From a virus: a stretch of 64,000 bases of DNA. The notes beneath the pieces were generated by a model that was not told where the DNA came from, made no database searches, and was given only the letters and a program-made list of their open reading frames with translations. Below are positions 1 through 64,000 of this stretch, piece by piece (position 1 is the first letter of the stretch; every line of letters starts with the position of its first letter). The stretch spans positions 3,615 through 67,614 of IMG/VR virus record IMGVR_UViG_3300020042_008783; one strand, given 5' to 3'. Position numbers and translations under genes: made by a program.

Positions 1-3000
1 GTTCCAGCTTGCTGATTCTTGCGATACTCAGCTTGCAACGCGGAAACAAACTTCTGCTGAACGGCTGGCTTTAACGCATTGATGTTATCAACGGTGGTTC
101 CAATCCTGGCGGCATCTTGGGCTACATCTGCTTTTCCGGAAGCGACGGAGTCAAATGCGAGTCTTTCGGCATCAGTTCCCAAGGACTGCCTAAAGGGAGC
201 TTGGAGATTCTGGGCGAGAATGGATAGGGCCTCCTGCCTCTGAGCCGGTGAGGGAACGTCAGAGGGGCTGGTAACTTGATTGTCCACTTCTGTGGCATCA
301 ATCTGATCTAGAGCTTCGTTGATAGCTCCGGCCACAGCGGGATTGATTCCCTGCTCTTCAGCTAGCGTATCAGCATCGACCGCATTAACCCGAAGACCGG
401 GAGTCTCAAGGCTAACGGCCGCGCCGAGACCAACTCCGGCACGCATCCGGGGAACCGCTCTGCGAATGAAATCGCGAAGACGGCTGTTAAAAATTGTGCT
501 CAAGGAAAGATTGTTCTTTCCCTGTCTAAGTTCGTATAAAAAGCTGTTGATTGTCGCGGCAGATACTTCATCCGCAATATTGTATTTTTGATACCCGGCG
601 AGAGACTTACTCTGCAAATAAGATTTCTTACGATTGACGTAAGCCAAAAGAGTTTCGGCTGGGGTCATTATGTTGCGACCGTTCTCATCGATCGCACCAA
701 GACTTTGGAGTAGCTCAATTGTCGCGGGGTTCTTTAAGTTAAATACTACGCCAAGAGCTTGGCTCGAATTCTCTCGATCGTCTGGCTCAAGCTTTTGGTA
801 TTTCCGGAAAGCCTCGCTTTCGGGATTATTGATTGGTAGGACGATATCAGGTCTGTCCTCCAATTCGGGGGCAAGCTCACCGGTTCTAGCTTCTTTTGTG
901 GCTTCACTCTCGAATTGCTGAACTAGTTTAGATACCGACTCTTCTCCACGGACTAGACGGGCGGCCTGACCCTCAACCTGCATGGCCTGAAGTCTTGCAA
1001 GCTGTTCCCGCATGGCGACGGCTTCATCCGCTGGAGCTTCTTTTATTTTGGTCTCAAGAACATTGATTTGATCTTGAAGTTTTCTAGCGTCGATCTCCGC
1101 CGGTTTCTCCTGCTCAATCAGCTCTTGGCCTTTAGCTAACTGGCTTTCTAGGGCGACTTCATAATCAGTTGGCCCGAGATATTTTCTGGCAACTTCCTCG
1201 ATGGCGTCATCCGTTCCAGCTTTCTCAAGCTCAGCATTCATTTGATCAATCTCGTCAGTCTCAAGCCCGATTTCTTCCGCTCGCATGATAAACTGATCCT
1301 TAAACTCTTGCTTAAATTCAATGGCTGGAGTTCCCTGCAACCAATTGCCAGCATCAGTTTTTACGTTCGTTACAGAATAGGTTTTTCCGTCTTCGGACAA
1401 TTCACCAATGACGCGGCCCTGACTTTCCAGCCATTGAATCTTCAAAGCATTCTCTGGTGTATTCGATAGGTCGATAGAGGTTGCGCCCTTGTCGAATACG
1501 TTAATCAACTCGTTGAGTGCGGAAAGTTTTTCCTCCTCGGTTTCTGGGGGTCCTTCTTTTAAAATAGGGGCAACACCAATCTGGCCTTCTGCCTCAGTAA
1601 GCTTGGCCGAAAGCATTGATTCAACCGATCCTTGCTTCGAAAATTCTACTGCTTCGTCCGCCACCTTCGTCGTTTCAGGGGTAGTTACTGGGTCAAGAGA
1701 AGAGCGAACATTGACGGCGTCGAAAAGGGCTTGGGCCTTAGGGGAAGTTAAAGACTGACGAAGCTGGGTCATTTGCTCCATCTTTTGTTGCTCATCGATA
1801 TTTGGGTCAGCCTTAATGTTTGATACTGTTTGTTCTAAAGATTTTGCAAATCGATCGTCTGCCAATTTATATATCTTGGCTCGACGATTTGCGATAGACG
1901 CTGCCCCTATAACTCCAGGGATTGCCATTCCAAGTCCGATACCACCAGACACGGCCAAGTTCTGGAGCAAGGGTTCAACGGGATCTTGTCCCCGAAGGAT
2001 GGCTTCAATTTCTTCCGATGCAGTTTCTCCGAGAGTAGTTCCAACCACTCTCCCCGTGCTTCCGACTAAGGGGGCCAACGCAGGAATTTTCGTGGCCAAG
2101 GCTTTTGCGGCGACGTGATTGGCTAGGGCGTTATCAATCGAGTTTTCTAATTTGTTTCCAGCTCCTTCGGCCAAACCTAGAACAGCGCTTTCGCTGAATA
2201 TGGAGGATAGACGCTGGGGAACGGTTAAATTCCGCGGGTCGCCCTCGAAAGATTGCGAAGCCCCGATAGTCGCATACGTTGCTCCCTTAGAAAGAACGGT
2301 AGGAACTTTGATAGCTTGATCCGCAATCTGGCCAGCTTTACCTAATAGCTTTGTGGCACCGGCACCAACTCCAATAAACGAACCCACAGATCCGAGGGCT
2401 GCCCCGGCTAGCGTTCCGGTCATGTAATCTTTTTGAATTGTGTTGTTGATCGAGTTGGAAAGGGCGGCTCGACGGGCAACTTGGTCGGGATTGTTTTCGT
2501 CAACTATGATGTCACCGAGAGAAACAAAAGGTAGGAAGGCATCGCCGGATTGAATTGCAAAGTTCCGCAAGCTAGCCGACCCCAATTTTTTAGAGCGATC
2601 GCTCTCAAGATCCCGAAGATAGTTTTCGGCCATCGCCAAATTCATTCCGAGCTTGGCTGTTAGAGGTCCTGTGCCGAAAGCCATCCCCGGTTTTTCGTCC
2701 TTAGGAACAATTGATTTTCCGCTAGTTAGTTCGTCTTCGTAAAAATTTCCAAGCTCCAAAGCTTTTGCTGCCTGCGCTGGATCGGTGATTGTTCCCACAT
2801 AGTTACGGGCAGCAAAACTTTTTTGCGTTGCTTCAGCCTCCTCATTTGTAATTCCAAGACCACCTTGCAAGTAAGCTCCAATAGTTTTACCAACACCAAG
2901 AAGGGCAAGTTTGGTTAGTTCACCCCAGTCACCTTTTTTCTCTGCATCTAAAATCTTTTGATTGGACTCAATCGAATAGTTACGGACATTGTTTTGAACG

Positions 3001-3269
3001 TCTTCCCAAGCCTGAGTGTTAAACGGAAGCTTCTTTTCCTTAAATCGCGTAGCCAGTCCACCTATGAGATCGGTCGACTGCGGGTCATCCCTAAGGGCAA
3101 TTAGATTTTGAGCTTGAGCCAAGTTAGTGGGCGGGGCTGAAAACAGAGAGTTAATCTCTTGCTCGGGGGTAACTCCGGAAGGAGCAAACAAGGCGTCAAT
3201 AGCTTGTTGCTCACCCTGGGGGAGACTAGCTATATCAAGCTCTGTCTCGGGGTTAAATGGATCCGCCAT
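1..3269 (-). CDS. N-terminal part (>=1089 aa) of a giant internal virion/DNA-ejection protein, truncated at the window edge
   Basis: Absent from the ORF track because it runs off the edge. Translated by hand from ATG 3269 (MADPFNPETELDIASLP...); the portions read are open and the same frame reads ...KNQQAG at position 3. Ala/Gly/Glu-rich; follows other internal virion genes. Confidence 0.8.
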   Translation of the reverse strand, partial: MADPFNPETELDIASLPQGEQQAIDALFAPSGVTPEQEINSLFSAPPTNLAQAQNLIALRDDPQSTDLIGGLATRFKEKKLPFNTQAWEDVQNNVRNYSIESNQKILDAEKKGDWGELTKLALLGVGKTIGAYLQGGLGITNEEAEATQKSFAARNYVGTITDPAQAAKALELGNFYEDELTSGKSIVPKDEKPGMAFGTGPLTAKLGMNLAMAENYLRDLESDRSKKLGSASLRNFAIQSGDAFLPFVSLGDIIVDENNPDQVARRAALSNSINNTIQKDYMTGTLAGAALGSVGSFIGVGAGATKLLGKAGQIADQAIKVPTVLSKGATYATIGASQSFEGDPRNLTVPQRLSSIFSESAVLGLAEGAGNKLENSIDNALANHVAAKALATKIPALAPLVGSTGRVVGTTLGETASEEIEAILRGQDPVEPLLQNLAVSGGIGLGMAIPGVIGAASIANRRAKIYKLADDRFAKSLEQTVSNIKADPNIDEQQKMEQMTQLRQSLTSPKAQALFDAVNVRSSLDPVTTPETTKVADEAVEFSKQGSVESMLSAKLTEAEGQIGVAPILKEGPPETEEEKLSALNELINVFDKGATSIDLSNTPENALKIQWLESQGRVIGELSEDGKTYSVTNVKTDAGNWLQGTPAIEFKQEFKDQFIMRAEEIGLETDEIDQMNAELEKAGTDDAIEEVARKYLGPTDYEVALESQLAKGQELIEQEKPAEIDARKLQDQINVLETKIKEAPADEAVAMREQLARLQAMQVEGQAARLVRGEESVSKLVQQFESEATKEARTGELAPELEDRPDIVLPINNPESEAFRKYQKLEPDDRENSSQALGVVFNLKNPATIELLQSLGAIDENGRNIMTPAETLLAYVNRKKSYLQSKSLAGYQKYNIADEVSAATINSFLYELRQGKNNLSLSTIFNSRLRDFIRRAVPRMRAGVGLGAAVSLETPGLRVNAVDADTLAEEQGINPAVAGAINEALDQIDATEVDNQVTSPSDVPSPAQRQEALSILAQNLQAPFRQSLGTDAERLAFDSVASGKADVAQDAARIGTTVDNINALKPAVQQKFVSALQAEYRKNQQAG

Positions 3270-3304
3270 GGCTGGTATAATTCAAGGGATTATTCAGCCG
3301 TTCG

Positions 3305-4867
3305 TCAACGATTTTGTCCTGATTCGTCATATTGTTTTCCCGGTGAAACCACGCTAGAGGGAAAATCGACTCCGGGAATGGTGTATCCCCGGGCTTTTAG
3401 GGTTGCCAAAATCTCTCGGGCCGGTCTGCCGTAGATAACGGCATTCGGGTCTCGGCGATACGCTTCGGCTATCGTAGCTAGAGTGGAATCCGAAATTTGG
3501 GTTGGTTGATTTCTTGGGGTTATTGGAATGGAGGCGGTTCCCGATGTTCTGGGGGCTGTCCCTCCGGGAGCAGTTGCTACATTCGAAGAATCGTTGGGTA
3601 TGAACTCGAGTTTCTTTATGTTCGGATTGGCCGGGGCTTCGGAGAGTGCTTTCCCGAGCATAGCTTGCATTGCGTTATAATCTCCATTCATCGCCCTAGT
3701 TAACATCTGATCGTAGTCAACAATTTCTTTTTGTTTGACCTTTGTTAGTACTCCAGTTCTTGGGTCGATATCTCTGTCGGTAAGGTTCATGTTGGGCATG
3801 GATCTCACAAAAGTTGCCCTCTTCTCTCCGGTGATCGGATCGGTCGTCTCTACTCCTAAACTTGCGTTCTTCTGCACCAAGTTTTTTTGATCGACAGTAA
3901 ATTTCGTTTTCATCTCGTCGAGATATGCTTGCTGACTGTCCTTAGTGATATCTTTTGCGAGACCGCGAAGCTGATTGAAAGCATCAGGATTCTCAATTCT
4001 GTCTTGCCAATTCGGATACTGTTTCTTAATAACATCGTATCTGGCTTGGTATTTTGGGTCGAGAATGTTTCCAGCTGCTCCATCAGAATTTAACTGTGTG
4101 ATACCATTAAGTACTGCATCACTAGATAGCTTTGCAAGAGCAGCATTTTTTTGGGACAAAATTTGAGAGAATTTATTAACTGTGGTATCTGTCATACCAA
4201 GATTGGCAAACTGTGTTTCAATGTCATTTAGTGCCAAGCTTGCATCTTCTGGGGCCATACGATCAATAGCAAGATTTGCTGCCTGCACTAGAAGTGCGTC
4301 GGCTTGCGGTTTTTTTTGTCTATTAGCTACTAGGTCATCGACCTTTCGTTTTCTTTCCTCGGCGATATCGAGCCTGTCGAGCATTGTCATTTTTGTTAAA
4401 CTTGACAGAGCTGTATTGTCGAGCGCCGATTCAGCCATGGCAATCTGGTCCGGGTCTCCAGAATTTCTCGCATCTCGAATATAAGAATAGATTCTCCCCG
4501 ACTCGGCATCTTCTTTATTCTTTCTGTCAATCTCGTCTATCTTTTGTCGTTTTTCTTCTTGCGCGAGCTCAAATTGATCCGACGCTAAGCGATCGGCTGC
4601 GGCTTGACGTTGGCGATTGTAAGCAAGACTTTCTAATTCGCGTTGATTTTTTATACCCTCAAGTTCAATTCTTTGGCTATCGAGATCGGCTTGCCTGGCT
4701 TGATTATCCCTTTGAGCCGCAAGCTGTGCGTAGCCTAAGCCCACTTGAGCCGCCGCTTGTTGTTCCTGCTGGAACAACTGCTGTTTCTTTAGATAGTCTT
4801 CGCGGACATCACCAATGATGCCACGAACCTGACTTACGTAATCCGGGGCGTTAGGTGAGAGAGCCAT
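3305..4867 (-). CDS. putative internal virion (ejection) protein
   Basis: 520 aa, Q/E/A-rich coiled coil; podovirus-type position after the tail genes. Confidence 0.6.
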   Translation of the reverse strand: MALSPNAPDYVSQVRGIIGDVREDYLKKQQLFQQEQQAAAQVGLGYAQLAAQRDNQARQADLDSQRIELEGIKNQRELESLAYNRQRQAAADRLASDQFELAQEEKRQKIDEIDRKNKEDAESGRIYSYIRDARNSGDPDQIAMAESALDNTALSSLTKMTMLDRLDIAEERKRKVDDLVANRQKKPQADALLVQAANLAIDRMAPEDASLALNDIETQFANLGMTDTTVNKFSQILSQKNAALAKLSSDAVLNGITQLNSDGAAGNILDPKYQARYDVIKKQYPNWQDRIENPDAFNQLRGLAKDITKDSQQAYLDEMKTKFTVDQKNLVQKNASLGVETTDPITGEKRATFVRSMPNMNLTDRDIDPRTGVLTKVKQKEIVDYDQMLTRAMNGDYNAMQAMLGKALSEAPANPNIKKLEFIPNDSSNVATAPGGTAPRTSGTASIPITPRNQPTQISDSTLATIAEAYRRDPNAVIYGRPAREILATLKARGYTIPGVDFPSSVVSPGKQYDESGQNR

Positions 4868-4870
4868 TGC

Positions 4871-5866
4871 TTATACCATTCCACCAAAGCCGGGGGCAAC
4901 AGGTCTTGTGGTAACCCTTGATCCCGGTTGATAGCCAATAAAGGAACCGGTCCTAATATCAAACTGGCCGGGCAGAGCTTGACTCTGGTACGCGTTGAGC
5001 AAGTTTTGATTGGCAATCTGTTGGTTGACGGAGGCTTCGTTGGCTGCGGTGCTAAATACTTCAGTTGGAGAAATAGGAGTCATAGCCTGCATAGCTTGCG
5101 CTGCGATGGCGGCAGACTTCGCAAGAAGATCGGATCCTTGTTGTTGAAGTTGCAGAGAACTCAACCCCAAATCACGGGCGAGAATGTTGCGGCCGATTCC
5201 AAGTCTCCCACCAAGTCCAGTGCTAAATCCCAAAGCTGCGGCTCCGCGCCCAACTTCACCGACCATTTCTTTCGATAATCTGCCCGACAACATATTTTTA
5301 CCCAGTTCGGATAAGGCCGCAGTTCCACCTTGTAGTCCGGGAACGTATGAAGTGAACCGCGCGGCAAAAGGTGCGTTAGCCTTCATCGCTTTTTTACCCA
5401 TTTCTTTGTAGTCGAGATCTAACCCTTTGAGGGTCGGTGCTGGCCCAAGATAAAAATCTAAAGGAGCTGGCTGGCTCATAGAAATTGGGGATCCCCTGGC
5501 CACGCCGCCACCGTATCCGCCACCCACGCTACTTCTCCGTATACTTCCTCCGCTAATACCACTAGGATTGTCTCGTTGAGTGGCCGCCGCTCGCGCAGTT
5601 GGAATTCCAAATCCCGTGTATGTTTTATTGAAAGCATCTTGTTGCCCCATCCACTCATTCCAATTTTGCCCCGGGGCCCTTGGGATTTGACCATATAACA
5701 TACTTCCACGATTCCTAGAATCTTGTAGCGATCGATCATATGAATACTCCTCATACGATTTACCTGAACCCATGAAATTGCCGCTAGGACGAGTGGTTGC
5801 TCCTGAAGATCCCCCGGAATAGCCTTTCGCAGCATTCGCAAAAATTGCACTATAATCAGTCGCCAT
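4871..5866 (-). CDS. putative internal virion/pilot protein
   Basis: 331 aa, G/A/Q/S-rich; gene order. Confidence 0.55.
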   Translation of the reverse strand: MATDYSAIFANAAKGYSGGSSGATTRPSGNFMGSGKSYEEYSYDRSLQDSRNRGSMLYGQIPRAPGQNWNEWMGQQDAFNKTYTGFGIPTARAAATQRDNPSGISGGSIRRSSVGGGYGGGVARGSPISMSQPAPLDFYLGPAPTLKGLDLDYKEMGKKAMKANAPFAARFTSYVPGLQGGTAALSELGKNMLSGRLSKEMVGEVGRGAAALGFSTGLGGRLGIGRNILARDLGLSSLQLQQQGSDLLAKSAAIAAQAMQAMTPISPTEVFSTAANEASVNQQIANQNLLNAYQSQALPGQFDIRTGSFIGYQPGSRVTTRPVAPGFGGMV

Positions 5867-5869
5867 AAA

Positions 5870-7081
5870 TTATGCCATTGCGGGGACTTCTCCCATCGCG
5901 AATGCCTCCATTTGAATCTGGGGTCTGCCAATGTTAGCTCCCTCGACCTCTTTAAGTTCTTCACGCAAAAGTTCGACGGCCTTCTCTTCATACTTCATGG
6001 CTTCGTCCAGGTTATTGTTTTCTTCTTTTTCGATGGCTATCGCCATCATCTTTAAAGCTCCAAGGTTAGTCACGATCAAATCGTCGTCATCGGTAATCAC
6101 GGGGATAAACTTACGCTTTGCAAGTACGGTCACGGTAACACCTTCTTCTCTTTCATGACCGGGAATTGCATATCGTCGATACTGGGGCAACGTCTCGTCG
6201 GGCGCAAGTATGGCGATGCAGTATTCGGCGCCCGTGGTTGGATCGACTGCATAGACGCGGACCCAACCTTTCGTTGCAGTTTTGTTTATGGCGTCGATAG
6301 AGCGGAAAGCATTGACTGTGGTGCGGGGGAGTTCTGTTGTTGTAAGAGATGGCGTAAAGGTCGCTTGCCAAGGATAATCACTATTACCGGAAGAAATTGC
6401 GACCTGGGTGCTAGATGCATTTAAAACGCGCCAAACGGATGCATTATTCGAGATGATCCAACCCTCAAGATTTCTATACTTGGGCTTTGAATTTTCGGTT
6501 CCGAACCAAGCAAATACGGAATTCCCGTCGGTATTAGAGCCTGTAAATCCGGAAACTAAAACGCTAGAATTACCAGAACCAGCGCTTAAGTTCAAGCGCT
6601 CTCCGTCGATGTACGCCCCACTCTCAATTGTCTGGACTCGGTTGTTATAAGTATCCGAACCACGGAACAAGATGGTGGAGGTAGCGTCTTCCGCGAGATC
6701 GGTGTAGACACGGATATATCTCTGGGCGTCTAATGGACGGAAAGATGGAACGAAACCGCGATCTTGTAATTGTCTCCAAGCCCCGGCGGGGGACATTCCC
6801 GGGCCATTAGCCATAAACTCATACCACTGGTTATAAACTTGGGCGGCCGCGCCGTCGTAGTTATATCCCAAAATAGTTTCAAACTCGCGGGGCAATGTGA
6901 TACAGCCACCATAAACGCAAACGGAATAACGCCCGTAAGTCCCGGCGTACAATCCCTTATTGAGTAAACGTTCCTGAGCTTCGTTGGTGCGATCGAGCAA
7001 CTGAGGATTATCCGCGCACATCCCATTCTGGGTTACCCGTGCCAGCTGTTCTTTAACCGATCCGTAGGTACGACGGATCAT
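5870..7081 (-). CDS. putative head-tail adaptor / tail tubular protein A-like
   Basis: N-terminal helix pair (..LLDRTNEAQERL..), beta-rich middle (ITLPREFETI), C-terminal helices (ALKMMAIA..EAMKY); adaptor-like layout. Confidence 0.55.
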   Translation of the reverse strand: MIRRTYGSVKEQLARVTQNGMCADNPQLLDRTNEAQERLLNKGLYAGTYGRYSVCVYGGCITLPREFETILGYNYDGAAAQVYNQWYEFMANGPGMSPAGAWRQLQDRGFVPSFRPLDAQRYIRVYTDLAEDATSTILFRGSDTYNNRVQTIESGAYIDGERLNLSAGSGNSSVLVSGFTGSNTDGNSVFAWFGTENSKPKYRNLEGWIISNNASVWRVLNASSTQVAISSGNSDYPWQATFTPSLTTTELPRTTVNAFRSIDAINKTATKGWVRVYAVDPTTGAEYCIAILAPDETLPQYRRYAIPGHEREEGVTVTVLAKRKFIPVITDDDDLIVTNLGALKMMAIAIEKEENNNLDEAMKYEEKAVELLREELKEVEGANIGRPQIQMEAFAMGEVPAMA

Positions 7082-7503
7082 TCGTAATACCCCACGTAAA
7101 CTTTATATTGCCCGTTGGCGGGGGGAACGGGAGTTGTGGGGGTTAATTTACTAATCCCATTAACCACGTAAGCGGTATTGCCGATCCCCCAAGGCGATTC
7201 AATAGTGGCGTTTGTGTCTGTTAAAATAATATCCCCAAAGGCGAATGGAGTAAATTCTTCCCAAGACCCTGCGTTATAGAGTTTTATTGACTGTGGCGCG
7301 CCGGAAATTCCGGCCTGAGTTTGAAACCAAACTTTATCATTGTCTTCCGACTGAGGGGTAGACGCCGAAACAACAACAGAGGTCAGCGTTGAGTTTGAGG
7401 TAACCGACAAATAAGACTGCAACAATTGCAACAAACCTTGAACATTGCCCGGGTATCCTGTGTTGGCTGGTAGGGTCGCCGCGGTTATCGAATATACAGC
7501 CAT
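7078..7503 (-). CDS. virion protein, paralog of 7537..7974
   Basis: Shares TLPxNTxYP, WF, LY..G.W.EF, SPWG and YK.YVG motifs with its neighbour. Confidence 0.6.
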   Translation of the reverse strand: MAVYSITAATLPANTGYPGNVQGLLQLLQSYLSVTSNSTLTSVVVSASTPQSEDNDKVWFQTQAGISGAPQSIKLYNAGSWEEFTPFAFGDIILTDTNATIESPWGIGNTAYVVNGISKLTPTTPVPPANGQYKVYVGYYE

Positions 7504-7536
7504 AGCTTATTTAGATTAACGGCTTATACTTTTGTG

Positions 7537-7974
7537 TCAACTCTTAGAAGTCCAGAATCCAACATATCTCTTGTACTTTAAGCCCTCGGGGGGAGTGGGG
7601 GAGACGGGGGGTGCGTAGGTGGGTAAACCGGTATCCCCAAACGCGTAAGTAAAACCGGCCTCACCCCATGGGGACGCAATTAAAGCGGTGGAGGCTACGA
7701 GAACCATGTCCCCTTGACTTAATTGAGCGAACTCTTTCCATTGGCCGTTTAGGTACAATCTAACTGCCGTTGGAAATCCTCCATCCGTGATGTTGAACCA
7801 TAACTCACTAAGCGCGTCGGCGGGCAAAGCTTCGTCCGAGATTCGATATTCCGCGGCAGACCCGGCTATCTCAACTCTGGAATACTCGGCGACCAAATTG
7901 ATTAAGGCTTGGGCCGTTGGCGGATAACAAGTATTATCGGGTAATGTGGTTACGGTAATTGGATTTTCGTTCAT
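7537..7974 (-). CDS. virion protein, paralog of 7078..7503
   Basis: Same motif series; lies in the tail module. Confidence 0.6.
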   Translation of the reverse strand: MNENPITVTTLPDNTCYPPTAQALINLVAEYSRVEIAGSAAEYRISDEALPADALSELWFNITDGGFPTAVRLYLNGQWKEFAQLSQGDMVLVASTALIASPWGEAGFTYAFGDTGLPTYAPPVSPTPPEGLKYKRYVGFWTSKS

Positions 7975-7989
7975 AAGCTATGTTCCTTA

Positions 7990-8649
7990 TTATTCATCTT
8001 CTTCGGGGTCGTGGGCGAGAAATGTCCATGTTGCTGGTAACCCGTTTTTACAAACGTTAATCTCGTAAGCTTTGTATTCTTTCCCATCGGACCCCGTTAA
8101 ACTAGGCCCCCCACCGGTAATAAAACTCATTTCACCATCATCCAAATATAAACGGGCTCGTTGTTGGCTCGAATCGAGTTTCCAGTTTGAGGAACCTTTG
8201 CCCTCGAGCCCTTGTACTCCCTGATACAGAAATATTCCATCCTCTCCGTTACTTACCGTATCAAACCATGTAATGGTGGATACCGTGTCTCCGTTGCAAC
8301 CTCTACACGAAGAGGAAACGGGTGCAGCAAAAAGAAGCGGTTGGTTCTGAGCGGAAGGATCTGGCGGTTTACACTCTTCGCAAAAAGTACCATTACCGCT
8401 TCCGGTGGAAGGGGGAGCGGGGGCTGGGGCTGGATCGACGGGGGTGGGGGTGGGGTTTTCTGGATTGCTCCCCGCGGGAGGGGTTGAGGTTGGGGGCGTA
8501 ACGGTAGGGGCATCCACAACCGGACCAAACTGTTGAACTGCTACGACAGTATTAAATCCGGGCAGCGTTAAAACGGAAACTGTTCCGCCGCCAAAACCGG
8601 GAAGTCCGGTTGGAAGGGGATTACCTACAAATTCAATTCTTTCCGCCAT
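7990..8649 (-). CDS. Pro/Thr-rich, Cys-containing putative tail protein
   Basis: 219 aa, PT linker, CxxC pairs. Confidence 0.5.
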   Translation of the reverse strand: MAERIEFVGNPLPTGLPGFGGGTVSVLTLPGFNTVVAVQQFGPVVDAPTVTPPTSTPPAGSNPENPTPTPVDPAPAPAPPSTGSGNGTFCEECKPPDPSAQNQPLLFAAPVSSSCRGCNGDTVSTITWFDTVSNGEDGIFLYQGVQGLEGKGSSNWKLDSSQQRARLYLDDGEMSFITGGGPSLTGSDGKEYKAYEINVCKNGLPATWTFLAHDPEEDE

Positions 8650-8652
8650 ACA

Positions 8653-10584
8653 TCAACACTCCCCAAGATCGCTGATATCTTTTCTAGATGCGTGGAGTCT
8701 AAATAAAGCTAACTTTGCATGGCCGACCCAAGACATTTTTGGTTGGAACAAGTATCCAAAGCGGGCTTTTCTTCCTACGCCAGTTACGCAAGAATCTGAA
8801 GGTTTGACTGTTCGCACGTTATAATACCCAAGCGCTAATTCTAGCGGGGCGCAACCAGTGAAAGAATCTGTTTCTGTTTCATAACTAATTGTACCAGTTT
8901 GAACGGGGAGAAATGTTGGGTAATAATCGGGGGCAAATTCAAAGTTCCAAGATACATCGCCGTAAACCTCTGAAAAACTTAAATCGGCTCGGACAAGCTC
9001 TTTGATTTCAAATGGCGATTCAAAGGACATCCTGCGGAACTCTACGGAAGAGGATATGGGGAGATTTGAAGTCCCGGCGCCATCTGGTACGGTATCGAAA
9101 TAATCATCTGTAGTGATTTCATACAGGGCGTTATTGCCGTCAGATCCGCAAACAATAGCGAAGCATCTTTTGGCCCCATCAAAAACCCCTTGGACTAACT
9201 TGCATACCTGTAGCCCGGTCCATTCTCCGTCGTAAACAGGCGGAAAATTTCCTTGGTATACCCCAGGATTAAAATCCTGACTGACCAATTTTGTAAAGAC
9301 AACGTTAAAAGCAGTTGGGTCTCCGGAAACTTTTTGAATTTTCGGGGCGCAACCATAAAGCGCTCGGTAATCAAAATAGACAGCCGGGGCAAAACGAATC
9401 CAACGTTGAGTGTCATAGTTGATAACGCGATCGGCCTCAATGCTATCCACTAGGGTGACGTTCGCACTTTTTGTGAACTGAATGGTTTGAACAAAAGATC
9501 TAACCCCATCCAAAGATCGAAAATAAACATCATTGTTTGTTACTACCATTGAGTCTGGAGTTTCTGCTCCACCGCCAATAAAAATTCTTCTTTGCATTCC
9601 TGGGGTCTGTTGCCAAAGAGATCGATCAAAAATATTTGATCGAATCGCGCCCACTTGCTCTCTTGTAAAGACGATTAAATCTCCCTGACCGGTGGAGGTG
9701 TCAGACCCCGGCAGAAAAGCCAATCCGGTAATATCGGAATCAAAAGCAAAACTACCGCCACCAGATAAATATTGAATCTCGGAGAATCTAACTTCGGCTC
9801 CGGAATAACTTCCAGCCAAATCGCCAGCAAATAATTGATTACCTCTTGCCACCCACAACCGGCCGTTCCCAAACGCCATAACTGACCCAACTGGAATGGA
9901 TACATTTGCTTGTAACGGTCCGGGGGGGAAAAATTTTACGGTAGCCAAAGCTGTGAGAGTGCAATTGTTATTCAGCGTAACCTCTGTAACCGTATCGACA
10001 GAAACAATTACTGTGTTCGGCGGGACTCCTCTTGCGGCTTGCACTAACATTCCGGGGAATAATCCCGCGGTTGTAGAGACGTTGATTCTTGGGTTGTTAG
10101 CCCCCATGGTTACTTGTAATTCTACGTAAGAACTGATTTCTTCTAAGATTCTTTCCGAACGATAAGAACTCGATCCGGTATAAACAATTGGGGAGCTAAC
10201 TCCATCTTGAACCACTAAAAAATTATTCGCAGCCGCAAAAGAAGCTTGTCTGGAAACATAATTATTTGTCTCGGTTGCAGGAGTGACATCAAGAACTGGA
10301 GCGGACGCGTCAACCGGTTGAACGCTGAATAGTCTCCCATTAATTAGTGTTACTAATTCATCCACGGAGGGGCTCTTAAAAAAGGAAGCTCCCTGGATTG
10401 CTCCGTTGGGTATAGCTTTTACAAATTTAAAACCGGGGCGAGATCTGGGATAACCACCTCGTATACTTACATTTTCTCCCCAAGAGAATTGATTCGGGGG
10501 TAACAGAGCTGGGTCTACGCTCGAATTGGCTCCGCCAATGAAGGATTCAATTCCCTCCACCAGCCGATTTGGATCCTTGATCAT
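8653..10584 (-). CDS. tail hub/nozzle protein (P22 gp10 / tail tubular B-like)
   Basis: 643 aa beta-propeller-like; typical N-terminus (F.GG.N..VDP.LLP.NQ...EN....G..R.RPG). Confidence 0.65.
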   Translation of the reverse strand: MIKDPNRLVEGIESFIGGANSSVDPALLPPNQFSWGENVSIRGGYPRSRPGFKFVKAIPNGAIQGASFFKSPSVDELVTLINGRLFSVQPVDASAPVLDVTPATETNNYVSRQASFAAANNFLVVQDGVSSPIVYTGSSSYRSERILEEISSYVELQVTMGANNPRINVSTTAGLFPGMLVQAARGVPPNTVIVSVDTVTEVTLNNNCTLTALATVKFFPPGPLQANVSIPVGSVMAFGNGRLWVARGNQLFAGDLAGSYSGAEVRFSEIQYLSGGGSFAFDSDITGLAFLPGSDTSTGQGDLIVFTREQVGAIRSNIFDRSLWQQTPGMQRRIFIGGGAETPDSMVVTNNDVYFRSLDGVRSFVQTIQFTKSANVTLVDSIEADRVINYDTQRWIRFAPAVYFDYRALYGCAPKIQKVSGDPTAFNVVFTKLVSQDFNPGVYQGNFPPVYDGEWTGLQVCKLVQGVFDGAKRCFAIVCGSDGNNALYEITTDDYFDTVPDGAGTSNLPISSSVEFRRMSFESPFEIKELVRADLSFSEVYGDVSWNFEFAPDYYPTFLPVQTGTISYETETDSFTGCAPLELALGYYNVRTVKPSDSCVTGVGRKARFGYLFQPKMSWVGHAKLALFRLHASRKDISDLGEC

Positions 10585-12164
10585 GCCACTTGAGCGCCGA
10601 TTACTAATACGTCGACCGTATACGTTTGAGACGCAACAGCCGTAGAACTTCCATTGGAAATAACAACAGTAACCGTGTCGGCGGCGCTAACATAACCAAA
10701 GACAGTCAATAAATTGGGTGTCGTTACCGGTACCGCATTATAAGTGGCCAGGACGAAATTGGTTAAAGCTGCTCCGGTAACGGTTATGGTGAAGCTGGCG
10801 GTGGTGTTTGCGGCAAGAGTCTGTGTGGAGGAGGCGCCACCAAATAAAAATTTTGTAAGTTTTGCGGAAGCGCCTCCAGTGCTAACCCCATAATCAGTAG
10901 CTCTTATTGAGCCGACAACATCGAGAGCGCATGTTGGAGTTGTTTTATTAATGCCCACAAAATTTCCGGCCGCATCAACTTTGAGTACATTCGTATCTAC
11001 TGAGAGGTCCCCGGCGACAGCTAAAGTAGAGCCTAAAATAGTTGCTCCCGTAACAGTAGTTGCTCCAACTACATCCAAGGCAACTGTTGGGGTGGCTTGA
11101 TTGATGCCCACAAAATTTCCAGTTACATCAACTTTAAGAACGTTTGTATCTACTGAAAGGTTACCGGCGACAGCTAAAGTAGAGCCTAAAATAGTTGCTC
11201 CCGTAACAGTAGTTGCTCCAACTACATCGAGAGCAACTGTTGGAGTTGTTTTAAAAATACCAACCCCGTTAAATGGAGCGGCAGTACTTAAAACAGTAAT
11301 AGGTCTAGTACTATTTGTACCATAAACCTGAAAAGATGGATTTGCCGCGACCCCTCCCGGGTTAACTAAAAGGGAGTTCATTTCGGCGGCTCCGTTCACA
11401 TCTAATAATTTACTCGGGCTATTTGTGCCTATGCCGACAGAATCGGCGCTAGCGTCTACAAAGAAAGTATCGGAAGCATTTTTAGACTTAACTAAAAAAT
11501 CTCCGTCAGCCCCAGATCCGGACTGTAGAGAATTAAAAACTACGCCCCTCGTAAACTCAGCATCTGCGGGCGATCCCACATCTCCAACCTTAAAGGTTCC
11601 GTCTACATGAAGTGTTGCTAACGGGGAGTTGGTCGAAATGCCGACTCTTCCGGTTGTCCCGGCGTTGGCATCGCAAAACAATAAGTGAGTATCTCCGTTG
11701 CCTTCAATTCGAACATCTGCATTATTTCCGCTTTCGTTAATCGTAACGGGTCCGTCTAAACTAGATACTCCGCCAGTAGTTACTGTTAAAGAAGCTAAAG
11801 GAGCTGAGTAAACAGCGGAGGCGGAGGGAGATACTTTTCGTCCACTAGATGCTGTTGCGCCAACAGCAACTCCATCCACGCTGATCAGGTTGGCTGTTAC
11901 CGAAGAAAATGGGTCTCCGCCCAGTACTGTTATTGTATAGAATCCAGCCTCAGAAATATAAACGGTTTGACCGACGGCCATCCATCGATTTTCAACAACA
12001 GAAAAAGTAACGGGGGACCCAACAGAAGGCTGAACAAAACTAGCGCTCGTCGTGGTAAAAGCATTAAGTCCATTAGTCCCGTTAGTACCGTTAATACCAG
12101 CAAGACCCTGGGGTCCTTGTGGCCCGGCTTCTCCAACAACAAGTGTATTACAATCGCAGCTCAT
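10581..12164 (-). CDS. tail fibre with collagen-like GXY start and VGI.T..P...LDV.G repeats
   Basis: GPQGPQGLAGINGTNGTNG; repeated beta-fibre motif; internal duplication. Confidence 0.75.
   Translation of the reverse strand: MSCDCNTLVVGEAGPQGPQGLAGINGTNGTNGLNAFTTTSASFVQPSVGSPVTFSVVENRWMAVGQTVYISEAGFYTITVLGGDPFSSVTANLISVDGVAVGATASSGRKVSPSASAVYSAPLASLTVTTGGVSSLDGPVTINESGNNADVRIEGNGDTHLLFCDANAGTTGRVGISTNSPLATLHVDGTFKVGDVGSPADAEFTRGVVFNSLQSGSGADGDFLVKSKNASDTFFVDASADSVGIGTNSPSKLLDVNGAAEMNSLLVNPGGVAANPSFQVYGTNSTRPITVLSTAAPFNGVGIFKTTPTVALDVVGATTVTGATILGSTLAVAGNLSVDTNVLKVDVTGNFVGINQATPTVALDVVGATTVTGATILGSTLAVAGDLSVDTNVLKVDAAGNFVGINKTTPTCALDVVGSIRATDYGVSTGGASAKLTKFLFGGASSTQTLAANTTASFTITVTGAALTNFVLATYNAVPVTTPNLLTVFGYVSAADTVTVVISNGSSTAVASQTYTVDVLVIGAQVA
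11011..11228. repeat. 65-bp identical direct repeat (11011-11075 and 11164-11228), period 153 bp
   Basis: ccggcgacagctaaagtagagcc...ccaactacatc occurs twice. Confidence 0.9.
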
Positions 12165-12175
12165 TTAGTTCTCCT

Positions 12176-13375
12176 TTATGCAGTTTTGATAATTGCCACT
12201 TTGAAATCATAGGATGCAGGGTCGATTGATGCAGAGGTAGGATTGTGCGCTCTAACGGTTACCGTGTCCGCAGCGGATACAAACGCTTCAAATATAAGTT
12301 TGCCGTCCGTAGCTCCTCGTCCATCCAAACAAGTAACAAAAACCACATCAGTAGTGACTGCCCCAGCAAGTGTTATGGTTAAATCAGCAAAAGCACCGCT
12401 ACCGCCAACACTTCCAAAATTAAGTGCCGTAGATGCACTAATCAAAGCAATAGGCAAAGTTCCTGTAATATCGGGAAGAGTAGCCGTTCGATCTGCGGTA
12501 GCTGAACCATTCAGAGTTGTTCTAGTGCCACTTACTCCAAATTCAATCGAGCCAACCCCCTGCGTATTTATACTGCCACCACCACTTGAAAGATTTAGAG
12601 ATCCACCATTACCACCCCCACCGCCAGAAATATCGATTGAACCCCCATTAGCACCATCCACAGCAGATGCGTTAATGCCTCCTCCATAGTTGGGTTGGCT
12701 GGAGTTTCCAGATAAATTTATGCTACCGCCATATGTTGAAAGATTTATTGAGCCCCCTTCGTTGCCAGTAGAAGTAAAGCTCCCAGCTTCGGCGCCAGAG
12801 ATATTTATTGAACCGCCACCATCTGAAGTATTGATTGAACCGCCATTACCGTCCACACCGCCAGAAGTATTGATTGAACCGCCATTACCACCACCACCCC
12901 CAGACATAGTCAAACTACCCGCATTATATCCGCTTCCACCAATTGCAGTAATGTTTCCACCATTACCAATGTCACCTGAATTACCAGACATATTGATTGA
13001 GCCCCCAGTCCCATCATTATTGGTCATGGTTATAGTTCCACCATTTTCAAAAATAAGTGGTGACACTGGTGTGGTATCGGCTAACTGAATATAGGACGCC
13101 TCCAAAACTTTTGAGCCGGCTCCGGAATACACCCAACGTTTTCCGTCAGTGGTAACGACAATACTGCCCTCTCGAATCAAAGCCTGTTGTGCGGTAGTTA
13201 AATTAGCAATACCGCCTGAACTTACGATTACATCGTTTGTCTCTTCAAGAGCTGTAACTCGAGTATCGAGAGAATCAATTTCACCTTGAATTGTTGCTGG
13301 TGGGGGAGTTGTATTTGCCCCGGCTGTTCCGCAATCGCAATCTCGGGCGTAGTTGTCGGGATTAGGAAAACTCAT
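12176..13375 (-). CDS. Gly-rich tail fibre/spike with GGSINxS repeats
   Basis: More than 10 GGS[IL]N.S units; C-terminal domain similar to that of 10581..12164. Confidence 0.7.
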   Translation of the reverse strand: MSFPNPDNYARDCDCGTAGANTTPPPATIQGEIDSLDTRVTALEETNDVIVSSGGIANLTTAQQALIREGSIVVTTDGKRWVYSGAGSKVLEASYIQLADTTPVSPLIFENGGTITMTNNDGTGGSINMSGNSGDIGNGGNITAIGGSGYNAGSLTMSGGGGGNGGSINTSGGVDGNGGSINTSDGGGSINISGAEAGSFTSTGNEGGSINLSTYGGSINLSGNSSQPNYGGGINASAVDGANGGSIDISGGGGGNGGSLNLSSGGGSINTQGVGSIEFGVSGTRTTLNGSATADRTATLPDITGTLPIALISASTALNFGSVGGSGAFADLTITLAGAVTTDVVFVTCLDGRGATDGKLIFEAFVSAADTVTVRAHNPTSASIDPASYDFKVAIIKTA

Positions 13376-13417
13376 CGCAGTGATTATGCCTGTCTATAAT
13401 TATGAGTCAAGCAATCC

Positions 13418-13810
13418 CTACTTGAGAGCCGACCAGTTATCCCGCCATTTACAGTTTGGTTCAAGATAGATAGATTTTGTACGGGGGAGTTTTTCTCTAG
13501 GTATAACAAACAGAGCGTCCAAGGTTGTATTCAAAAATATAAAAGCATCGCAATCTCCCTTGGTATATAATCTCTTTTGCATGTGGCCAAATCCGGGTCC
13601 ACGGAGAGCCAAAAACTTTAATTTTCTGCGGCGACAGTCTTCACCTCCAATTGTCGTTTTAACTTGTACGCGCACCATCTTGCCCCGCCAATCTGTAACC
13701 AAATCGTATCCATCGTCATAAATGGGTAGGCTTACAAGAAAGCCCTGCTCCATCAATCTGGTGGAAACTTTTTGTACACCTATTGCTCCTAGTCTAATGT
13801 TATTACTCAT
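13418..13810 (-). CDS. free-standing PD-(D/E)XK endonuclease (group I intron-associated/PDDEXK_5-like)
   Basis: G..G.......L...G..V..P......YD....RVQVKT. Confidence 0.75.
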   Translation of the reverse strand: MSNNIRLGAIGVQKVSTRLMEQGFLVSLPIYDDGYDLVTDWRGKMVRVQVKTTIGGEDCRRRKLKFLALRGPGFGHMQKRLYTKGDCDAFIFLNTTLDALFVIPREKLPRTKSIYLEPNCKWRDNWSALK

Positions 13811-14349
13811 AACCAGCTCCTTGCGAGTATTGTACCAAGGGGTCGGCGCTTGCGATAGACCCCATCCCCCTCACGACTCCCGTCATCGTTTGTATTACCC
13901 TCAATTGTAACCGCCATTTTACCCTCAATTCGCTCTATAAGCCCTGTGTGAGCCACTCTTTTGAGGTGATGAAAGTACACCCCAAAGGCATCTGCCGACC
14001 CCGGCAAACGACCTTTGCCGCGATTCCAGGTGGGTTTAACGACAAAGGCCGGACTCCAGGCGGAACGGGGGAAGGGATTGTGCTGTTTGCCGAAAGCCTC
14101 ATCTCCCACAAAAACCACCCAAGCCGCGCACCAAGGCGCCCCAGTCCCCTCTAGCCCAACGGAGGTTAGGATCTTGTCCACCACGGGCCCGGAGTTTCCC
14201 CGTTCTTCTTTCCACCCGATTGTATCTCGGGCAACTTCCATAAGTCTCTCCACTCTTGCTCCTCGCGTCGGTAAGATTCCCTGAGCAATTCCCTCTCCGG
14301 AACCCAGCAAAGATAAAGATGCCAAAACCAGCGCATAGATTACCCGCAT
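13807..14349 (-). CDS. CHAP/NlpC-P60 endolysin with N-terminal signal sequence
   Basis: PWCAAWV, HTGLI and TIEGNT motifs; likely start is ATG 14349, overlapping the holin stop. Confidence 0.85.
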   Translation of the reverse strand: MRVIYALVLASLSLLGSGEGIAQGILPTRGARVERLMEVARDTIGWKEERGNSGPVVDKILTSVGLEGTGAPWCAAWVVFVGDEAFGKQHNPFPRSAWSPAFVVKPTWNRGKGRLPGSADAFGVYFHHLKRVAHTGLIERIEGKMAVTIEGNTNDDGSREGDGVYRKRRPLGTILARSWL

Positions 14350-14681
14350 AACAGGGCGAAAGCCAGGACGAGCCCAAGGAACACGGCGATCAAAAGAGTC
14401 GCCCGAGTCTGCCCGCCTAACTCCCGCCAATCGTCTTCCAAGGTATTGTTATCTATGTAGTCATCAAGAAACTTAAACTCTAGATTGATTATTAGCCAAG
14501 CTAATGACACCGCAAAGAAAAGCTTAACTGCCGAAAAGAGCACTACGTGTAAGGCGCCAAGATCCACAACGCCAGCACCGGGGGAAATATTCTGAAGGAT
14601 AGGGCCTAAAGCAAGAAATAGAACCACGCTACAAGCCAAGGCCCCAAGACCTTGTGCGTTGTCTTTTAACCACTTTTTCAC
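14340..14681 (-). CDS. holin (three predicted TM helices)
   Basis: Three hydrophobic segments; lies between spanin and endolysin. Confidence 0.7.
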   Translation of the reverse strand: MKKWLKDNAQGLGALACSVVLFLALGPILQNISPGAGVVDLGALHVVLFSAVKLFFAVSLAWLIINLEFKFLDDYIDNNTLEDDWRELGGQTRATLLIAVFLGLVLAFALLCG

Positions 14682-15065
14682 TTAAAAGAGTTTAAGAATA
14701 GGAAACAGATTACGCAAGGCCAAAAATGCGGGCAAAAGAAGCATACCGCCGATACCAATCAAACGCCATTTCCATAATAGACCGACCGATTGGCTGTACT
14801 TGGCCTCAAGATACTCAAGTCTCTCAGCCATCTCAGAGCGTTCTTTAAAGTTTTTATCAATCTGAGACTGAAGCTTTAGAATTTGATCTTTGGTGTTGTC
14901 GAGTTCATCTGCTACCGGCTTACAGGCTGGGATAGAACGAGCTATGGACTGCGCCTTCAATACGGAAGCAGTCGTAGCCTGAAGAGTCAATGAGCCAGAC
15001 GAACTATATTTCGTGGAGGCGCAGGACGTTAAAGTTAAGAGAACAAAAAGAAAAAGGAGGGGCAT
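14682..15065 (-). CDS. unimolecular spanin candidate
   Basis: Lipobox LTSC at the N-terminus, coiled coil, C-terminal TM helix. Confidence 0.75.
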   Translation of the reverse strand: MPLLFLFVLLTLTSCASTKYSSSGSLTLQATTASVLKAQSIARSIPACKPVADELDNTKDQILKLQSQIDKNFKERSEMAERLEYLEAKYSQSVGLLWKWRLIGIGGMLLLPAFLALRNLFPILKLF

Positions 15066-15865
15066 TATAGTTCCTTAATCCACTTAAAGGACTCTGCAAT
15101 CTGACGAGAAAACTCCTTGCCCAATACATCGTCCCAATCTTTTCCCAATGGCTCAACCTTATTGCGGATAGTGTGATCTCCGTAAGGCCAGCCTAGTTCG
15201 TGTTCTGTGGTGTACTGTTCCACATTATCAAAATCGTGTTTGGGTGATTCTAGTTCTAAATACTTCCACACGGCTTCCATAGTTTCTGCTGGTTCTTCGG
15301 TCAAGGATTCAAAGTGAACAAAGTGTAGTCTGTCCTTGTGCCTCTTTACTGCGTCCGATATTCTTTCCACCGCAATGCCAAGTGGCGGTATGTTGAGCCA
15401 TCCTTGCGCTCTCTTCTCTACCGTTGTCCAGTTTTGGGGGTTTTGTTTTTCAACGCCTGTAAATGGGAATGGATGCTTCTGCCATTTCTTTTCAAAAGAA
15501 GAAAGGATTCCACGCATATCACGAACTGGTACTAGCACTTTTGCGTTAGGCCAGATTGCAAAAAGCATGTCTAAATGCCCAACCCAAGAACGGCATTTGT
15601 CGGCCACGATAGGGCGGTCAGTTAGCCTATTAAAAGCGTTCTCACACCCACCCCTTACATAATCATAGAATAAAGTCTCGCCATCTCTGGGGTTCGGGAT
15701 AGTCTTAAATTCTTCGGTGCTGTGAAACTGTCTTGCTATATAGCCAATTTCGTGCAATCCGCTGGTGGCTGTTGAATGGACTTTCTCATTTTGTGCAAGC
15801 AAGTTCATTAGTAAGGTTGATCCTGCTCTTGGCAGGCCAGAGACAAAGTGAATGGTTTTAGACAT
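15065..15865 (-). CDS. sulfotransferase family protein
   Basis: 5'-PSB loop GLPRAGSTLL and 3'-PB motif VRDMRGILSS; likely start MSKTIHF at 15865. Confidence 0.85.
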   Translation of the reverse strand: MSKTIHFVSGLPRAGSTLLMNLLAQNEKVHSTATSGLHEIGYIARQFHSTEEFKTIPNPRDGETLFYDYVRGGCENAFNRLTDRPIVADKCRSWVGHLDMLFAIWPNAKVLVPVRDMRGILSSFEKKWQKHPFPFTGVEKQNPQNWTTVEKRAQGWLNIPPLGIAVERISDAVKRHKDRLHFVHFESLTEEPAETMEAVWKYLELESPKHDFDNVEQYTTEHELGWPYGDHTIRNKVEPLGKDWDDVLGKEFSRQIAESFKWIKEL

Positions 15866-15894
15866 ACAAGGATTTTGAATTAAAACTAGGATTT

Positions 15895-17700
15895 CTACAA
15901 GTTCTTTATTACTGTAACATTTGCGTTGCCTAGGAAGCCTAATCCAGTTCCAGCCGTCCAAGATGCGTCTGTGCTTCTTGCTCGGATAGTTAATGGCGAG
16001 GCGGTTCCTCTGAATGTGTAATACGCACCAAGCGAAGTAAGGGCTGATTGTGCGACATAGCAAAGAACTGTTGCTAGGCTAGTGCAACCATCAAACGCAT
16101 AATCCGCAACACTCGTTACTCCAGTACCTATGGTAACTGTGGCTAGGCTGGTGGAAGTTTTGAACGCATATTCACCAATACTCGTTACGGTGTTGGGGAT
16201 ATTTATGGTTGTGAAACCAGAAAAAGCAAACGAATAACTCCCAATGCTTGTTACGCTGGGGGGAATGGTTATGCTGGTTAAGCTAGTGCACCCTTGGAAA
16301 GTATAATTCCCAAGGCTAGTTAGGGTGGAAGGAGCCGTAAAGGTGATGCTGGCTAGGCTGGTGCAATTTTTGAACGATTCTTGACCGAGACTCGTTATGG
16401 TGTTGGGAATGGTTATGGCTGTGAGACCAGTAGAAACGAACGCTTGCGTCGGAAGACTCGTTACGCCAGTTCCGATAGTGGCTGTGGCTAGGCTAGTGCA
16501 ACCATCAAACGCATAACTTCCAATGCTTGTTACGCTGTTAGGAATTGTGATGCTGGTTAGAGAGGTACAGCCCTGAAACATTCTTTCACTAACACTCGTT
16601 ACTCCAGTACCTATGGTAACTGTGGCTAGGCTGGTGCAATTTTGAAACGCAGCAGTCCCAATACTAGTCACGCTGTTGGGGATAGTAATATTGGTTAGGG
16701 CAGTATATTGGAACACAAAACTGCCAATATCCGTTACGCTATTAGGAATCGTAATTCCAGATAGGTTACAATAGCCAAACGCGTCGCTACCAATGCTCGT
16801 TACGCTGTTGTCGTTTGCAAAGATAACAGAGGTAACAGTAGTTTGGTTTGCTACCCAACTTGTAGGGATGTCTCCTAAATTTGATGCGCCGACTTGATCA
16901 CCCAAAGAGTCGAAGGCTCTTGAGAAAACTGGCGGGGGTATGTTGTACTTGTTCATTAAATACGCCTCGACTTGCTGGCGTTCTGGAGTTGTGAGGACTC
17001 GATCATAAACAACAATTTCGGCCATTCTTATATTTCCGTAACGCTCTGGATCTTGCTGTCCAGCAATTCGTATGCCAATCACATCGGAATCTGCCGCTGT
17101 GCCTATTGCTTCAGAACCTTCTAATGCGGTGTTGCGAAAAACAGAATAGACGCCAGAACTTTGATTTGATATAAATTCTAAAATATAATTAGAACCATCT
17201 GAATATGTAAATCCATCGCTGTAATCATAGGGTGTCCATCCTTGAGTCAGAAATAAAGGATAGGATGCTGGAAACTTGTTTTCATTTTTTATATAATGAA
17301 ATGATCCTTGATCTGTTCCAGTATCTGACAAAAATGTAACACTTGGAGAGTAGGGATCGCCAGCGCCAGTAGCACTATCACCAACATATTTGAACACCCA
17401 AATCACGCTAAAGTTATTATTGCCAACAAAAGCCGGTGTCAGTGCATCCGCAAATTGTGTTGACCCATTAAAGTCTACTGTCGGCCTGCTATTTATAGAA
17501 CTTGCTGTGAAGCTTGGAGAGTTGGCGAGTGTTACTGTTCTCCCATTACCACTTTGATCGGCCCAAGCTGTAACATCTGACCCAGACAATGTAACCCCAG
17601 CATCAGCCTTGAGCCAGAGAGACAGGCCAGAAGCTGGTATGAGTGATCCGCCAGAAACTCTAGTCTGCGGTAACGATAAGCCTAAGCCGAGTTTCGGCAT
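15895..17700 (-). CDS. LamG/ConA-like domain plus BspA-type leucine-rich-repeat (LRR_5) protein, putative adhesin
   Basis: LWLKADAG..W.DQSGNG ... EIVVYDR.L...ERQQVE.YL..KY, then about 12 CTSL.SITIP.SVTSIG..AF repeats. Confidence 0.85.
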   Translation of the reverse strand: MPKLGLGLSLPQTRVSGGSLIPASGLSLWLKADAGVTLSGSDVTAWADQSGNGRTVTLANSPSFTASSINSRPTVDFNGSTQFADALTPAFVGNNNFSVIWVFKYVGDSATGAGDPYSPSVTFLSDTGTDQGSFHYIKNENKFPASYPLFLTQGWTPYDYSDGFTYSDGSNYILEFISNQSSGVYSVFRNTALEGSEAIGTAADSDVIGIRIAGQQDPERYGNIRMAEIVVYDRVLTTPERQQVEAYLMNKYNIPPPVFSRAFDSLGDQVGASNLGDIPTSWVANQTTVTSVIFANDNSVTSIGSDAFGYCNLSGITIPNSVTDIGSFVFQYTALTNITIPNSVTSIGTAAFQNCTSLATVTIGTGVTSVSERMFQGCTSLTSITIPNSVTSIGSYAFDGCTSLATATIGTGVTSLPTQAFVSTGLTAITIPNTITSLGQESFKNCTSLASITFTAPSTLTSLGNYTFQGCTSLTSITIPPSVTSIGSYSFAFSGFTTINIPNTVTSIGEYAFKTSTSLATVTIGTGVTSVADYAFDGCTSLATVLCYVAQSALTSLGAYYTFRGTASPLTIRARSTDASWTAGTGLGFLGNANVTVIKNL

Positions 17701-17706
17701 GGCGGT

Positions 17707-17997
17707 TTATGCCTTGTAGGCGATTACTTTTCCGGAGGTGAGATCGTAGCTAGTAAAGGGTCCGTAAATAATAGTGCCGGCGGTAAGGGTTACACCCACT
17801 AGACCGCCGACTGTAGAATCTAAGGCAGTCAGGGCGGTAAAAACAGTATCGGCAATAATTTGAATAGCCGCAAAATTACCATTAACTAAAGTCGTGTCAT
17901 CTGTGTAAATAAAACCACGCTGGCCAAGCGATACAAGCGCGGCATCAGTTTCCTGAGTTACCGAGGGAGCTAAGTTTTCGCTAAAAAAGTCTGGCAT
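17707..17997 (-). CDS. small beta-rich virion protein
   Basis: 96 aa; structural module; own promoter and SD. Confidence 0.5.
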   Translation of the reverse strand: MPDFFSENLAPSVTQETDAALVSLGQRGFIYTDDTTLVNGNFAAIQIIADTVFTALTALDSTVGGLVGVTLTAGTIIYGPFTSYDLTSGKVIAYKA

Positions 17998-18032
17998 AAA
18001 GTTCTCCTATTGTGGGGTCTTATTTTTAATTG

Positions 18033-18248
18033 TCAACTGTGTTTGCCAAAAATCTTTGACCAGAAAAATTCGGCAAATGTGGAGATCATAAATGTCATGA
18101 CCGCTACGACCCCATACCCCATGTGAATATGCTTTTCAACCTTACCGATTCGCTGGTCGTGTTTATCTCGGTCTTCAAGCAAAGAATCAAGTTTCTCGTC
18201 CATGCGGGCGGTACGCTCAAGAAGGGTAATTAGATGGTCATTTTCCAT
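18033..18248 (-). CDS. small coiled-coil plus TM protein (XhlA/holin-like)
   Basis: Coiled coil followed by a C-terminal hydrophobic helix. Confidence 0.5.
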   Translation of the reverse strand: MENDHLITLLERTARMDEKLDSLLEDRDKHDQRIGKVEKHIHMGYGVVAVMTFMISTFAEFFWSKIFGKHS

Positions 18249-18501
18249 GACTAAAAATCCTATCTAGGGTTGGGTATAGCCGTGATTTCATCTTATTGGC
18301 AGTATAGCTCTGGACACCAAGCAAAGGCAAGAATAGCTCGAAACACATCTCGAAGGATTCCCGCTCAAAACAGGCTTTTGGTCTGGCAGGCTTCTTGCCG
18401 GCGTCAAGATCCTGAAGATCATTCCAGGCTTGCTTGACAACCGCCAAGATGAGCTTGTCCACGGCTTTACGCCATTTCGTTCGACGACATTCCTTTTTCA
18501 A
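18238..18501 (-). CDS. hypothetical protein
   Basis: Fills the gap in the minus-strand operon; start uncertain. Confidence 0.4.
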   Translation of the reverse strand: MKKECRRTKWRKAVDKLILAVVKQAWNDLQDLDAGKKPARPKACFERESFEMCFELFLPLLGVQSYTANKMKSRLYPTLDRIFSHGK

Positions 18502-18715
18502 CAGCTTGAACCATGCTCATGTCTTCTTCTGGCATTTCGGTTTCAGTTTCAACTTCGACTTCTCCACCGGGGGAAACTGCTACACCTTCAACTGCCGAGA
18601 GATACATGGTAGGTCCTTTGAAATAGCCGCTGGCCATGAAGTCGAATGCATCGCCTTCAGCAACACCTTCCGGAGGTGTAAAGCCTTTGGGTACGGGAAA
18701 CGATATGTTTTTCAT
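18467..18715 (-). CDS. acidic hypothetical protein
   Basis: 82 aa in the late operon. Confidence 0.55.
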   Translation of the reverse strand: MKNISFPVPKGFTPPEGVAEGDAFDFMASGYFKGPTMYLSAVEGVAVSPGGEVEVETETEMPEEDMSMVQAVEKGMSSNEMA

Positions 18716-18746
18716 ATTAGATGTCTTTCTTTAGAAAATAGTGTGA

Positions 18747-18775
18747 TCCCCCCAAGGCATAGAACCTTGGGGGGA
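18747..18775 (-). terminator. GC hairpin after the capsid/decoration genes
   Basis: tccccccaagg-N7-ccttgggggga; weak U-tract. Confidence 0.55.
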
Positions 18776-18787
18776 CCAATTAGTTAT

Positions 18788-19078
18788 TTAGGCATTCAGA
18801 TTACGCAACAAGGTTAAAATAGTATTAACCTTTGCGGAAACGGAGGCCAAACCATTTTTAATTGCGGTCAGGTCTGCTTGCGCGTAAGTAGCGCCAGCAG
18901 TGATTGCAGCAATGGTGTTGGAGGCCGTACCACCTGTTGAGTCAGTGATTGCGGTCAAGCTCGTTGTGGCTGTAGAGCCGGTCAAAGTGGATGTCCACTC
19001 TGGTCCGTTATTCAGCACACCACGAATGCGGGCCGCAAGTACATTGTCCTGCGTAGCCGTTTGAAGGGGGAAGCTCAT
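18788..19078 (-). CDS. head decoration/fibre protein
   Basis: Immediately downstream of MCP; TDSTGGTA..TIAAI...KVN.IL..LR. Confidence 0.6.
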   Translation of the reverse strand: MSFPLQTATQDNVLAARIRGVLNNGPEWTSTLTGSTATTSLTAITDSTGGTASNTIAAITAGATYAQADLTAIKNGLASVSAKVNTILTLLRNLNA

Positions 19079-19102
19079 TTTTTAGAGTTCTCCTTTCTTC
19101 AA

Positions 19103-20518
19103 TTAGCTAACGTAGTCAAGGCTGATGGCAGGCCGTGTGTGCAGGATGACATATCCATACTGCGGGAACACGGGCCGAGCACCACTGGCCATCACCCCGC
19201 GGAAGTATCCGACATTGCCGTCCGGATTAAACGCCCGATCAAGGATGTTGACCCACTTGAACTCACCGCGGTAATTCTGGGAGTTGAAGCCCATCTTGTT
19301 ACCAACGGAGATCGGGCTAGGAACCACGGAACGCATAACATCTTGGTGGAAGATGTAGCTGATTTCGTAGCTAGCCGTCTCGTATGAGGGGTTAATATTG
19401 TAAGCAGAACCACGGGTGGTCGTTTCCTTGCGGAAGGGGAACACACGGATAAGCTTGTCATTGGTCGTATCGAACACGTTGAAACGTGGGGGATACGCGT
19501 CGATTGAGTGGTAGAAACCACCGTAAGAACGCTCGATGCCGAGGGGCGTGAGCAATTCATTCGGTTTGGCATACCTGAAATCCTGTCGAATGTCGGCATT
19601 CAACCGGATCAGGTTTTCGCTGGTTTCGGCACCGCAGATGAGCATGAACACAGGGGCTCCGTTTTCACGGCCCATGGCTTGCGTACCCGCGCCGTCGCGG
19701 ATCAGCTTCATGTACAACCGTTTTAGGATACCTTGCGTCAGCTGGCTCTGGGGTAGAGCGGTAGTGGCAAACGCGCCGGAGTTAGCGGTTCCGGTACCAG
19801 TGGTAACGGCATTGTAAACACCAACCAAGTCAGTCACGCTGATGCTGAAAGCATTCGAGCCAACTGAATTGACTGGGAGAATACCAATGGTGGAAGCGCT
19901 GGGGATAACGAGGTTACCTTCAGCTGCAACCTGCTCGGTGAAGAGCTGGCGATAACGATCCTGCCAAACCAAGGAGGTCGACTCAGCGAGGACATCCATG
20001 ATGTTGGAAAGCTGTTCTTTACGTTTAACGGCAAAGCGCAGATCTTCCAGGGCGATATCAGGGGAATCAACCGACGCCCACTTCAGGCTGTACTGACGGA
20101 GCTTTTGGCCCCAAGTAACGCCAGTGAGGGGAATTGGGAGTGCGTTTCCAGCCGTCGACGAGGGTGAGCTCGAGGACACGGGAGGAGTAGTTCCACCCGA
20201 GATGGTCTGGGTGTAAGCATTGAACCCGGTGTAGGTCTGGTCAATCGGATTTGATCCGAGGTTGCGCCATCCGTATCCCGCGTCTCCGGTGATATCACCA
20301 GCGGTATAACCGTTGGCGGTAGAGGCAGCAATGCTGCTGGAGGGGTAGAAACGTTCGAAGGTGACCGAACTGATCACATCGCCCATCTCCTCGGGGAATT
20401 GTTCCTGTTTAGTGAGTTTGAGCCAGGCAGAGGTATCAACGGTCCGGCGATAAATTTCCGGTCCGATACGCCCAGCTTCTTTAACGAGCAACTGCTCGAT
20501 AGAGTAAGTAGTAGCCAT
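19103..20518 (-). CDS. major capsid protein
   Basis: 471 aa after the scaffold gene; AAAGGA SD; dedicated promoter. Confidence 0.8.
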   Translation of the reverse strand: MATTYSIEQLLVKEAGRIGPEIYRRTVDTSAWLKLTKQEQFPEEMGDVISSVTFERFYPSSSIAASTANGYTAGDITGDAGYGWRNLGSNPIDQTYTGFNAYTQTISGGTTPPVSSSSPSSTAGNALPIPLTGVTWGQKLRQYSLKWASVDSPDIALEDLRFAVKRKEQLSNIMDVLAESTSLVWQDRYRQLFTEQVAAEGNLVIPSASTIGILPVNSVGSNAFSISVTDLVGVYNAVTTGTGTANSGAFATTALPQSQLTQGILKRLYMKLIRDGAGTQAMGRENGAPVFMLICGAETSENLIRLNADIRQDFRYAKPNELLTPLGIERSYGGFYHSIDAYPPRFNVFDTTNDKLIRVFPFRKETTTRGSAYNINPSYETASYEISYIFHQDVMRSVVPSPISVGNKMGFNSQNYRGEFKWVNILDRAFNPDGNVGYFRGVMASGARPVFPQYGYVILHTRPAISLDYVS

Positions 20519-20745
20519 AGTAGTTATTTCCTTTCGACCTTTCCCCCTGCTCGCGCAAAGGGTAGGTTATGATTTATAATGATTCTGCCAGTCCCTATCG
20601 GGGCTATCCAGTTTCACTATATCTTCAAAACTTTTCCCTGGCGGCATCCCAGAGCTTTTAATGCCCGATTTCTGCTAGACCATCTCAATCTTTATAGGTC
20701 TTGTTCGGTAAGGATCTCAATCTTTATACCTGCACTGAACTAGTT
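20519..20745 (-). ncRNA. candidate structured 5' leader RNA of the major capsid gene
   Basis: Two hairpins with an identical 15-nt core, a long-range ATCGGG/CCCGAT stem and a GCGA-tetraloop hairpin beside the SD. Confidence 0.5.
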
Positions 20746-20746
20746 A

Positions 20747-20774
20747 AAAGTATCAACCGGATGGAACGTGTCAA
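20747..20774 (-). promoter_or_regulatory. sigma70-like promoter for MCP
   Basis: TTGACA-16-TACTTT. Confidence 0.55.
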
Positions 20775-20788
20775 TAGCTTTAACAAAT

Positions 20789-21994
20789 TTATTTCATTCC
20801 TCGTTCAAGGGCTTCGACAAAGCTGACGTCAGACGGAACTTCCACCCCGCCACCTTTCGCCCCACCGGATGAAGGAATCGTAGATCGAAGCTCTTTAGTG
20901 AGCTTCTCCAACTCAGAAATGCGAGTCTGGGTCTTAGCCACATAATCCTGGAATACGTTCATAACCACAGGCATAGCTGCCGCGTTAAAGGTCAACTTGG
21001 CTTTAGCCCGGGGGTCAAGCTCCGTGTTCTCAATCTGCATGGCCTGCTGTTGAATACTGTTTAGAGTGCTATTCCAAGCTTCATTTCCCTCAATGGGACG
21101 CAACAGAGCATTTTCTTTTTGGAGGTTTTGCCACTCAGAATCATAAGCAGTTTTAACCTCTGTCTCCATTCTTTGCTGAAAAGCTGTTGCCTCTCTCTGC
21201 TCTTCGGCTTGGATCATCTGTAATACGGTATTAACATCTTTAGTTAGAACTTCTCGTCTTTCAAATACTTTTTGAAGTTCCTCTGCCTTGCTTCGAATGG
21301 CCAGGGAATCTACTGGATCGAATGCACTTGTAGCTTCTTTTAGCAGGGCGCGACGTTTGGCGGGATCTGGCTCAACCATTGCGGCGTAGATATTCCGGGG
21401 ATCAACTCCTTCGTAAAGCTTGCTGATATCGGAAACCTCTTTCTGAATGCCGTTCAGGGGCTCAGTAACTGCCTGCTTGTATTCCTTGGTGGACTCCAAC
21501 CTGGAGAACTTTAACTCATTCTCATACTCATCTCGCTCCTGTTTGAGAGTGTTTAACTGATTCTGCAAGTCAATCTGCTCCACCGAATTAGTCGGGGCAT
21601 CAGAAACTTTTCCCTCCATTTCTTTTAATTTTGTGCGGGCTTCGCGCAAATCTTTGGTCAGGCGGGCCCAAGCTGTCTGAGCTTCGGGCTTGAGATTTTC
21701 TGGAGCTTTAATATCCAAGTCATCGGAAACAGTTTCAGTCTTTGTGACTTCTTCCTGTCCAGTCATCCGACGGGTCAAAATATCTAAAGGATTGGTTGTG
21801 GAGGAGGCGTCGGTCTTGGCCACCTCAACGGGTTTCGTGATCTCGGCTGGGGCTGTTACAGCGGTTGCGACGGGAGCCTCTGCTACTGGGGCTTTATTTA
21901 GAGCTTCAAATCCGGCATCAAATGCGTCGGCAAAACTAACATTTTCCGATCCTGTTGATGTTGCTGCGGGTTCTGCGGTTGCTGTTTCACTCAT
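20789..21994 (-). CDS. capsid scaffolding protein
   Basis: Acidic/Ala-Pro-rich N-terminus, long coiled coil; lies between portal and MCP. Confidence 0.7.
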   Translation of the reverse strand: MSETATAEPAATSTGSENVSFADAFDAGFEALNKAPVAEAPVATAVTAPAEITKPVEVAKTDASSTTNPLDILTRRMTGQEEVTKTETVSDDLDIKAPENLKPEAQTAWARLTKDLREARTKLKEMEGKVSDAPTNSVEQIDLQNQLNTLKQERDEYENELKFSRLESTKEYKQAVTEPLNGIQKEVSDISKLYEGVDPRNIYAAMVEPDPAKRRALLKEATSAFDPVDSLAIRSKAEELQKVFERREVLTKDVNTVLQMIQAEEQREATAFQQRMETEVKTAYDSEWQNLQKENALLRPIEGNEAWNSTLNSIQQQAMQIENTELDPRAKAKLTFNAAAMPVVMNVFQDYVAKTQTRISELEKLTKELRSTIPSSGGAKGGGVEVPSDVSFVEALERGMK

Positions 21995-22009
21995 ATTTTA
22001 TTTTCCTTA

Positions 22010-22300
22010 TTATTGATTTGTTTCTTCTATTTTGGTTTCCCAAGGTTCTGGCAAGTTTGAAGGCTCACCTGGTTCTTCTGACAGTGTTGACAGTACACGT
22101 ATTACCTCAAAGTAACCTTCTCTTCGAGCATTTAAAGTCGCATTCCAATCAATAAAATCGACATTCGGGGGAGGAAGGGTTGCGGATGGGATGCCTAAGT
22201 TTAATAGGACTTGTATCAAAGATTCACCGGCCTCTGATTTATGGAAAGCTTTCCAAGCGTTCTTAAGATCGGCTCGTTTATTCCAATCGGTTAACGTCAT
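22010..22300 (-). CDS. small head-assembly-region protein
   Basis: Follows the portal; ..ARREG.. motif typical of podovirus post-portal ORFs. Confidence 0.5.
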   Translation of the reverse strand: MTLTDWNKRADLKNAWKAFHKSEAGESLIQVLLNLGIPSATLPPPNVDFIDWNATLNARREGYFEVIRVLSTLSEEPGEPSNLPEPWETKIEETNQ

Positions 22301-24567
22301 GCTTTTGTCGCGTTGGGGGTACTCATCGCAGCACGAAGATTAGCTGCGCCTTGCGCATCTTGTAAAGCTAATTTTTGCTTTAATTCTGCTTCTTTGAATC
22401 GCGCATCAAGCTGTGCTCTCTCCTGCTTAAGCTGCATGTCTAGCTGATGCTCCTGCATTTTCATCTGCATTTGGGGCGAGATACCCTGCACTTGACCTTG
22501 TTCTAAGGCGGCTTGCTGTTGTTGTTCGTTAGCGACCCGGATATCCTGCTCGACATCCCTCTGTAAATTTACAACAGCTTCACGTAAAAGATTCATTACA
22601 AGTTTGGCTTGGCCAATTTCCTGTTGCTTTGTTTTATCGTCAACAATTCTGACGAGGTGTTCATTCGAGTGCTCGTATACCATAGTAAGGAACATCATGG
22701 TCGCTTGCTTGTCCTGAATCTGATTGTTCTGGACGGCCTGAACAATAGGTTGGGTTTCTTTCAAATGGACGGTCAAGTGAATCGCGTGATTTTCATTGGG
22801 CATTACTGTTACTTGTCTGCCAGCTTGCATCGAGCCATTTTCAAGTTCTGCAATCTTGGCGTCGGCGGGAATACGATTCTTAACATTCGGATTGGGTAGA
22901 TAGCGGTCAACCTGATCGTAACCAACGCGGGCGGCTACGCGGTCACGAATTGCATTGATCTGACCAAGCTCATCAAATCTGGGTAACATCTGCATGAACT
23001 CGTTAAAGGCGGACAAGCGGGCTGCGGGAGATCCGAGCCCAACTGCTTTTACAGCGTCAACATCATAAACAGCTTTAACTGCTTCCCACGGAACGCCACG
23101 TTCCTCAAGCCTGCTGCGGAATTTTTTGGCTTCGGCAGATCCTTCTTCCCCGGGAACCCATGTATCGCGCTGAAGCCTTCTGAACTGCTCGCGGAGCAAA
23201 CGTCCCCAAGGGACATAAAACAAGTTCATGGAGTTCGTGGTGAGGATTGCTTCGTTGGCCACCTGAGCCTCTACTTCGGTTGCCGTGCGGGGATTCCCGG
23301 TGGGGGCATTCATCTGAGTGCGGTAAGATCCAGTATTGCTCTGACGAACCATCGCCATTTCGTTTACAATGGGCTGAACATTTGCGGCCAAATTCGGGAA
23401 CTGCGTCTGGACAACATTCAATCCCGGAGGAAGGAATGAGAGGGGTCCGGAATAAGCCATCGTCATCTTGGATACATCTTCTGCGCTCTGAGGTTGTAAT
23501 AGTACTGAGGTCTGTAGCATGGCTCCGTCTGCCATGGCACAACGCAAACGATTGGTCATCTGAATGTGCGGGAAGATCTTATATCCTAGACCGCGAATTG
23601 AATGATAAAGACCATTGCCAACGCCGTAGGTAAAGATATGGAAAGCTTCTGAAGCAGACTTAAATCTATGAAGTTTTTTAAATAAGAAATCCCCGGAGCC
23701 GTCGCGAAGTCCAATGGCATGGGAGTAAGTCCCATCGAATTCCCTTACGTAATAGTGAACGACGTGAACTTCTTTTGCTCGAACGTGTGCGAAATAAAGG
23801 TCGTTCGACTTTAACTGTCTTTGCAGTTCTTCCCAGTTAAGGCCGTCGGTAGGAAAGGTTGTGGTGGCATTGCGGATCGCGGTTCTTACTGCGTCCACAT
23901 TCCAACCGGCTTGTTCTGCAATCTTTGGGTTCTCGATATACTGGTAAAGTTCGTGAACCAAATAGATCCTGCGAATAGCAGCGAACTCTACTTTGTCTTC
24001 TGTGGCGGGAGTTCCGCGGGGGATGAAGAAATCTCCAATTGGGCAAACGGTCCACTGCCAGTTCCGCTCATCTTCAAAGTAAGCGATACCTAGACCTTGA
24101 GATACAAAATAATAGGAAAGCAGCTGCTGTTTAAAATAAAAGCTTGGCCAATCCTTTGTCACAAGACGTGTGAACTCTTCTGCAATTATAGACGCATACT
24201 CTTCACGCTGGCTTTCATCGCCAAATCTGGTTCTAATATTAACAAGTCGGTCAACAGAAGTAACCAAATCATTGTATGAAGTGAGGGCTTTTTCAAGATC
24301 TGCCCCGGCTTCACCAAAGTTCAGATTGGCTCTATAGCTTTGACCGAGCCTACGCAGGACAATGGGGTCGTAAGGAGCGGCTCCGTCAAACATGTCCATG
24401 ATGCGGGCGCGATCGCGGGCTCCCTGTTCATCCGCCAAGTATAACTGTTGATATATGGAGAAAAGTCCGCTCTGGTCGGTAATTCTAGTTTTTGGTGCTT
24501 TTCCGTTTTCGGATAGCGTTTTTAGGTCATCGTCAGGAACGGAATTCGTGTTGTATTTGGGTTCCAC
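22297..24567 (-). CDS. portal protein
   Basis: About 756 aa after TerL; RTATEV motif; Q-rich C-terminal barrel; GTG start 24567 downstream of TTGACA-17-CATACT. Confidence 0.8.
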   Translation of the reverse strand: MEPKYNTNSVPDDDLKTLSENGKAPKTRITDQSGLFSIYQQLYLADEQGARDRARIMDMFDGAAPYDPIVLRRLGQSYRANLNFGEAGADLEKALTSYNDLVTSVDRLVNIRTRFGDESQREEYASIIAEEFTRLVTKDWPSFYFKQQLLSYYFVSQGLGIAYFEDERNWQWTVCPIGDFFIPRGTPATEDKVEFAAIRRIYLVHELYQYIENPKIAEQAGWNVDAVRTAIRNATTTFPTDGLNWEELQRQLKSNDLYFAHVRAKEVHVVHYYVREFDGTYSHAIGLRDGSGDFLFKKLHRFKSASEAFHIFTYGVGNGLYHSIRGLGYKIFPHIQMTNRLRCAMADGAMLQTSVLLQPQSAEDVSKMTMAYSGPLSFLPPGLNVVQTQFPNLAANVQPIVNEMAMVRQSNTGSYRTQMNAPTGNPRTATEVEAQVANEAILTTNSMNLFYVPWGRLLREQFRRLQRDTWVPGEEGSAEAKKFRSRLEERGVPWEAVKAVYDVDAVKAVGLGSPAARLSAFNEFMQMLPRFDELGQINAIRDRVAARVGYDQVDRYLPNPNVKNRIPADAKIAELENGSMQAGRQVTVMPNENHAIHLTVHLKETQPIVQAVQNNQIQDKQATMMFLTMVYEHSNEHLVRIVDDKTKQQEIGQAKLVMNLLREAVVNLQRDVEQDIRVANEQQQQAALEQGQVQGISPQMQMKMQEHQLDMQLKQERAQLDARFKEAELKQKLALQDAQGAANLRAAMSTPNATKA

Positions 24568-24615
24568 AAGTCCGACTAGTATGGGGGAAGCCAATATTCC
24601 TGTCAATCATCCTTT

Positions 24616-26349
24616 TTAAGAATTCAAAAAGGAGGATTCGGATACGGCCGCGTCCAGCTTCTTAGCCTGCGCCTGCCAAGACGATCGAAGTTTACCGCCA
24701 ACTAGAGAGCCCGCTGAGATACCAAGTTTTTGTCTGGCTAGGTCTAGACCGAGAAAGAAGGCATCTGCTAAATCGGGCGACTTACCTAAACGTAATTTAT
24801 AATCTCTCTTGGGTTCAACTGTTACTTTGCCCCCCGCTGTAGTATTGTATTTTCTGCCAGTCATTTCTTTTGCAAGATCTGGTACAATCCCCCTCAACTG
24901 CCCCGACCTCATGTACTCCACGCCGGAAAACCAAAGTTCTGTAACTCGATTGGTATACTTGTCTAAGCCGCGAATAGGGTTGGTTATACTGACAGGAAGT
25001 GTTGAGGCTTTTTCACCAAACTTGATTCGTAAAACTCGGTTCGACCATATTTCAGATAAAATGTCGCAAAAAGGGTCTCCTGCTCCGGTGGCGTCGATAG
25101 CCAATCTTTCGGGGGGCACGCCGGACTCTTGGCAGACTCGCATGACTTCTTTAGCAATTTGAAAGTTGCGAGGCTCTGCTTTAGTTACGTCTTCACGAAG
25201 ATTGTGAAATTTATGTAATGCGACTGCCGGACCAGACTCTTCGGTTTGGCCGTACTTAAGAATGGCTAACACAGATCTATCTCCTCCATTGGTAAACGCA
25301 GGGTCAAATCCGGCCAGGTAAAGAGGGGGCTGAGACCATCTTGGCTCTTTAGTGACATCATACTTCCTGAAGTCGGCTTCTGAATATATGCCTTCCTCCG
25401 CGCCAACGGGTGCGGGGAAGCTCCGTATAAATCTCCAGAAAGACAGGGAGTTCTCGCCTTCGTTATCGATTGCGTACTTAACTTGCTTGGAGGTTAGCAA
25501 AAAAGGCCATTTGTCGTCGTGTTCAATGTTTGGTGTCTTTAATCCGTCAAGGTGAATACACTTTCCCGTTTTTGTTTCCCACTCCTCTGCCTCGACTGTA
25601 ATAGAATTCCATCCATCTTTGGGTGTCGAAAATACTCCGAACGGATCATATTGAGAATTAAAGTTCCCTAGGGCAACGCATTGGAAGTGGGGATTCGCAT
25701 TAAGATTGGAGATAGCTTCAAAAACGGAATTAGTGACGTCCGTTGCCTCGTCGATAATCAGGAACACTCTCTTGTTCTTTAACCCAATAAGTTTCGCCGT
25801 GGCTTCTTTTTCTTTGTCTGGGCTTGAGGGAACTAGGGTAATGGATGAACGATCTGATGCTTCGCCGGATTCGGATACGTCGAGAACAATCTTTCCCATG
25901 GAGTCTACCAACTTTCCGGGAAGTCCTGGAACTTGCATATACCTCTCGCGGATAGAACCCCATAATCGTTTACGAGCTTCTCGAACGCTGGTAGTTGTTA
26001 CAAGCACGAGAGTTTCATGCGGGGCGCAAAGCCAATTTACTAACCCCCACATAGCCATTGTTGAAGTTTTTGCGGAAGACTTTGGCCCGGAAATGGCCAA
26101 ATAGTTTTCCTCGCAAGCTCTTTCAATCATCCACTCCGCCCAAGGATGCCAATAAAAACCATTCTTGTTTTTTGTTTTATGGTAAGGCCAAAGAAGATTT
26201 ACTATATTCTTGAAATGCTGGGCTTTGCCCAAGCCTCCGTCTTCGGGCTTCAATCCCATTTTGAAGGCCAACAATTCAATGTCGAGGTCTCCGGCTCCGT
26301 CCGGCCAGGACTTTCCATATTTTTCTATAGGCAAGGGACTACTCTGCAT
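24616..26349 (-). CDS. terL: terminase large subunit
   Basis: Walker A variant GPKSSAKT, Walker B LIIDEA, coupling motif LGN, nuclease GFDPA ... SPDLADA. Confidence 0.9.
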   Translation of the reverse strand: MQSSPLPIEKYGKSWPDGAGDLDIELLAFKMGLKPEDGGLGKAQHFKNIVNLLWPYHKTKNKNGFYWHPWAEWMIERACEENYLAISGPKSSAKTSTMAMWGLVNWLCAPHETLVLVTTTSVREARKRLWGSIRERYMQVPGLPGKLVDSMGKIVLDVSESGEASDRSSITLVPSSPDKEKEATAKLIGLKNKRVFLIIDEATDVTNSVFEAISNLNANPHFQCVALGNFNSQYDPFGVFSTPKDGWNSITVEAEEWETKTGKCIHLDGLKTPNIEHDDKWPFLLTSKQVKYAIDNEGENSLSFWRFIRSFPAPVGAEEGIYSEADFRKYDVTKEPRWSQPPLYLAGFDPAFTNGGDRSVLAILKYGQTEESGPAVALHKFHNLREDVTKAEPRNFQIAKEVMRVCQESGVPPERLAIDATGAGDPFCDILSEIWSNRVLRIKFGEKASTLPVSITNPIRGLDKYTNRVTELWFSGVEYMRSGQLRGIVPDLAKEMTGRKYNTTAGGKVTVEPKRDYKLRLGKSPDLADAFFLGLDLARQKLGISAGSLVGGKLRSSWQAQAKKLDAAVSESSFLNS

Positions 26350-26355
26350 AATTAC

Positions 26356-26383
26356 TTGACAGTTGTCAATTTGAGTTCACTCT
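26356..26383 (+). promoter_or_regulatory. divergent junction: palindrome TTGACAGTTGTCAA and promoter for the replication genes
   Basis: TTGACA-16-CACTCT; back-to-back TTGACA hexamers. Confidence 0.5.
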
Positions 26384-26412
26384 AGCCGGCACGATGAACA
26401 TACCCCTAAAAA

Positions 26413-26814
26413 ATGAACAGTTGTACAAAAGGCAAAGTCGGAGAGCGTGAGTGGCGCGACGTCCTCAAGGCGAAGGGCTTCGAAGCGCGCCGTGGTCGGC
26501 AGTTTTCCGGGAGTCCGGAATCACCCGACGTTGTCAGCAACCTCCCATTTCACTTTGAAGTCAAGCGGGTTGAGGCCCTCAACATTAACAAAGCTATGGA
26601 ACAGGCCAAACGAGACAGTGGCAAGAGTGTGCCAGTGGTGGCCCATAGAAAAAACAAGTGCGCGTGGCTTGTTACGATGGTTGCGGAAGATTGGCTTGAA
26701 CTAGTTCGTGAAAAGCATTCAGACGCTTGTTCAACTGCACCCGTGGCAGGAGAAATCAAAAAGTATTATACTTCAGGCAATTCGGAACCACTCGATCGCG
26801 CTGGATTGCTCTGA
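26413..26814 (+). CDS. Holliday junction resolvase (archaeal Hjc-like PD-(D/E)XK)
   Basis: KGK.GERE....L...GF.ARRG.QF.G...PD....EVKR. Confidence 0.85.
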   Translation: MNSCTKGKVGEREWRDVLKAKGFEARRGRQFSGSPESPDVVSNLPFHFEVKRVEALNINKAMEQAKRDSGKSVPVVAHRKNKCAWLVTMVAEDWLELVREKHSDACSTAPVAGEIKKYYTSGNSEPLDRAGLL

Positions 26815-28012
26815 TACTGGTACTGGAAAAACTGTCACGGCTTGCGCTGTGGCAAAAGAACTTGGTTTTGAATTTGCCATCATCGCCCCCAAGATTGTAC
26901 TTCCAGCATGGAAAAATTGGTGTAGCACTTTTGGGCTACAGCCTAAATTCGTTTTAAACTATGAAAAACTTCGAACTGGGAATACCGAATTTATAAAAAA
27001 GCTCGGGAACAAACAATGGGATTGGAGGCATAAAGGCAAAACCTTCCTCTATATCTTCGACGAGGTTCATCGCTGTAAGAGTTACAAATCACAAAATGGG
27101 GCGATGCTAGAAGCCGCGGCTGGGTCGAACGTTCTCATGCTGTCTGCTACTGCCGCGGGGAGTCCTATGGATATGCGTTTTACTGGTCGACTTCTCGGAC
27201 TCCACAATGGGGTCGACTATTTCAAATGGCTTCACAAAAACGGTGTGGTAAAAGCTCCGTGGGGTGGGATGACATTTCGCGGTGGGAGGCGTGTGCTTAC
27301 CGATATCCACTCAAAGATATTCCCAGCTAAAGGGGTTCGGGTGCGCATCAGTGAGTTAGGGGACGCTTTCCCAAGTAACCAGGTTAACGCGGAGGTGTTG
27401 GATATTTCGCCCAAGATCGGTGAGCTTTACCAGAAGGTTGAGGAGGAAATTCTGGAGCTAAAAGATCGGTCTCGTACTGATGTAGACCCAGAGAACCCGT
27501 TGACTAAGCGATTGCGGATGAGGCAAGAAATTGAATTACTGCGGGTGCCAGTCATTACAGAGATGGCGGAAGAGTTTATCGAGGAAGATAAAAACGTTGT
27601 TTGTTTCATAAACTTTAGACAGACGCTCGATGCTATTGGGGAGAGAATGAAAAAACATAAGCCAGTTTATATTCTTGGCGATCAAACTACCGAAGAGAGG
27701 GAGTCGGCAATTGCTTCTTTTCAGGCAAATAAATCCCACTTGATTATTTGTCAGATTGCGGCCGGTGGGGTGGGAGTAAGTCTTCACGACCTACATGGAA
27801 GGCCGAGAGTTTCGCTCATCAGTCCTACATATTCTGCTGTTGATCTCAAGCAGGCTCTCGGTCGTATTCACCGCACGGGAGCTAAAACTCCCGCGCTACA
27901 ATACATCCTATTCGCTGCTAACTCGGTTGAAGAGGAAGTAAGTAAATCAGTCAAAACAAAACTTCGAAATATTGATTTGTTGAACGACGGTGATTTAATC
28001 ACGCATAATTAG
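26708..28012 (+). CDS. superfamily 2 (SNF2/DEAH-like) helicase
   Basis: SDTGTGKT, DEVH, SAT, QALGRIHR. Confidence 0.9.
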   Translation: MKSIQTLVQLHPWQEKSKSIILQAIRNHSIALDCSDTGTGKTVTACAVAKELGFEFAIIAPKIVLPAWKNWCSTFGLQPKFVLNYEKLRTGNTEFIKKLGNKQWDWRHKGKTFLYIFDEVHRCKSYKSQNGAMLEAAAGSNVLMLSATAAGSPMDMRFTGRLLGLHNGVDYFKWLHKNGVVKAPWGGMTFRGGRRVLTDIHSKIFPAKGVRVRISELGDAFPSNQVNAEVLDISPKIGELYQKVEEEILELKDRSRTDVDPENPLTKRLRMRQEIELLRVPVITEMAEEFIEEDKNVVCFINFRQTLDAIGERMKKHKPVYILGDQTTEERESAIASFQANKSHLIICQIAAGGVGVSLHDLHGRPRVSLISPTYSAVDLKQALGRIHRTGAKTPALQYILFAANSVEEEVSKSVKTKLRNIDLLNDGDLITHN

Positions 28013-28056
28013 CGCTTGACGATTACGTTTTTAGAGTCACAATCCATGGCACGCTG

Positions 28057-28293
28057 ATGGATACGCAACACGCAAGATACAGCCCGAGCACTCTAAAGAG
28101 TCGGGAATTATGTCCGGGATATGAACCTAAACGGGACGGGGAGGTTCACATAGTGACACAACGTGGAACCGCTATGCATCACGCTTGTGAAATGAGCGAC
28201 TTTGAAGATTTGAATGCCGACGAAACCAAACTCGTAATGAAATGTTTAGATTACATTGAACGCTTGCGAGCGGAGTTAGCTACCGATGCTTGA
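28057..28293 (+). CDS. N-terminal half of a Cas4-like/DUF2800 exonuclease
   Basis: HA..SPS......CP ... RGT.MH. Confidence 0.7.
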   Translation: MDTQHARYSPSTLKSRELCPGYEPKRDGEVHIVTQRGTAMHHACEMSDFEDLNADETKLVMKCLDYIERLRAELATDA

Positions 28294-29158
28294 CCTCAAA
28301 GAAATTAAGCTGGAGGTTTTTGATCAATGGGGTTTTGTTGATCGATTGATGATTCGTGGGGATAAGGCCCATCTTATTGATTACAAATTTGGATTTAACC
28401 CCGTTGACGATGCGGAACATAACGCTCAAATGTGGGCATATACTCTCGGTGTTTTTGATAAACACGATTATATCAAAGAAGTTACTGTACACATTTTACA
28501 ACCTCGTCTAGATCTTATCTTCACTCACACATTTACCCGTGAGGGGGACTACGAGAGAATACACAAACGAATAAAAGGAATCATAAACAAATGCAAAAAT
28601 CATACAGAAGCCGATTATACGCCTGGGGATCAATGCGTTTACTGCCACAAGCTAGCAGACTGCCCAGCAGTCCACGGAGCCACAATGCAGATCGTTAAAG
28701 CTTATGACATGGCGCATGACGCTCAGTTGCCAGAACTATTTCAGCCAAGCCAGTTATCTACTCCGGAGCGTCGGGCTCAAGCCCAGCGCATTGCGATGGT
28801 CATGGAGGCTTGGTGTTCGAGCGTTCGTAAACACAATTTAGAGTTTGCCAAAGAGGGTGGTGAAATTCCGGGCTATGGATTAAAAGAAATCCAGGGCCGC
28901 AGGGAAATCAAGGACTCTGAAAAGGCTTGGGATTTGGTGAAAAATAAACTTACTCCGGAGGAGTTCAGCTCCGCCTGCGAGATTAAGTTCACAGATTTGG
29001 CCGATCTAGTTGCGGCCAAGGCGCCTCGCGGTCAGAAGACCGTGGCGAAAGAACAACTGGAAGATGACCTCATCGCTGCTGAAGCAATGACGCGTGGTGA
29101 GCCATCTTATCAACTAAGAAAAAATAAAGAAATAAAAGAGATAAAACAAATAAAATGA
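28286..29158 (+). CDS. C-terminal half of a Cas4-like/DUF2800 PD-(D/E)XK exonuclease
   Basis: E....G..D.....IDYKFG, Q...Y, PG..C.YC.....CP. Confidence 0.8.
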   Translation: MLDLKEIKLEVFDQWGFVDRLMIRGDKAHLIDYKFGFNPVDDAEHNAQMWAYTLGVFDKHDYIKEVTVHILQPRLDLIFTHTFTREGDYERIHKRIKGIINKCKNHTEADYTPGDQCVYCHKLADCPAVHGATMQIVKAYDMAHDAQLPELFQPSQLSTPERRAQAQRIAMVMEAWCSSVRKHNLEFAKEGGEIPGYGLKEIQGRREIKDSEKAWDLVKNKLTPEEFSSACEIKFTDLADLVAAKAPRGQKTVAKEQLEDDLIAAEAMTRGEPSYQLRKNKEIKEIKQIK

Positions 29159-29871
29159 AAACATCATTCAGTAAGAAAGATAAGGAAGCCGTGGAGGCAA
29201 CCGAAGATAAAGCATTGGTTGTGGCTGGGAGCAGGTCTCCTTCCATCACCAACCGCAACGCTGGGGTGGATGGAGAGTTTAAAGCTTCCGACTTCCTCAT
29301 CCCGAGGATCAACCTTGTCGGCAAGACAGGTAACCTCAGTAATAACTTCCAACCAGGTTCCTTTGTGTTCAACAAAGAAATGGTTGTTGGTAGCAAGGAC
29401 TCCGCAATGGAGGCCATCATCACTCACATCCAAAAGAAATACATTCAGGAAATCCCTTACGGGACGGATGTCATTCCGAAGATTTTTGCCTCGCAAGCCG
29501 AGGTGGAAGCTGCGGGCGGAACTTTGGATATCTCAGAGTCCGAGGATGTGGATCGGTATATTCCGTTCCTTGTCTTGACCCTTTTGGTTGCAGAGCCAAA
29601 AGATAAGAATCCAATCTTCTCGCTTGAAGGTCCGGATAAGAAAAACTACGCGCTGGCGCAGTACAATCTCACTAAGAGTGCGTATCGCGGAGCGGGTCGT
29701 CAGTTGTTGACCGACAGTCAAACCGTCCTTCGTGGCGGGTTGACCAAGGGTCGGTATCAAGTGAGCAGCAAGCTAAACACCAATACGATGGGCAGTTGGT
29801 TTACGCCCACGTTCAAGTTGGCTGGGACAAACGATGACGAATTCCAGGCTTGGGCTTCTAGCTTGATCTAA
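29155..29871 (+). CDS. putative ssDNA-binding protein
   Basis: D..IPR..L.......PG.F; sits between the exonuclease and PolA. Confidence 0.55.
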   Translation: MKTSFSKKDKEAVEATEDKALVVAGSRSPSITNRNAGVDGEFKASDFLIPRINLVGKTGNLSNNFQPGSFVFNKEMVVGSKDSAMEAIITHIQKKYIQEIPYGTDVIPKIFASQAEVEAAGGTLDISESEDVDRYIPFLVLTLLVAEPKDKNPIFSLEGPDKKNYALAQYNLTKSAYRGAGRQLLTDSQTVLRGGLTKGRYQVSSKLNTNTMGSWFTPTFKLAGTNDDEFQAWASSLI

Positions 29872-29883
29872 GTAGATGAAAAA

Positions 29884-29966
29884 GGGGAGACGTTCCGGCA
29901 TGGTGCGACGCGAGAGGCGTCGACAGGTTAGGTGTGTCCTGCCGCGTGAAACACCGGACGTCCTCC
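29884..29966 (+). ncRNA. candidate structured element (multi-stem) after the SSB-like gene
   Basis: Outer GACGT(T)CCGG/CCGGACGTC stem enclosing CGACGC/GCGTCG and CAGG/CCTG hairpins. Confidence 0.4.
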
Positions 29967-30036
29967 GCCAAATGGTTAAGTTTTTTTCTGAACTGCTCGA
30001 ATTAAAATTTCAAAATGTAACGCAAGTAAAGGGTAT

Positions 30037-30339
30037 ATGGATCAAAACAAAATAGTTCCGCCTTCAATTCATGAGGTGGCTTCGGAAGCCTTCACTACTG
30101 TCACTAAAATTATGGAAAAAGGTTCTGATAAGAGTTCATTTGGCGAGTGGTTTTATAAGGACTCTCGTCGGTATAATTCCGATAGAGCAATTAGCCATAT
30201 TTGTAGGGCTATGATGCAGATCGATGGTAATGGGCAAGACCCGGATTTAGGGGGAGAAACATCTATCGATCACCTAGAGCGAGCCCTAGTAAGGGCGGCC
30301 TTTCTATTGTTTAAATGTAAAAGGGGGAAAATAGAATGA
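30037..30339 (+). CDS. divergent dATP/dGTP diphosphohydrolase-like (DUF5664-like) protein
   Basis: G..K....W ... A..H ... D...GE...DHL..A..R..FLL. Confidence 0.5.
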   Translation: MDQNKIVPPSIHEVASEAFTTVTKIMEKGSDKSSFGEWFYKDSRRYNSDRAISHICRAMMQIDGNGQDPDLGGETSIDHLERALVRAAFLLFKCKRGKIE

Positions 30340-30518
30340 TCGATTCATTTTTGTTATGGGTATTTGTTTGGATTAGTAAGCGTTGGTTTAACTCCGTTGT
30401 TTTTGGAACTGATCCAGAAACAGATAGAGCCTCATCTATTTCATTCTTTGAAAATGAGGAGCATGCTCAACAATATTTAGAGTTAATTCAAAAAGGAAAA
30501 GAGGCGAAACAAAAATGA
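30336..30518 (+). CDS. hypothetical protein
   Basis: ATGA coupling with the upstream ORF. Confidence 0.5.
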   Translation: MIDSFLLWVFVWISKRWFNSVVFGTDPETDRASSISFFENEEHAQQYLELIQKGKEAKQK

Positions 30519-30706
30519 TATTTCATTGGGTTTGGAAGAAAACCGGGTTTCCTTATTTGGAATCCCCTAAAACAGAAACAAAAAGCACGACCATGCCAAA
30601 AAAGAAAGGTAAGGTGTCAAGTGGAAAATCTAAACGCCCTAGAAAAAGATAGACTTGCTCAAGAGATTGTTGCAGAATTGGATTACCTCTTAAAGGAAGG
30701 ATTTTT

Positions 30707-31072
30707 ATGTCTAAAGAACACCAAGGAACCTCGCATTGTTTTAAACCCGAAGGTGAGCATATGAGCATAGACGCACTTATCGATGCGGATGCAATGCGTA
30801 AACAACCGGAATACATGCAAAGAGAGCTCCACAGAGTTCATCAGTTTTACAAGCGAGTAACAGATCTGGCAGAAACAAACCATAAAACCGCCTCTACTCT
30901 TGTGGAAGAGAATGGGCGGTTAGAGAATGAGAACGATGGGCTAAAGGAGTTCTGCCAGGAACTCCTTGCGTCTATGGCAGACCTTGAGCAGGAATGTTCG
31001 CAATTCCGCCACAAGGTTAGGTCAGCCGTCCTCGAATTACTACCACATCAGAAAGAACAAAAAAATGATTGA
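30707..31072 (+). CDS. coiled-coil hypothetical protein
   Basis: In operon; start may be 30761. Confidence 0.55.
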   Translation: MSKEHQGTSHCFKPEGEHMSIDALIDADAMRKQPEYMQRELHRVHQFYKRVTDLAETNHKTASTLVEENGRLENENDGLKEFCQELLASMADLEQECSQFRHKVRSAVLELLPHQKEQKND

Positions 31073-31409
31073 ATTAGCAATACAAATTAAAAATGAAATT
31101 GGTACTGACAAGATTAGCGTGGAAATGCTTCCCCGTGATGGCGAGGCAAATATCATAGAGAAGGACGTGCTGAACGGACTTTTTCCACACGTTGTTGATC
31201 TTTTAAACGGACTTCTCGGGGGAGAGGGATTCCGCAAAATGGAGAAACTGGCTCAAGAAGTTCCTCCGCTAGAATCTCGTATCGTTGATAAAAACGGAGC
31301 TCCTACGTCTATCCCTATGGATGAGGAATATCTTTTGAAAAAAGGTTTGATCGAGCCAGAGGGCGGCGTTCAACCTATTGAAAAGAGCTCGGTAAATATC
31401 ATAAGCTAA
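31065..31409 (+). CDS. hypothetical protein
   Basis: Likely start MIELAI. Confidence 0.55.
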   Translation: MIELAIQIKNEIGTDKISVEMLPRDGEANIIEKDVLNGLFPHVVDLLNGLLGGEGFRKMEKLAQEVPPLESRIVDKNGAPTSIPMDEEYLLKKGLIEPEGGVQPIEKSSVNIIS

Positions 31410-31705
31410 TGTCTCATGCCAGTGAAAAACTGGCCGATCAATTCACCGTGATCCCTTACCCATTTGTGGGTGAGCATCGCGATGCAATCGAGGCTGAATA
31501 TGCGCTGCTACTTAATGGTGGGATAAAGCCAACCGAGGTGGCCGATCTTATTCTTCACGCCTTGGAGATATTATTAAACAAAAGAAAAAAAGCCGAAGGA
31601 ACGAACACTTATGATGAAACTACAGCTCAGGTGTCTGATATGCTTGGGCGCCTTGTGGTTTTTGAAGAAATGTTCTCAAATAAAAAATACAAAAAATCAA
31701 AATGA
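31409..31705 (+). CDS. hypothetical protein
   Basis: Coupled to neighbours on both sides. Confidence 0.55.
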   Translation: MSHASEKLADQFTVIPYPFVGEHRDAIEAEYALLLNGGIKPTEVADLILHALEILLNKRKKAEGTNTYDETTAQVSDMLGRLVVFEEMFSNKKYKKSK

Positions 31706-33492
31706 ATACATATGCAATTGACTTTGAAACATATTACGACAAAGAGACATCAATCACTACACTTGGGCAGTGGCACTATTTGCGTAGCCCTGCCTCAGAC
31801 ATCTACATGGTTGCCATTCAGGGGCCAGATATTGACTACGTAGGATGCCCTAAAAAAGCTCCATGGGCCAAGATTGGCGGCCACAAGTGGGTAGCTCACA
31901 ACTATAGTTTCGACGGCGCAGTAATCGAGAGGTTGCGGGAGCAGGGATGTGTTCAATCCAAGCCTGTAGCTTGGGACTGCACCGCAAACCTTTCGGTTGC
32001 CGTGGGGGCTCCACGTAATTTGTTGGGTGCTTCCAGGGAACTTCTTGGTAGGACTATCGACAAGGACCCTCGGGATAAGATGCAGTCCAAGAAATGGAGC
32101 GATGTCGAGGGTACTGAATTTGGAAGAGAAGTATTAGAGTACGCTCGCCAGGACGCCAAAGCATGTCTTGGTATTTATGAGAAGTTCTCCAGTGATATGC
32201 TTCCAGCGGAGTCCGAGCTATCGAAACACACTATTGAGATGGGGTGGCGCGGGATCCAGGTCGACCAAGATGCTGTTTCCGCGGGCATCAAAGCCCTTCA
32301 AAAAGTTACTTGGGAGAGTGAGAATTCATTACCATGGATCGAAGAAACAGACGGAGTGGTTCTCTCGACGAAGGCATTCCGCAGGGAATGTGCAAAGGCT
32401 GGTATTCCATGGCCTACATCTTTGGCGGAAAACTCCGAGGAGTGCGCGTTGTGGGAATCTCAGTACGGTGGGCAGGTTCCTTTTGTTGGGATCATGCGTG
32501 ACTGGCGTAAGGCAAACTCTTTGTTGGCCAAGCTGAAGGTCATGCAGGGTCGTATCAAACCAGACGGAACTATGAGTTACGGATTGAAATACATGGGGGC
32601 TCACACTGGTCGTTGGTCTGGTGATTCGAAGTTCAACGTCCAGAATCTTCCGAGGAATGAAATGTTCGGAGTGGATTTGAGAGGTTGTATTGTCCCGCGG
32701 CCTGGAAAGAAGTTTGTTATCTGTGACTTGGCTCAGATCGAACCGCGGGTACTTGCTTGGCTGTCTGGTAACGAAGGGCTCCTTCAGGCGATCAGAAATG
32801 GTTATGGCATCTACGAGGCAGCGGCTAAGAACATGGGGCTATGGGACGGTGAGAAAGCAACCCTCAAGAAGGTTGACGCACCCCTGTATCAGTTGGTGAA
32901 GGCAATGGTGCTCGGCCTCGGCTACGGTGCCGGGGCGAAGAAGTTCGCTCTTATTGCCAAGATGCAATATGGAATCGACATGACGGAAACTAAGTCGACC
33001 ATGATCGTCAATGATTTCCGGACTAGGAATCAACCGATCTTGGACTTGTGGCGAAAGCTGGAGGGTGACTTCCAACGGGCGAAAGCGGACAAGCAGTTTG
33101 AGGTCGGCTTGCCAAGTGGTCGAGTTCTTACCTACCGGAATATTATGTCCCAATGGCCAGACAAGCAGAAGTATGACAAAAGTGGTAAAGCCAGGAAATC
33201 GGCTTGGACGGCTAGAGTCGAAAGAGGAGGGCCGCAGATTCCATTCTACGGAGGGAAGCTGTGCGAGAATCTGGTCCAGGCTGTAGCGCGTGACGTTATG
33301 GGCGCGGCGGTATTGCGTTTGGAAAAAGCTGGTTGCCCTGTCGTTATGCATATTCACGACGAGGCCGTTTGCGAAGTTGACAATTCAGTTCCGGCTGGTG
33401 AGATTGAACGTCTCATGAGCGTCTGTCCTGAATGGTTGGATGGGTGTCCAATAGGTGCGGAAGCGACCGACGCAGTGAGGTACAAGAAATGA
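31702..33492 (+). CDS. polA: family A DNA polymerase with 3'-5' exonuclease
   Basis: ExoI AIDFET, HTGRWSG, NVQNLPR, motif A DLAQIEPR, motif B K...LGLGYG, motif C HDE. Confidence 0.95.
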   Translation: MNTYAIDFETYYDKETSITTLGQWHYLRSPASDIYMVAIQGPDIDYVGCPKKAPWAKIGGHKWVAHNYSFDGAVIERLREQGCVQSKPVAWDCTANLSVAVGAPRNLLGASRELLGRTIDKDPRDKMQSKKWSDVEGTEFGREVLEYARQDAKACLGIYEKFSSDMLPAESELSKHTIEMGWRGIQVDQDAVSAGIKALQKVTWESENSLPWIEETDGVVLSTKAFRRECAKAGIPWPTSLAENSEECALWESQYGGQVPFVGIMRDWRKANSLLAKLKVMQGRIKPDGTMSYGLKYMGAHTGRWSGDSKFNVQNLPRNEMFGVDLRGCIVPRPGKKFVICDLAQIEPRVLAWLSGNEGLLQAIRNGYGIYEAAAKNMGLWDGEKATLKKVDAPLYQLVKAMVLGLGYGAGAKKFALIAKMQYGIDMTETKSTMIVNDFRTRNQPILDLWRKLEGDFQRAKADKQFEVGLPSGRVLTYRNIMSQWPDKQKYDKSGKARKSAWTARVERGGPQIPFYGGKLCENLVQAVARDVMGAAVLRLEKAGCPVVMHIHDEAVCEVDNSVPAGEIERLMSVCPEWLDGCPIGAEATDAVRYKK

Positions 33493-35618
33493 ACCTCTTT
33501 CGTATACCTAATTTATCGTCGTCGATTGCCAGCTCATGCACACCTTGGGATGGTAACGTCAATCAACCGCCCAGTCTTGAACCAGAGATTGCGAAGCATT
33601 GGGCTATTCAGAACTCAACGGATGGAATGTTTATCAGCGGATTCGAAGGTCGTGCCGCGGCCATGCGTGTAACCAGAGATAATCCGCCGGCCAAGATGCA
33701 TGCGTTTATTGCAGACTATGACTGCGAGCTTTCATCCGAGGAATTTATCTCCGGAATTGGATCTCGCGCAAAAGCTGGATTGAAACCCATGTTTGCTCAC
33801 CGTACTCCGAGTGGAGGTGCGCGGGTTATCTGGATGTTTGAAACACCCATGCAGATTCCAGTTGGACTATTGCCGGCGTTCTTAAAGCGTGTGGCGAAAG
33901 AATTGGGAGCGAAGCGTTTGTTTGCCGGGCTTGACGACAACCACATTAAGCCAGAGCAGTACTATGCTTGGTATCTGCCGGTCACAAAAGTCGGGGATGT
34001 CCCTTTAAGGACAGAGACCTTGTATAGCTGGTTTGCTTCGACAATCGATGCCGATCATAAGTACCGTGGTGAAGGCCCAGTTGAGATCCCAATAGATCGT
34101 GTACGTAATCGCGTACAGGAAATGTATCCAGACAAGTTGCTTGGTAACCTCGAAATCAACGGCAGAACTAATGCGTTCTGGACTGTGACTTCAGATAACC
34201 CTACAGCTTGCGTTGTTACCCCAACGGGTATCGTCAGCTTCTCCCAGGATAAGAGCTTCTACAGCTGGGCTGAAATCCTCGGCGCTGGCTGGGTCAAAGA
34301 GTTTGAAGAGGATCGTCTAGGCGCACCTCTTTCTAACTATTACTTCGACGGAAAGCGATACTGGAGGCAGGACGGTCGTGGCATCTGGCGCGACACAGAC
34401 TCTGAGACTACCCGCAAGGATATTGCTGGTATCTACGGATTGTCTCTTGCACCAATGCAACGAGGTGGAATGTGCGAAGTTGACCAGACTGTTTTGCGTG
34501 TGCGCGAAACAAGACGAGTTGACGATGCCGGTCCAATCCTATTTAGCAAAGAAGAAGTCGTTTACATGGGTGGCCGTACTGTTCTCAACATCTCACGGGT
34601 CAAAGTTCTGGAGCCCAGGACTGAAGTCTGCGAGAAGTGGGGCGATGGATTTCCTTGGATCGCAAAGTTCCTCGACGGATTCTTTAATCCACACGACTCC
34701 CTCCAGTACTTCTTAGCGTGGCTTCACCACTTCTACGTATCTGCCAAGTCTGGCAAGCAGTCGCAGGGACAGGCAATTTTTATTGCTGGTCCGGTGGGAG
34801 TAGGCAAGACGCTTATGGGCACTCAGATTGTATCCAGACTGATGGGCGGTGGTTGCGACGCCTCGGGGCATATCTCCGGGGAGAGTGAGTTCAACTCGGA
34901 GATGTTCGAGGTGGGCGTACTCAACGTCGATGATACCATTGCTTCGACGAGCCACGAAAAGCACTTGCTCTTCTCCAATACGGTGAAGAAGTTTGTTGCT
35001 AATCGTCGCCATCGTTACCGCGCTATGTGGAAGAATCCTGCCACCATCGAATGGTCGGGTAGAGTATTCGTCACGTTGAATGATGATCCCGACTCCATGC
35101 GGGCAGTTCCATACACGGATGCAAGCATATTAGACAAGATAATGTTGTTTAAGGCTTCAGCCAAAGGTATGGACTTCCCTCATTCGCAGGAGTTGCAACG
35201 CATCTTGGACGGCGAGCTTCCTGCATTTGCTAGATGGTTGACTGACTTTGAAATCCCGGAGGACCTTAAATGTTCCAATCGGTTTCAGGTTAAGTGCTAC
35301 CACCATGCCGATATTCTTGAAGATACCCGGACTACTCATCCTAACCATGCCTTCTCGGAGTTGCTTGACGAATTCCTTATTGGGTTCAATCAGGCCAACC
35401 CAAAAGAAAAGACGTGGAAGGGTTCAGCCACCCAGCTACTTAATCAGATGCTAAATGACCAGAGTCTTACCAATCTTACGCGCCATTATGCCTCCACTCC
35501 GGAGAAGATGGGTCAACGGCTAGCAAAGTTGATGACGACAAAGGGCATCGAGCGTGTGACGATTCAGGGCAAGGTGCTCTGGAAGATCCCGGTTGACGAG
35601 GTTGCGGTGACTGTTTAG
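33489..35618 (+). CDS. primase-helicase (PrimPol-like N-terminus plus SF3/D5-like helicase)
   Basis: ADYD and RTPSGG.R; Walker A GPVGVGKT; likely ATG 33489 overlapping the polA stop. Confidence 0.85.
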   Translation: MNLFRIPNLSSSIASSCTPWDGNVNQPPSLEPEIAKHWAIQNSTDGMFISGFEGRAAAMRVTRDNPPAKMHAFIADYDCELSSEEFISGIGSRAKAGLKPMFAHRTPSGGARVIWMFETPMQIPVGLLPAFLKRVAKELGAKRLFAGLDDNHIKPEQYYAWYLPVTKVGDVPLRTETLYSWFASTIDADHKYRGEGPVEIPIDRVRNRVQEMYPDKLLGNLEINGRTNAFWTVTSDNPTACVVTPTGIVSFSQDKSFYSWAEILGAGWVKEFEEDRLGAPLSNYYFDGKRYWRQDGRGIWRDTDSETTRKDIAGIYGLSLAPMQRGGMCEVDQTVLRVRETRRVDDAGPILFSKEEVVYMGGRTVLNISRVKVLEPRTEVCEKWGDGFPWIAKFLDGFFNPHDSLQYFLAWLHHFYVSAKSGKQSQGQAIFIAGPVGVGKTLMGTQIVSRLMGGGCDASGHISGESEFNSEMFEVGVLNVDDTIASTSHEKHLLFSNTVKKFVANRRHRYRAMWKNPATIEWSGRVFVTLNDDPDSMRAVPYTDASILDKIMLFKASAKGMDFPHSQELQRILDGELPAFARWLTDFEIPEDLKCSNRFQVKCYHHADILEDTRTTHPNHAFSELLDEFLIGFNQANPKEKTWKGSATQLLNQMLNDQSLTNLTRHYASTPEKMGQRLAKLMTTKGIERVTIQGKVLWKIPVDEVAVTV

Positions 35619-35644
35619 GATAGTTGAACGCTAGAAGCATCTTT

Positions 35645-36049
35645 ATGAAGAAACTCGTCATAGCCTTAGCTATGCTGTTTTCAATTCCCACGTTGGCCTC
35701 TAACGTAATGATTGAAATACAGCCCAAGAAGCCTGCCAAGAAACTTAAGGTCAGGCTTACAGCCTATTGGATTGGCCAGGATCCAGATACATCGAAGTTC
35801 AAATCTTCGACTGGGTATACCCTAAAGTCTGGAAAGACATGTGCGGTTGACCCAAAAATCATCCCGTATGGCAGTACCGTAATTATCGACGGCAAGGAGT
35901 TCAAAGCGATTGACACGGGAACAGCAGTTATTGCCAAAAAAGCGTCGCATGGTAAACTCCCCGTTGTGGATCTTTTTTATAAAACAGAACGTCAGGCTAT
36001 GGTTGCGCTAGGCAATATGCCAATGCATCCATGGGTGGAGATTCGATAA
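35645..36049 (+). CDS. secreted 3D-domain (MltA-like) protein
   Basis: Signal peptide; TAY, AVDP..IP.GS, A.DTG.A, VD.F. Confidence 0.85.
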   Translation: MKKLVIALAMLFSIPTLASNVMIEIQPKKPAKKLKVRLTAYWIGQDPDTSKFKSSTGYTLKSGKTCAVDPKIIPYGSTVIIDGKEFKAIDTGTAVIAKKASHGKLPVVDLFYKTERQAMVALGNMPMHPWVEIR

Positions 36050-36067
36050 TGACGCGAGCGGATATTA

Positions 36068-36811
36068 TTGCTGGGCAGTTGCCCTAACGAAATCCTTATG
36101 GCCTTTCTTCACGCCAGCAAAAGCGGGTATTTCCCATTCTGTTTAGAAGAGGCAACAGAGGGACAGTACGGCCCCGGAACTGGTCGCCCCTTTGAAATGT
36201 CCCTTGAAGATGCGATGACTCTCTACTGGAAATATAGATCAGTTAAGATTACTGGTTCAATTAGTGGCAATTTTACGGCAACCGTTGGGCCAGATTTCCT
36301 AACATGGATATGGACAGCCACAGGAACCGGCAGCCTCGTAGATGGTGGACAGATTAAAATGAGCGATCTAGTTTGCAATAACTTTTTCACTCAAACTTTT
36401 GCTGTCGAGGTAGTAGTAGAGGACGCATTGCCTAGCGACCCTATTGCTATTATTCCTAACACATTTGAAGGTCAGATTTCTTACAGAGTGGGGGCGGGAG
36501 GTTCATTAAAAAAAACACCCCCCAATCCGCAAGAAGAAATAAAAATTTATCCTTTTGTTAATTTTAACACAGATTTTCAACAAGGCAATACCACCGAAGG
36601 GGTGGGCGCATTTTTTAAATTGAGCGGAGACGACTTCATCCCCGACCCAGAATTCCAAAGCCAAACAATCGTATCTGATGGATTCCAAATAAAAATTAAC
36701 GAAACAACATATAAAGCACCGATGTATCTTACTTATGGAAGCTTTCTTACCTTCGTGTCAGCATCCGGCTTTCTTCTTATAGAGGGCGTTGACGAACGGC
36801 TGACTGAATAG
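36068..36811 (+). CDS. beta-rich hypothetical protein
   Basis: 247 aa; start probably MAFLH. Confidence 0.55.
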   Translation: MLGSCPNEILMAFLHASKSGYFPFCLEEATEGQYGPGTGRPFEMSLEDAMTLYWKYRSVKITGSISGNFTATVGPDFLTWIWTATGTGSLVDGGQIKMSDLVCNNFFTQTFAVEVVVEDALPSDPIAIIPNTFEGQISYRVGAGGSLKKTPPNPQEEIKIYPFVNFNTDFQQGNTTEGVGAFFKLSGDDFIPDPEFQSQTIVSDGFQIKINETTYKAPMYLTYGSFLTFVSASGFLLIEGVDERLTE

Positions 36812-36819
36812 CCCAGCCT

Positions 36820-37065
36820 TTGACACCCATGAACCGACCAGTTAAATTCGCTCGATCAATGGGCGCGTGGATGGGCGGCGGCTTCAAGAGGGTACAGCAA
36901 CATGTCTATGAGAGGCGTCTTGCCATCTGCCGTAAGTGCAGTTTCTGGGAAGAAAAGGGAAACTTGGGCATGGGAAAGTGCTTGAAGTGTGGCTGCGGTA
37001 AGGGAAAACATTGGTTGCCACATGAGCAATGTCCTATAGGATTGTGGGGGAAGGAAAACGTATGA
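36820..37065 (+). CDS. Cys-rich small protein (DUF6171-like)
   Basis: R..IC..C ... C..CGC ... CP.G.W. Confidence 0.6.
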   Translation: MTPMNRPVKFARSMGAWMGGGFKRVQQHVYERRLAICRKCSFWEEKGNLGMGKCLKCGCGKGKHWLPHEQCPIGLWGKENV

Positions 37066-37334
37066 AGAAGAACAAACCTATTTTATCGGCAAAGCGGGTT
37101 CCATTGTCCCCAGAGATTGGGAGGCTGCCGGCCATTAAGATTGTGGGGGAGCGTAAGGTTGACTATGTACAATTAGACCTTGACGTAGACGACAAAGCGA
37201 TGGCAGTATTGGCGGAAGCTGGGTGGGAAGCCATTCAGAAAGACAGGGACGCTTTGGTGAGCTACGCGATCACGAAAGCACTAACTGACCTTGTCAAAAA
37301 CGAGAAAGAAAAAGATGCAAGACACATTGCTTAA
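37062..37334 (+). CDS. hypothetical protein
   Basis: ATGA-coupled. Confidence 0.5.
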   Translation: MKKNKPILSAKRVPLSPEIGRLPAIKIVGERKVDYVQLDLDVDDKAMAVLAEAGWEAIQKDRDALVSYAITKALTDLVKNEKEKDARHIA

Positions 37335-37376
37335 GACTTTTCTCGGAGCGGTAGCCGCGTTGCTTGGAGGTGCCAT

Positions 37377-38333
37377 ATGTATATTTATAGCCGTGGTTTG
37401 GTTTCGGTGTTGGGAATATTTGCGGTCGTTCTTTCGTCGTTTGCGGCAGCAGAAGAAAAGCAAATCCTCCCGTCGGTAGTCCGGATTCAAGTTGTAACAA
37501 CGGGCGGAACTATCCGCGGGACAGGATTCGCGGTAGAAGGTGGGATTGTAACGGCAGCCCATATAGTTGAGAAATCCAATCAAGTAAGCGTGCTGTGCGA
37601 TGACGGAGATGACACCATTGTATTCGACGGAGACGTAGTGCGAAAAGATACGCTTTTGGATTTGGCGTTTATACGGGTTAAGAATGATTTTGAAAAAACA
37701 ATCAATCTTCCCGCAGTAAAGTTTGACACATCTTTTCCTGTTAAGCCGGGTATGCCTGTTTACGCCATCGGAAACTCTTTGGGCTTCACACGCACTATCT
37801 CCGCGGGGATTGTGTCGGCGTCGGGCAAGAAGTCGGGTGAGCGTTTCCTATACTCAGACGTTCTGGTGCGGAAGGGTAATTCGGGCGGACCGCTAATCAA
37901 TTTTAAAGGGGAAGTTATTGCTATGACTTTAGGGACAATTGATACTTCGCTCGCGGGTGAGTCTAGGACAAAGGACACGGCGCCTGAGTTCGCATACTGC
38001 ATCCCCGCGGCGGATATCGTGGAGTTTCTCGAGGCTGATAAGACCAACCAAAAGTATGACGGATTCTTGGGCGTAATTGGAAAGCCAGTAACGACGGGGT
38101 ATAACCAGCCGGGTTGCGACCAAGGGCTACAGATCACCCGCACAGTGCGTTCTTGCGGTCTCCAGCCCGGCGACATTGTCTACATGCTGGCGGACACACC
38201 TATCACATCTCAGCGTGACATGATCAGGGTTATTCGCTCGTTGCCCCCGGGTACGTTTGCCAAAGCCGATATTATAAGGAACGGGCAATTCAAAACGGTG
38301 GAAGTATCGATTGTAAAGAACAATGACCTTTGA
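37377..38333 (+). CDS. HtrA/DegP-like trypsin serine protease with PDZ domain and signal peptide
   Basis: TAAH, DLA and GNSGGP triad; GFLGV PDZ loop. Confidence 0.9.
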   Translation: MYIYSRGLVSVLGIFAVVLSSFAAAEEKQILPSVVRIQVVTTGGTIRGTGFAVEGGIVTAAHIVEKSNQVSVLCDDGDDTIVFDGDVVRKDTLLDLAFIRVKNDFEKTINLPAVKFDTSFPVKPGMPVYAIGNSLGFTRTISAGIVSASGKKSGERFLYSDVLVRKGNSGGPLINFKGEVIAMTLGTIDTSLAGESRTKDTAPEFAYCIPAADIVEFLEADKTNQKYDGFLGVIGKPVTTGYNQPGCDQGLQITRTVRSCGLQPGDIVYMLADTPITSQRDMIRVIRSLPPGTFAKADIIRNGQFKTVEVSIVKNNDL

Positions 38334-38886
38334 TACCCGTACCGACCTGGTTAGGAACCTGGTTAGATCGGGAGGAGTAATCGCGGAGGTCGGGGTCCTT
38401 AACGGAGAGTTTTCAAAAGAACTTATCAACATCCTCAATCCTTCCAGGATTTACATGATCGACCGATTCGAAGGCAACTGCTACTCAGGGGATCGGGATG
38501 GAAACAACGGAGCAGTTTACGACCTAAATGCAGCTCACAGCAGTCTTGTGGAATATGCTAAGTCGAATCCAGCGGTAACTGTTTTGAAGGGGGATAGTTC
38601 AACGTTGCTAGGCACGCTAGAGGCTGATTCATTGGACATGGTCTACCTGGACGGTGATCACGAGTACTCGGGGTGTAAGAAGGACGTAATTGCGTCCTGG
38701 AGGCTCTTAAAGGCCGGTGGATGGCTTATGGGCCACGACTACGCTACCAACATGGTCAAAGCCCTAAATAACTATGTCTTTGGCGTAAGGAAGGCCATTG
38801 ACGAATTCTGTCAGGACTATAACCAAACCATCCACGCCCTTGGAAACGATGGTATGGTATCCTTTGCTATTAAGATCTCTAAGTAA
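38323..38886 (+). CDS. class I SAM-dependent methyltransferase (Methyltransf_24-like)
   Basis: EVGV..G, D..Y.DGDH.Y, GG...GHDY. Confidence 0.85.
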   Translation: MTFDTRTDLVRNLVRSGGVIAEVGVLNGEFSKELINILNPSRIYMIDRFEGNCYSGDRDGNNGAVYDLNAAHSSLVEYAKSNPAVTVLKGDSSTLLGTLEADSLDMVYLDGDHEYSGCKKDVIASWRLLKAGGWLMGHDYATNMVKALNNYVFGVRKAIDEFCQDYNQTIHALGNDGMVSFAIKISK

Positions 38887-38949
38887 TTGAATTAAAGGTG
38901 GAAGCACTTATGCTTTCAGCAAAGAGACTTACGTATCCCATATGTCAGA

Positions 38950-39292
38950 GTTGTAAGTCCTTGATACATGGATAGGGTGGGGGGTCGAATTGATGGTTTA
39001 TTCTGTGGAAGTTATTATATATCAATGATTCATAGCTTCTAGGGTGGTAGGGTGGGGGGTGTAGGGGTGGTTTTGAACTCGTTGTTCCTACAGCTTTGTG
39101 TGTGTGGCGTGTGTGTGCAAACACCCGGAACGAGTTGGGATACCCCCACCCAGTGGGACCACCCCCACCCTCTCTTTCTTTATATTTATATATATTAATA
39201 GTAAACATACACTTAGACAAGGACCCAAGGTTCGAAATTTGGGTGGGGGTACCCATTTTTGACCCCCCACCCTAGAGCATACCCCCACCCTA
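38950..39292. other. candidate replication origin: GGGTGGGGG iterons in both orientations, central hairpin and AT-rich element
   Basis: At least 7 copies of GGGTGGGGG/CCCCCACCC; AT tract 39175-39205; non-coding gap between convergent genes. Confidence 0.6.
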
Positions 39293-40009
39293 AATCGTAG
39301 CCCTTTGGGGCCAAACTCGAAGCAACGAAGCCATTTCTTCATATTTATCGACCATGGTCTTCTTGAATCCACAGAAATGGTGCAATTGCTTGGATAGGTC
39401 GAATTCGTTGTAGCCGGCGAACAGTTGTACCTTTTGGGCTATGTCGTGGCACTTATCCATCTCAAAGTCCGTGGCCAGGCAGATACCGTAGTTATAGGAT
39501 GACTGCTCCAGGATAGCGTCATCTGGTAGTATCGTTTGAATATGGGGCTCGAACAAGGATCTGACCTTGGCCGTGAACCCCAGGTCTTTGAATCCAAAGG
39601 TTCCAGCGTTTAACCCTTTTAGCATAGTAAACTTTAACCTATCCACATTGGGTGCTCGTTTGTACTGAAACCATTCGTGGCACATATCGTGCCGTTCTTC
39701 GGTTACAATCGTAAAGTCTTTGGTTGGGTCGATCAGATCCATCGGGTTGCCGAAGTAGATAATGTCCGGATCGAGAAACAGATAGTAGTCATATCCTTCA
39801 GGGATAAGTTCTGAGTACTTGAGGAAACCGCCGTACAAGTAGTCCCTTGGGTCGACTATGACTTTGTGGCTAAATCCTTCTGGCCCCGGCTTGTTGGACA
39901 TTACGCAGAAGTCGACGTTGTCCGGCAGAGTCATGTTCGCGACAAGCAGATTAATACACTTGTGCGATTCCTCATTGAAGTCAGTCGCCGTGTAGACCAG
40001 AACTCTCAC
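39290..40009 (-). CDS. putative GT-A glycosyltransferase
   Basis: YDYYLFLDPD, NAG.F, EQ...N, HF.G. Confidence 0.7.
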   Translation of the reverse strand: MRVLVYTATDFNEESHKCINLLVANMTLPDNVDFCVMSNKPGPEGFSHKVIVDPRDYLYGGFLKYSELIPEGYDYYLFLDPDIIYFGNPMDLIDPTKDFTIVTEERHDMCHEWFQYKRAPNVDRLKFTMLKGLNAGTFGFKDLGFTAKVRSLFEPHIQTILPDDAILEQSSYNYGICLATDFEMDKCHDIAQKVQLFAGYNEFDLSKQLHHFCGFKKTMVDKYEEMASLLRVWPQRATI

Positions 40010-40068
40010 GCGGCCGATTGTATTTTGTCCTTTACAAAAGTCAAAGGGATTGAGACACTGTACGGACG

Positions 40069-40287
40069 ATGAAGGCGATCCTTGAGTTTAATCTCCCCGA
40101 GGAGGAGACCAATTTTAGATATGCTATGGGCGCACACGACATGGCGATGATTATTACGGATCTTGGAATCTTTCTCCGTTCGAAGATTAAACATGAAATC
40201 TCAGATCCCGACCGACTCAACGCTTATGAAAATGTGCGCGATGAACTTCATTCTTTGCTCGACGACCGAAACGTCACCCTCCCATGA
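40069..40287 (+). CDS. hypothetical phage protein
   Basis: MKAILEFNLPEE-type small ORF. Confidence 0.6.
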   Translation: MKAILEFNLPEEETNFRYAMGAHDMAMIITDLGIFLRSKIKHEISDPDRLNAYENVRDELHSLLDDRNVTLP

Positions 40288-40511
40288 AGCATCGAATCTT
40301 ATCCCATCTGTATTACGCCCTGGGGCACGTATGGAGTTACTTCATGTGTTGGACTGGTTTTGGTTATCGCTTTTATTCTTGGGCGATGGAGAATTCCGTT
40401 AACCACGATATTGACTGCTCGCTTTGGAAGCCTGCGCCCGAAAAGAAAATGGCTCGGTACCGGACAGCCCCATTGGGTAAGAAAAAAAACAACCGGCGCC
40501 GAAGATCGTAA
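40284..40511 (+). CDS. hypothetical protein with basic tail
   Basis: ATGA-coupled. Confidence 0.5.
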   Translation: MKHRILSHLYYALGHVWSYFMCWTGFGYRFYSWAMENSVNHDIDCSLWKPAPEKKMARYRTAPLGKKKNNRRRRS

Positions 40512-41144
40512 ATGCCCACACTCAACGAAAACATCCCGAGTTTCAAGGCGATGGTAAGGAAATCGTTCTTTACCAAAGACGAGACAGATAGAAACGAATT
40601 CTACAACGTATACGTGTTTGCCTTACAGTCGTATCCCGGCACCATCCTCACCTTCCATGTGATGACCGATGCAGGGATGCTTCGAAGCCGAGTCCCCATG
40701 TCTGAGATCTACACGCATGAGCCCACCAATGATATCCCGTTTAATTACAAACAGCTTTGGGATTGTTTCTCGGAGAACGTGACTGTGACAGAGTACAGCT
40801 TCCTGGCTTATCACCGAGCCCAGATTATTTTGAGGGATGGATCTAAGGTGTGGGGCACCTACATGTTTACGGCTGATTGGTTTAATAACCCCTACTCAGA
40901 CGAACCTTCCGATTACAAATGCGGCCATGTGTTCGCCGCGGATGACGGATACTTGCTTTGCATGCCGAACAATCGAATCTTCTGGAGAGACTCTAACTGG
41001 GTAACCAAAAAGCTTCCCGAGGACCTCAAGCAGTTTCGGGTATGTACAGAGCTCCCAAGCGTGGAGAACCAAAGCGATAAGTGGGTGACGGAAGACACAG
41101 ACTCGTTCTACTACGACATCCATAAAAGAGAAGAATCAACCTAA
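40512..41144 (+). CDS. conserved hypothetical phage protein
   Basis: LN.NIP, QLWDCFS, Y.FT.DW and PNNR motifs. Confidence 0.65.
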   Translation: MPTLNENIPSFKAMVRKSFFTKDETDRNEFYNVYVFALQSYPGTILTFHVMTDAGMLRSRVPMSEIYTHEPTNDIPFNYKQLWDCFSENVTVTEYSFLAYHRAQIILRDGSKVWGTYMFTADWFNNPYSDEPSDYKCGHVFAADDGYLLCMPNNRIFWRDSNWVTKKLPEDLKQFRVCTELPSVENQSDKWVTEDTDSFYYDIHKREEST

Positions 41145-41155
41145 AGGAGACACAT

Positions 41156-41911
41156 ATGAAACAACCCAAGATCGTAACCATCGGCACCCCCGCCTACGGC
41201 GGCCAAGTAACAAGCGGCTTTGCCACCGGACTAGCCGCGTCAGTCAGCCTGTTCCAGAGCTACAACATAGAACTGCATTGTATTCTTTTGACCGGACACT
41301 CCGTGATTCAGATGGCCCGCAACCGGGTACTTCGCGAGTTCCTTAAGACGGATAGCGAGATGCTTGTCTGGATTGATTCGGACATTTCATGGAACCCAAT
41401 GGATTTGCTTAAGCTTTGCTTGCACGACGAGGAAGTAGTTGGCGCGACTTATCGAAAGAAGGTTGCTACCACCACCGAGTTCACAGTCCAATTGAAGCGT
41501 GGAAACCTTGACCCCGACAAGCGTGGCCTGCTTGAGGTTGACCGCATCGGTACCGGATTCCTTCGCGTGACCCGCAAAGCCCTTGAAGATTTGACCAAGG
41601 ATTGCAATCACCTCGACCTACACAACAAGGCCAGCGAGTCCCATACGATTGGCGGATCGGGCAAGTATCAGGACTCCCAGACCGAGTTCATCCACAATGT
41701 ATTTGAAGTCGGGATCTACAAAGGCGAGTTCCTTTCTGAGGACTTCATCTTTTGCGAGAAGCTCAAAGAGAAGGGCTACAAGATTATGATGGATACCAAA
41801 ATTGATCTTGGCCACGAAGGACCCTACACATACCGTGGAAGCATTTCCCATTTCCTGAACTACCTCAAAGAAACGGATGCCCAGCCCGATGGTAAAGACA
41901 AAGTGGATTGA
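41156..41911 (+). CDS. glycosyltransferase family 2-like protein
   Basis: TPAYGG, ARN, WIDSD, GTGF, SED..FC, LGH.G. Confidence 0.8.
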   Translation: MKQPKIVTIGTPAYGGQVTSGFATGLAASVSLFQSYNIELHCILLTGHSVIQMARNRVLREFLKTDSEMLVWIDSDISWNPMDLLKLCLHDEEVVGATYRKKVATTTEFTVQLKRGNLDPDKRGLLEVDRIGTGFLRVTRKALEDLTKDCNHLDLHNKASESHTIGGSGKYQDSQTEFIHNVFEVGIYKGEFLSEDFIFCEKLKEKGYKIMMDTKIDLGHEGPYTYRGSISHFLNYLKETDAQPDGKDKVD

Positions 41912-42302
41912 CCTAGCCATGCGGCTGGCCGACGCCGCGGCAAAAACAAGTCAGGATCAGTTCGTCCGAGTCGGCGCAGCGGTGCTCCGGGAAGACGGCT
42001 CCGTATGCGGGATTGGCTATAACGGATATCCCCCGGGCTTTGAACTAACCAAACAGGAATCCTTGGACCGCAATTACCGGCGGGACTTTATGGTCCACGC
42101 CGAAATCAATGCCCTTGCTTACAGTCGCCCCGGCGAACCCCATCTTTTGGCCGTCACTTACCCGCCTTGCAAAGCCTGCGTTCTAGAAGCCGTTCGGTAT
42201 GGCGTGAAGTACATCGCCTACCGCGAAAATGAGAATCGTCCTATATTTCCGTCCGACTATTTGGCTGCCCGACTTGGCGTTACTTTGATCGCCGAAAAAT
42301 AA
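41877..42302 (+). CDS. dCMP deaminase
   Basis: VGA, GYNG, HAEINAL, PC..C. Confidence 0.9.
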   Translation: MPSPMVKTKWIDLAMRLADAAAKTSQDQFVRVGAAVLREDGSVCGIGYNGYPPGFELTKQESLDRNYRRDFMVHAEINALAYSRPGEPHLLAVTYPPCKACVLEAVRYGVKYIAYRENENRPIFPSDYLAARLGVTLIAEK

Positions 42303-42350
42303 AAAATAAAATAAATTTTTAAAGTACATATACCCTATTTGTAAAATCGC

Positions 42351-42427
42351 CATAGGGGGGTGGGGGAGGGGGTGCGTATAGGGGTTGTCCCGCAAACCAG
42401 ACCCCGATAGGGGGAGGGGGAGGGGGG
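42351..42427 (+). promoter_or_regulatory. G-run tract with extended -10 (GGTGCGTATA); candidate genome end/early promoter
   Basis: GGGGGGTGGGGGAGGGGG and GGGGGAGGGGGAGGGGGG; motif repeated at 43557-43588. Confidence 0.45.
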
Positions 42428-42449
42428 AAACATAAAGGAAACAAATCAA

Positions 42450-42875
42450 ATGGAAACTACAATCGTAACTCAATCAGCAATCGAAATCAAAGCGAAGCGC
42501 ACAGCCAAGAGTGGCCGAATCCTCAAAGCGGTATTCGGAAACTGGAACGGCGATGCCTTGGTCACTGAAGCGGGACGGCTCGCCTCACGAAAGGACTTCG
42601 GCGTGATCACTGAAACCAAGGGCGTTCAACTCGCTTCTCGCTATGATGAAGCGGTCAACTCCTTCAACACTCTAGGCAAAGCCCGCCTCTCCTTCGAATC
42701 TACGGAGATAGCATCAGGGAAGCGAGAGATGAAGCGGATTTATACCAACCCCAAGACTGGCAGAACCATCTTGGAAACCGCACCCGCTAACAAGGATGCT
42801 TCCCTCATTAAGACAATGAAGGAGGCAGGATGCACGGAAGCCCAGATCGAGGCGGTGCTAGCCAAGCGTAAATAA
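42450..42875 (+). CDS. hypothetical early protein
   Basis: SD AAGGA; monocistronic with terminator. Confidence 0.7.
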   Translation: METTIVTQSAIEIKAKRTAKSGRILKAVFGNWNGDALVTEAGRLASRKDFGVITETKGVQLASRYDEAVNSFNTLGKARLSFESTEIASGKREMKRIYTNPKTGRTILETAPANKDASLIKTMKEAGCTEAQIEAVLAKRK

Positions 42876-42885
42876 GGCAAGAGGC

Positions 42886-42921
42886 GGAGGGGGGAGAGAA
42901 ATCTCCCCCCTCCCCTTTTTA
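42886..42921 (+). terminator. rho-independent terminator
   Basis: 12-bp stem, GAAA loop, T-tract. Confidence 0.85.
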
Positions 42922-42962
42922 TTTCAAAGAATCCAAGAATCTTAGAATCTATGATACCAAGC

Positions 42963-43427
42963 TTAACCAGCTGTAATGTCGATGACAGGTTTCATCGCAT
43001 CGTCGTTTCGAAGAACGGCGAGGTTAACGATCGTCTTGCCATTGCTTCCTTGATTCTGCGAAGCCAAGCCCAATGCAGGGCGAGCTATCTTGTCCACTTT
43101 CTCGAGCACATCGATATGTTCACGCAATTCTTTCCTGCTTCCAGGCATCTCGGATTCGAGGACATCCAAACTATGGTCAACTTGATTAGCGATCCTCGAC
43201 AGATATTGAGCCTGCTTATCGGTAGCAGTCTGAACAATCTGCTTATCAACTCTCTGTTTTATCTGAACAATATTCTCCAACTTCCGTGCAACCCACTTGC
43301 ATCTTCTCGATCTACTATCCAAAGTGTTGATGCTGATACCATACTGCGATGCAATGAAGCTACGACTCTTGCCTCCAACGAAGTCTCTTTCTACTGCTTT
43401 CCAGTCTATAGCCAAGGCTTTAGGCAT
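42963..43427 (-). CDS. putative terminase small subunit (N-terminal HTH)
   Basis: IDW......F..G.S...IA..YGIS..TL..R.....W; helical core; C-terminal ..VIDI. Confidence 0.65.
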   Translation of the reverse strand: MPKALAIDWKAVERDFVGGKSRSFIASQYGISINTLDSRSRRCKWVARKLENIVQIKQRVDKQIVQTATDKQAQYLSRIANQVDHSLDVLESEMPGSRKELREHIDVLEKVDKIARPALGLASQNQGSNGKTIVNLAVLRNDDAMKPVIDITAG

Positions 43428-43624
43428 AAACCCAGCTTATATGCCCTAGTGCATAAGGTCAATGCATCTTTGAATCAAGGATTCAATGATTCCGTGCATC
43501 CTGTGCACCAGCTTTCATCTTCCAACATCCACCCCCTCTACCTATCGGGTCGTTCCCGTATGGGGAGGGGGACATCGGTGCGTATAAGGAGTATGGAAGC
43601 AACCCTAACCCAAGGAGAAAACAA

Positions 43625-44110
43625 ATGAGTAACACATACCTTCAAGACTTCGGTCTGCTACGCAAGCAGATGAACGATCGAGAGGTCAACGACCCTATGT
43701 CTGGCAGTGCCAGATGGGAGGACTTGCAGATGGACTTACGCAAGCCCCATATCCCACAGCCTCGGCGGGACAACATGCCTGCCAACCGCAAGCTCAAGAT
43801 TGGTGACCTTGAGATCAGTATCAGGAAGCCTGATGCCAAGCTTACTATGGCTTTCGGATTCACCTGTGGTGGAGTCTACAAACATAGCCTAGTCACCCCC
43901 AAGGCTCACACCTACCAGCGTTCCTTGCAGGAGACCCGCGGGCAAGTCAAAGACCCCAAGGAGACGGAGCTTTACTGCCCCTATGGTTCGGTGGCCGAGG
44001 CTATCAAGCGGTATGTCCGCAAGGCTAGGTTTGCCACCATCCCAAGCGTGGCTGACAAGTATCGCGAGAAGGTCAGACTGCTTTGGCCAGCACGGAGGGT
44101 CGGGCGATGA
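43625..44110 (+). CDS. hypothetical early protein
   Basis: SD AGGAG; first gene after the G-rich promoter motif. Confidence 0.65.
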   Translation: MSNTYLQDFGLLRKQMNDREVNDPMSGSARWEDLQMDLRKPHIPQPRRDNMPANRKLKIGDLEISIRKPDAKLTMAFGFTCGGVYKHSLVTPKAHTYQRSLQETRGQVKDPKETELYCPYGSVAEAIKRYVRKARFATIPSVADKYREKVRLLWPARRVGR

Positions 44111-44358
44111 AGTGTGATTACTGCAACGACCCGATCGAAGCTGAGCGTATCAACCTAGGCTTCACCAAGTGCAAGGGCTGTGCGTTCCTGCACCCCGAAG
44201 CCAAAGTGCTTGGGGCGATGGTCTATTCGGATAAGACTGGCGGGGCAATCAATGTGATGAGTCCTGAAAGCTTTGATAACTACAAACGAATTTCGCGCAG
44301 GGTCGGCCAGCGTTCGGCACTTCGGAATGTGCTGGACAATGGCGGTCGCTCGCAATAA
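44083..44358 (+). CDS. DksA/TraR-like C4 zinc-finger protein
   Basis: C..C...I...R.......C..C; start likely MKCD. Confidence 0.55.
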   Translation: MASTEGRAMKCDYCNDPIEAERINLGFTKCKGCAFLHPEAKVLGAMVYSDKTGGAINVMSPESFDNYKRISRRVGQRSALRNVLDNGGRSQ

Positions 44359-45459
44359 CCAAAAGGAGACACAAGACAATGAGTATGAAAGATAGAAAGC
44401 AGATGATGAAGCGAGTTGAAGATTGGATGGGCTCGGATGCCACTTATTCAGATCTGATTGAGATCATCGCTCAAGTTGCATTGGGAGAATATTCAGCAAA
44501 GCAATTAAAAGAAGATGTTCTCTCATTCGAGTTGGAAGAACAATAACCAAATGAGCGTGATACTACCAATCGATGCTTACATCCAACTCAACGGAGTCGA
44601 GTACTATGGCAAGGTTGTAAAAGACGGAACACGAAACCACCACCCCATGTCCGAGTATGTCGGCAAGCGTGTGTTTGATGTATCCAAAATTCAGTCAGAC
44701 GAGTCATGGACTCATTGGTATGTCTTCGAATCCGAGATGCCATTGCCCAACTTCTATGACTCTACGTTCATTCACTCGCTGGACTATGCGAGCTGGATAG
44801 ATGTGGACAGGGATGACTGCGACGCACCTGGACAGATGTTCAGACGCAGAGCTTACATCTCAAAGATGGGTCAGTGGAAGATGATCATCACCCAAAGCGG
44901 AGGGCGTGACATATGAGAGGTAGATCTATCGACCCCAAGTATGTCATGACCAATGCAGTCCAAGCTCACTATGGGCGAAGGCTGACTAGGAAAGACTGGG
45001 AAAGGAACGTCAAGATAGCCAGACGCACGAGCCGAACGACCCTCGCAATCAAGCGTAAAGAAGGCTTGGAGTATCAGTATGCGTTGACCGATATTCATCG
45101 GAGCATCATCAAGAAAGTTATGATGACACCCGATGAAGCTTACAACCGAAACAAGGTAACCAAGAAGCTTGGGCTTGCTTGGGTTATGTGCGGATGAGTA
45201 CCGAGACAATCAATCTATGGTACTGGCTGTTCGCACAGACCCCATCACCAAAGCTTCATCACGGTAATAACTAAGGAGGAATATGAAAACCAAACTATAT
45301 AAGAAAATGCTGGAAATCTACTACAAGAAGGGAGCGAGCGGAGTATATCACTATGCCAATCGCCATCCCAAGCAGTTTGAGCCAACTGATAAGTGGTGCG
45401 TTCAATGTGAAGCACTGACTCCCCGCATCATTCGAAGAGAAGGTTGCGCCGTTTGCGGA

Positions 45460-45519
45460 TAGACACAGTGCCCCCCAAACACGGGGGCACAAGTCTAGCC
45501 GATAGGCTGGAAACGAAAG
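45460..45519 (+). repeat. intergenic two-hairpin element, copy 1
   Basis: TAGACAC-hairpin-AGTCTAGCCGATAGGCTGGAA..ACGAAA. Confidence 0.75.
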
Positions 45520-48500
45520 TAACACTAACCAAGAAAGAATCAGTAAATATGAAACTGAATAACGAAGGTAAGATAGTAATCGAAGTCAAACACGGCGTGT
45601 CATCAGACGGAAGTCTGAACGGCCGTTATTACATGGCCAGCATTGAAGGCTGGACTGGTGAGGGCTTGACCGAAGCGGATGCGGTGCGCGATGTGCATCA
45701 GTCCCGTGCGGAAGCCTTGACCAAGCTTCACCACAACAACCGCGCGTTTGGTACTCGGTTAACCTTTGAGGTTGCCCAATGATTTGGGGCGACTTCTTTG
45801 AGGTGATGACTATCATCATCCAGTTATTGATGGCGTTCATGGTCATTCCAGCATGTCTTGTGTGTAGCGCGATTCTCATCGTGCGTCTTCTCAAGATAGT
45901 AGAAAAGGAGATCAATTGAAAGCTGGCGACAAAATCTGGGTAGATGCCCAGATGATCGAGATCCTAAAAGGTCATAACTTGGGGCGGAAGTTTCGCCTCA
46001 ACACTGGTGTGGCTGAGGTGGCTGGTGACATCTACCCCGACGACACCATTGTGCCCAATGAACTGAACGTAAAGATTGGTGATGCTCGATGGACAAAGCT
46101 TGCCTTGGGTGAGCTTGAACGTCCGTGGCGTTACCCAACCTTTCGCCGTTTGCTTGCGGTTATCCGCTCGTGGACTGGTGACTGGTTGTTCCGTGCCCGC
46201 AAGCTCGAGCAGGGAATCAGTATTGAAGAAACAATTAACAATGAGGAGAACGACAATGATCAAAGTTAAGCTTGGTTGGGGGTGGATGCGTTTCCACTTC
46301 TTCGCGAACAAATTCAACAATGCCATCGTGGCTAGCGTGGAGTTTCGGCCTCTCGGCTTTGAACTCTACCGCGGTAGTCATTCGGTAATGATCTACTTGG
46401 AGCTTGTCATCGGCACGCTGATGATCAAGTTGAGCAAATGAAAGCTGACAAATACTTAGATACTTGTACAGAAGCAGAGTGTGAGTTTGTATACGAGAGA
46501 TTTTATGGCCAATCGACGCATGAATTGGTTGAAGATCTCCTAAGTTACATTGACCACGAACCTATCAAACAATTAGTCGAAAACTATAGAAAGGAAACAA
46601 AATGAGTTACCCAATCGAAGTAGTAGCCGAGAAGGGAACGCTCCAGCGCAGGCTTGGGCTGACTCCTATCGACCGAACCACAACCGCAGACTTCCCGAAA
46701 GGGAAGATAACTATTAGAACAAACAGAGTTCCAACCTTATCAGAGGGCGGAGCTTATGCGTTCTACTACACCGACCACGAAGGTGATCGGTCAGTGTGTC
46801 ACGTTGGGCCCGTGTACCGATACACAAGTCATGGGAGAACTGCCAGTGATGAGATGTATTATCACTTCAATTCTGGTTGCTTGAGGAAAACTCAACTCGA
46901 TGCGTTTGTCACAACCATCAAGGCCATCGAAGCCAAAGTCGATGCCCTTATGAGAAAGGAATCCAATGGCTACCAAGACGAAATCTAGTAAGAAGAATCT
47001 AACCAAAGACCAGCTTAATAGACTTAAGGTGCTGGACTTCATCGACATCTACGCTGACGACGAGCACAAGGAAAACATCATCCTACTCGATGGCTTGGAC
47101 AAAGCTTTCCTCGGGCTTTCCCATCGAGATGGACAACACGGAACACAAGTGGCGGTGTATGGAATCTATTCCTGCATTCACACACTTCAACTCGACAACA
47201 AGTGGAGTTGGGATGAAGCTGAAGAATACTTCTACTTCAATACCCGCTGGGCTTATGTTGGCGAGTATACCCCGATGTTCATCGAGGAGATGATGCGATG
47301 AATGCCAAACTGACACCTCAAGAGATTAGGCAGGGCGACACCGTTTGGTGGCGCGGAAGCTTTGGCAACGAGGGATGGCAAGAGGCGAAAGTCAAACGCA
47401 TCGAACTCGTTCGTCCAGGTGAGAAAGAAAATGGACTCCTTGTGCCTTGGGTGCCCACAACCATCATCGAGAACTGTGTTTTCGATCTGGACAATGGGCA
47501 TTGGGCATATGGATATCAAATCAAACCAGTGGAGGAAGCTGTATGAACATCCAAGACTTAAAAAAGTTGGGACCTAAATCCCCAATTCGCATTAAGTTAA
47601 CCGATGAGCAATGGAATGAAGTGTGGCATAAGTTTGCAACCGCTGAAAAAGAAAGGAGAGAAAAACATGAAAATCGAAGACTACGATAAGTTTGAGAGCA
47701 AAACTGATCGTCCGATAATCTCAAAAGCTGAGATGAGCAAAGCGTGGTATCAGTATCAGATAACAACTATAGACCTCCAGCTTATGGAGCAAGCCCAGTT
47801 GAAGAAAGAAGGCTTGATTGTCCTCCTGCGAGAACACACGCTGAAGAACGGAAGAGTGACCCGCAAGGTTGTGGACACTGGTTCCCTCGAGATTGACGGT
47901 GTTGACGGCAGAGACGCTCCAGACTTCTCCGACGCCTACTTCAGTGCTGGTCAGTTTAAAGACGGCACCGAGATGAGCGACGAGGAACTCAACGAGCTGG
48001 CTGATGAACATCCCGATCTTCTGCACGAAATGATTTACCACCACGCGTCGGACTAGTCATGAGATTCTTCTACCACTTCAACAAACCTTTGACGCAACGA
48101 CGCAAAGATATCTGGTGGACAATCCACTACCAGAATCAGTGCGTCCCCATCAAAGGCTTTGATTGTCGTGTGGCTACACACGATCGAAAACGCAAGAAGC
48201 AACCACTCGCAGTTGTATGGGGCGATGCCAGTAGCATCGTCATTCAAGACAACCGCGCAATCATTACATAAGGAGTAACCAATGAAAAAGAAAAAAGCAA
48301 AGGTAACAGAGAAAGTTATGACGATCGACAGGAAAGACGGAAACCTCAACGGAGTTCCATATATTCAGTTCCTTGTAGCGATGCAAGGGCTGGAAGCTTT
48401 GAATCGTGGAATGATGTTGACTCGAGTCGCAACCCCAAGTCGGTGTATGGAGATCATATCGCAGATCACTGGTCAGCGATACAAACGAACCGATAGGAAC

Positions 48501-48904
48501 AAAGCGTTGTATGATGCGGAAGTAATCATGCATGCGCTTCGTGAAGAGAAGAAACAACTAGCTCAGGACGCGGCACTCGCATGAGAATCGAAGTCGAGAA
48601 GGATGATGTTAAGTTCGAATACGACGGCAAGAAGTATTCGGTAACTGGCACAGCCATCCACAATACCGAGAAGGAAGACATCGGTATTGGTTCTTATGAG
48701 TTCTGGGGTTCGCGTGGTTATGACAGCCAGATTGTCAACCAAAGCGAGTTCTCGGAATGTGAGTTCGATAGCTTGGCAATCTATCCAGACGAAGGAATGG
48801 AAGAAGTTCCAGAACCTTCTAAAGAGCTTGTCGAGGCCGCACAGGAAGCTTTGTATCAAGCGACCTACGAAACCGCGGAAGAACGGGCTGTCGAGTTAAG
48901 CGAC

Positions 48905-48970
48905 TAGACACTCTGCCCCGTCGCCAACGGCGGGGTAGCAGTCTGGCCGATAGGCTGGAATCAAACGAAA
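48905..48970 (+). repeat. intergenic two-hairpin element, copy 2
   Basis: TAGACAC-hairpin-AGTCTGGCCGATAGGCTGGAA..ACGAAA. Confidence 0.75.
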
Positions 48971-49492
48971 ACCAAACTGAAAGGACACATATATGGAACT
49001 AACAATACCATCGGAAGTGGTAGATGAGTTCGGTCGGGCGACCGAGACGCTCAAACTATCAAATGAGAAGCGCAAAGAATATCGGACTCTATTCCTAGAA
49101 TCCGCGAAGCAAGGAGTCAAAAGCTGGATAGGCCAGCACTTCACGGTTCAGATGGATGAGCACGATAAGGCAAGACTTGCCAAACCTTTGCTCAAATCCA
49201 ACCTGCTCAAATACTTGACCGCAGATCAAGTTAACCACGTGCTCGAAGCTTCGACAGTAGAGTCGGAGGAATGGCACTTCACCGCTCGGAGGATTCCGAC
49301 AGGTGAGTAAGGCTGTAAAGATTGCAGACGAGATAACAAAGTGGGATTGCTACGCTTTGTTTGACAAAGACAATGTATTACTCAACGACCAGTTATTCAC
49401 ACACTACGAACGGGCGCAGAAAATTGCTTCCTGTTACGAGAATGGTGAAGCCATCATCTGGAAAGTTGAACTGAACAGAAAGGAAAAAGTCA

Positions 49493-51835
49493 ATGATAAT
49501 TACGTCATCTAGAAACACGCCAGTATCAAGCGGGGTTACCGACACGATCGATTACAAGATCGATGTGTCCAACCTCGGTCACATCGCCAGTATCCTACGC
49601 AAAGCTTACTCTGACCCGATCAGAGCGGTTGTGCGTGAGTATGGCACCAATGCCTGCGAGGGTCACATCCTTAACGGCAAGACGGACAAACCCATCCAAG
49701 TCTCGCTTCCGACTGGCATGAAGCCAGTCTTCACGATTCGTGACTTCGGCCCTGGACTTGGCAAGCTCAAGTTCCAAGAGCTGTTCTGCTCGTATGGCGG
49801 TAGCGACAAGCGGGCAAGCAACGCCTTCACGGGCTGTCTTGGCATCGGTTGCAAATCGTATGGCGCGTACACAGACGCGGTTACGGTCACCGATTACAAT
49901 GGCGTCACCGCGCACAAAGATGGAGTCAAGTACATTTGGAACTGCCATATTGACGAGAGTGAGGTGGGCAAGGCATCGCTGTTAAGCGAGACCAAGACCA
50001 ACGAACCCTCTGGCGTCGAGATATCGATTCCAGTTCGGCCTCAAGACATTAGTAGATTCCGCGAAACTGCGATACAAGTCTATCGTGTCTTTGATGTCCG
50101 TCCCGACATCGTTAACCTATCGCCAGAAGAGAAGAAAGAGTATGCCAGCCTTGGTCACAAGGAAGGCATCATCAAGGGCAAGAACTGGGCTTTCAATGGT
50201 GAGGGCACTAGCTGGCTCCAGATGGGTCTTGTGCTTTATCCGCTCAAGTCCGACTTCTCTGGCTCACCAGTAATCAAGCAGTTGATTGACGCTGGAGTCT
50301 ACGTGCGGGTGGAGCTTGGCGATGTCCAAGTTGCTCCGTCTCGTGAGGACTTGCAGTATTCGCAGAAGACAATTCAAGGCTTGGTCAAGAATCTTAATCC
50401 AGTCATTGACTCGATGGGTTCGACCTTGCTTGCTGACATTCAGTCTGCTCCAGATTACTTCCAAGCTCACTTGATCTTGAGGAAGTTCACTGGCACTGGT
50501 GGATATAGCTCTTCCAGCTTCCGTGAAGGTATCGTCAAGAAGCTGAAAGGAAGGCTGAAGTGGAAGGGAATCGATATGCATGAGGATAATCGAATTCCTC
50601 TATGTGTCTCGCCCCTCAAGAAAGACCAGACTGAAATCGAGTTGCTTAGATCTCACGGCATCACTGCTATGAGTATAGCCAAGCGTAGTTGGGGCAAGGC
50701 TAAGTTCAATGTCGATCGCTCCGTTGACGAGCTGATTGTCCACAAGGACACACTCGTCATGATCAATGATACTGGCACTGGCTCTGGTGAAGCTCGCGTT
50801 CGTCACTGGTTGATGAACGGTGGGCCTAATGGAGCGACCGTGACTATCATCAACTTCAAAAATGGTGGCAAGGAGTTTCTCAACAAGACTCTGCCGTGGT
50901 TTGCAACGACGACATTCCAACAGGTGTCGTCTCTGCCCATGCCCCCACCGAAACAAAAAGGTGTGGGTGCGGACGGAGTTGAGGTTGAATACGACAAGAA
51001 TGTCAAACACACCAAGGGGAATGTGTTTGGCTTGCTTGTCAAGTATCAACGCGCAGACAAGCGTAGTGACTATTGGGGAATCTCCGCAGCACCTACGACT
51101 GGCAAGAAAGTCTACGTAACACTCGACCAATTCAAGTGGTCAATGCCTGGTAAGGACTTGGAGATGGAGGAGTATTACCCTCTGTATCGAGCAAGAGATT
51201 ACTTGAAGGCAATCGGCTATTGTGATCAAGTCTATGGCGTGAAGGAAGCTGATATCGCCAAGAAGGTTGATGCAACTTGGACTAAATTACAGGATGCAAT
51301 CGAGCATGGGACACAAGCCTTTCTCAAGGCTAATCCCGACAAGGCTCAGAAGATTGCTGATCGTTATGCTGTCTTGAGTTTCTTCAACGCTCGAAGGTCA
51401 TACGACAGCGATCGGCTTAGGAAAGAAGGCTGCTTCTTTGAGCGATGCTCGCTTGGTCGTTGGGCAAATTCCAAGATTGGTCCACTCAAAGACGTCAAAT
51501 CCGACAGCCCATTCCGAATCTTTATGGATAAGGTTATGGAGATGGTTGGAGGATGCTTAGAAGAAGGAGATAAAGACTTGCCAGTCTGGCTTGAAGAGCC
51601 GAGGAATACTTGGGCTCTTGGCCGATCAAACACCGATGATAAGAAGAGTGTATATCAACAACTCAAAGCGTTGTTGCCTAAACCTTCTTATGATCTAAAA
51701 GTCGAGGGAACTAAAATAGCTTCGAGGTATCCATTACTTTGCCATAGTAACTGGCAATCAGATGTAATGGAATATCCAACCGAACACACTGTCGAGTATG
51801 TGCATCTTGTAGATGCAGCTCGCAAAACAAAATAA
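49493..51835 (+). CDS. rIIA: rIIA-like protein (GHKL ATPase N-terminus)
   Basis: YSDPIRAV.RE..TNA, IRDFGPGL, S.K..SN..TG.LGIG.KS, SRE.L.Y. Confidence 0.85.
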   Translation: MIITSSRNTPVSSGVTDTIDYKIDVSNLGHIASILRKAYSDPIRAVVREYGTNACEGHILNGKTDKPIQVSLPTGMKPVFTIRDFGPGLGKLKFQELFCSYGGSDKRASNAFTGCLGIGCKSYGAYTDAVTVTDYNGVTAHKDGVKYIWNCHIDESEVGKASLLSETKTNEPSGVEISIPVRPQDISRFRETAIQVYRVFDVRPDIVNLSPEEKKEYASLGHKEGIIKGKNWAFNGEGTSWLQMGLVLYPLKSDFSGSPVIKQLIDAGVYVRVELGDVQVAPSREDLQYSQKTIQGLVKNLNPVIDSMGSTLLADIQSAPDYFQAHLILRKFTGTGGYSSSSFREGIVKKLKGRLKWKGIDMHEDNRIPLCVSPLKKDQTEIELLRSHGITAMSIAKRSWGKAKFNVDRSVDELIVHKDTLVMINDTGTGSGEARVRHWLMNGGPNGATVTIINFKNGGKEFLNKTLPWFATTTFQQVSSLPMPPPKQKGVGADGVEVEYDKNVKHTKGNVFGLLVKYQRADKRSDYWGISAAPTTGKKVYVTLDQFKWSMPGKDLEMEEYYPLYRARDYLKAIGYCDQVYGVKEADIAKKVDATWTKLQDAIEHGTQAFLKANPDKAQKIADRYAVLSFFNARRSYDSDRLRKEGCFFERCSLGRWANSKIGPLKDVKSDSPFRIFMDKVMEMVGGCLEEGDKDLPVWLEEPRNTWALGRSNTDDKKSVYQQLKALLPKPSYDLKVEGTKIASRYPLLCHSNWQSDVMEYPTEHTVEYVHLVDAARKTK

Positions 51836-51856
51836 AAACGAAAGGACACAGTAAGT

Positions 51857-52708
51857 ATGAACTACATCATAACTGACGAAACAATAACAGCGGTCATCAA
51901 CGGGAAGTCTCACACTATCCGTCGTGACCACGCAAATGCAAAGATGGTAATCAACGCGATCGCAGAGGGTCGTGCGGAGGGTGACATCGAGAAATTGATG
52001 GACATCACCAACGCACTCAATGCGTATCTCGGCAACTCCGTCGAGGTGAAAGACGGTTCGGTGTATCACCGCGGGGAGATCGTTGACGAGCGTATTGCCA
52101 AGCGAATCCTCGCCTTTATGGAGGAGAGTCTACCAGTGGAACCGATGACTCGGTTCTTGGAGAATCTCTACAACAACCCGAGCCACAATAGTCGCGCTCA
52201 ACTCTACCAGTTCTTGGAGCACAAGAACATGCCTCTTACTGAAGATGGCTGTTTCTTGGCCTACAAGTCGGTTGATCAGAACTACATGGACCACCACACT
52301 GGCAAGTTCTCAAATCGAGTTGGCCAGGTGTTGACCATTGCTCGACGCAGTGTGGATGACAATCCCGAGAACGGATGTTCTTACGGATTCCACGCTGGCT
52401 CGCTCGAGTACGCTGGCAACTTCGGTGGCTCCGATCGTCGGGTCGTGATCGTCAAGATCAACCCCGAGGATGTGGTATCGGTGCCCAATGACTGCGGGTT
52501 CCAGAAGCTTCGTACTTCCAAGTACGAAGTTGTTGCGGACTACACGGGCCCGCTACCCAAGACATACGCTGAGTCGTATGACTCCACAGAAGATGACATC
52601 TATGAAGAGGACGATGTCGAAACCGATGAAGCTGACAGCGATGACAGCCTTGTTACGGCAATCCGTACCGCGGCTCGTCAGTTGCTCGACGCAGTATCGA
52701 ATCGCTAA
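51857..52708 (+). CDS. rIIB: rIIB-like protein
   Basis: FL..L..NPS ... LY.FL ... DG.FLAYK.V ... D.HTG ... CS.G.H ... P.DVVSVP.D ... KLR...Y.VV. Confidence 0.9.
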   Translation: MNYIITDETITAVINGKSHTIRRDHANAKMVINAIAEGRAEGDIEKLMDITNALNAYLGNSVEVKDGSVYHRGEIVDERIAKRILAFMEESLPVEPMTRFLENLYNNPSHNSRAQLYQFLEHKNMPLTEDGCFLAYKSVDQNYMDHHTGKFSNRVGQVLTIARRSVDDNPENGCSYGFHAGSLEYAGNFGGSDRRVVIVKINPEDVVSVPNDCGFQKLRTSKYEVVADYTGPLPKTYAESYDSTEDDIYEEDDVETDEADSDDSLVTAIRTAARQLLDAVSNR

Positions 52709-52714
52709 CCATTC

Positions 52715-52743
52715 GGGGCGGGTGGGCAAATCCCATCCGCCCC
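52715..52743 (+). terminator. GC-rich hairpin after rIIB (terminator or processing site)
   Basis: ggggcgggtggg-caaat-cccatccgcccc; no U-tract. Confidence 0.5.
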
Positions 52744-52758
52744 AATTAAAAGGAAATT

Positions 52759-52998
52759 ATGATATACACCAAAAAAGAATTGAGAGACAGGGTTGCTGCT
52801 ATGGACTCGAAGGAAATCTGCTACGCCTTGATTTGGACGCAAGATGAATTCGATGGTTATTTCAATGACCAACAGATCAGCAAAAGTGATTGGGAGTCCG
52901 CGCTTAGTAGCATTGATTCCGAAAGCGAAGAACAATCTGTCAAAGAAAATATCGAAATGGAAATCCAAAACCTAATTGATGAAAAGGAGACTGCATGA
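52759..52998 (+). CDS. acidic hypothetical protein
   Basis: SD AAGGA; D/E-rich. Confidence 0.6.
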   Translation: MIYTKKELRDRVAAMDSKEICYALIWTQDEFDGYFNDQQISKSDWESALSSIDSESEEQSVKENIEMEIQNLIDEKETA

Positions 52999-53270
52999 TT
53001 GAAGTAGAATATAAAGGTAAACAAGCCAAGCTTATCGCGGGAACTAAGTCCCCCTATGGCTTGGGCTGGCACAAAGAGGATGCGGCCATCATCGAATCAT
53101 TGAAGCTTCGAGGCGGTGATGCCACGATACTTCTACCCGAATGGTGCGAGGCAACTGGATTGGACAGCAATAGCAATCTGGTTCGCAAGGAACGATTCGA
53201 AGGTAAGAAACCTTGGAATCAAAAAGATGAGAACAAGAAGATCTACACTCGTGAACTCAAACTTGCTTAA
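52995..53270 (+). CDS. hypothetical protein
   Basis: ATGA-coupled. Confidence 0.55.
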   Translation: MIEVEYKGKQAKLIAGTKSPYGLGWHKEDAAIIESLKLRGGDATILLPEWCEATGLDSNSNLVRKERFEGKKPWNQKDENKKIYTRELKLA

Positions 53271-53928
53271 AGATAAAGGGAGCGTGGAATCTGCCTTTAA
53301 AAATAAGAAAGAGGCAGAGAAGATAGTCGGTACCCTATCCAAACCCTCTAAAATGCCGGGGTTCGCATACTCGACCCCAGCTAAACGCTGCCTCATTGGG
53401 CAGAAGATGAGGAAGGTTGCGGGTAGTATCTGTGCGTTTTGTTACGCACTGAAGGGGCGTTACGTGTTTCCAAACGTCATGGCGGCGATGGAGAAACGTT
53501 TCAAGTCTCTGACTGACCCACTCTGGGTGAGTGCCATCTCGCATCTAATCAGCAAAACTAAGAATTCTTATTTTCGCTGGCACGATTCGGGAGATCTCCA
53601 GGGTATATGGCATCTAAAGAATATTGTTGAGGTAGCAAATAACCTGCCAAACATTTTCTTTTGGTTGCCGACTCGGGAGTATGCCTTCGTATCGAGTTAT
53701 ATTGAGCAAGGTGGATTGGTTCCAGACAATCTATGCATTCGGTTGTCGGCTCTAATGATGGATGGCCCCGCCCCAGAGGGCATAGCCAAACGTCTTGGGT
53801 TGACAGTGTCGGGTGCCAGCACGACTGGTAACTTCAACTGTCCATCGTCAAAACAAGGAAACAACTGCGGTTCATGCCGCAAATGTTGGGATAAAAATGT
53901 ATTCGCAATCGATTACAAGAAACATTAA
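53251..53928 (+). CDS. GP88-family protein (radical-SAM-like Fe-S fold)
   Basis: LS.PSKMPG, C...C..CYA.KG.Y, FRWHDSGD, W.PTRE, C-terminal CP....C..CR.CW. Confidence 0.8.
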   Translation: MNSNLLKDKGSVESAFKNKKEAEKIVGTLSKPSKMPGFAYSTPAKRCLIGQKMRKVAGSICAFCYALKGRYVFPNVMAAMEKRFKSLTDPLWVSAISHLISKTKNSYFRWHDSGDLQGIWHLKNIVEVANNLPNIFFWLPTREYAFVSSYIEQGGLVPDNLCIRLSALMMDGPAPEGIAKRLGLTVSGASTTGNFNCPSSKQGNNCGSCRKCWDKNVFAIDYKKH

Positions 53929-54060
53929 AACGTTAACCTTAAGTTTACTTTTGGTTATTGTAATGATGGATGGGATTCCCGACAAGTACTGGCCCGTGTG
54001 GGCTAGGGTAGGGAACGACAACATCATATCCAGAATTAAAATATTTGGTGAAAGGCATGT

Positions 54061-54279
54061 ATGAGTTTAATAAATAGAGCATCAGTTAAGAGATCAGCTC
54101 TGGACCTGGCAAATGCCAAGTTCAAGGAGCGGAACAAGACGAGGCTGGAGATGGGCATTGCCCCTATGAAGTCTGCCCCGTCGAGAGTTAGTAGTGAATT
54201 CATTGATACCTTCGAAGCCAAGGTCATTGGCTTGTTGGGTTCTATGGTTCACGAGCACAAGTCAGGAGCAACACTATGA
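54061..54279 (+). CDS. small basic protein (DUF1931/histone-fold-like LIN...VK motif)
   Basis: SLINRA.VK..AL ... RVS.EF. Confidence 0.45.
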   Translation: MSLINRASVKRSALDLANAKFKERNKTRLEMGIAPMKSAPSRVSSEFIDTFEAKVIGLLGSMVHEHKSGATL

Positions 54280-54500
54280 ATTGTTATTGTATTACAAAAC
54301 CAACGGAACAAAAGTTCCTATCGATCGACGACAAATGGGTGGACTTCATCGCGGGTATCCGTGACGACTCCATCCGAGGCTACACCTCTGAGGAGATGGA
54401 AGCCTTGAACAACGATGCAACGAAGCATGGAGGCGAGGTGCGACAGCATCCGTCTCCCGACGGAGTCACACTTCCCTTGTTTTATGACTGGGGTACGTGA
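54276..54500 (+). CDS. hypothetical protein
   Basis: ATGA-coupled. Confidence 0.5.
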   Translation: MNCYCITKPTEQKFLSIDDKWVDFIAGIRDDSIRGYTSEEMEALNNDATKHGGEVRQHPSPDGVTLPLFYDWGT

Positions 54501-55122
54501 AGTATTTGAGGGACTGAAGTCCCGAGAGGTTAGCCGTTACGTCAACTACTGGGACAAGATTAAGCCCAAGTCCCGTGAAGACGAATGGCGCTTCTGGATA
54601 TTCTCGATTCTCGCAGCCAACTTCGGTTGGAAGCAGAACGTGAAAGCCTTTAACGCAATCAAGAATCGCGACTCGTGGAAAGCCGATCTTGGCAAGCTAC
54701 AGTTCGAACTGTATCAAACCAAGACTGGACTGTGGCGGACGAAAGCCGTGAGCATCTGGAAGTTTGATCAGATGTTCGCTGCCAAGCCCCACATCTTCGA
54801 GCGTTATCCGAATGAGCCGTTGATGCAATACCGTGATCGGATTGCGGACAACGTCCCAGGATTGGCGATTGCAAAGTCCAGCTTCTATGTGGAGATGAAA
54901 CATCACGAAGAGTCAAACGTTGTTTGCCTCGATCGTCGTGTGCTCAAGTCTATCCACAAGAGGGATAGGAACGTGAACAGGACTGACTACCTCGCGCTTG
55001 AGAACGAGTGGCAGACCTGCTCACAGGAGTACGGTATCCCAGTGGCTACTGCCAGATTCATCTGGTGGGACAAGTTGCAGGGGTATAAAAATAGTCGGTA
55101 CTGGAGTGAGGTATTAGAATAA
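54484..55122 (+). CDS. HhH-family N-glycosylase/AP lyase (OGG2-like)
   Basis: F.IL.AN, HhH PGLAIAKSSF (catalytic Lys), CLDRRV (catalytic Asp), Y..LE. Confidence 0.7.
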   Translation: MTGVREVFEGLKSREVSRYVNYWDKIKPKSREDEWRFWIFSILAANFGWKQNVKAFNAIKNRDSWKADLGKLQFELYQTKTGLWRTKAVSIWKFDQMFAAKPHIFERYPNEPLMQYRDRIADNVPGLAIAKSSFYVEMKHHEESNVVCLDRRVLKSIHKRDRNVNRTDYLALENEWQTCSQEYGIPVATARFIWWDKLQGYKNSRYWSEVLE

Positions 55123-55124
55123 AT

Positions 55125-55328
55125 ATGAAAAAAGTAAATGGTGAGATTCTTTGGGGCGCTGGTGACAGCATCCATAAGATCGCATTCAAAGCAGAAGTGG
55201 ACACAGCCAAGGAAAAGGTCGACAGCCTTAAACTTGAACTGGACCCGCAGTTCCTTGATGACGTTCTTCAGAACGTGTACAAGGCGGGTGCAGACGAAGC
55301 CCTCCGATTGGCCGCTGTCCACGGATGA
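55125..55328 (+). CDS. hypothetical protein
   Basis: In operon. Confidence 0.5.
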   Translation: MKKVNGEILWGAGDSIHKIAFKAEVDTAKEKVDSLKLELDPQFLDDVLQNVYKAGADEALRLAAVHG

Positions 55329-55490
55329 AGAACAAACGAAGATTAGTATCGAAAGTGTTGGAGAGTATTTACTTGTTCTTCACACTCGTAGGGTTGATGG
55401 TGGTATGTTGGTCCGTCTACTCGATGGCCCTCGGTACTTATGTCAAATCCTGCGAAACGATTCAAAAGAAACTATTGATGCGGTGATGAT

Positions 55491-55652
55491 TTAGAAATGT
55501 TCGCCTAGCCACGTTTCGAAGTCATCTAATTTATTCCCGAGTTCCTCGGGGGTGATGATACCCAAAGAACAAGCGCGTGCAAATTGCAAAATATCCGCGA
55601 CTTGTTCTGGAAGTATCGCCAACTCCGGGGACTCGGGAATATTTTTTGTCAC
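55491..55652 (-). CDS. small acidic counter-oriented protein (53 aa, not in the ORF track)
   Basis: GTG start, MTKNIPESPELAILPEQVADILQFARACSLG..; SD AAGGA and TG-TATACT -10 upstream. Confidence 0.5.
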   Translation of the reverse strand: MTKNIPESPELAILPEQVADILQFARACSLGIITPEELGNKLDDFETWLGEHF

Positions 55653-55807
55653 AATTTTATCCTTCTACCTATAAGTATACACACAGTTTTAATAATTGAA
55701 AGCGTGACGAGGCACGTAAGCCAAATAATATCGCGCTTTCTATTTCTCATTTTCCCAGTTTGTTCTAGCTATATTGACTTGGCAAGCCCGCCAGTCAGCA
55801 TTGAATT

Positions 55808-56068
55808 GTGCCCAAGAAGCTCGCAGAAGCAAAGTTCGGCGAACTATCCGAACAGTTCCTCCGTGTATTACTCGCCGCAGCTGCGGTCGATGGTAAATCG
55901 GAAGAGCTGGTTATTACCCGCAAGGCTTTCCATGATCTGCACGAGAAGTTGAAGGATGGCTACAATCCAGAGATAGATGTTTGGTTTGAGGACAATGAAC
56001 TACACGTAGCCCTAGCCTGGAGCGAAGTACCTATTGTTGGGTTCAGAAAAATCCGTGGCGAAAAATAA
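55808..56068 (+). CDS. hypothetical protein
   Basis: GTG start 6 nt after TTGACT-16-CAGCAT. Confidence 0.55.
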   Translation: MPKKLAEAKFGELSEQFLRVLLAAAAVDGKSEELVITRKAFHDLHEKLKDGYNPEIDVWFEDNELHVALAWSEVPIVGFRKIRGEK

Positions 56069-56183
56069 AAAGAAAAAGGTTAAGAGCTTGATCGATCACT
56101 CGCATCGACCACGTCAGGGCCTGCTCGACAAGGTTGCCAAGCTGGCGTTATACCACAAGAATTAGCGGGGTTTGGCTGGCATG

Positions 56184-57407
56184 TTATTTGTATTTCTGTA
56201 GCGTATCCTGATTAAACTTATTGAAATTGTACGGGACAAAATTTCCTGTCAATCCTACGGATTTATTAAAATCTTGCATTACTTTATCTCTAGCTTGATC
56301 AGCTTTAGAGCCTTTGGCCAGCTCGTCACGATATGCTTTTTCATATGGGGTTAGTGGCCCTAACTTTTTATAATACTCTTTTTCATATGGCGTTGACCCA
56401 CCAGTTTCTCGAGATTTTAACACGGCTTCTGGTGTTGAATAGCTATCCCCGATTGCTAAATTCTTGGGTTCCCCATAAAATTCAAGCATTTTTTTTCCAG
56501 CTTCTGCTCTTTTTTTACCCTCCTCGGAATCAAAATATTGTTTTGATGCATTAGTTTGCCGAATCTCACTTAAATAATTTTTGCGGGCAGCCTTTTTGCT
56601 TCTATTAAAAAGATCAATAGCGGACGCTTCTTGGTTTGCATTTGTATAATTTGCATTATGCATACTCAATGCTGTTTGGGTAGCTTTTCCTTTTTTTATT
56701 CTATCTAGTATTCCTTGCCTTATTCTTTGATCTCTAACGGGGTCTACCGGTGTGTAATAATCCTTCCAAGTTTTATTTGCCCACGTTTTATTAAATTTTT
56801 CATCGGCTTGTGCCGCCATTTCGTTTTCGGAAAGAGATTTAAAATTTGGATCACTAACCTGTTTATACATGTCCTGTTCCGCTTGAATAGATTTTAACAT
56901 ATTCTCAAAATTTTGAAAATTGTAAGAAGAATTACTTGTACTACTTGGTTTATAAGGCTCACTTAAAGCTTGTCCAGCTTGAGGGATGCTAGAACTTTGC
57001 GCGGGATTGTACGAACCTGGTAGCATTCTTCCGGCGCCAGGTAAAAAGTATTTGCTATCTACAGGACGTCCTTGTTGTGCTGCCCTGTCCAACATATTCA
57101 TTCTTGCAACTGGATTTTTAGCGGTATCTGCTAGATTTTGTTGAAAAACGGAATCAAAATTATTTAACAGGTCGGGGGATCCAAATATATTGTTATTTTG
57201 ACTAATAGGATTAGCGGGAATTGGAGCTTGCTCTAACAGTTGCTTAGGTTTATTTATATTCTGAGAAGCAAAAATATCCATTTTTTGGAACTGCCCAGAT
57301 CTTTCAACCTTCGCCCGTTGGGGCGTTACAAATCCACTGCCGAGACCTGTACTCTTAGCCGCCATCGGAGCCCCATAATTGAGGCTTGACAGGGTCATCA
57401 GAGCCAT
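56184..57407 (-). CDS. AT-rich hypothetical late protein
   Basis: 407 aa, low-complexity N/Q/K-rich. Confidence 0.65.
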   Translation of the reverse strand: MALMTLSSLNYGAPMAAKSTGLGSGFVTPQRAKVERSGQFQKMDIFASQNINKPKQLLEQAPIPANPISQNNNIFGSPDLLNNFDSVFQQNLADTAKNPVARMNMLDRAAQQGRPVDSKYFLPGAGRMLPGSYNPAQSSSIPQAGQALSEPYKPSSTSNSSYNFQNFENMLKSIQAEQDMYKQVSDPNFKSLSENEMAAQADEKFNKTWANKTWKDYYTPVDPVRDQRIRQGILDRIKKGKATQTALSMHNANYTNANQEASAIDLFNRSKKAARKNYLSEIRQTNASKQYFDSEEGKKRAEAGKKMLEFYGEPKNLAIGDSYSTPEAVLKSRETGGSTPYEKEYYKKLGPLTPYEKAYRDELAKGSKADQARDKVMQDFNKSVGLTGNFVPYNFNKFNQDTLQKYK

Positions 57408-57408
57408 G

Positions 57409-57549
57409 TTAATACTTCCCTAAACCCCGACCCCTATTAGAAACCTGAGGCATAACGTAAGGCTTTTTCTTTTCAACCTTAAGAGAGGGCGACTTGTCGG
57501 TCGGCATCTTTGCGTTCTTTTGATTCAAGTTAATGGAATAGTTTTTCAT
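57409..57549 (-). CDS. small basic protein (46 aa)
   Basis: MKNYSINLNQK...RGRGLGKY; translated by hand. Confidence 0.55.
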   Translation of the reverse strand: MKNYSINLNQKNAKMPTDKSPSLKVEKKKPYVMPQVSNRGRGLGKY

Positions 57550-57550
57550 C

Positions 57551-57706
57551 TTATTTACTTTTCGATTTGCCGGCAGCAGTTAACGCAATAGCGATGATCT
57601 GTGCCCTCGGGCGAACCTTGCCGTCAGCTCCACGGGCTTTACCTTTTTTCTTATTATCAGCGTAAAGTTCGCTGATGTTGGCAGAGACATTTTTTCCTAG
57701 AGGCAT
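57551..57706 (-). CDS. small basic protein (DUF6496-like)
   Basis: MPLGKNVSANISEL...QIIAIALTAAGKSK; translated by hand. Confidence 0.65.
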   Translation of the reverse strand: MPLGKNVSANISELYADNKKKGKARGADGKVRPRAQIIAIALTAAGKSKSK

Positions 57707-57737
57707 GGGTCTATATTATAGGGTGGGGCGTTGGGGG

Positions 57738-57968
57738 TCAAGAGCCCTTTTCAAATTCATCCTCAACGCCATCCGAATCCTTGTCTTTGAAGCTCGATGG
57801 GTCGCGGGTGAAGATTCTTTTAGCTAACATATACCTTTCCTCGGCGGTCATCTCCACCCAAACCTCAGTCCTACCTCTTGGCTTCCAGAGGATTAGAGCT
57901 ACTACTATCCCAACAAAAAATATAACGGGCCAGAAGATCATTTGCCTAGCCCTGTTTTTTTCTTCCAA
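57738..57968 (-). CDS. small membrane protein
   Basis: One TM helix; C-terminal D.D.DG motif. Confidence 0.5.
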   Translation of the reverse strand: MEEKNRARQMIFWPVIFFVGIVVALILWKPRGRTEVWVEMTAEERYMLAKRIFTRDPSSFKDKDSDGVEDEFEKGS

Positions 57969-58168
57969 CTTATGGGTTTTGAGCTCGTTTTTTTCCTAGC
58001 CGCTGAGTTGCACATTGACTTAGTGGGGCGACAAGCTGGATAACTTCCACCGCTATCCGCTGACTTTCGGCCACAAGGACCGCCAGTCTTACAGTTAATC
58101 CACCCCTTGCCTTTGTTACGGGAGAACCAACCGTGCAACCCCTTCTTCTTTTCGAGTTCGAAGCCCAC
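57938..58168 (-). CDS. small basic Cys-containing phage protein
   Basis: GL..WF....W....TG.PCGR....YP.CRP. Confidence 0.65.
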   Translation of the reverse strand: MGFELEKKKGLHGWFSRNKGKGWINCKTGGPCGRKSADSGGSYPACRPTKSMCNSAARKKTSSKPISWKKKTGLGK

Positions 58169-58317
58169 TATTTCTTCCCCTTGTTACCCCAATTAGCTGC
58201 CCCTACTTTACGGCACTTCACCAATGCTCCGCTGGCGTAGGCTGAAGGCCAAACAGCGTAACGAGATTTCACCTTGCGGGTACAGGCATCGGCGGCTTTC
58301 TTTTTTCCTAGCGGCAT
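58168..58317 (-). CDS. small basic phage protein
   Basis: DAC..KVKSRY.VWPSAYASGALVKCRK.GA.NWG. Confidence 0.65.
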   Translation of the reverse strand: MPLGKKKAADACTRKVKSRYAVWPSAYASGALVKCRKVGAANWGNKGKK

Positions 58318-58318
58318 A

Positions 58319-58615
58319 TTAGTATTTCCCCTTTCGGTTGCTCGGGTTAGCTGTGGTGGCCCCACCTGGACCAGCCCAAAGGTTCTTACAGGCCCAGTAT
58401 TTAGCGCTCAATTTGGTCCCTGGATTGTCGCAGTTATGGCGGGCCCGGAAGGATTTGCGAGCTGCGGCTGAGTAGTTGTTGCCGTATCCTTTGGCCCCAA
58501 AGTGTACAAGTTTTTCTTTTCCACTTTCACAAGCTTTGACCATGCGCTTCTTGCCTGGCCGCGTGCTGGGCCGAGGCTTGTTGCAGGGCATGCTGGCCTT
58601 TCCTAGACCTGGCAT
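58319..58615 (-). CDS. small basic phage protein
   Basis: K.VHFG..GY ... RKSFRARH.C ... SA.YWAC..LW. Confidence 0.7.
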   Translation of the reverse strand: MPGLGKASMPCNKPRPSTRPGKKRMVKACESGKEKLVHFGAKGYGNNYSAAARKSFRARHNCDNPGTKLSAKYWACKNLWAGPGGATTANPSNRKGKY

Positions 58616-59172
58616 TATCGTTCTCCTGCCCCGCCAGCAATCGTCGAATCATTGATTCTTCGCTCAATAACATTTGGGTCAAGCATCATTTTATTTACGT
58701 CCTTATAAATGCTCTTCATAATACCAGCATATTTATTGGGGTTCTCTGTATAGTATCCAGCTTTACCCATCATCCTGGCGTAAGACTCTGGGTCTTTTTG
58801 TTTGATAGCTTCTTGGTATCTCTTGGACTTTAGAAACTCGGGCCATTGGTCAAAGAAAGCTGAAGGAGAATCGTAGGCTGCAAACTTACTTTTTTCCATC
58901 CGTCGGTTGGCTCCGTAACCTTCGGCCGATTCAACTTCAACGGATGGCTGACCTGGTTTGGCTTTCACGCCAGCGAAATTATTAGCTTGCATCGCAAGGC
59001 CAGATTTTCCCCAGCCAGATTCTAAAGCCGTCTGGCTCAGTAGAAGTTTGGGGTCCATGCCAAGACGTTCGCCGGCCACAACCGCATCGGGCGCGGCTTT
59101 CTTGAAGTAGTCAATCTTCTTTTGATACTCCGGCCCGTAGGTCTTTCGGAAGTATTCGTTTAAATCAGCCAT
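58615..59172 (-). CDS. GH73 glucosaminidase/FlgJ-like peptidoglycan hydrolase
   Basis: Q.ALESGWG, NN..G.KA, GY.T..P.Y. Confidence 0.9.
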   Translation of the reverse strand: MADLNEYFRKTYGPEYQKKIDYFKKAAPDAVVAGERLGMDPKLLLSQTALESGWGKSGLAMQANNFAGVKAKPGQPSVEVESAEGYGANRRMEKSKFAAYDSPSAFFDQWPEFLKSKRYQEAIKQKDPESYARMMGKAGYYTENPNKYAGIMKSIYKDVNKMMLDPNVIERRINDSTIAGGAGER

Positions 59173-59185
59173 AACGAAAGTCTAC

Positions 59186-62100
59186 TTACTGTCTTTCTGG
59201 AAACAAGATACCCTCTTGATTTTTCTCTAGAAGAACTTGATATAGAATTGCCTTTTTGATTGGGTTAACAATTGACCTCGTCACTTCTCTGAACTGTCCT
59301 GGGCTCATCGCTTCCAACTGGGGGATAAGCTCAGCAAGTTGTTCTTGAATAACCGGCCCAGCCCTCATCATCCATTCGTACTTCTCATCTGTGGATAACT
59401 CTCGTTTGAGGTTATAGAAATCGTCCTGTGTTAGTTGTTCGCCTTTGGCTTGAGCGTCTTGAATCATCTCTGCCATAGCAAAATCTTTAAGGGGACCAGC
59501 ATCCCAGTCCAATGAGGAACGTTTAGACGCGAACATGGAAATTAGCTTGTCGTGAGTTGCCTGTGGGGTTCTCTCCCCGTTGTCATAAGCTTGAGAGTCA
59601 ACGCCCGTAGTTGTGAGTCGGCGTAAGAAAGGAACAGTATTCGCTACTTGTGTTTTTGTGTTACCGCCGAGGAAGTCAAGGTCTGGCCTTCCAACCTTTG
59701 AAGCGAAAGGAATGGACTGGGCGAATGTGGATAGAAGATTTTCTTGATAAGGTCGAGCAGAGGGGGAGCCGGCTATGCCATTGAATAGTTGCTCTACGTC
59801 ACGGAGCGTTGCGTATCCAGGTATTAAACCACCCGCGACATTGCCAACCGTCTTACTGAGGTTAGTCATGATTCCTTTTGCATCACGTTGACCGACGCCT
59901 GGGGAAGTGAGGGACATAAGCTGACGTATGCCCGATAGAGCTGCCATGTCTAGAATTCCGTACATCGCTAAGGCGCTGCCCGTCAGTCCGCCCAATACAA
60001 TGGACTCTGCTACGGATCGTTTCTCGTATCGGATAGATTCTGTAATAGCTCCCGCGAGAAGTAGAGGGCCAGACAATCCGACAGGGAAACCTTCAAAGCT
60101 GAAGAACTGTGGCTTTCCGTCGCTGAATCTTCCAATTTGGATAGCCCGAAGTTTTCCACCCGCGGCGAAGAAAGCTTCACGTTGAGCTGGGTCGGCTGGT
60201 CCCTTGAAATGAATGTTAAAATACGGGTCATCCTCACCACCAATAGCGTCCTTTAAGGCGGCTAACAGAGTTCCTGTTATGATATATCCAAGTGTCATTT
60301 TACCCAGCAGGAGGTCATGCTCGACTGTTCCGGGGACGGCCGGTGGGCGATAGTACTTAGTGTCCTTCAGCATAGCCGCGGAGCCACGATACAATCTGAT
60401 GGTGGACATTAGCGGAAGAAAATTTAAAACTTCATTCGCTAAGCTCGATCCCGTTTTCAAGAACTTAACAAACAATCTCAACGGCCACGCTTTGGCAGAG
60501 ATGCTCGTCAAACCATCAGCTAATAATCCAAACCATCCCTCAAAGTTATTTGTGAATGTGGATTGTGCTGCAAAAGTTTTAGCTTTCTCCGTTAAATTTT
60601 TAACAATCTCTTCGTCCGGCCTGCCTTGCTCAAGAATCTCTTCAACCCGCAACGACTCTTGTTCGGGAGTTAGATTGAATTCCTTAGCTTCCGAAGCCGC
60701 TTTAGCTTCTGCGCGCTTTCTGGCTTCCGGACTTTGATTGAGGAGTCGAGCAACTTCGGCTTCAATTTCATCGTTTGTCTGGAGACCCTGCGCGATTGCA
60801 ATGTTAGTAGCCTCGGCAATTTCATACATTTTGCGGGAAGAAATTTTATTGATTGCGTCGCCAGCCGCCATGGATCGACCGAAGAATATAAAGGGGGCGA
60901 GGGCACCATATTTACTGCTTAAGAATTTAGAGTCCAGTGGGATTCGATACTCTTGTCCGAATACATTAACCGGCAACTCAGGCTGAACAGCTCCCGGTTT
61001 GCCCGCCCGGTAATCTTCTCCTTGTTTTACAATCGCTTCCCAGATGTTGACCCCGCCCAATTCCTGGGTCAGAGCATCTTGAATATTTGAATAATCCCCG
61101 TTAAAAAATACGTTAGCTGCGGCGTTCAGTGCGGGTTTCTCTCCGGCAAAGATGGCGGAGTTAAGTGCGATCGCTGCGTCCTTATAAGCTTTGGCCCTTG
61201 CTTTGTCTCCGACTATCCCTTTAGCCGCTCCAACTCCGGCGAGAATCCCGGCGTTGAGCTGATTGCTCATCGTCGAAGACCAAGCATTGATACCGATCGT
61301 TCCAATTCCTGCCAGCAAGTTGGAGGTTTGATAGTTAACGAGCAACTCTCCCCACACTTGGGGCGAGACCAGCTTTACATACTGATACATTTCAGAAATC
61401 TTTTTGTTTCGAATCATTCCGACCGGATAGAGGGGCAGGTCTTCAATTAACTTATTGAGCTTCTTGCGTTCTTCCTCTCTCAACTCAGGCAACCCAAGTT
61501 GTGAGTGCATCTGCGCGAATACTTCGCTATCGGTTAAAACTCCAAGGTTGGTGGCCTCGATCAATCTATCCAGGGCCGAACGCATCTTCCTAGTCTTACG
61601 TTCTTTCTTCGCCTCAAACCCTTTCTTAATCCTCTCGAGTTCCTTCTTACGCTCGCTGGCAATAAGGTCGGTCAATCCTTCTCGGAGGAAGTCGGTCACT
61701 TCTTTCTTCTGTGCCTCATCGAGTGTTGTATTCTGGGTCAGCAATGCGCCCATCTTATTTTCGAAATCCATGATATCGCCCTTGCTCGAACGGATGAGAC
61801 CGCGAATATTCGTTTGAGGTCCACCGATTGATTCGAGGGAGCGAACTGCCTGCTTCAAGCTCGACACAGTAAAGGGTCGGCCAAATGCTTCGTCGATGAA
61901 GGGCTCGAGTCCGGCGAGTTCTTCTTCACTATAAACTTCTTTTAAGGAGTCGCGTACATTGTCGATAAACTCCATGACGTCCGGATACTTCTCAATTCTA
62001 TCACGAAGAACTTCGGCTTCAGATGGCTTTGGCTCTGGCTTATAAGTGGGCTGAAGCCCGCCCTGTTCCTTTGTTCTCTGCGCGATTAGCCTACGAATGC

Positions 62101-64000
62101 GGGCAGCAAACTCTTCCAACTGATCCTTCTTCTTGGGCTCTTCCTGAAGGCGAGCCGCCTGTTTCTGCAAAGCTTCCGCTGACGCTTCGGCTAAAGCTTC
62201 AAGTCTCGAAGTGGCTTCGGTGGGGATTGCAACGGGAGCTTGGTCTTTGGCTTTAGCCTTAGCCTCAAGGACTCGACGAATGGCTTCCCCGCGGGTTGTG
62301 GGGGGTTGAATGCTCTCTCGAGCGCGGGCTTCACCAAGAGCTTGAGCTGAAAAAATTTCAAGAGCGTTAGTCAAAGCGGCATCAAAATAAAGATCAAGTT
62401 TGCGTCGAACATTCTCTTGGTTCTTTGCATCCCGCAAGGCTGGGGTGAGCATCAGCAGGCTTTTGATTTGGTCTTCGGAAGCTGCCGTTATGCTAGGGTT
62501 CTCAGAGCGTTGAATGATCTCGAGGATCATTCGGCTCAGCGCGGTGGTTTGTTCTGGGTTAAGACGAATGCCATCAGCATCACTTCCCTCAACCTCAGGG
62601 GCGGCGGCTAGATCTGCCCCAAGGAATTCCGCTCCATCTGCCAGCGCTTGCTCGCTTCCAACGTATTCTGCTACTGCCGCTTCGAGTTCGGCAACAGTTG
62701 CTTGCTTCTTATTAAGCTCTACAAGTTTTGCAATCTTTTCAATTGTCGACTTTGTCTTCTTATCTGTCGTTAGTTTGTCGACAGCTCTACGAGTGGAGTC
62801 AACAAGACCAGAGGATATCTCGCTTTCTTCTTCCGCAAAGCCTGTCAACCTTCCTCGAATCGATGAATCAATTTGTCTGCTGATGTACATCTTCATGGCT
62901 TCTGGATTGTTGGAGAGTTCTCCTAACGCATTCCAGAGATCAACGGTACGTCCGGGTTCAGTACCGTATTTCCTACTTAACAAGAGCATTACTTCTGCCA
63001 ACTGTTCTCTGGCATATAAATCTGTCTTAGCTTTTGCACCAAGAGCATTGGCCAGCTCAAATCCGATAGCTCCCTGTAATGGCAAAGAGCTCTTGATGTT
63101 ACCACTCAAGAAGGCATTAAGAGAGTTCTGAACACCGTTTGTTGCAATATAAGATTTGGCATCATCGAATTGCTGTTCGCGTGGAATGGACTGATAGTAC
63201 CAGGCATCTAGAAGCCTGTCCTTTATCTTGCCTTCAGGAAGAACATCGACGAACTGCGTGACGATATTCTTTACGGCTCGGCTCTCACGAATCTCGGAAG
63301 CTGGCGATATACGGACAACCTCGGGCGACGGTACTGGAATCGAAATCGGTTCTCCATTTAATGTGACCGAAACGACAATTGGTTTTGCGGTTGCAACTTC
63401 TGGTGCTGGTGAAATAACCTTAGCAAACTTTGCGTAGCCAGTATCCCGAAGAGCTGCAATTAGAGGGCCCGGGCTAGTATAACGTTGGCCGTTATAGTTG
63501 ACTACTTCTTGACGTTCGAACAATCGGATTGCCGCATTGGATACGGCCTTCGCTTCGGAGGAAGCCGTAGTTGGAATAGCTATATTACCGGGAATCTTAA
63601 CGCGATACTGTTGATAAGTCGGTTGAGTATCAAAACTTTGTTCGTTACTTGTCACTTCGGCGGGAGCAGAAGTCGCTACAAAAGCGGCGACGGGCAATGA
63701 CCTACCGGCGTCTTCCATACCCTCCGCCAACTCCAGAGCCTTGTTAGCTATAGCTGGGAAACTTGCTCGACCCCCATCCATCACTGCTTGTGTTGCAGAG
63801 CGGAAAAGATTTCTCTCATCGGCCGTAATAATTCCGCGACGTCGGCTAATATCTAGAGCGTCAAGCCACTCTTCCACTCCAACGGTCTTAAATAAATCGT
63901 CGGCAACCGATACCCCGAGCACGCCTTCAGTTCTTCCCTCAAGATGATTCTCAATCATGCGGTAGATTCGAAGATCGTATGAGTCGAATACGGTCGCGGC
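59186..64000 (-). CDS. C-terminal part (>=1604 aa) of a giant internal virion protein, open to the window edge
   Basis: Frame stays open from 63958 to 64000 (AATVFDSYDLRIYR-MIENH); helical LPD-like C-terminus. Confidence 0.8.
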   Translation of the reverse strand, partial: AATVFDSYDLRIYRMIENHLEGRTEGVLGVSVADDLFKTVGVEEWLDALDISRRRGIITADERNLFRSATQAVMDGGRASFPAIANKALELAEGMEDAGRSLPVAAFVATSAPAEVTSNEQSFDTQPTYQQYRVKIPGNIAIPTTASSEAKAVSNAAIRLFERQEVVNYNGQRYTSPGPLIAALRDTGYAKFAKVISPAPEVATAKPIVVSVTLNGEPISIPVPSPEVVRISPASEIRESRAVKNIVTQFVDVLPEGKIKDRLLDAWYYQSIPREQQFDDAKSYIATNGVQNSLNAFLSGNIKSSLPLQGAIGFELANALGAKAKTDLYAREQLAEVMLLLSRKYGTEPGRTVDLWNALGELSNNPEAMKMYISRQIDSSIRGRLTGFAEEESEISSGLVDSTRRAVDKLTTDKKTKSTIEKIAKLVELNKKQATVAELEAAVAEYVGSEQALADGAEFLGADLAAAPEVEGSDADGIRLNPEQTTALSRMILEIIQRSENPSITAASEDQIKSLLMLTPALRDAKNQENVRRKLDLYFDAALTNALEIFSAQALGEARARESIQPPTTRGEAIRRVLEAKAKAKDQAPVAIPTEATSRLEALAEASAEALQKQAARLQEEPKKKDQLEEFAARIRRLIAQRTKEQGGLQPTYKPEPKPSEAEVLRDRIEKYPDVMEFIDNVRDSLKEVYSEEELAGLEPFIDEAFGRPFTVSSLKQAVRSLESIGGPQTNIRGLIRSSKGDIMDFENKMGALLTQNTTLDEAQKKEVTDFLREGLTDLIASERKKELERIKKGFEAKKERKTRKMRSALDRLIEATNLGVLTDSEVFAQMHSQLGLPELREEERKKLNKLIEDLPLYPVGMIRNKKISEMYQYVKLVSPQVWGELLVNYQTSNLLAGIGTIGINAWSSTMSNQLNAGILAGVGAAKGIVGDKARAKAYKDAAIALNSAIFAGEKPALNAAANVFFNGDYSNIQDALTQELGGVNIWEAIVKQGEDYRAGKPGAVQPELPVNVFGQEYRIPLDSKFLSSKYGALAPFIFFGRSMAAGDAINKISSRKMYEIAEATNIAIAQGLQTNDEIEAEVARLLNQSPEARKRAEAKAASEAKEFNLTPEQESLRVEEILEQGRPDEEIVKNLTEKAKTFAAQSTFTNNFEGWFGLLADGLTSISAKAWPLRLFVKFLKTGSSLANEVLNFLPLMSTIRLYRGSAAMLKDTKYYRPPAVPGTVEHDLLLGKMTLGYIITGTLLAALKDAIGGEDDPYFNIHFKGPADPAQREAFFAAGGKLRAIQIGRFSDGKPQFFSFEGFPVGLSGPLLLAGAITESIRYEKRSVAESIVLGGLTGSALAMYGILDMAALSGIRQLMSLTSPGVGQRDAKGIMTNLSKTVGNVAGGLIPGYATLRDVEQLFNGIAGSPSARPYQENLLSTFAQSIPFASKVGRPDLDFLGGNTKTQVANTVPFLRRLTTTGVDSQAYDNGERTPQATHDKLISMFASKRSSLDWDAGPLKDFAMAEMIQDAQAKGEQLTQDDFYNLKRELSTDEKYEWMMRAGPVIQEQLAELIPQLEAMSPGQFREVTRSIVNPIKKAILYQVLLEKNQEGILFPERQ

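Follow-up and report, generated by a model that had tools for sequence, protein, structure and literature searches.

Two copies of the element in one gene string

The window, by which we mean the whole 64,000-nt stretch of DNA from an uncultured freshwater phage analysed here, holds two intergenic gaps that carry the same element on the + strand. Read from the TAG stop codon of the upstream ORF (45460-62 and 48905-07), both gaps consist of TAGACAC, a hairpin and AGTCTRGCCGATAGGCTGGAA; ACGAAA follows at once in copy 1, and after TCAA in copy 2. The hairpin, P1, has an outer and an inner helix, and a short second hairpin, P2, abuts it directly. The features are as follows.

45449..45514, + strand: element copy 1, scored at 65.7 bits by the covariance model
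45460..45462, + strand: TAG stop of the upstream 59-aa ORF (45283-45462), overlapping the first P1 bases of copy 1
45460..45497, + strand: hairpin P1 of copy 1, from fold and covariation
45460-64 with 45493-97, + strand: outer helix of P1 in copy 1, TAGAC with GTCTA
45468-75 with 45483-90, + strand: inner helix of P1 in copy 1, GTGCCCCC with GGGGGCAC; loop 45476-82
45498..45512, + strand: hairpin P2 of copy 1, GCC-GATA-GGC (45498-45507), followed by T and the invariant GGAA (45509-12)
45513..45551, + strand: A-rich leader of copy 1, 36 nt, containing GAAAGAA (Shine-Dalgarno-like); start codon ATG (45549) of the downstream ORF of 77 aa
48894..48962, + strand: element copy 2, scored at 68.5 bits by the covariance model
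48905..48907, + strand: TAG stop of the upstream 108-aa ORF (48581-48907), overlapping the first P1 bases of copy 2
48905..48945, + strand: hairpin P1 of copy 2, from fold and covariation
48905-09 with 48941-45, + strand: outer helix of P1 in copy 2, TAGAC with GTCTG
48913-23 with 48928-38, + strand: inner helix of P1 in copy 2, CTGCCCCGTCG with CGGCGGGGTAG, including two G·U pairs; loop CCAA
48946..48960, + strand: hairpin P2 of copy 2, GCC-GATA-GGC (48946-55), followed by T and the invariant GGAA (48957-60)
48961..48995, + strand: A-rich leader of copy 2, 32 nt, containing AAAGGA (Shine-Dalgarno sequence); start codon ATG (48993) of a 105-aa ORF

The genes rIIA and rIIB come after the 105-aa ORF downstream of copy 2. 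The initial annotation had placed the element in an early operon; this is plausible by analogy only, from the small ORFs and the rIIA and rIIB genes downstream. It had also described the two copies themselves, and these exist as described. The inner hairpins differ in sequence and stay paired (GTGCCCCC/GGGGGCAC versus CTGCCCCGTCG/CGGCGGGGTAG), and both the TAGAC/GTCTR helix and the GCC-GATA-GGC hairpin pair as had been claimed. With up to three mismatches allowed, the shared 21-mer occurs at two sites only in the window (0 of 100 shuffles), and its count is two in the entire 67.6-kb phage record. The covariance model likewise finds only the two copies in the window, the next best match scoring 13.2 bits. 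On the + strand, copy 1 folds at -28.8 kcal/mol (z -5.0 against shuffles) and copy 2 at -31.6 kcal/mol (z -3.3); for copy 2 the - strand shows no such advantage over shuffles (z -0.05). Chance is no explanation for the two copies. A promoter scan gave no promoter-like site at either copy or just upstream of it.

Conservation, strand and gene contexts

About 50 distinct homologues were recovered, all in uncultured freshwater phage contigs. They span two phage groups, between which the neighbouring genes have no detectable similarity; genomes of group A carry two copies and those of group B one. In group A the two copies are separated by 3.4 kb of an unbroken gene string in which no + strand terminator is predicted, and relatives likewise have two copies within one gene string, about 3-4 kb apart. 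Comparison of the homologues extends the conserved unit beyond what had been described at the outset: it also includes a 5' flank (..GCG..) and the full leader to the next ATG. The module thus runs from the upstream stop codon through the next start codon and fills the whole intergenic gap. That the conserved part reaches the downstream start codon, and that the element marks a junction of gene shuffling, had both been missed by the initial annotation.

The base of P1 is an invariant helix of 5 bp, YAGAC/GUCUR. Above it the sequence is free and pairing is kept: among 46 distinct copies, nine of the ten inner pairs have changed on both sides, and the inner stems comprise at least six unrelated sequences. 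P1 has 13-16 bp plus an internal loop, and GNRA loops (GCAA, GAAA) are common in group B. P2 is a 3-bp SCC-GNNN-GGS hairpin with a constant stem and a variable loop (GAUA, GUGU, GUUA, GAUC, GCUA), and an invariant YGGAA lies 3' of it. In the same 46 copies, 97.4% of cells are paired, against 86.4% in shuffles, and the covariation score is 0.333 against 0.128, a value reached by none of 500 shuffles; these statistics are to be read with the kinship of the copies in mind, since few phage lineages were sampled and many covariation cells are therefore inherited rather than independent. The pair Y12:R57 at the base of P1 is never broken (CG 39, UG 10, UA 3; n = 52), and pair 58:67 of P2 is GC in 48 copies and CG in 4, that is, one compensatory swap of G:C to C:G. 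The metagenome scan provided an internal control: pair 58:67 is complementary in 42/42 family members versus 40/67 chance matches to the same pattern, and Y12:R57 is paired in 42/42 versus 25/67. Variants of P2 with A:U or U:A as first pair were sought as well; the 18 loci found are all chance matches, and the best of them, L220, is embedded in a long ORF of the other strand.

Two mutually exclusive helices, the P1 base and an extended P2 (UCUR..YGGA), are each fully compatible with all 52 copies and nearly iso-energetic (mean difference -0.28 kcal/mol over 52 sequences); the extended P2 has no covariation of its own beyond this compatibility. A long rod formed by the 5' flank and the 3' block is the predicted minimum-energy fold; it was discarded, most of its pairs being open in most sequences. 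Of 44 distinct leaders, 42 measure 30-36 nt. The leader consists of 62% A and 6% U, contains the Shine-Dalgarno sequence, and keeps a predicted 81-87% of its bases unpaired both with and without the 5' flank forced open. The upstream stop codon ends at most 6 nt before P1 or overlaps it in 47 of 51 distinct contexts; the distance is 4-6 nt in 40 of these 51 (5 nt in 30), the stop lies inside P1 in 7, and in 4 it is 9-16 nt away. This embedded stop is TAG in 41/51 contexts versus 22/142 long ORFs genome-wide. As side observations, hairpins of the stem-GATA-stem form are not enriched in the genome (13 observed versus 8.6 in shuffles), a further hairpin at 53992 was not found in relatives, and a UCC-GAUA-GGA motif in the leader of the group B locus L067 recurs in just 2 of 35 upstream contexts.

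The conserved G·U pairs would become A·C mismatches if read on the opposite strand, and in all 56 contexts the element points the same way as the ORFs on either side. This includes the 37-kb group B phages, most of whose long ORFs (37 of 42) are on the - strand and in which the element occupies a small + strand island. Because of the G·U pairs and the co-orientation with the flanking genes in every context, sense RNA is indicated. We consider it highly probable that the element is a cis-acting RNA structure of the sense strand; that it is a functional structured element on this strand, most likely RNA, is well supported. The early proposal of a functional RNA element is borne out by covariation, conservation across the two groups, G·U pairs and uniform co-orientation. 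Relatives of the region occur in four metatranscriptome RNA runs, as assembled contigs only. The contig starts at 45506, 45517 and 48981 coincide with strain-variable positions (the P2 loop; G/A at 45515), and for this reason we read them as breaks in the assembly graph.

The motif is a previously undescribed, strongly conserved two-hairpin RNA. The whole window gave no match in Rfam 15 at the gathering threshold, and a search of both copies and one group B copy at E values up to 10 returned noise (the best was mir-358, with 19.1 bits where its gathering threshold is 65). No homologue was found in deposited phage genomes. A 20-mer scan of the 185,579 species genomes of GTDB gave three single chance matches, none with a hairpin and none in an array, though the host may be absent from this sample. 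Against cultured phages, megablast of 6 kb had no match, blastn of the cassette gave only chance matches of 25-34 nt (one that was inspected lies inside a coding sequence), and the terminase had no tblastn match; the rIIA protein is at most 29% identical to proteins of cultured phages. A literal sequence search of the literature found no match to the motif.

The module joins at least 14 upstream and at least 13 downstream protein clusters in many combinations. In a related strain the cassette is missing from the second site, and the break falls exactly at the stop codon. Since related and unrelated freshwater phages carry the module exactly at the places of accessory-gene exchange, it probably serves as a portable signal of mRNA control and a junction signal at once. 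The evidence establishes its structure, strand, position and conservation, and its role as a junction at which accessory genes are combined. Pfam and PHROGs were uninformative for the flanking proteins. Pfam and PHROGs yielded no RNA polymerase in either phage group; no sigma factor was detected in either, and none is common to both. Pfam scans of both groups revealed no integrase or tyrosine recombinase. Free-standing genes resembling PD-(D/E)XK and HNH endonucleases are present in these phages. In L067, a sigma70-like promoter (TTGACC-17-TAGTAT) lies about 240-300 nt upstream of the element, with the first small gene between; a promoter some 240 nt upstream is confined to contexts of this type.

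Possible functions of the module

We tentatively favour a portable cassette lying between the cistrons of the mRNA, one that would insulate or process the transcript and prepare translation of the downstream gene; this degree of confidence does not include a nuclease step. The cassette would function in the sense mRNA transcribed by the host RNA polymerase. P1 and P2 would confine all G+C-rich sequence to self-contained hairpins and so uncouple the downstream gene from any upstream sequence; the hairpins might block ribosomes and exonucleases arriving from the upstream cistron, the naked RNA left would be too short for Rho, and a standard open translation-initiation region would be offered to the downstream gene. 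The P1 base, P2 and GGAA would most likely form the recognition site of a conserved host factor, for which the preferred candidate is an endoribonuclease cutting between or beside both hairpins; such a cut would yield an upstream mRNA with a protective 3' hairpin and a downstream mRNA with a protective 5' hairpin. We are doubtful that endonucleolytic processing is the core step. An RNase III-type processing site and a protein-binding RNA had been among the initial proposals; by the rules known from E. coli, RNase III would cut the G+C-rich inner stems of group A poorly. That the element acts locally on expression of the flanking cistrons is itself probable: a local function fits better than a processive one because two copies stand about 3-4 kb apart in one gene string. 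Since about 100 nt are near-identical in co-occurring phages, the cassette also supplies homology for the swapping of neighbouring genes. Against the favoured explanation, the 20-nt 3' block and the 5' GCG are conserved more strictly than a mere stabiliser or insulator needs. Two near iso-energetic, exclusive helices, both intact, moreover hint at a switch of which a simple insulator model makes no use.

Such a switch is part of an alternative that we regard as unlikely, in which a phage or host RNA-binding protein reads the P1 base, P2 and GGAA, or a terminating ribosome melts the P1 base and allows GUCUR:YGGA to form; in both versions the fate of the downstream cistron would depend on a regulator or on upstream translation. 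None of the 52 distinct copies breaks either of the competing helices, and the stop lies 4-6 nt before P1 in 40 of 51 contexts; by ribosome-footprint geometry, a terminating ribosome so placed would open just the conserved 5-bp base. Under the switch, the stop being built in at this fixed distance would mean that the terminating ribosome melts exactly the P1 base. With the 5' flank and YAGAC kept unpaired, the predicted accessibility of GGAA falls from 0.53 to 0.30, and since the ATG follows at a constant 30-36 nt, P2 and GGAA would come to lie at the 5' edge of the 30S footprint. However, predicted accessibility of the Shine-Dalgarno sequence is nearly unchanged between the states (0.81 versus 0.87), the extended P2 helix does not covary beyond compatibility, the stop falls inside P1 or 9-16 nt away in 7 and 4 of the 51 contexts, and no candidate binding protein is common to the neighbourhoods, whose flanking genes differ. 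A ribosome-actuated bistable switch of a new kind, whose GUCUR:YGGA flip gates factor binding or cleavage by the element itself or a host nuclease, seems quite unlikely to us. Also quite unlikely is antitermination of the HK022 put type, which had been suggested at the start and in which the nascent two-hairpin RNA would bind the host RNA polymerase and confer terminator resistance further down the operon. In HK022, put confers terminator resistance on RNA polymerase by way of the beta' zinc-binding domain. It is described as about 70 nt long, with two stem-loops, and as occurring in the forms putL and putR (PMC9378689); the length of about 65 nt, the two adjacent stem-loops and the compensatory changes between copies agree with that description. 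Group A has two copies per genome, as for put, on the sense strand of an early-type operon and with action that would need no obvious phage protein partner. The L067 element lies about 240-300 nt downstream of its promoter, putR about 270 nt from the PR start, and invariant nucleotides common to groups with unrelated neighbours fit a conserved host target such as RNA polymerase. Sequence or structural homology to put, however, was not found: model R1 with filters off reached at best 9.7 bits (E 0.12) over the HK022 immunity region (positions 20000-32000), in a record where put is unannotated. P2 has just 3 bp (up to 7), whereas put is described as two long stems. The group A copies have no evident promoter nearby and no predicted terminator between them, the upstream contexts are heterogeneous, and tightly fixed distances to the stop and next start codon are needless for a polymerase-bound RNA.

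A promoter appears improbable; here P1 would be a terminator-like hairpin in the manner of the PeSL (promoter-early stem-loop) cassettes, and the 20-bp block would be recognised, as a duplex or as an extruded hairpin of the N4 type, by a phage-encoded or modified polymerase. The leader does resemble a 5' UTR of constant length, and GCCGATAG, which we take to resemble the sigma28 -10 consensus, would speak for it. The order of stem-loop, conserved block, Shine-Dalgarno leader and ATG is also the PeSL architecture (PMC4122927). No sigma70 -35 or -10 hexamers occur in or after the block, however, and the variants GCCGTGTG, GCCGTTAG and GCCGATCG alter the would-be -10 core. Because changes in the block stay in the loop or are compensatory, a folded strand rather than a duplex recognition site is indicated; a hairpin of the template strand would contain A·C mismatches, and a polymerase or sigma factor to read it was detected in neither group. 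A new small self-cleaving ribozyme that parts the two cistrons, another early suggestion, is very improbable in our view. Several known small ribozymes are phage-borne, and the compact fold, the invariant nucleotides where the two helices join and the intercistronic position would suit one; yet no Rfam ribozyme model is similar, even at E values up to 10, no pseudoknot or multi-helix junction is supported by covariation, and a hammerhead core is absent on reading. We give least credence to a purely DNA-level element, whether a recombination or homing site, a mimic of a CRISPR repeat (RNA anti-CRISPR) or an attC-like site. The combinatorial junction and the free-standing endonuclease-like genes are compatible with it, P2 and its tail, we presume, loosely recall the type I-F repeat hairpin, and the imperfect palindrome straight after a stop, whose outer boxes are conserved and whose centre varies, recalls attC. 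The attC core sites R'' and R' are RYYYAAC and GTTRRRY, whereas the outer boxes of the element are YAGAC and GUCUR, and the AAC/GTT core triplets are absent on reading. No integrase was found in the phages, and the GTDB genomes gave no array and no true further copy of the 20-mer. A structure that is strand-specific with G·U pairs, always co-oriented with transcription and conserved together with a Shine-Dalgarno leader likewise argues against a DNA site.

Several known motifs were considered and rejected. In the case of a hairpin promoter like that of N4, the giant ORF, which encodes 3858 aa when read across the record junction, has a helicase core and gave no signal of an N4 virion polymerase. 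Look-alikes of sigma54, sigma28 and ECF promoters, a bypass of the T4 gene-60 type (GGA-UAG ... GGA), a hammerhead core and a preQ1-like tail were compared by eye with the known motifs, and every one breaks down at copy 2, at group B or at the loop variants.

Significance and comparison with known systems

The element is an RNA motif supported by covariation and absent from Rfam, and the uncultured freshwater phages that carry it are abundant. These phages exchange small accessory genes, likely for host takeover or anti-defence, precisely at the seam that it marks; the seam is thus a handle for finding such genes and for learning how mosaic genomes keep acquired genes expressed. A natural context insulator, if that is what it is, would interest synthetic-operon design. 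Should the element instead bind RNA polymerase or sense a terminating ribosome, it would add a second case, or a new kind, to a rare principle of regulation, and a switch would have each swapped-in accessory gene expressed in step with translation of the preceding gene.

The RNase III sites between the early genes of T7 are intercistronic hairpins with an internal loop, placed after the stop and repeated, and their cleavage leaves a 3' hairpin on the upstream mRNA. The element resembles them as a post-stop intercistronic hairpin with an internal loop, repeated in a phage with shared sequence, but its helix is shorter (14-17 bp including the internal loop), its inner stems are very G+C-rich, and a second hairpin and GGAA are invariant. 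An RNase III site would be expected to offer about two turns of dsRNA with an internal loop, a length that P1 could approach through the rod with the 5' flank, which covariation supports poorly. The lambda nutR site lies after the first small gene of its operon and has a short hairpin with a purine-rich loop, while REPs are palindromes after stop codons that stabilise the upstream mRNA. In contrast to nut, the element has no boxA-like sequence, and the P2 loop is variable and so not recognised; in contrast to REPs, it does not occur in hundreds of host copies, its 20-mer having only the three chance matches in 185,579 species genomes.

The PeSL and PmSL of T4-like phages (Arbiol 2010; Comeau 2014) are stem-loop/promoter cassettes (PMC4122927). 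In the element, TAGGCT is the sole -10-like hexamer between stem-loop and Shine-Dalgarno sequence and is lost in the GTGT and GATC variants, and no TAnnnT stands at a fixed place in the leaders. The PeSL block is a sigma70 (or Mot-box) promoter, whereas the block here lacks -35 and -10 hexamers, folds into P2 and covaries. The element occurs in one or two copies per genome and not in many, its stem base is invariant in sequence, and the stop codon is embedded in it. The layout of stem-loop, block, Shine-Dalgarno sequence and start codon and the position at insertion or replacement junctions are both found here. The two share a composite intergenic cassette that is conserved between phages, sits at indel and replacement junctions of small accessory ORFs, and is plausibly a means of modular shuffling (PMC4122927).

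The phage record and its two copies of the element

The virus record (67,614 bp with a 121-bp terminal repeat, classed as complete, 64 kb of it in the window) originates from freshwater metagenomes, and its gene content is that of a tailed phage. No close relative was present among deposited phage genomes, and neither an RNA polymerase nor a sigma factor was detected in it with Pfam and PHROGs. The features referred to below are as follows (window coordinates).

45449-45514 (+): copy 1 of the element
48894-48962 (+): copy 2 of the element
(-) strand: large terminase, structural genes, BspA-type LRR protein
+ strand: helicase, DUF2800 nuclease, family A DNA polymerase, primase-helicase, many small ORFs, rIIA, rIIB
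59186-64000 and, across the record ends, 1-3281 (-): 3858-aa ORF
13418-13810 (-): free-standing PD-(D/E)XK endonuclease-like gene (PF11645) among the structural genes
42355-42430 (+): intergenic leader of the gene at 42450, with long G runs (GGGGGGTGGGGGAGGGGG ... GGGGGAGGGGGAGGGGGG)
42886-42913 (+): strong canonical intrinsic terminator (12-bp G+C stem and T run) before the small-gene block
45283-45462 (+): 59-aa CxxC...CxxC zinc-finger-like ORF between a 94-aa gene and copy 1
52715-52743 (+): 12-bp G+C hairpin without a T run, after rIIB
53987-54004 (+): intergenic hairpin GGCCC-GTGT-GGGCT

The 3858-aa ORF contains an SNF2/Strawberry-notch (Sbno)-like helicase core (phrog_62, ResIII). Outside this core no family matched, and an N4-type polymerase signature was not found; the ORF could encode a giant virion-borne or anti-defence protein.

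Each copy of the element has the sequence described in the initial annotation. Allowing up to three mismatches, the window contains the 21-mer AGTCTRGCCGATAGGCTGGAA at two places (none in 100 shuffles), and the 15-mer core occurs twice across the whole record. On the + strand, copies 1 and 2 fold more stably than shuffles (z = -5.0 and -3.3, respectively); for copy 2 the - strand is no more stable than shuffles (z = -0.05), owing to the G·U pairs in the stem. The small genes around the copies mostly overlap, and the copies occupy two of the few real gaps there. The 5' flank of copy 1 provides the final codons and stop of the 59-aa ORF, which is absent in most relatives (e.g., L077 and L078, two IMG/VR loci).

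Two other hairpins in the window resemble P2, the short second hairpin of the element. The leader at 42355-42430 has AGAC followed by a CCCC-GATA-GGGG hairpin, with AT-rich promoter-like hexamers directly upstream. The hairpin at 53987-54004 is similar to P2 in its GUGU form, and relatives gave no match to it in a regex search.

Relatives and RNA structure

Scanning IMG/VR for exact matches to the 15-mer gave at least 117 loci; among the matches listed, 37 had the full context and the remainder were chance matches. A further scan used just the 5' flank and the base of P1, the long first hairpin, as anchors and is thus unbiased for the conserved 3' block. It returned 32 loci, in which the block reads CCG-ATA-GGCTGGA (24), CCG-TGT-GGCTGGA (7) or CCG-TTA-GGCTGGA (1), with GGAA next after the block in all 32. 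A degenerate scan gave 41 loci. The metagenome scan gave at least 122 (109 distinct); among the matches listed, 42 were distinct members, told by their A-rich leader from 67 chance hits. As the scans were anchored on patterns and some counts are lower bounds, divergent members are under-sampled. The element's 20-mer had three single chance hits across 185,579 species genomes, 50,697 phage records contained no meaningful match, and a literal search of the literature for the element sequence returned no match. In the IMG/VR contig L034 (43 kb), two occurrences of the 15-mer GCCGATAGGCTGGAA lie 455 nt from each other and in unrelated surroundings (locus positions ~3001-3470); one of them is an arm of a perfect palindrome with 13-nt arms, and the same AT-rich sequence follows both. 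It resembles a repeat of the operator or promoter type from another phage.

Two phage groups carry the element. In group A are relatives of the window phage, 67-71 kb long (neighbouring proteins 41-100% identical); each has two copies, one ~4.3 kb and the other ~0.55 kb upstream of rIIA. Phages of group B are 37-38 kb long and have a single copy, and similarity between the proteins beside it and those of group A was not detectable. The groups have several other genes in common (identity 23-72%) and differ little in G+C content (46-48%); judging from these sequences, they probably draw on a common host and gene pool.

On 46 distinct copies we tested a structure in which P1 has an outer helix of 5 bp and an inner one of 8-11 bp, and P2 has 3 bp. 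The initial annotation had called for a check for homologues and covariation: besides the relatives, we found pairing in 97.4% of cells versus 86.4% after shuffling, and a covariation score of 0.333 versus 0.128, reached in none of 500 shuffles, although many covariation cells are of common ancestry because the carriers represent few lineages. Pairing in slid controls was 22-49%, and RNAalifold independently gives the same fold. Inner P1 changed on both sides at 9 of 10 pairs and includes at least six unrelated stems; the loops in group B are often GNRA. The P1 base (YAGAC/GUCUR) is invariant save for its outermost pair (CG 39, UG 10 and UA 3 of 52). The covariance model also revealed a diverged form at the position of copy 2 in some relatives, GUCUG-CCC-GUGU-GGG-CGGAA, with a compensatory G:C to C:G swap in P2 (GC 48/52, CG 4/52). 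Beyond its first G the P2 loop is variable (GAUA, GUGU, GUUA, GAUC and GCUA). Chance hits to the same pattern served as the internal control of the metagenome scan: among the matches listed, pair 58:67 is complementary in 42/42 members versus 40/67 chance hits, and position 12 pairs with 57 in 42/42 versus 25/67.

Two further pairings rival this fold. The extended P2 (UCUR..YGGA, 7 bp) is intact in 52/52 sequences and without covariation of its own; it is predicted to be iso-energetic with the P1-base fold (mean difference -0.28 kcal/mol, range -1.3 to +2.7, 52 sequences). The fold of lowest predicted energy is a long rod that pairs the 5' flank with the 3' block, but in most sequences the majority of its pairs are unpaired.

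Gene junctions

The element lies between two co-oriented ORFs in 56/56 contexts; in group B it is within a short + strand island, though 37/42 long ORFs are on the - strand. In 51 distinct contexts, the upstream stop is 4-6 nt before P1 in 40, within P1 in 7 and 9-16 nt before it in 4, and is TAG in 41, versus 22 of 142 long ORFs of three genomes. Of 44 distinct leaders, 42 span 30-36 nt between GGAA and ATG, and two contain an additional ATG further upstream. The leader (62% A, 19% C, 13% G, 6% U) is predicted to be 81-87% unpaired. Since stop distance and leader length are near-constant, the conserved unit is the entire gap from stop to start codon.

The flanking genes form at least 14 upstream and at least 13 downstream protein clusters in many combinations, and the side of the element on which one protein family lies, upstream or downstream, depends on the phage. 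A related strain in RNA-library contigs is without the cassette at the position of copy 2. It diverges precisely at the stop codon, from which the sequence leads directly into the ribosome-binding site of another gene.

In the region compared with these contigs (46300-48060), metatranscriptome relatives replace 47017-47038 and 47559-47864 and have an insertion at 48055-48058; with several stretches replaced, the interval between the copies is hyperplastic at a distance from the element too. The PD-(D/E)XK gene has homologues in group B ~1.4 kb from the element copy (L067 4405-4791), and these genes may be homing endonucleases adding to mosaicism.

Function and known systems

The initial proposal of a functional RNA is well supported: it is on the sense strand that the structure acts, almost certainly within the mRNA, as judged from the free loop, the compensatory stems with conserved G·U pairs, the strict gene co-orientation, the stop codon contained in the element and the Shine-Dalgarno leader joined to it. 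That the block is instead a duplex promoter is unlikely. Changes in its 20 bp match precisely what a hairpin tolerates, sigma70 hexamers are absent, and no polymerase is common to groups A and B. Locus L067 has a sigma70-like promoter (TTGACC-17-TAGTAT) ~240 nt upstream of the element; upstream contexts elsewhere differ.

We favour reading the element, whose anatomy, strand, conservation and junction role are observed, as a portable intercistronic cassette. We infer that it would insulate the downstream cistron and offer a standard open initiation region, that an endonucleolytic cut within it would probably leave a hairpin-capped end on each product, and that a conserved host factor would recognise the invariant P1 base, P2 and GGAA. 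The cassette would also provide the homology for the exchange of accessory genes. A local role is favoured over a processive one because the copies are 3.4 kb apart in one gene string and have fixed distances to the stop and start codons.

The element belongs to no Rfam family, a comparison the initial annotation had suggested. As to its idea of an HK022 put-like antiterminator, size, two stem-loops and two copies recall put (PMC9378689), but no similarity links the element to the put region of HK022. The closest concept is the PeSL of T4-like phages, a cassette of stem-loop, promoter and Shine-Dalgarno sequence at shuffling junctions (PMC4122927); in the element, the promoter is replaced by an invariant RNA block that folds.
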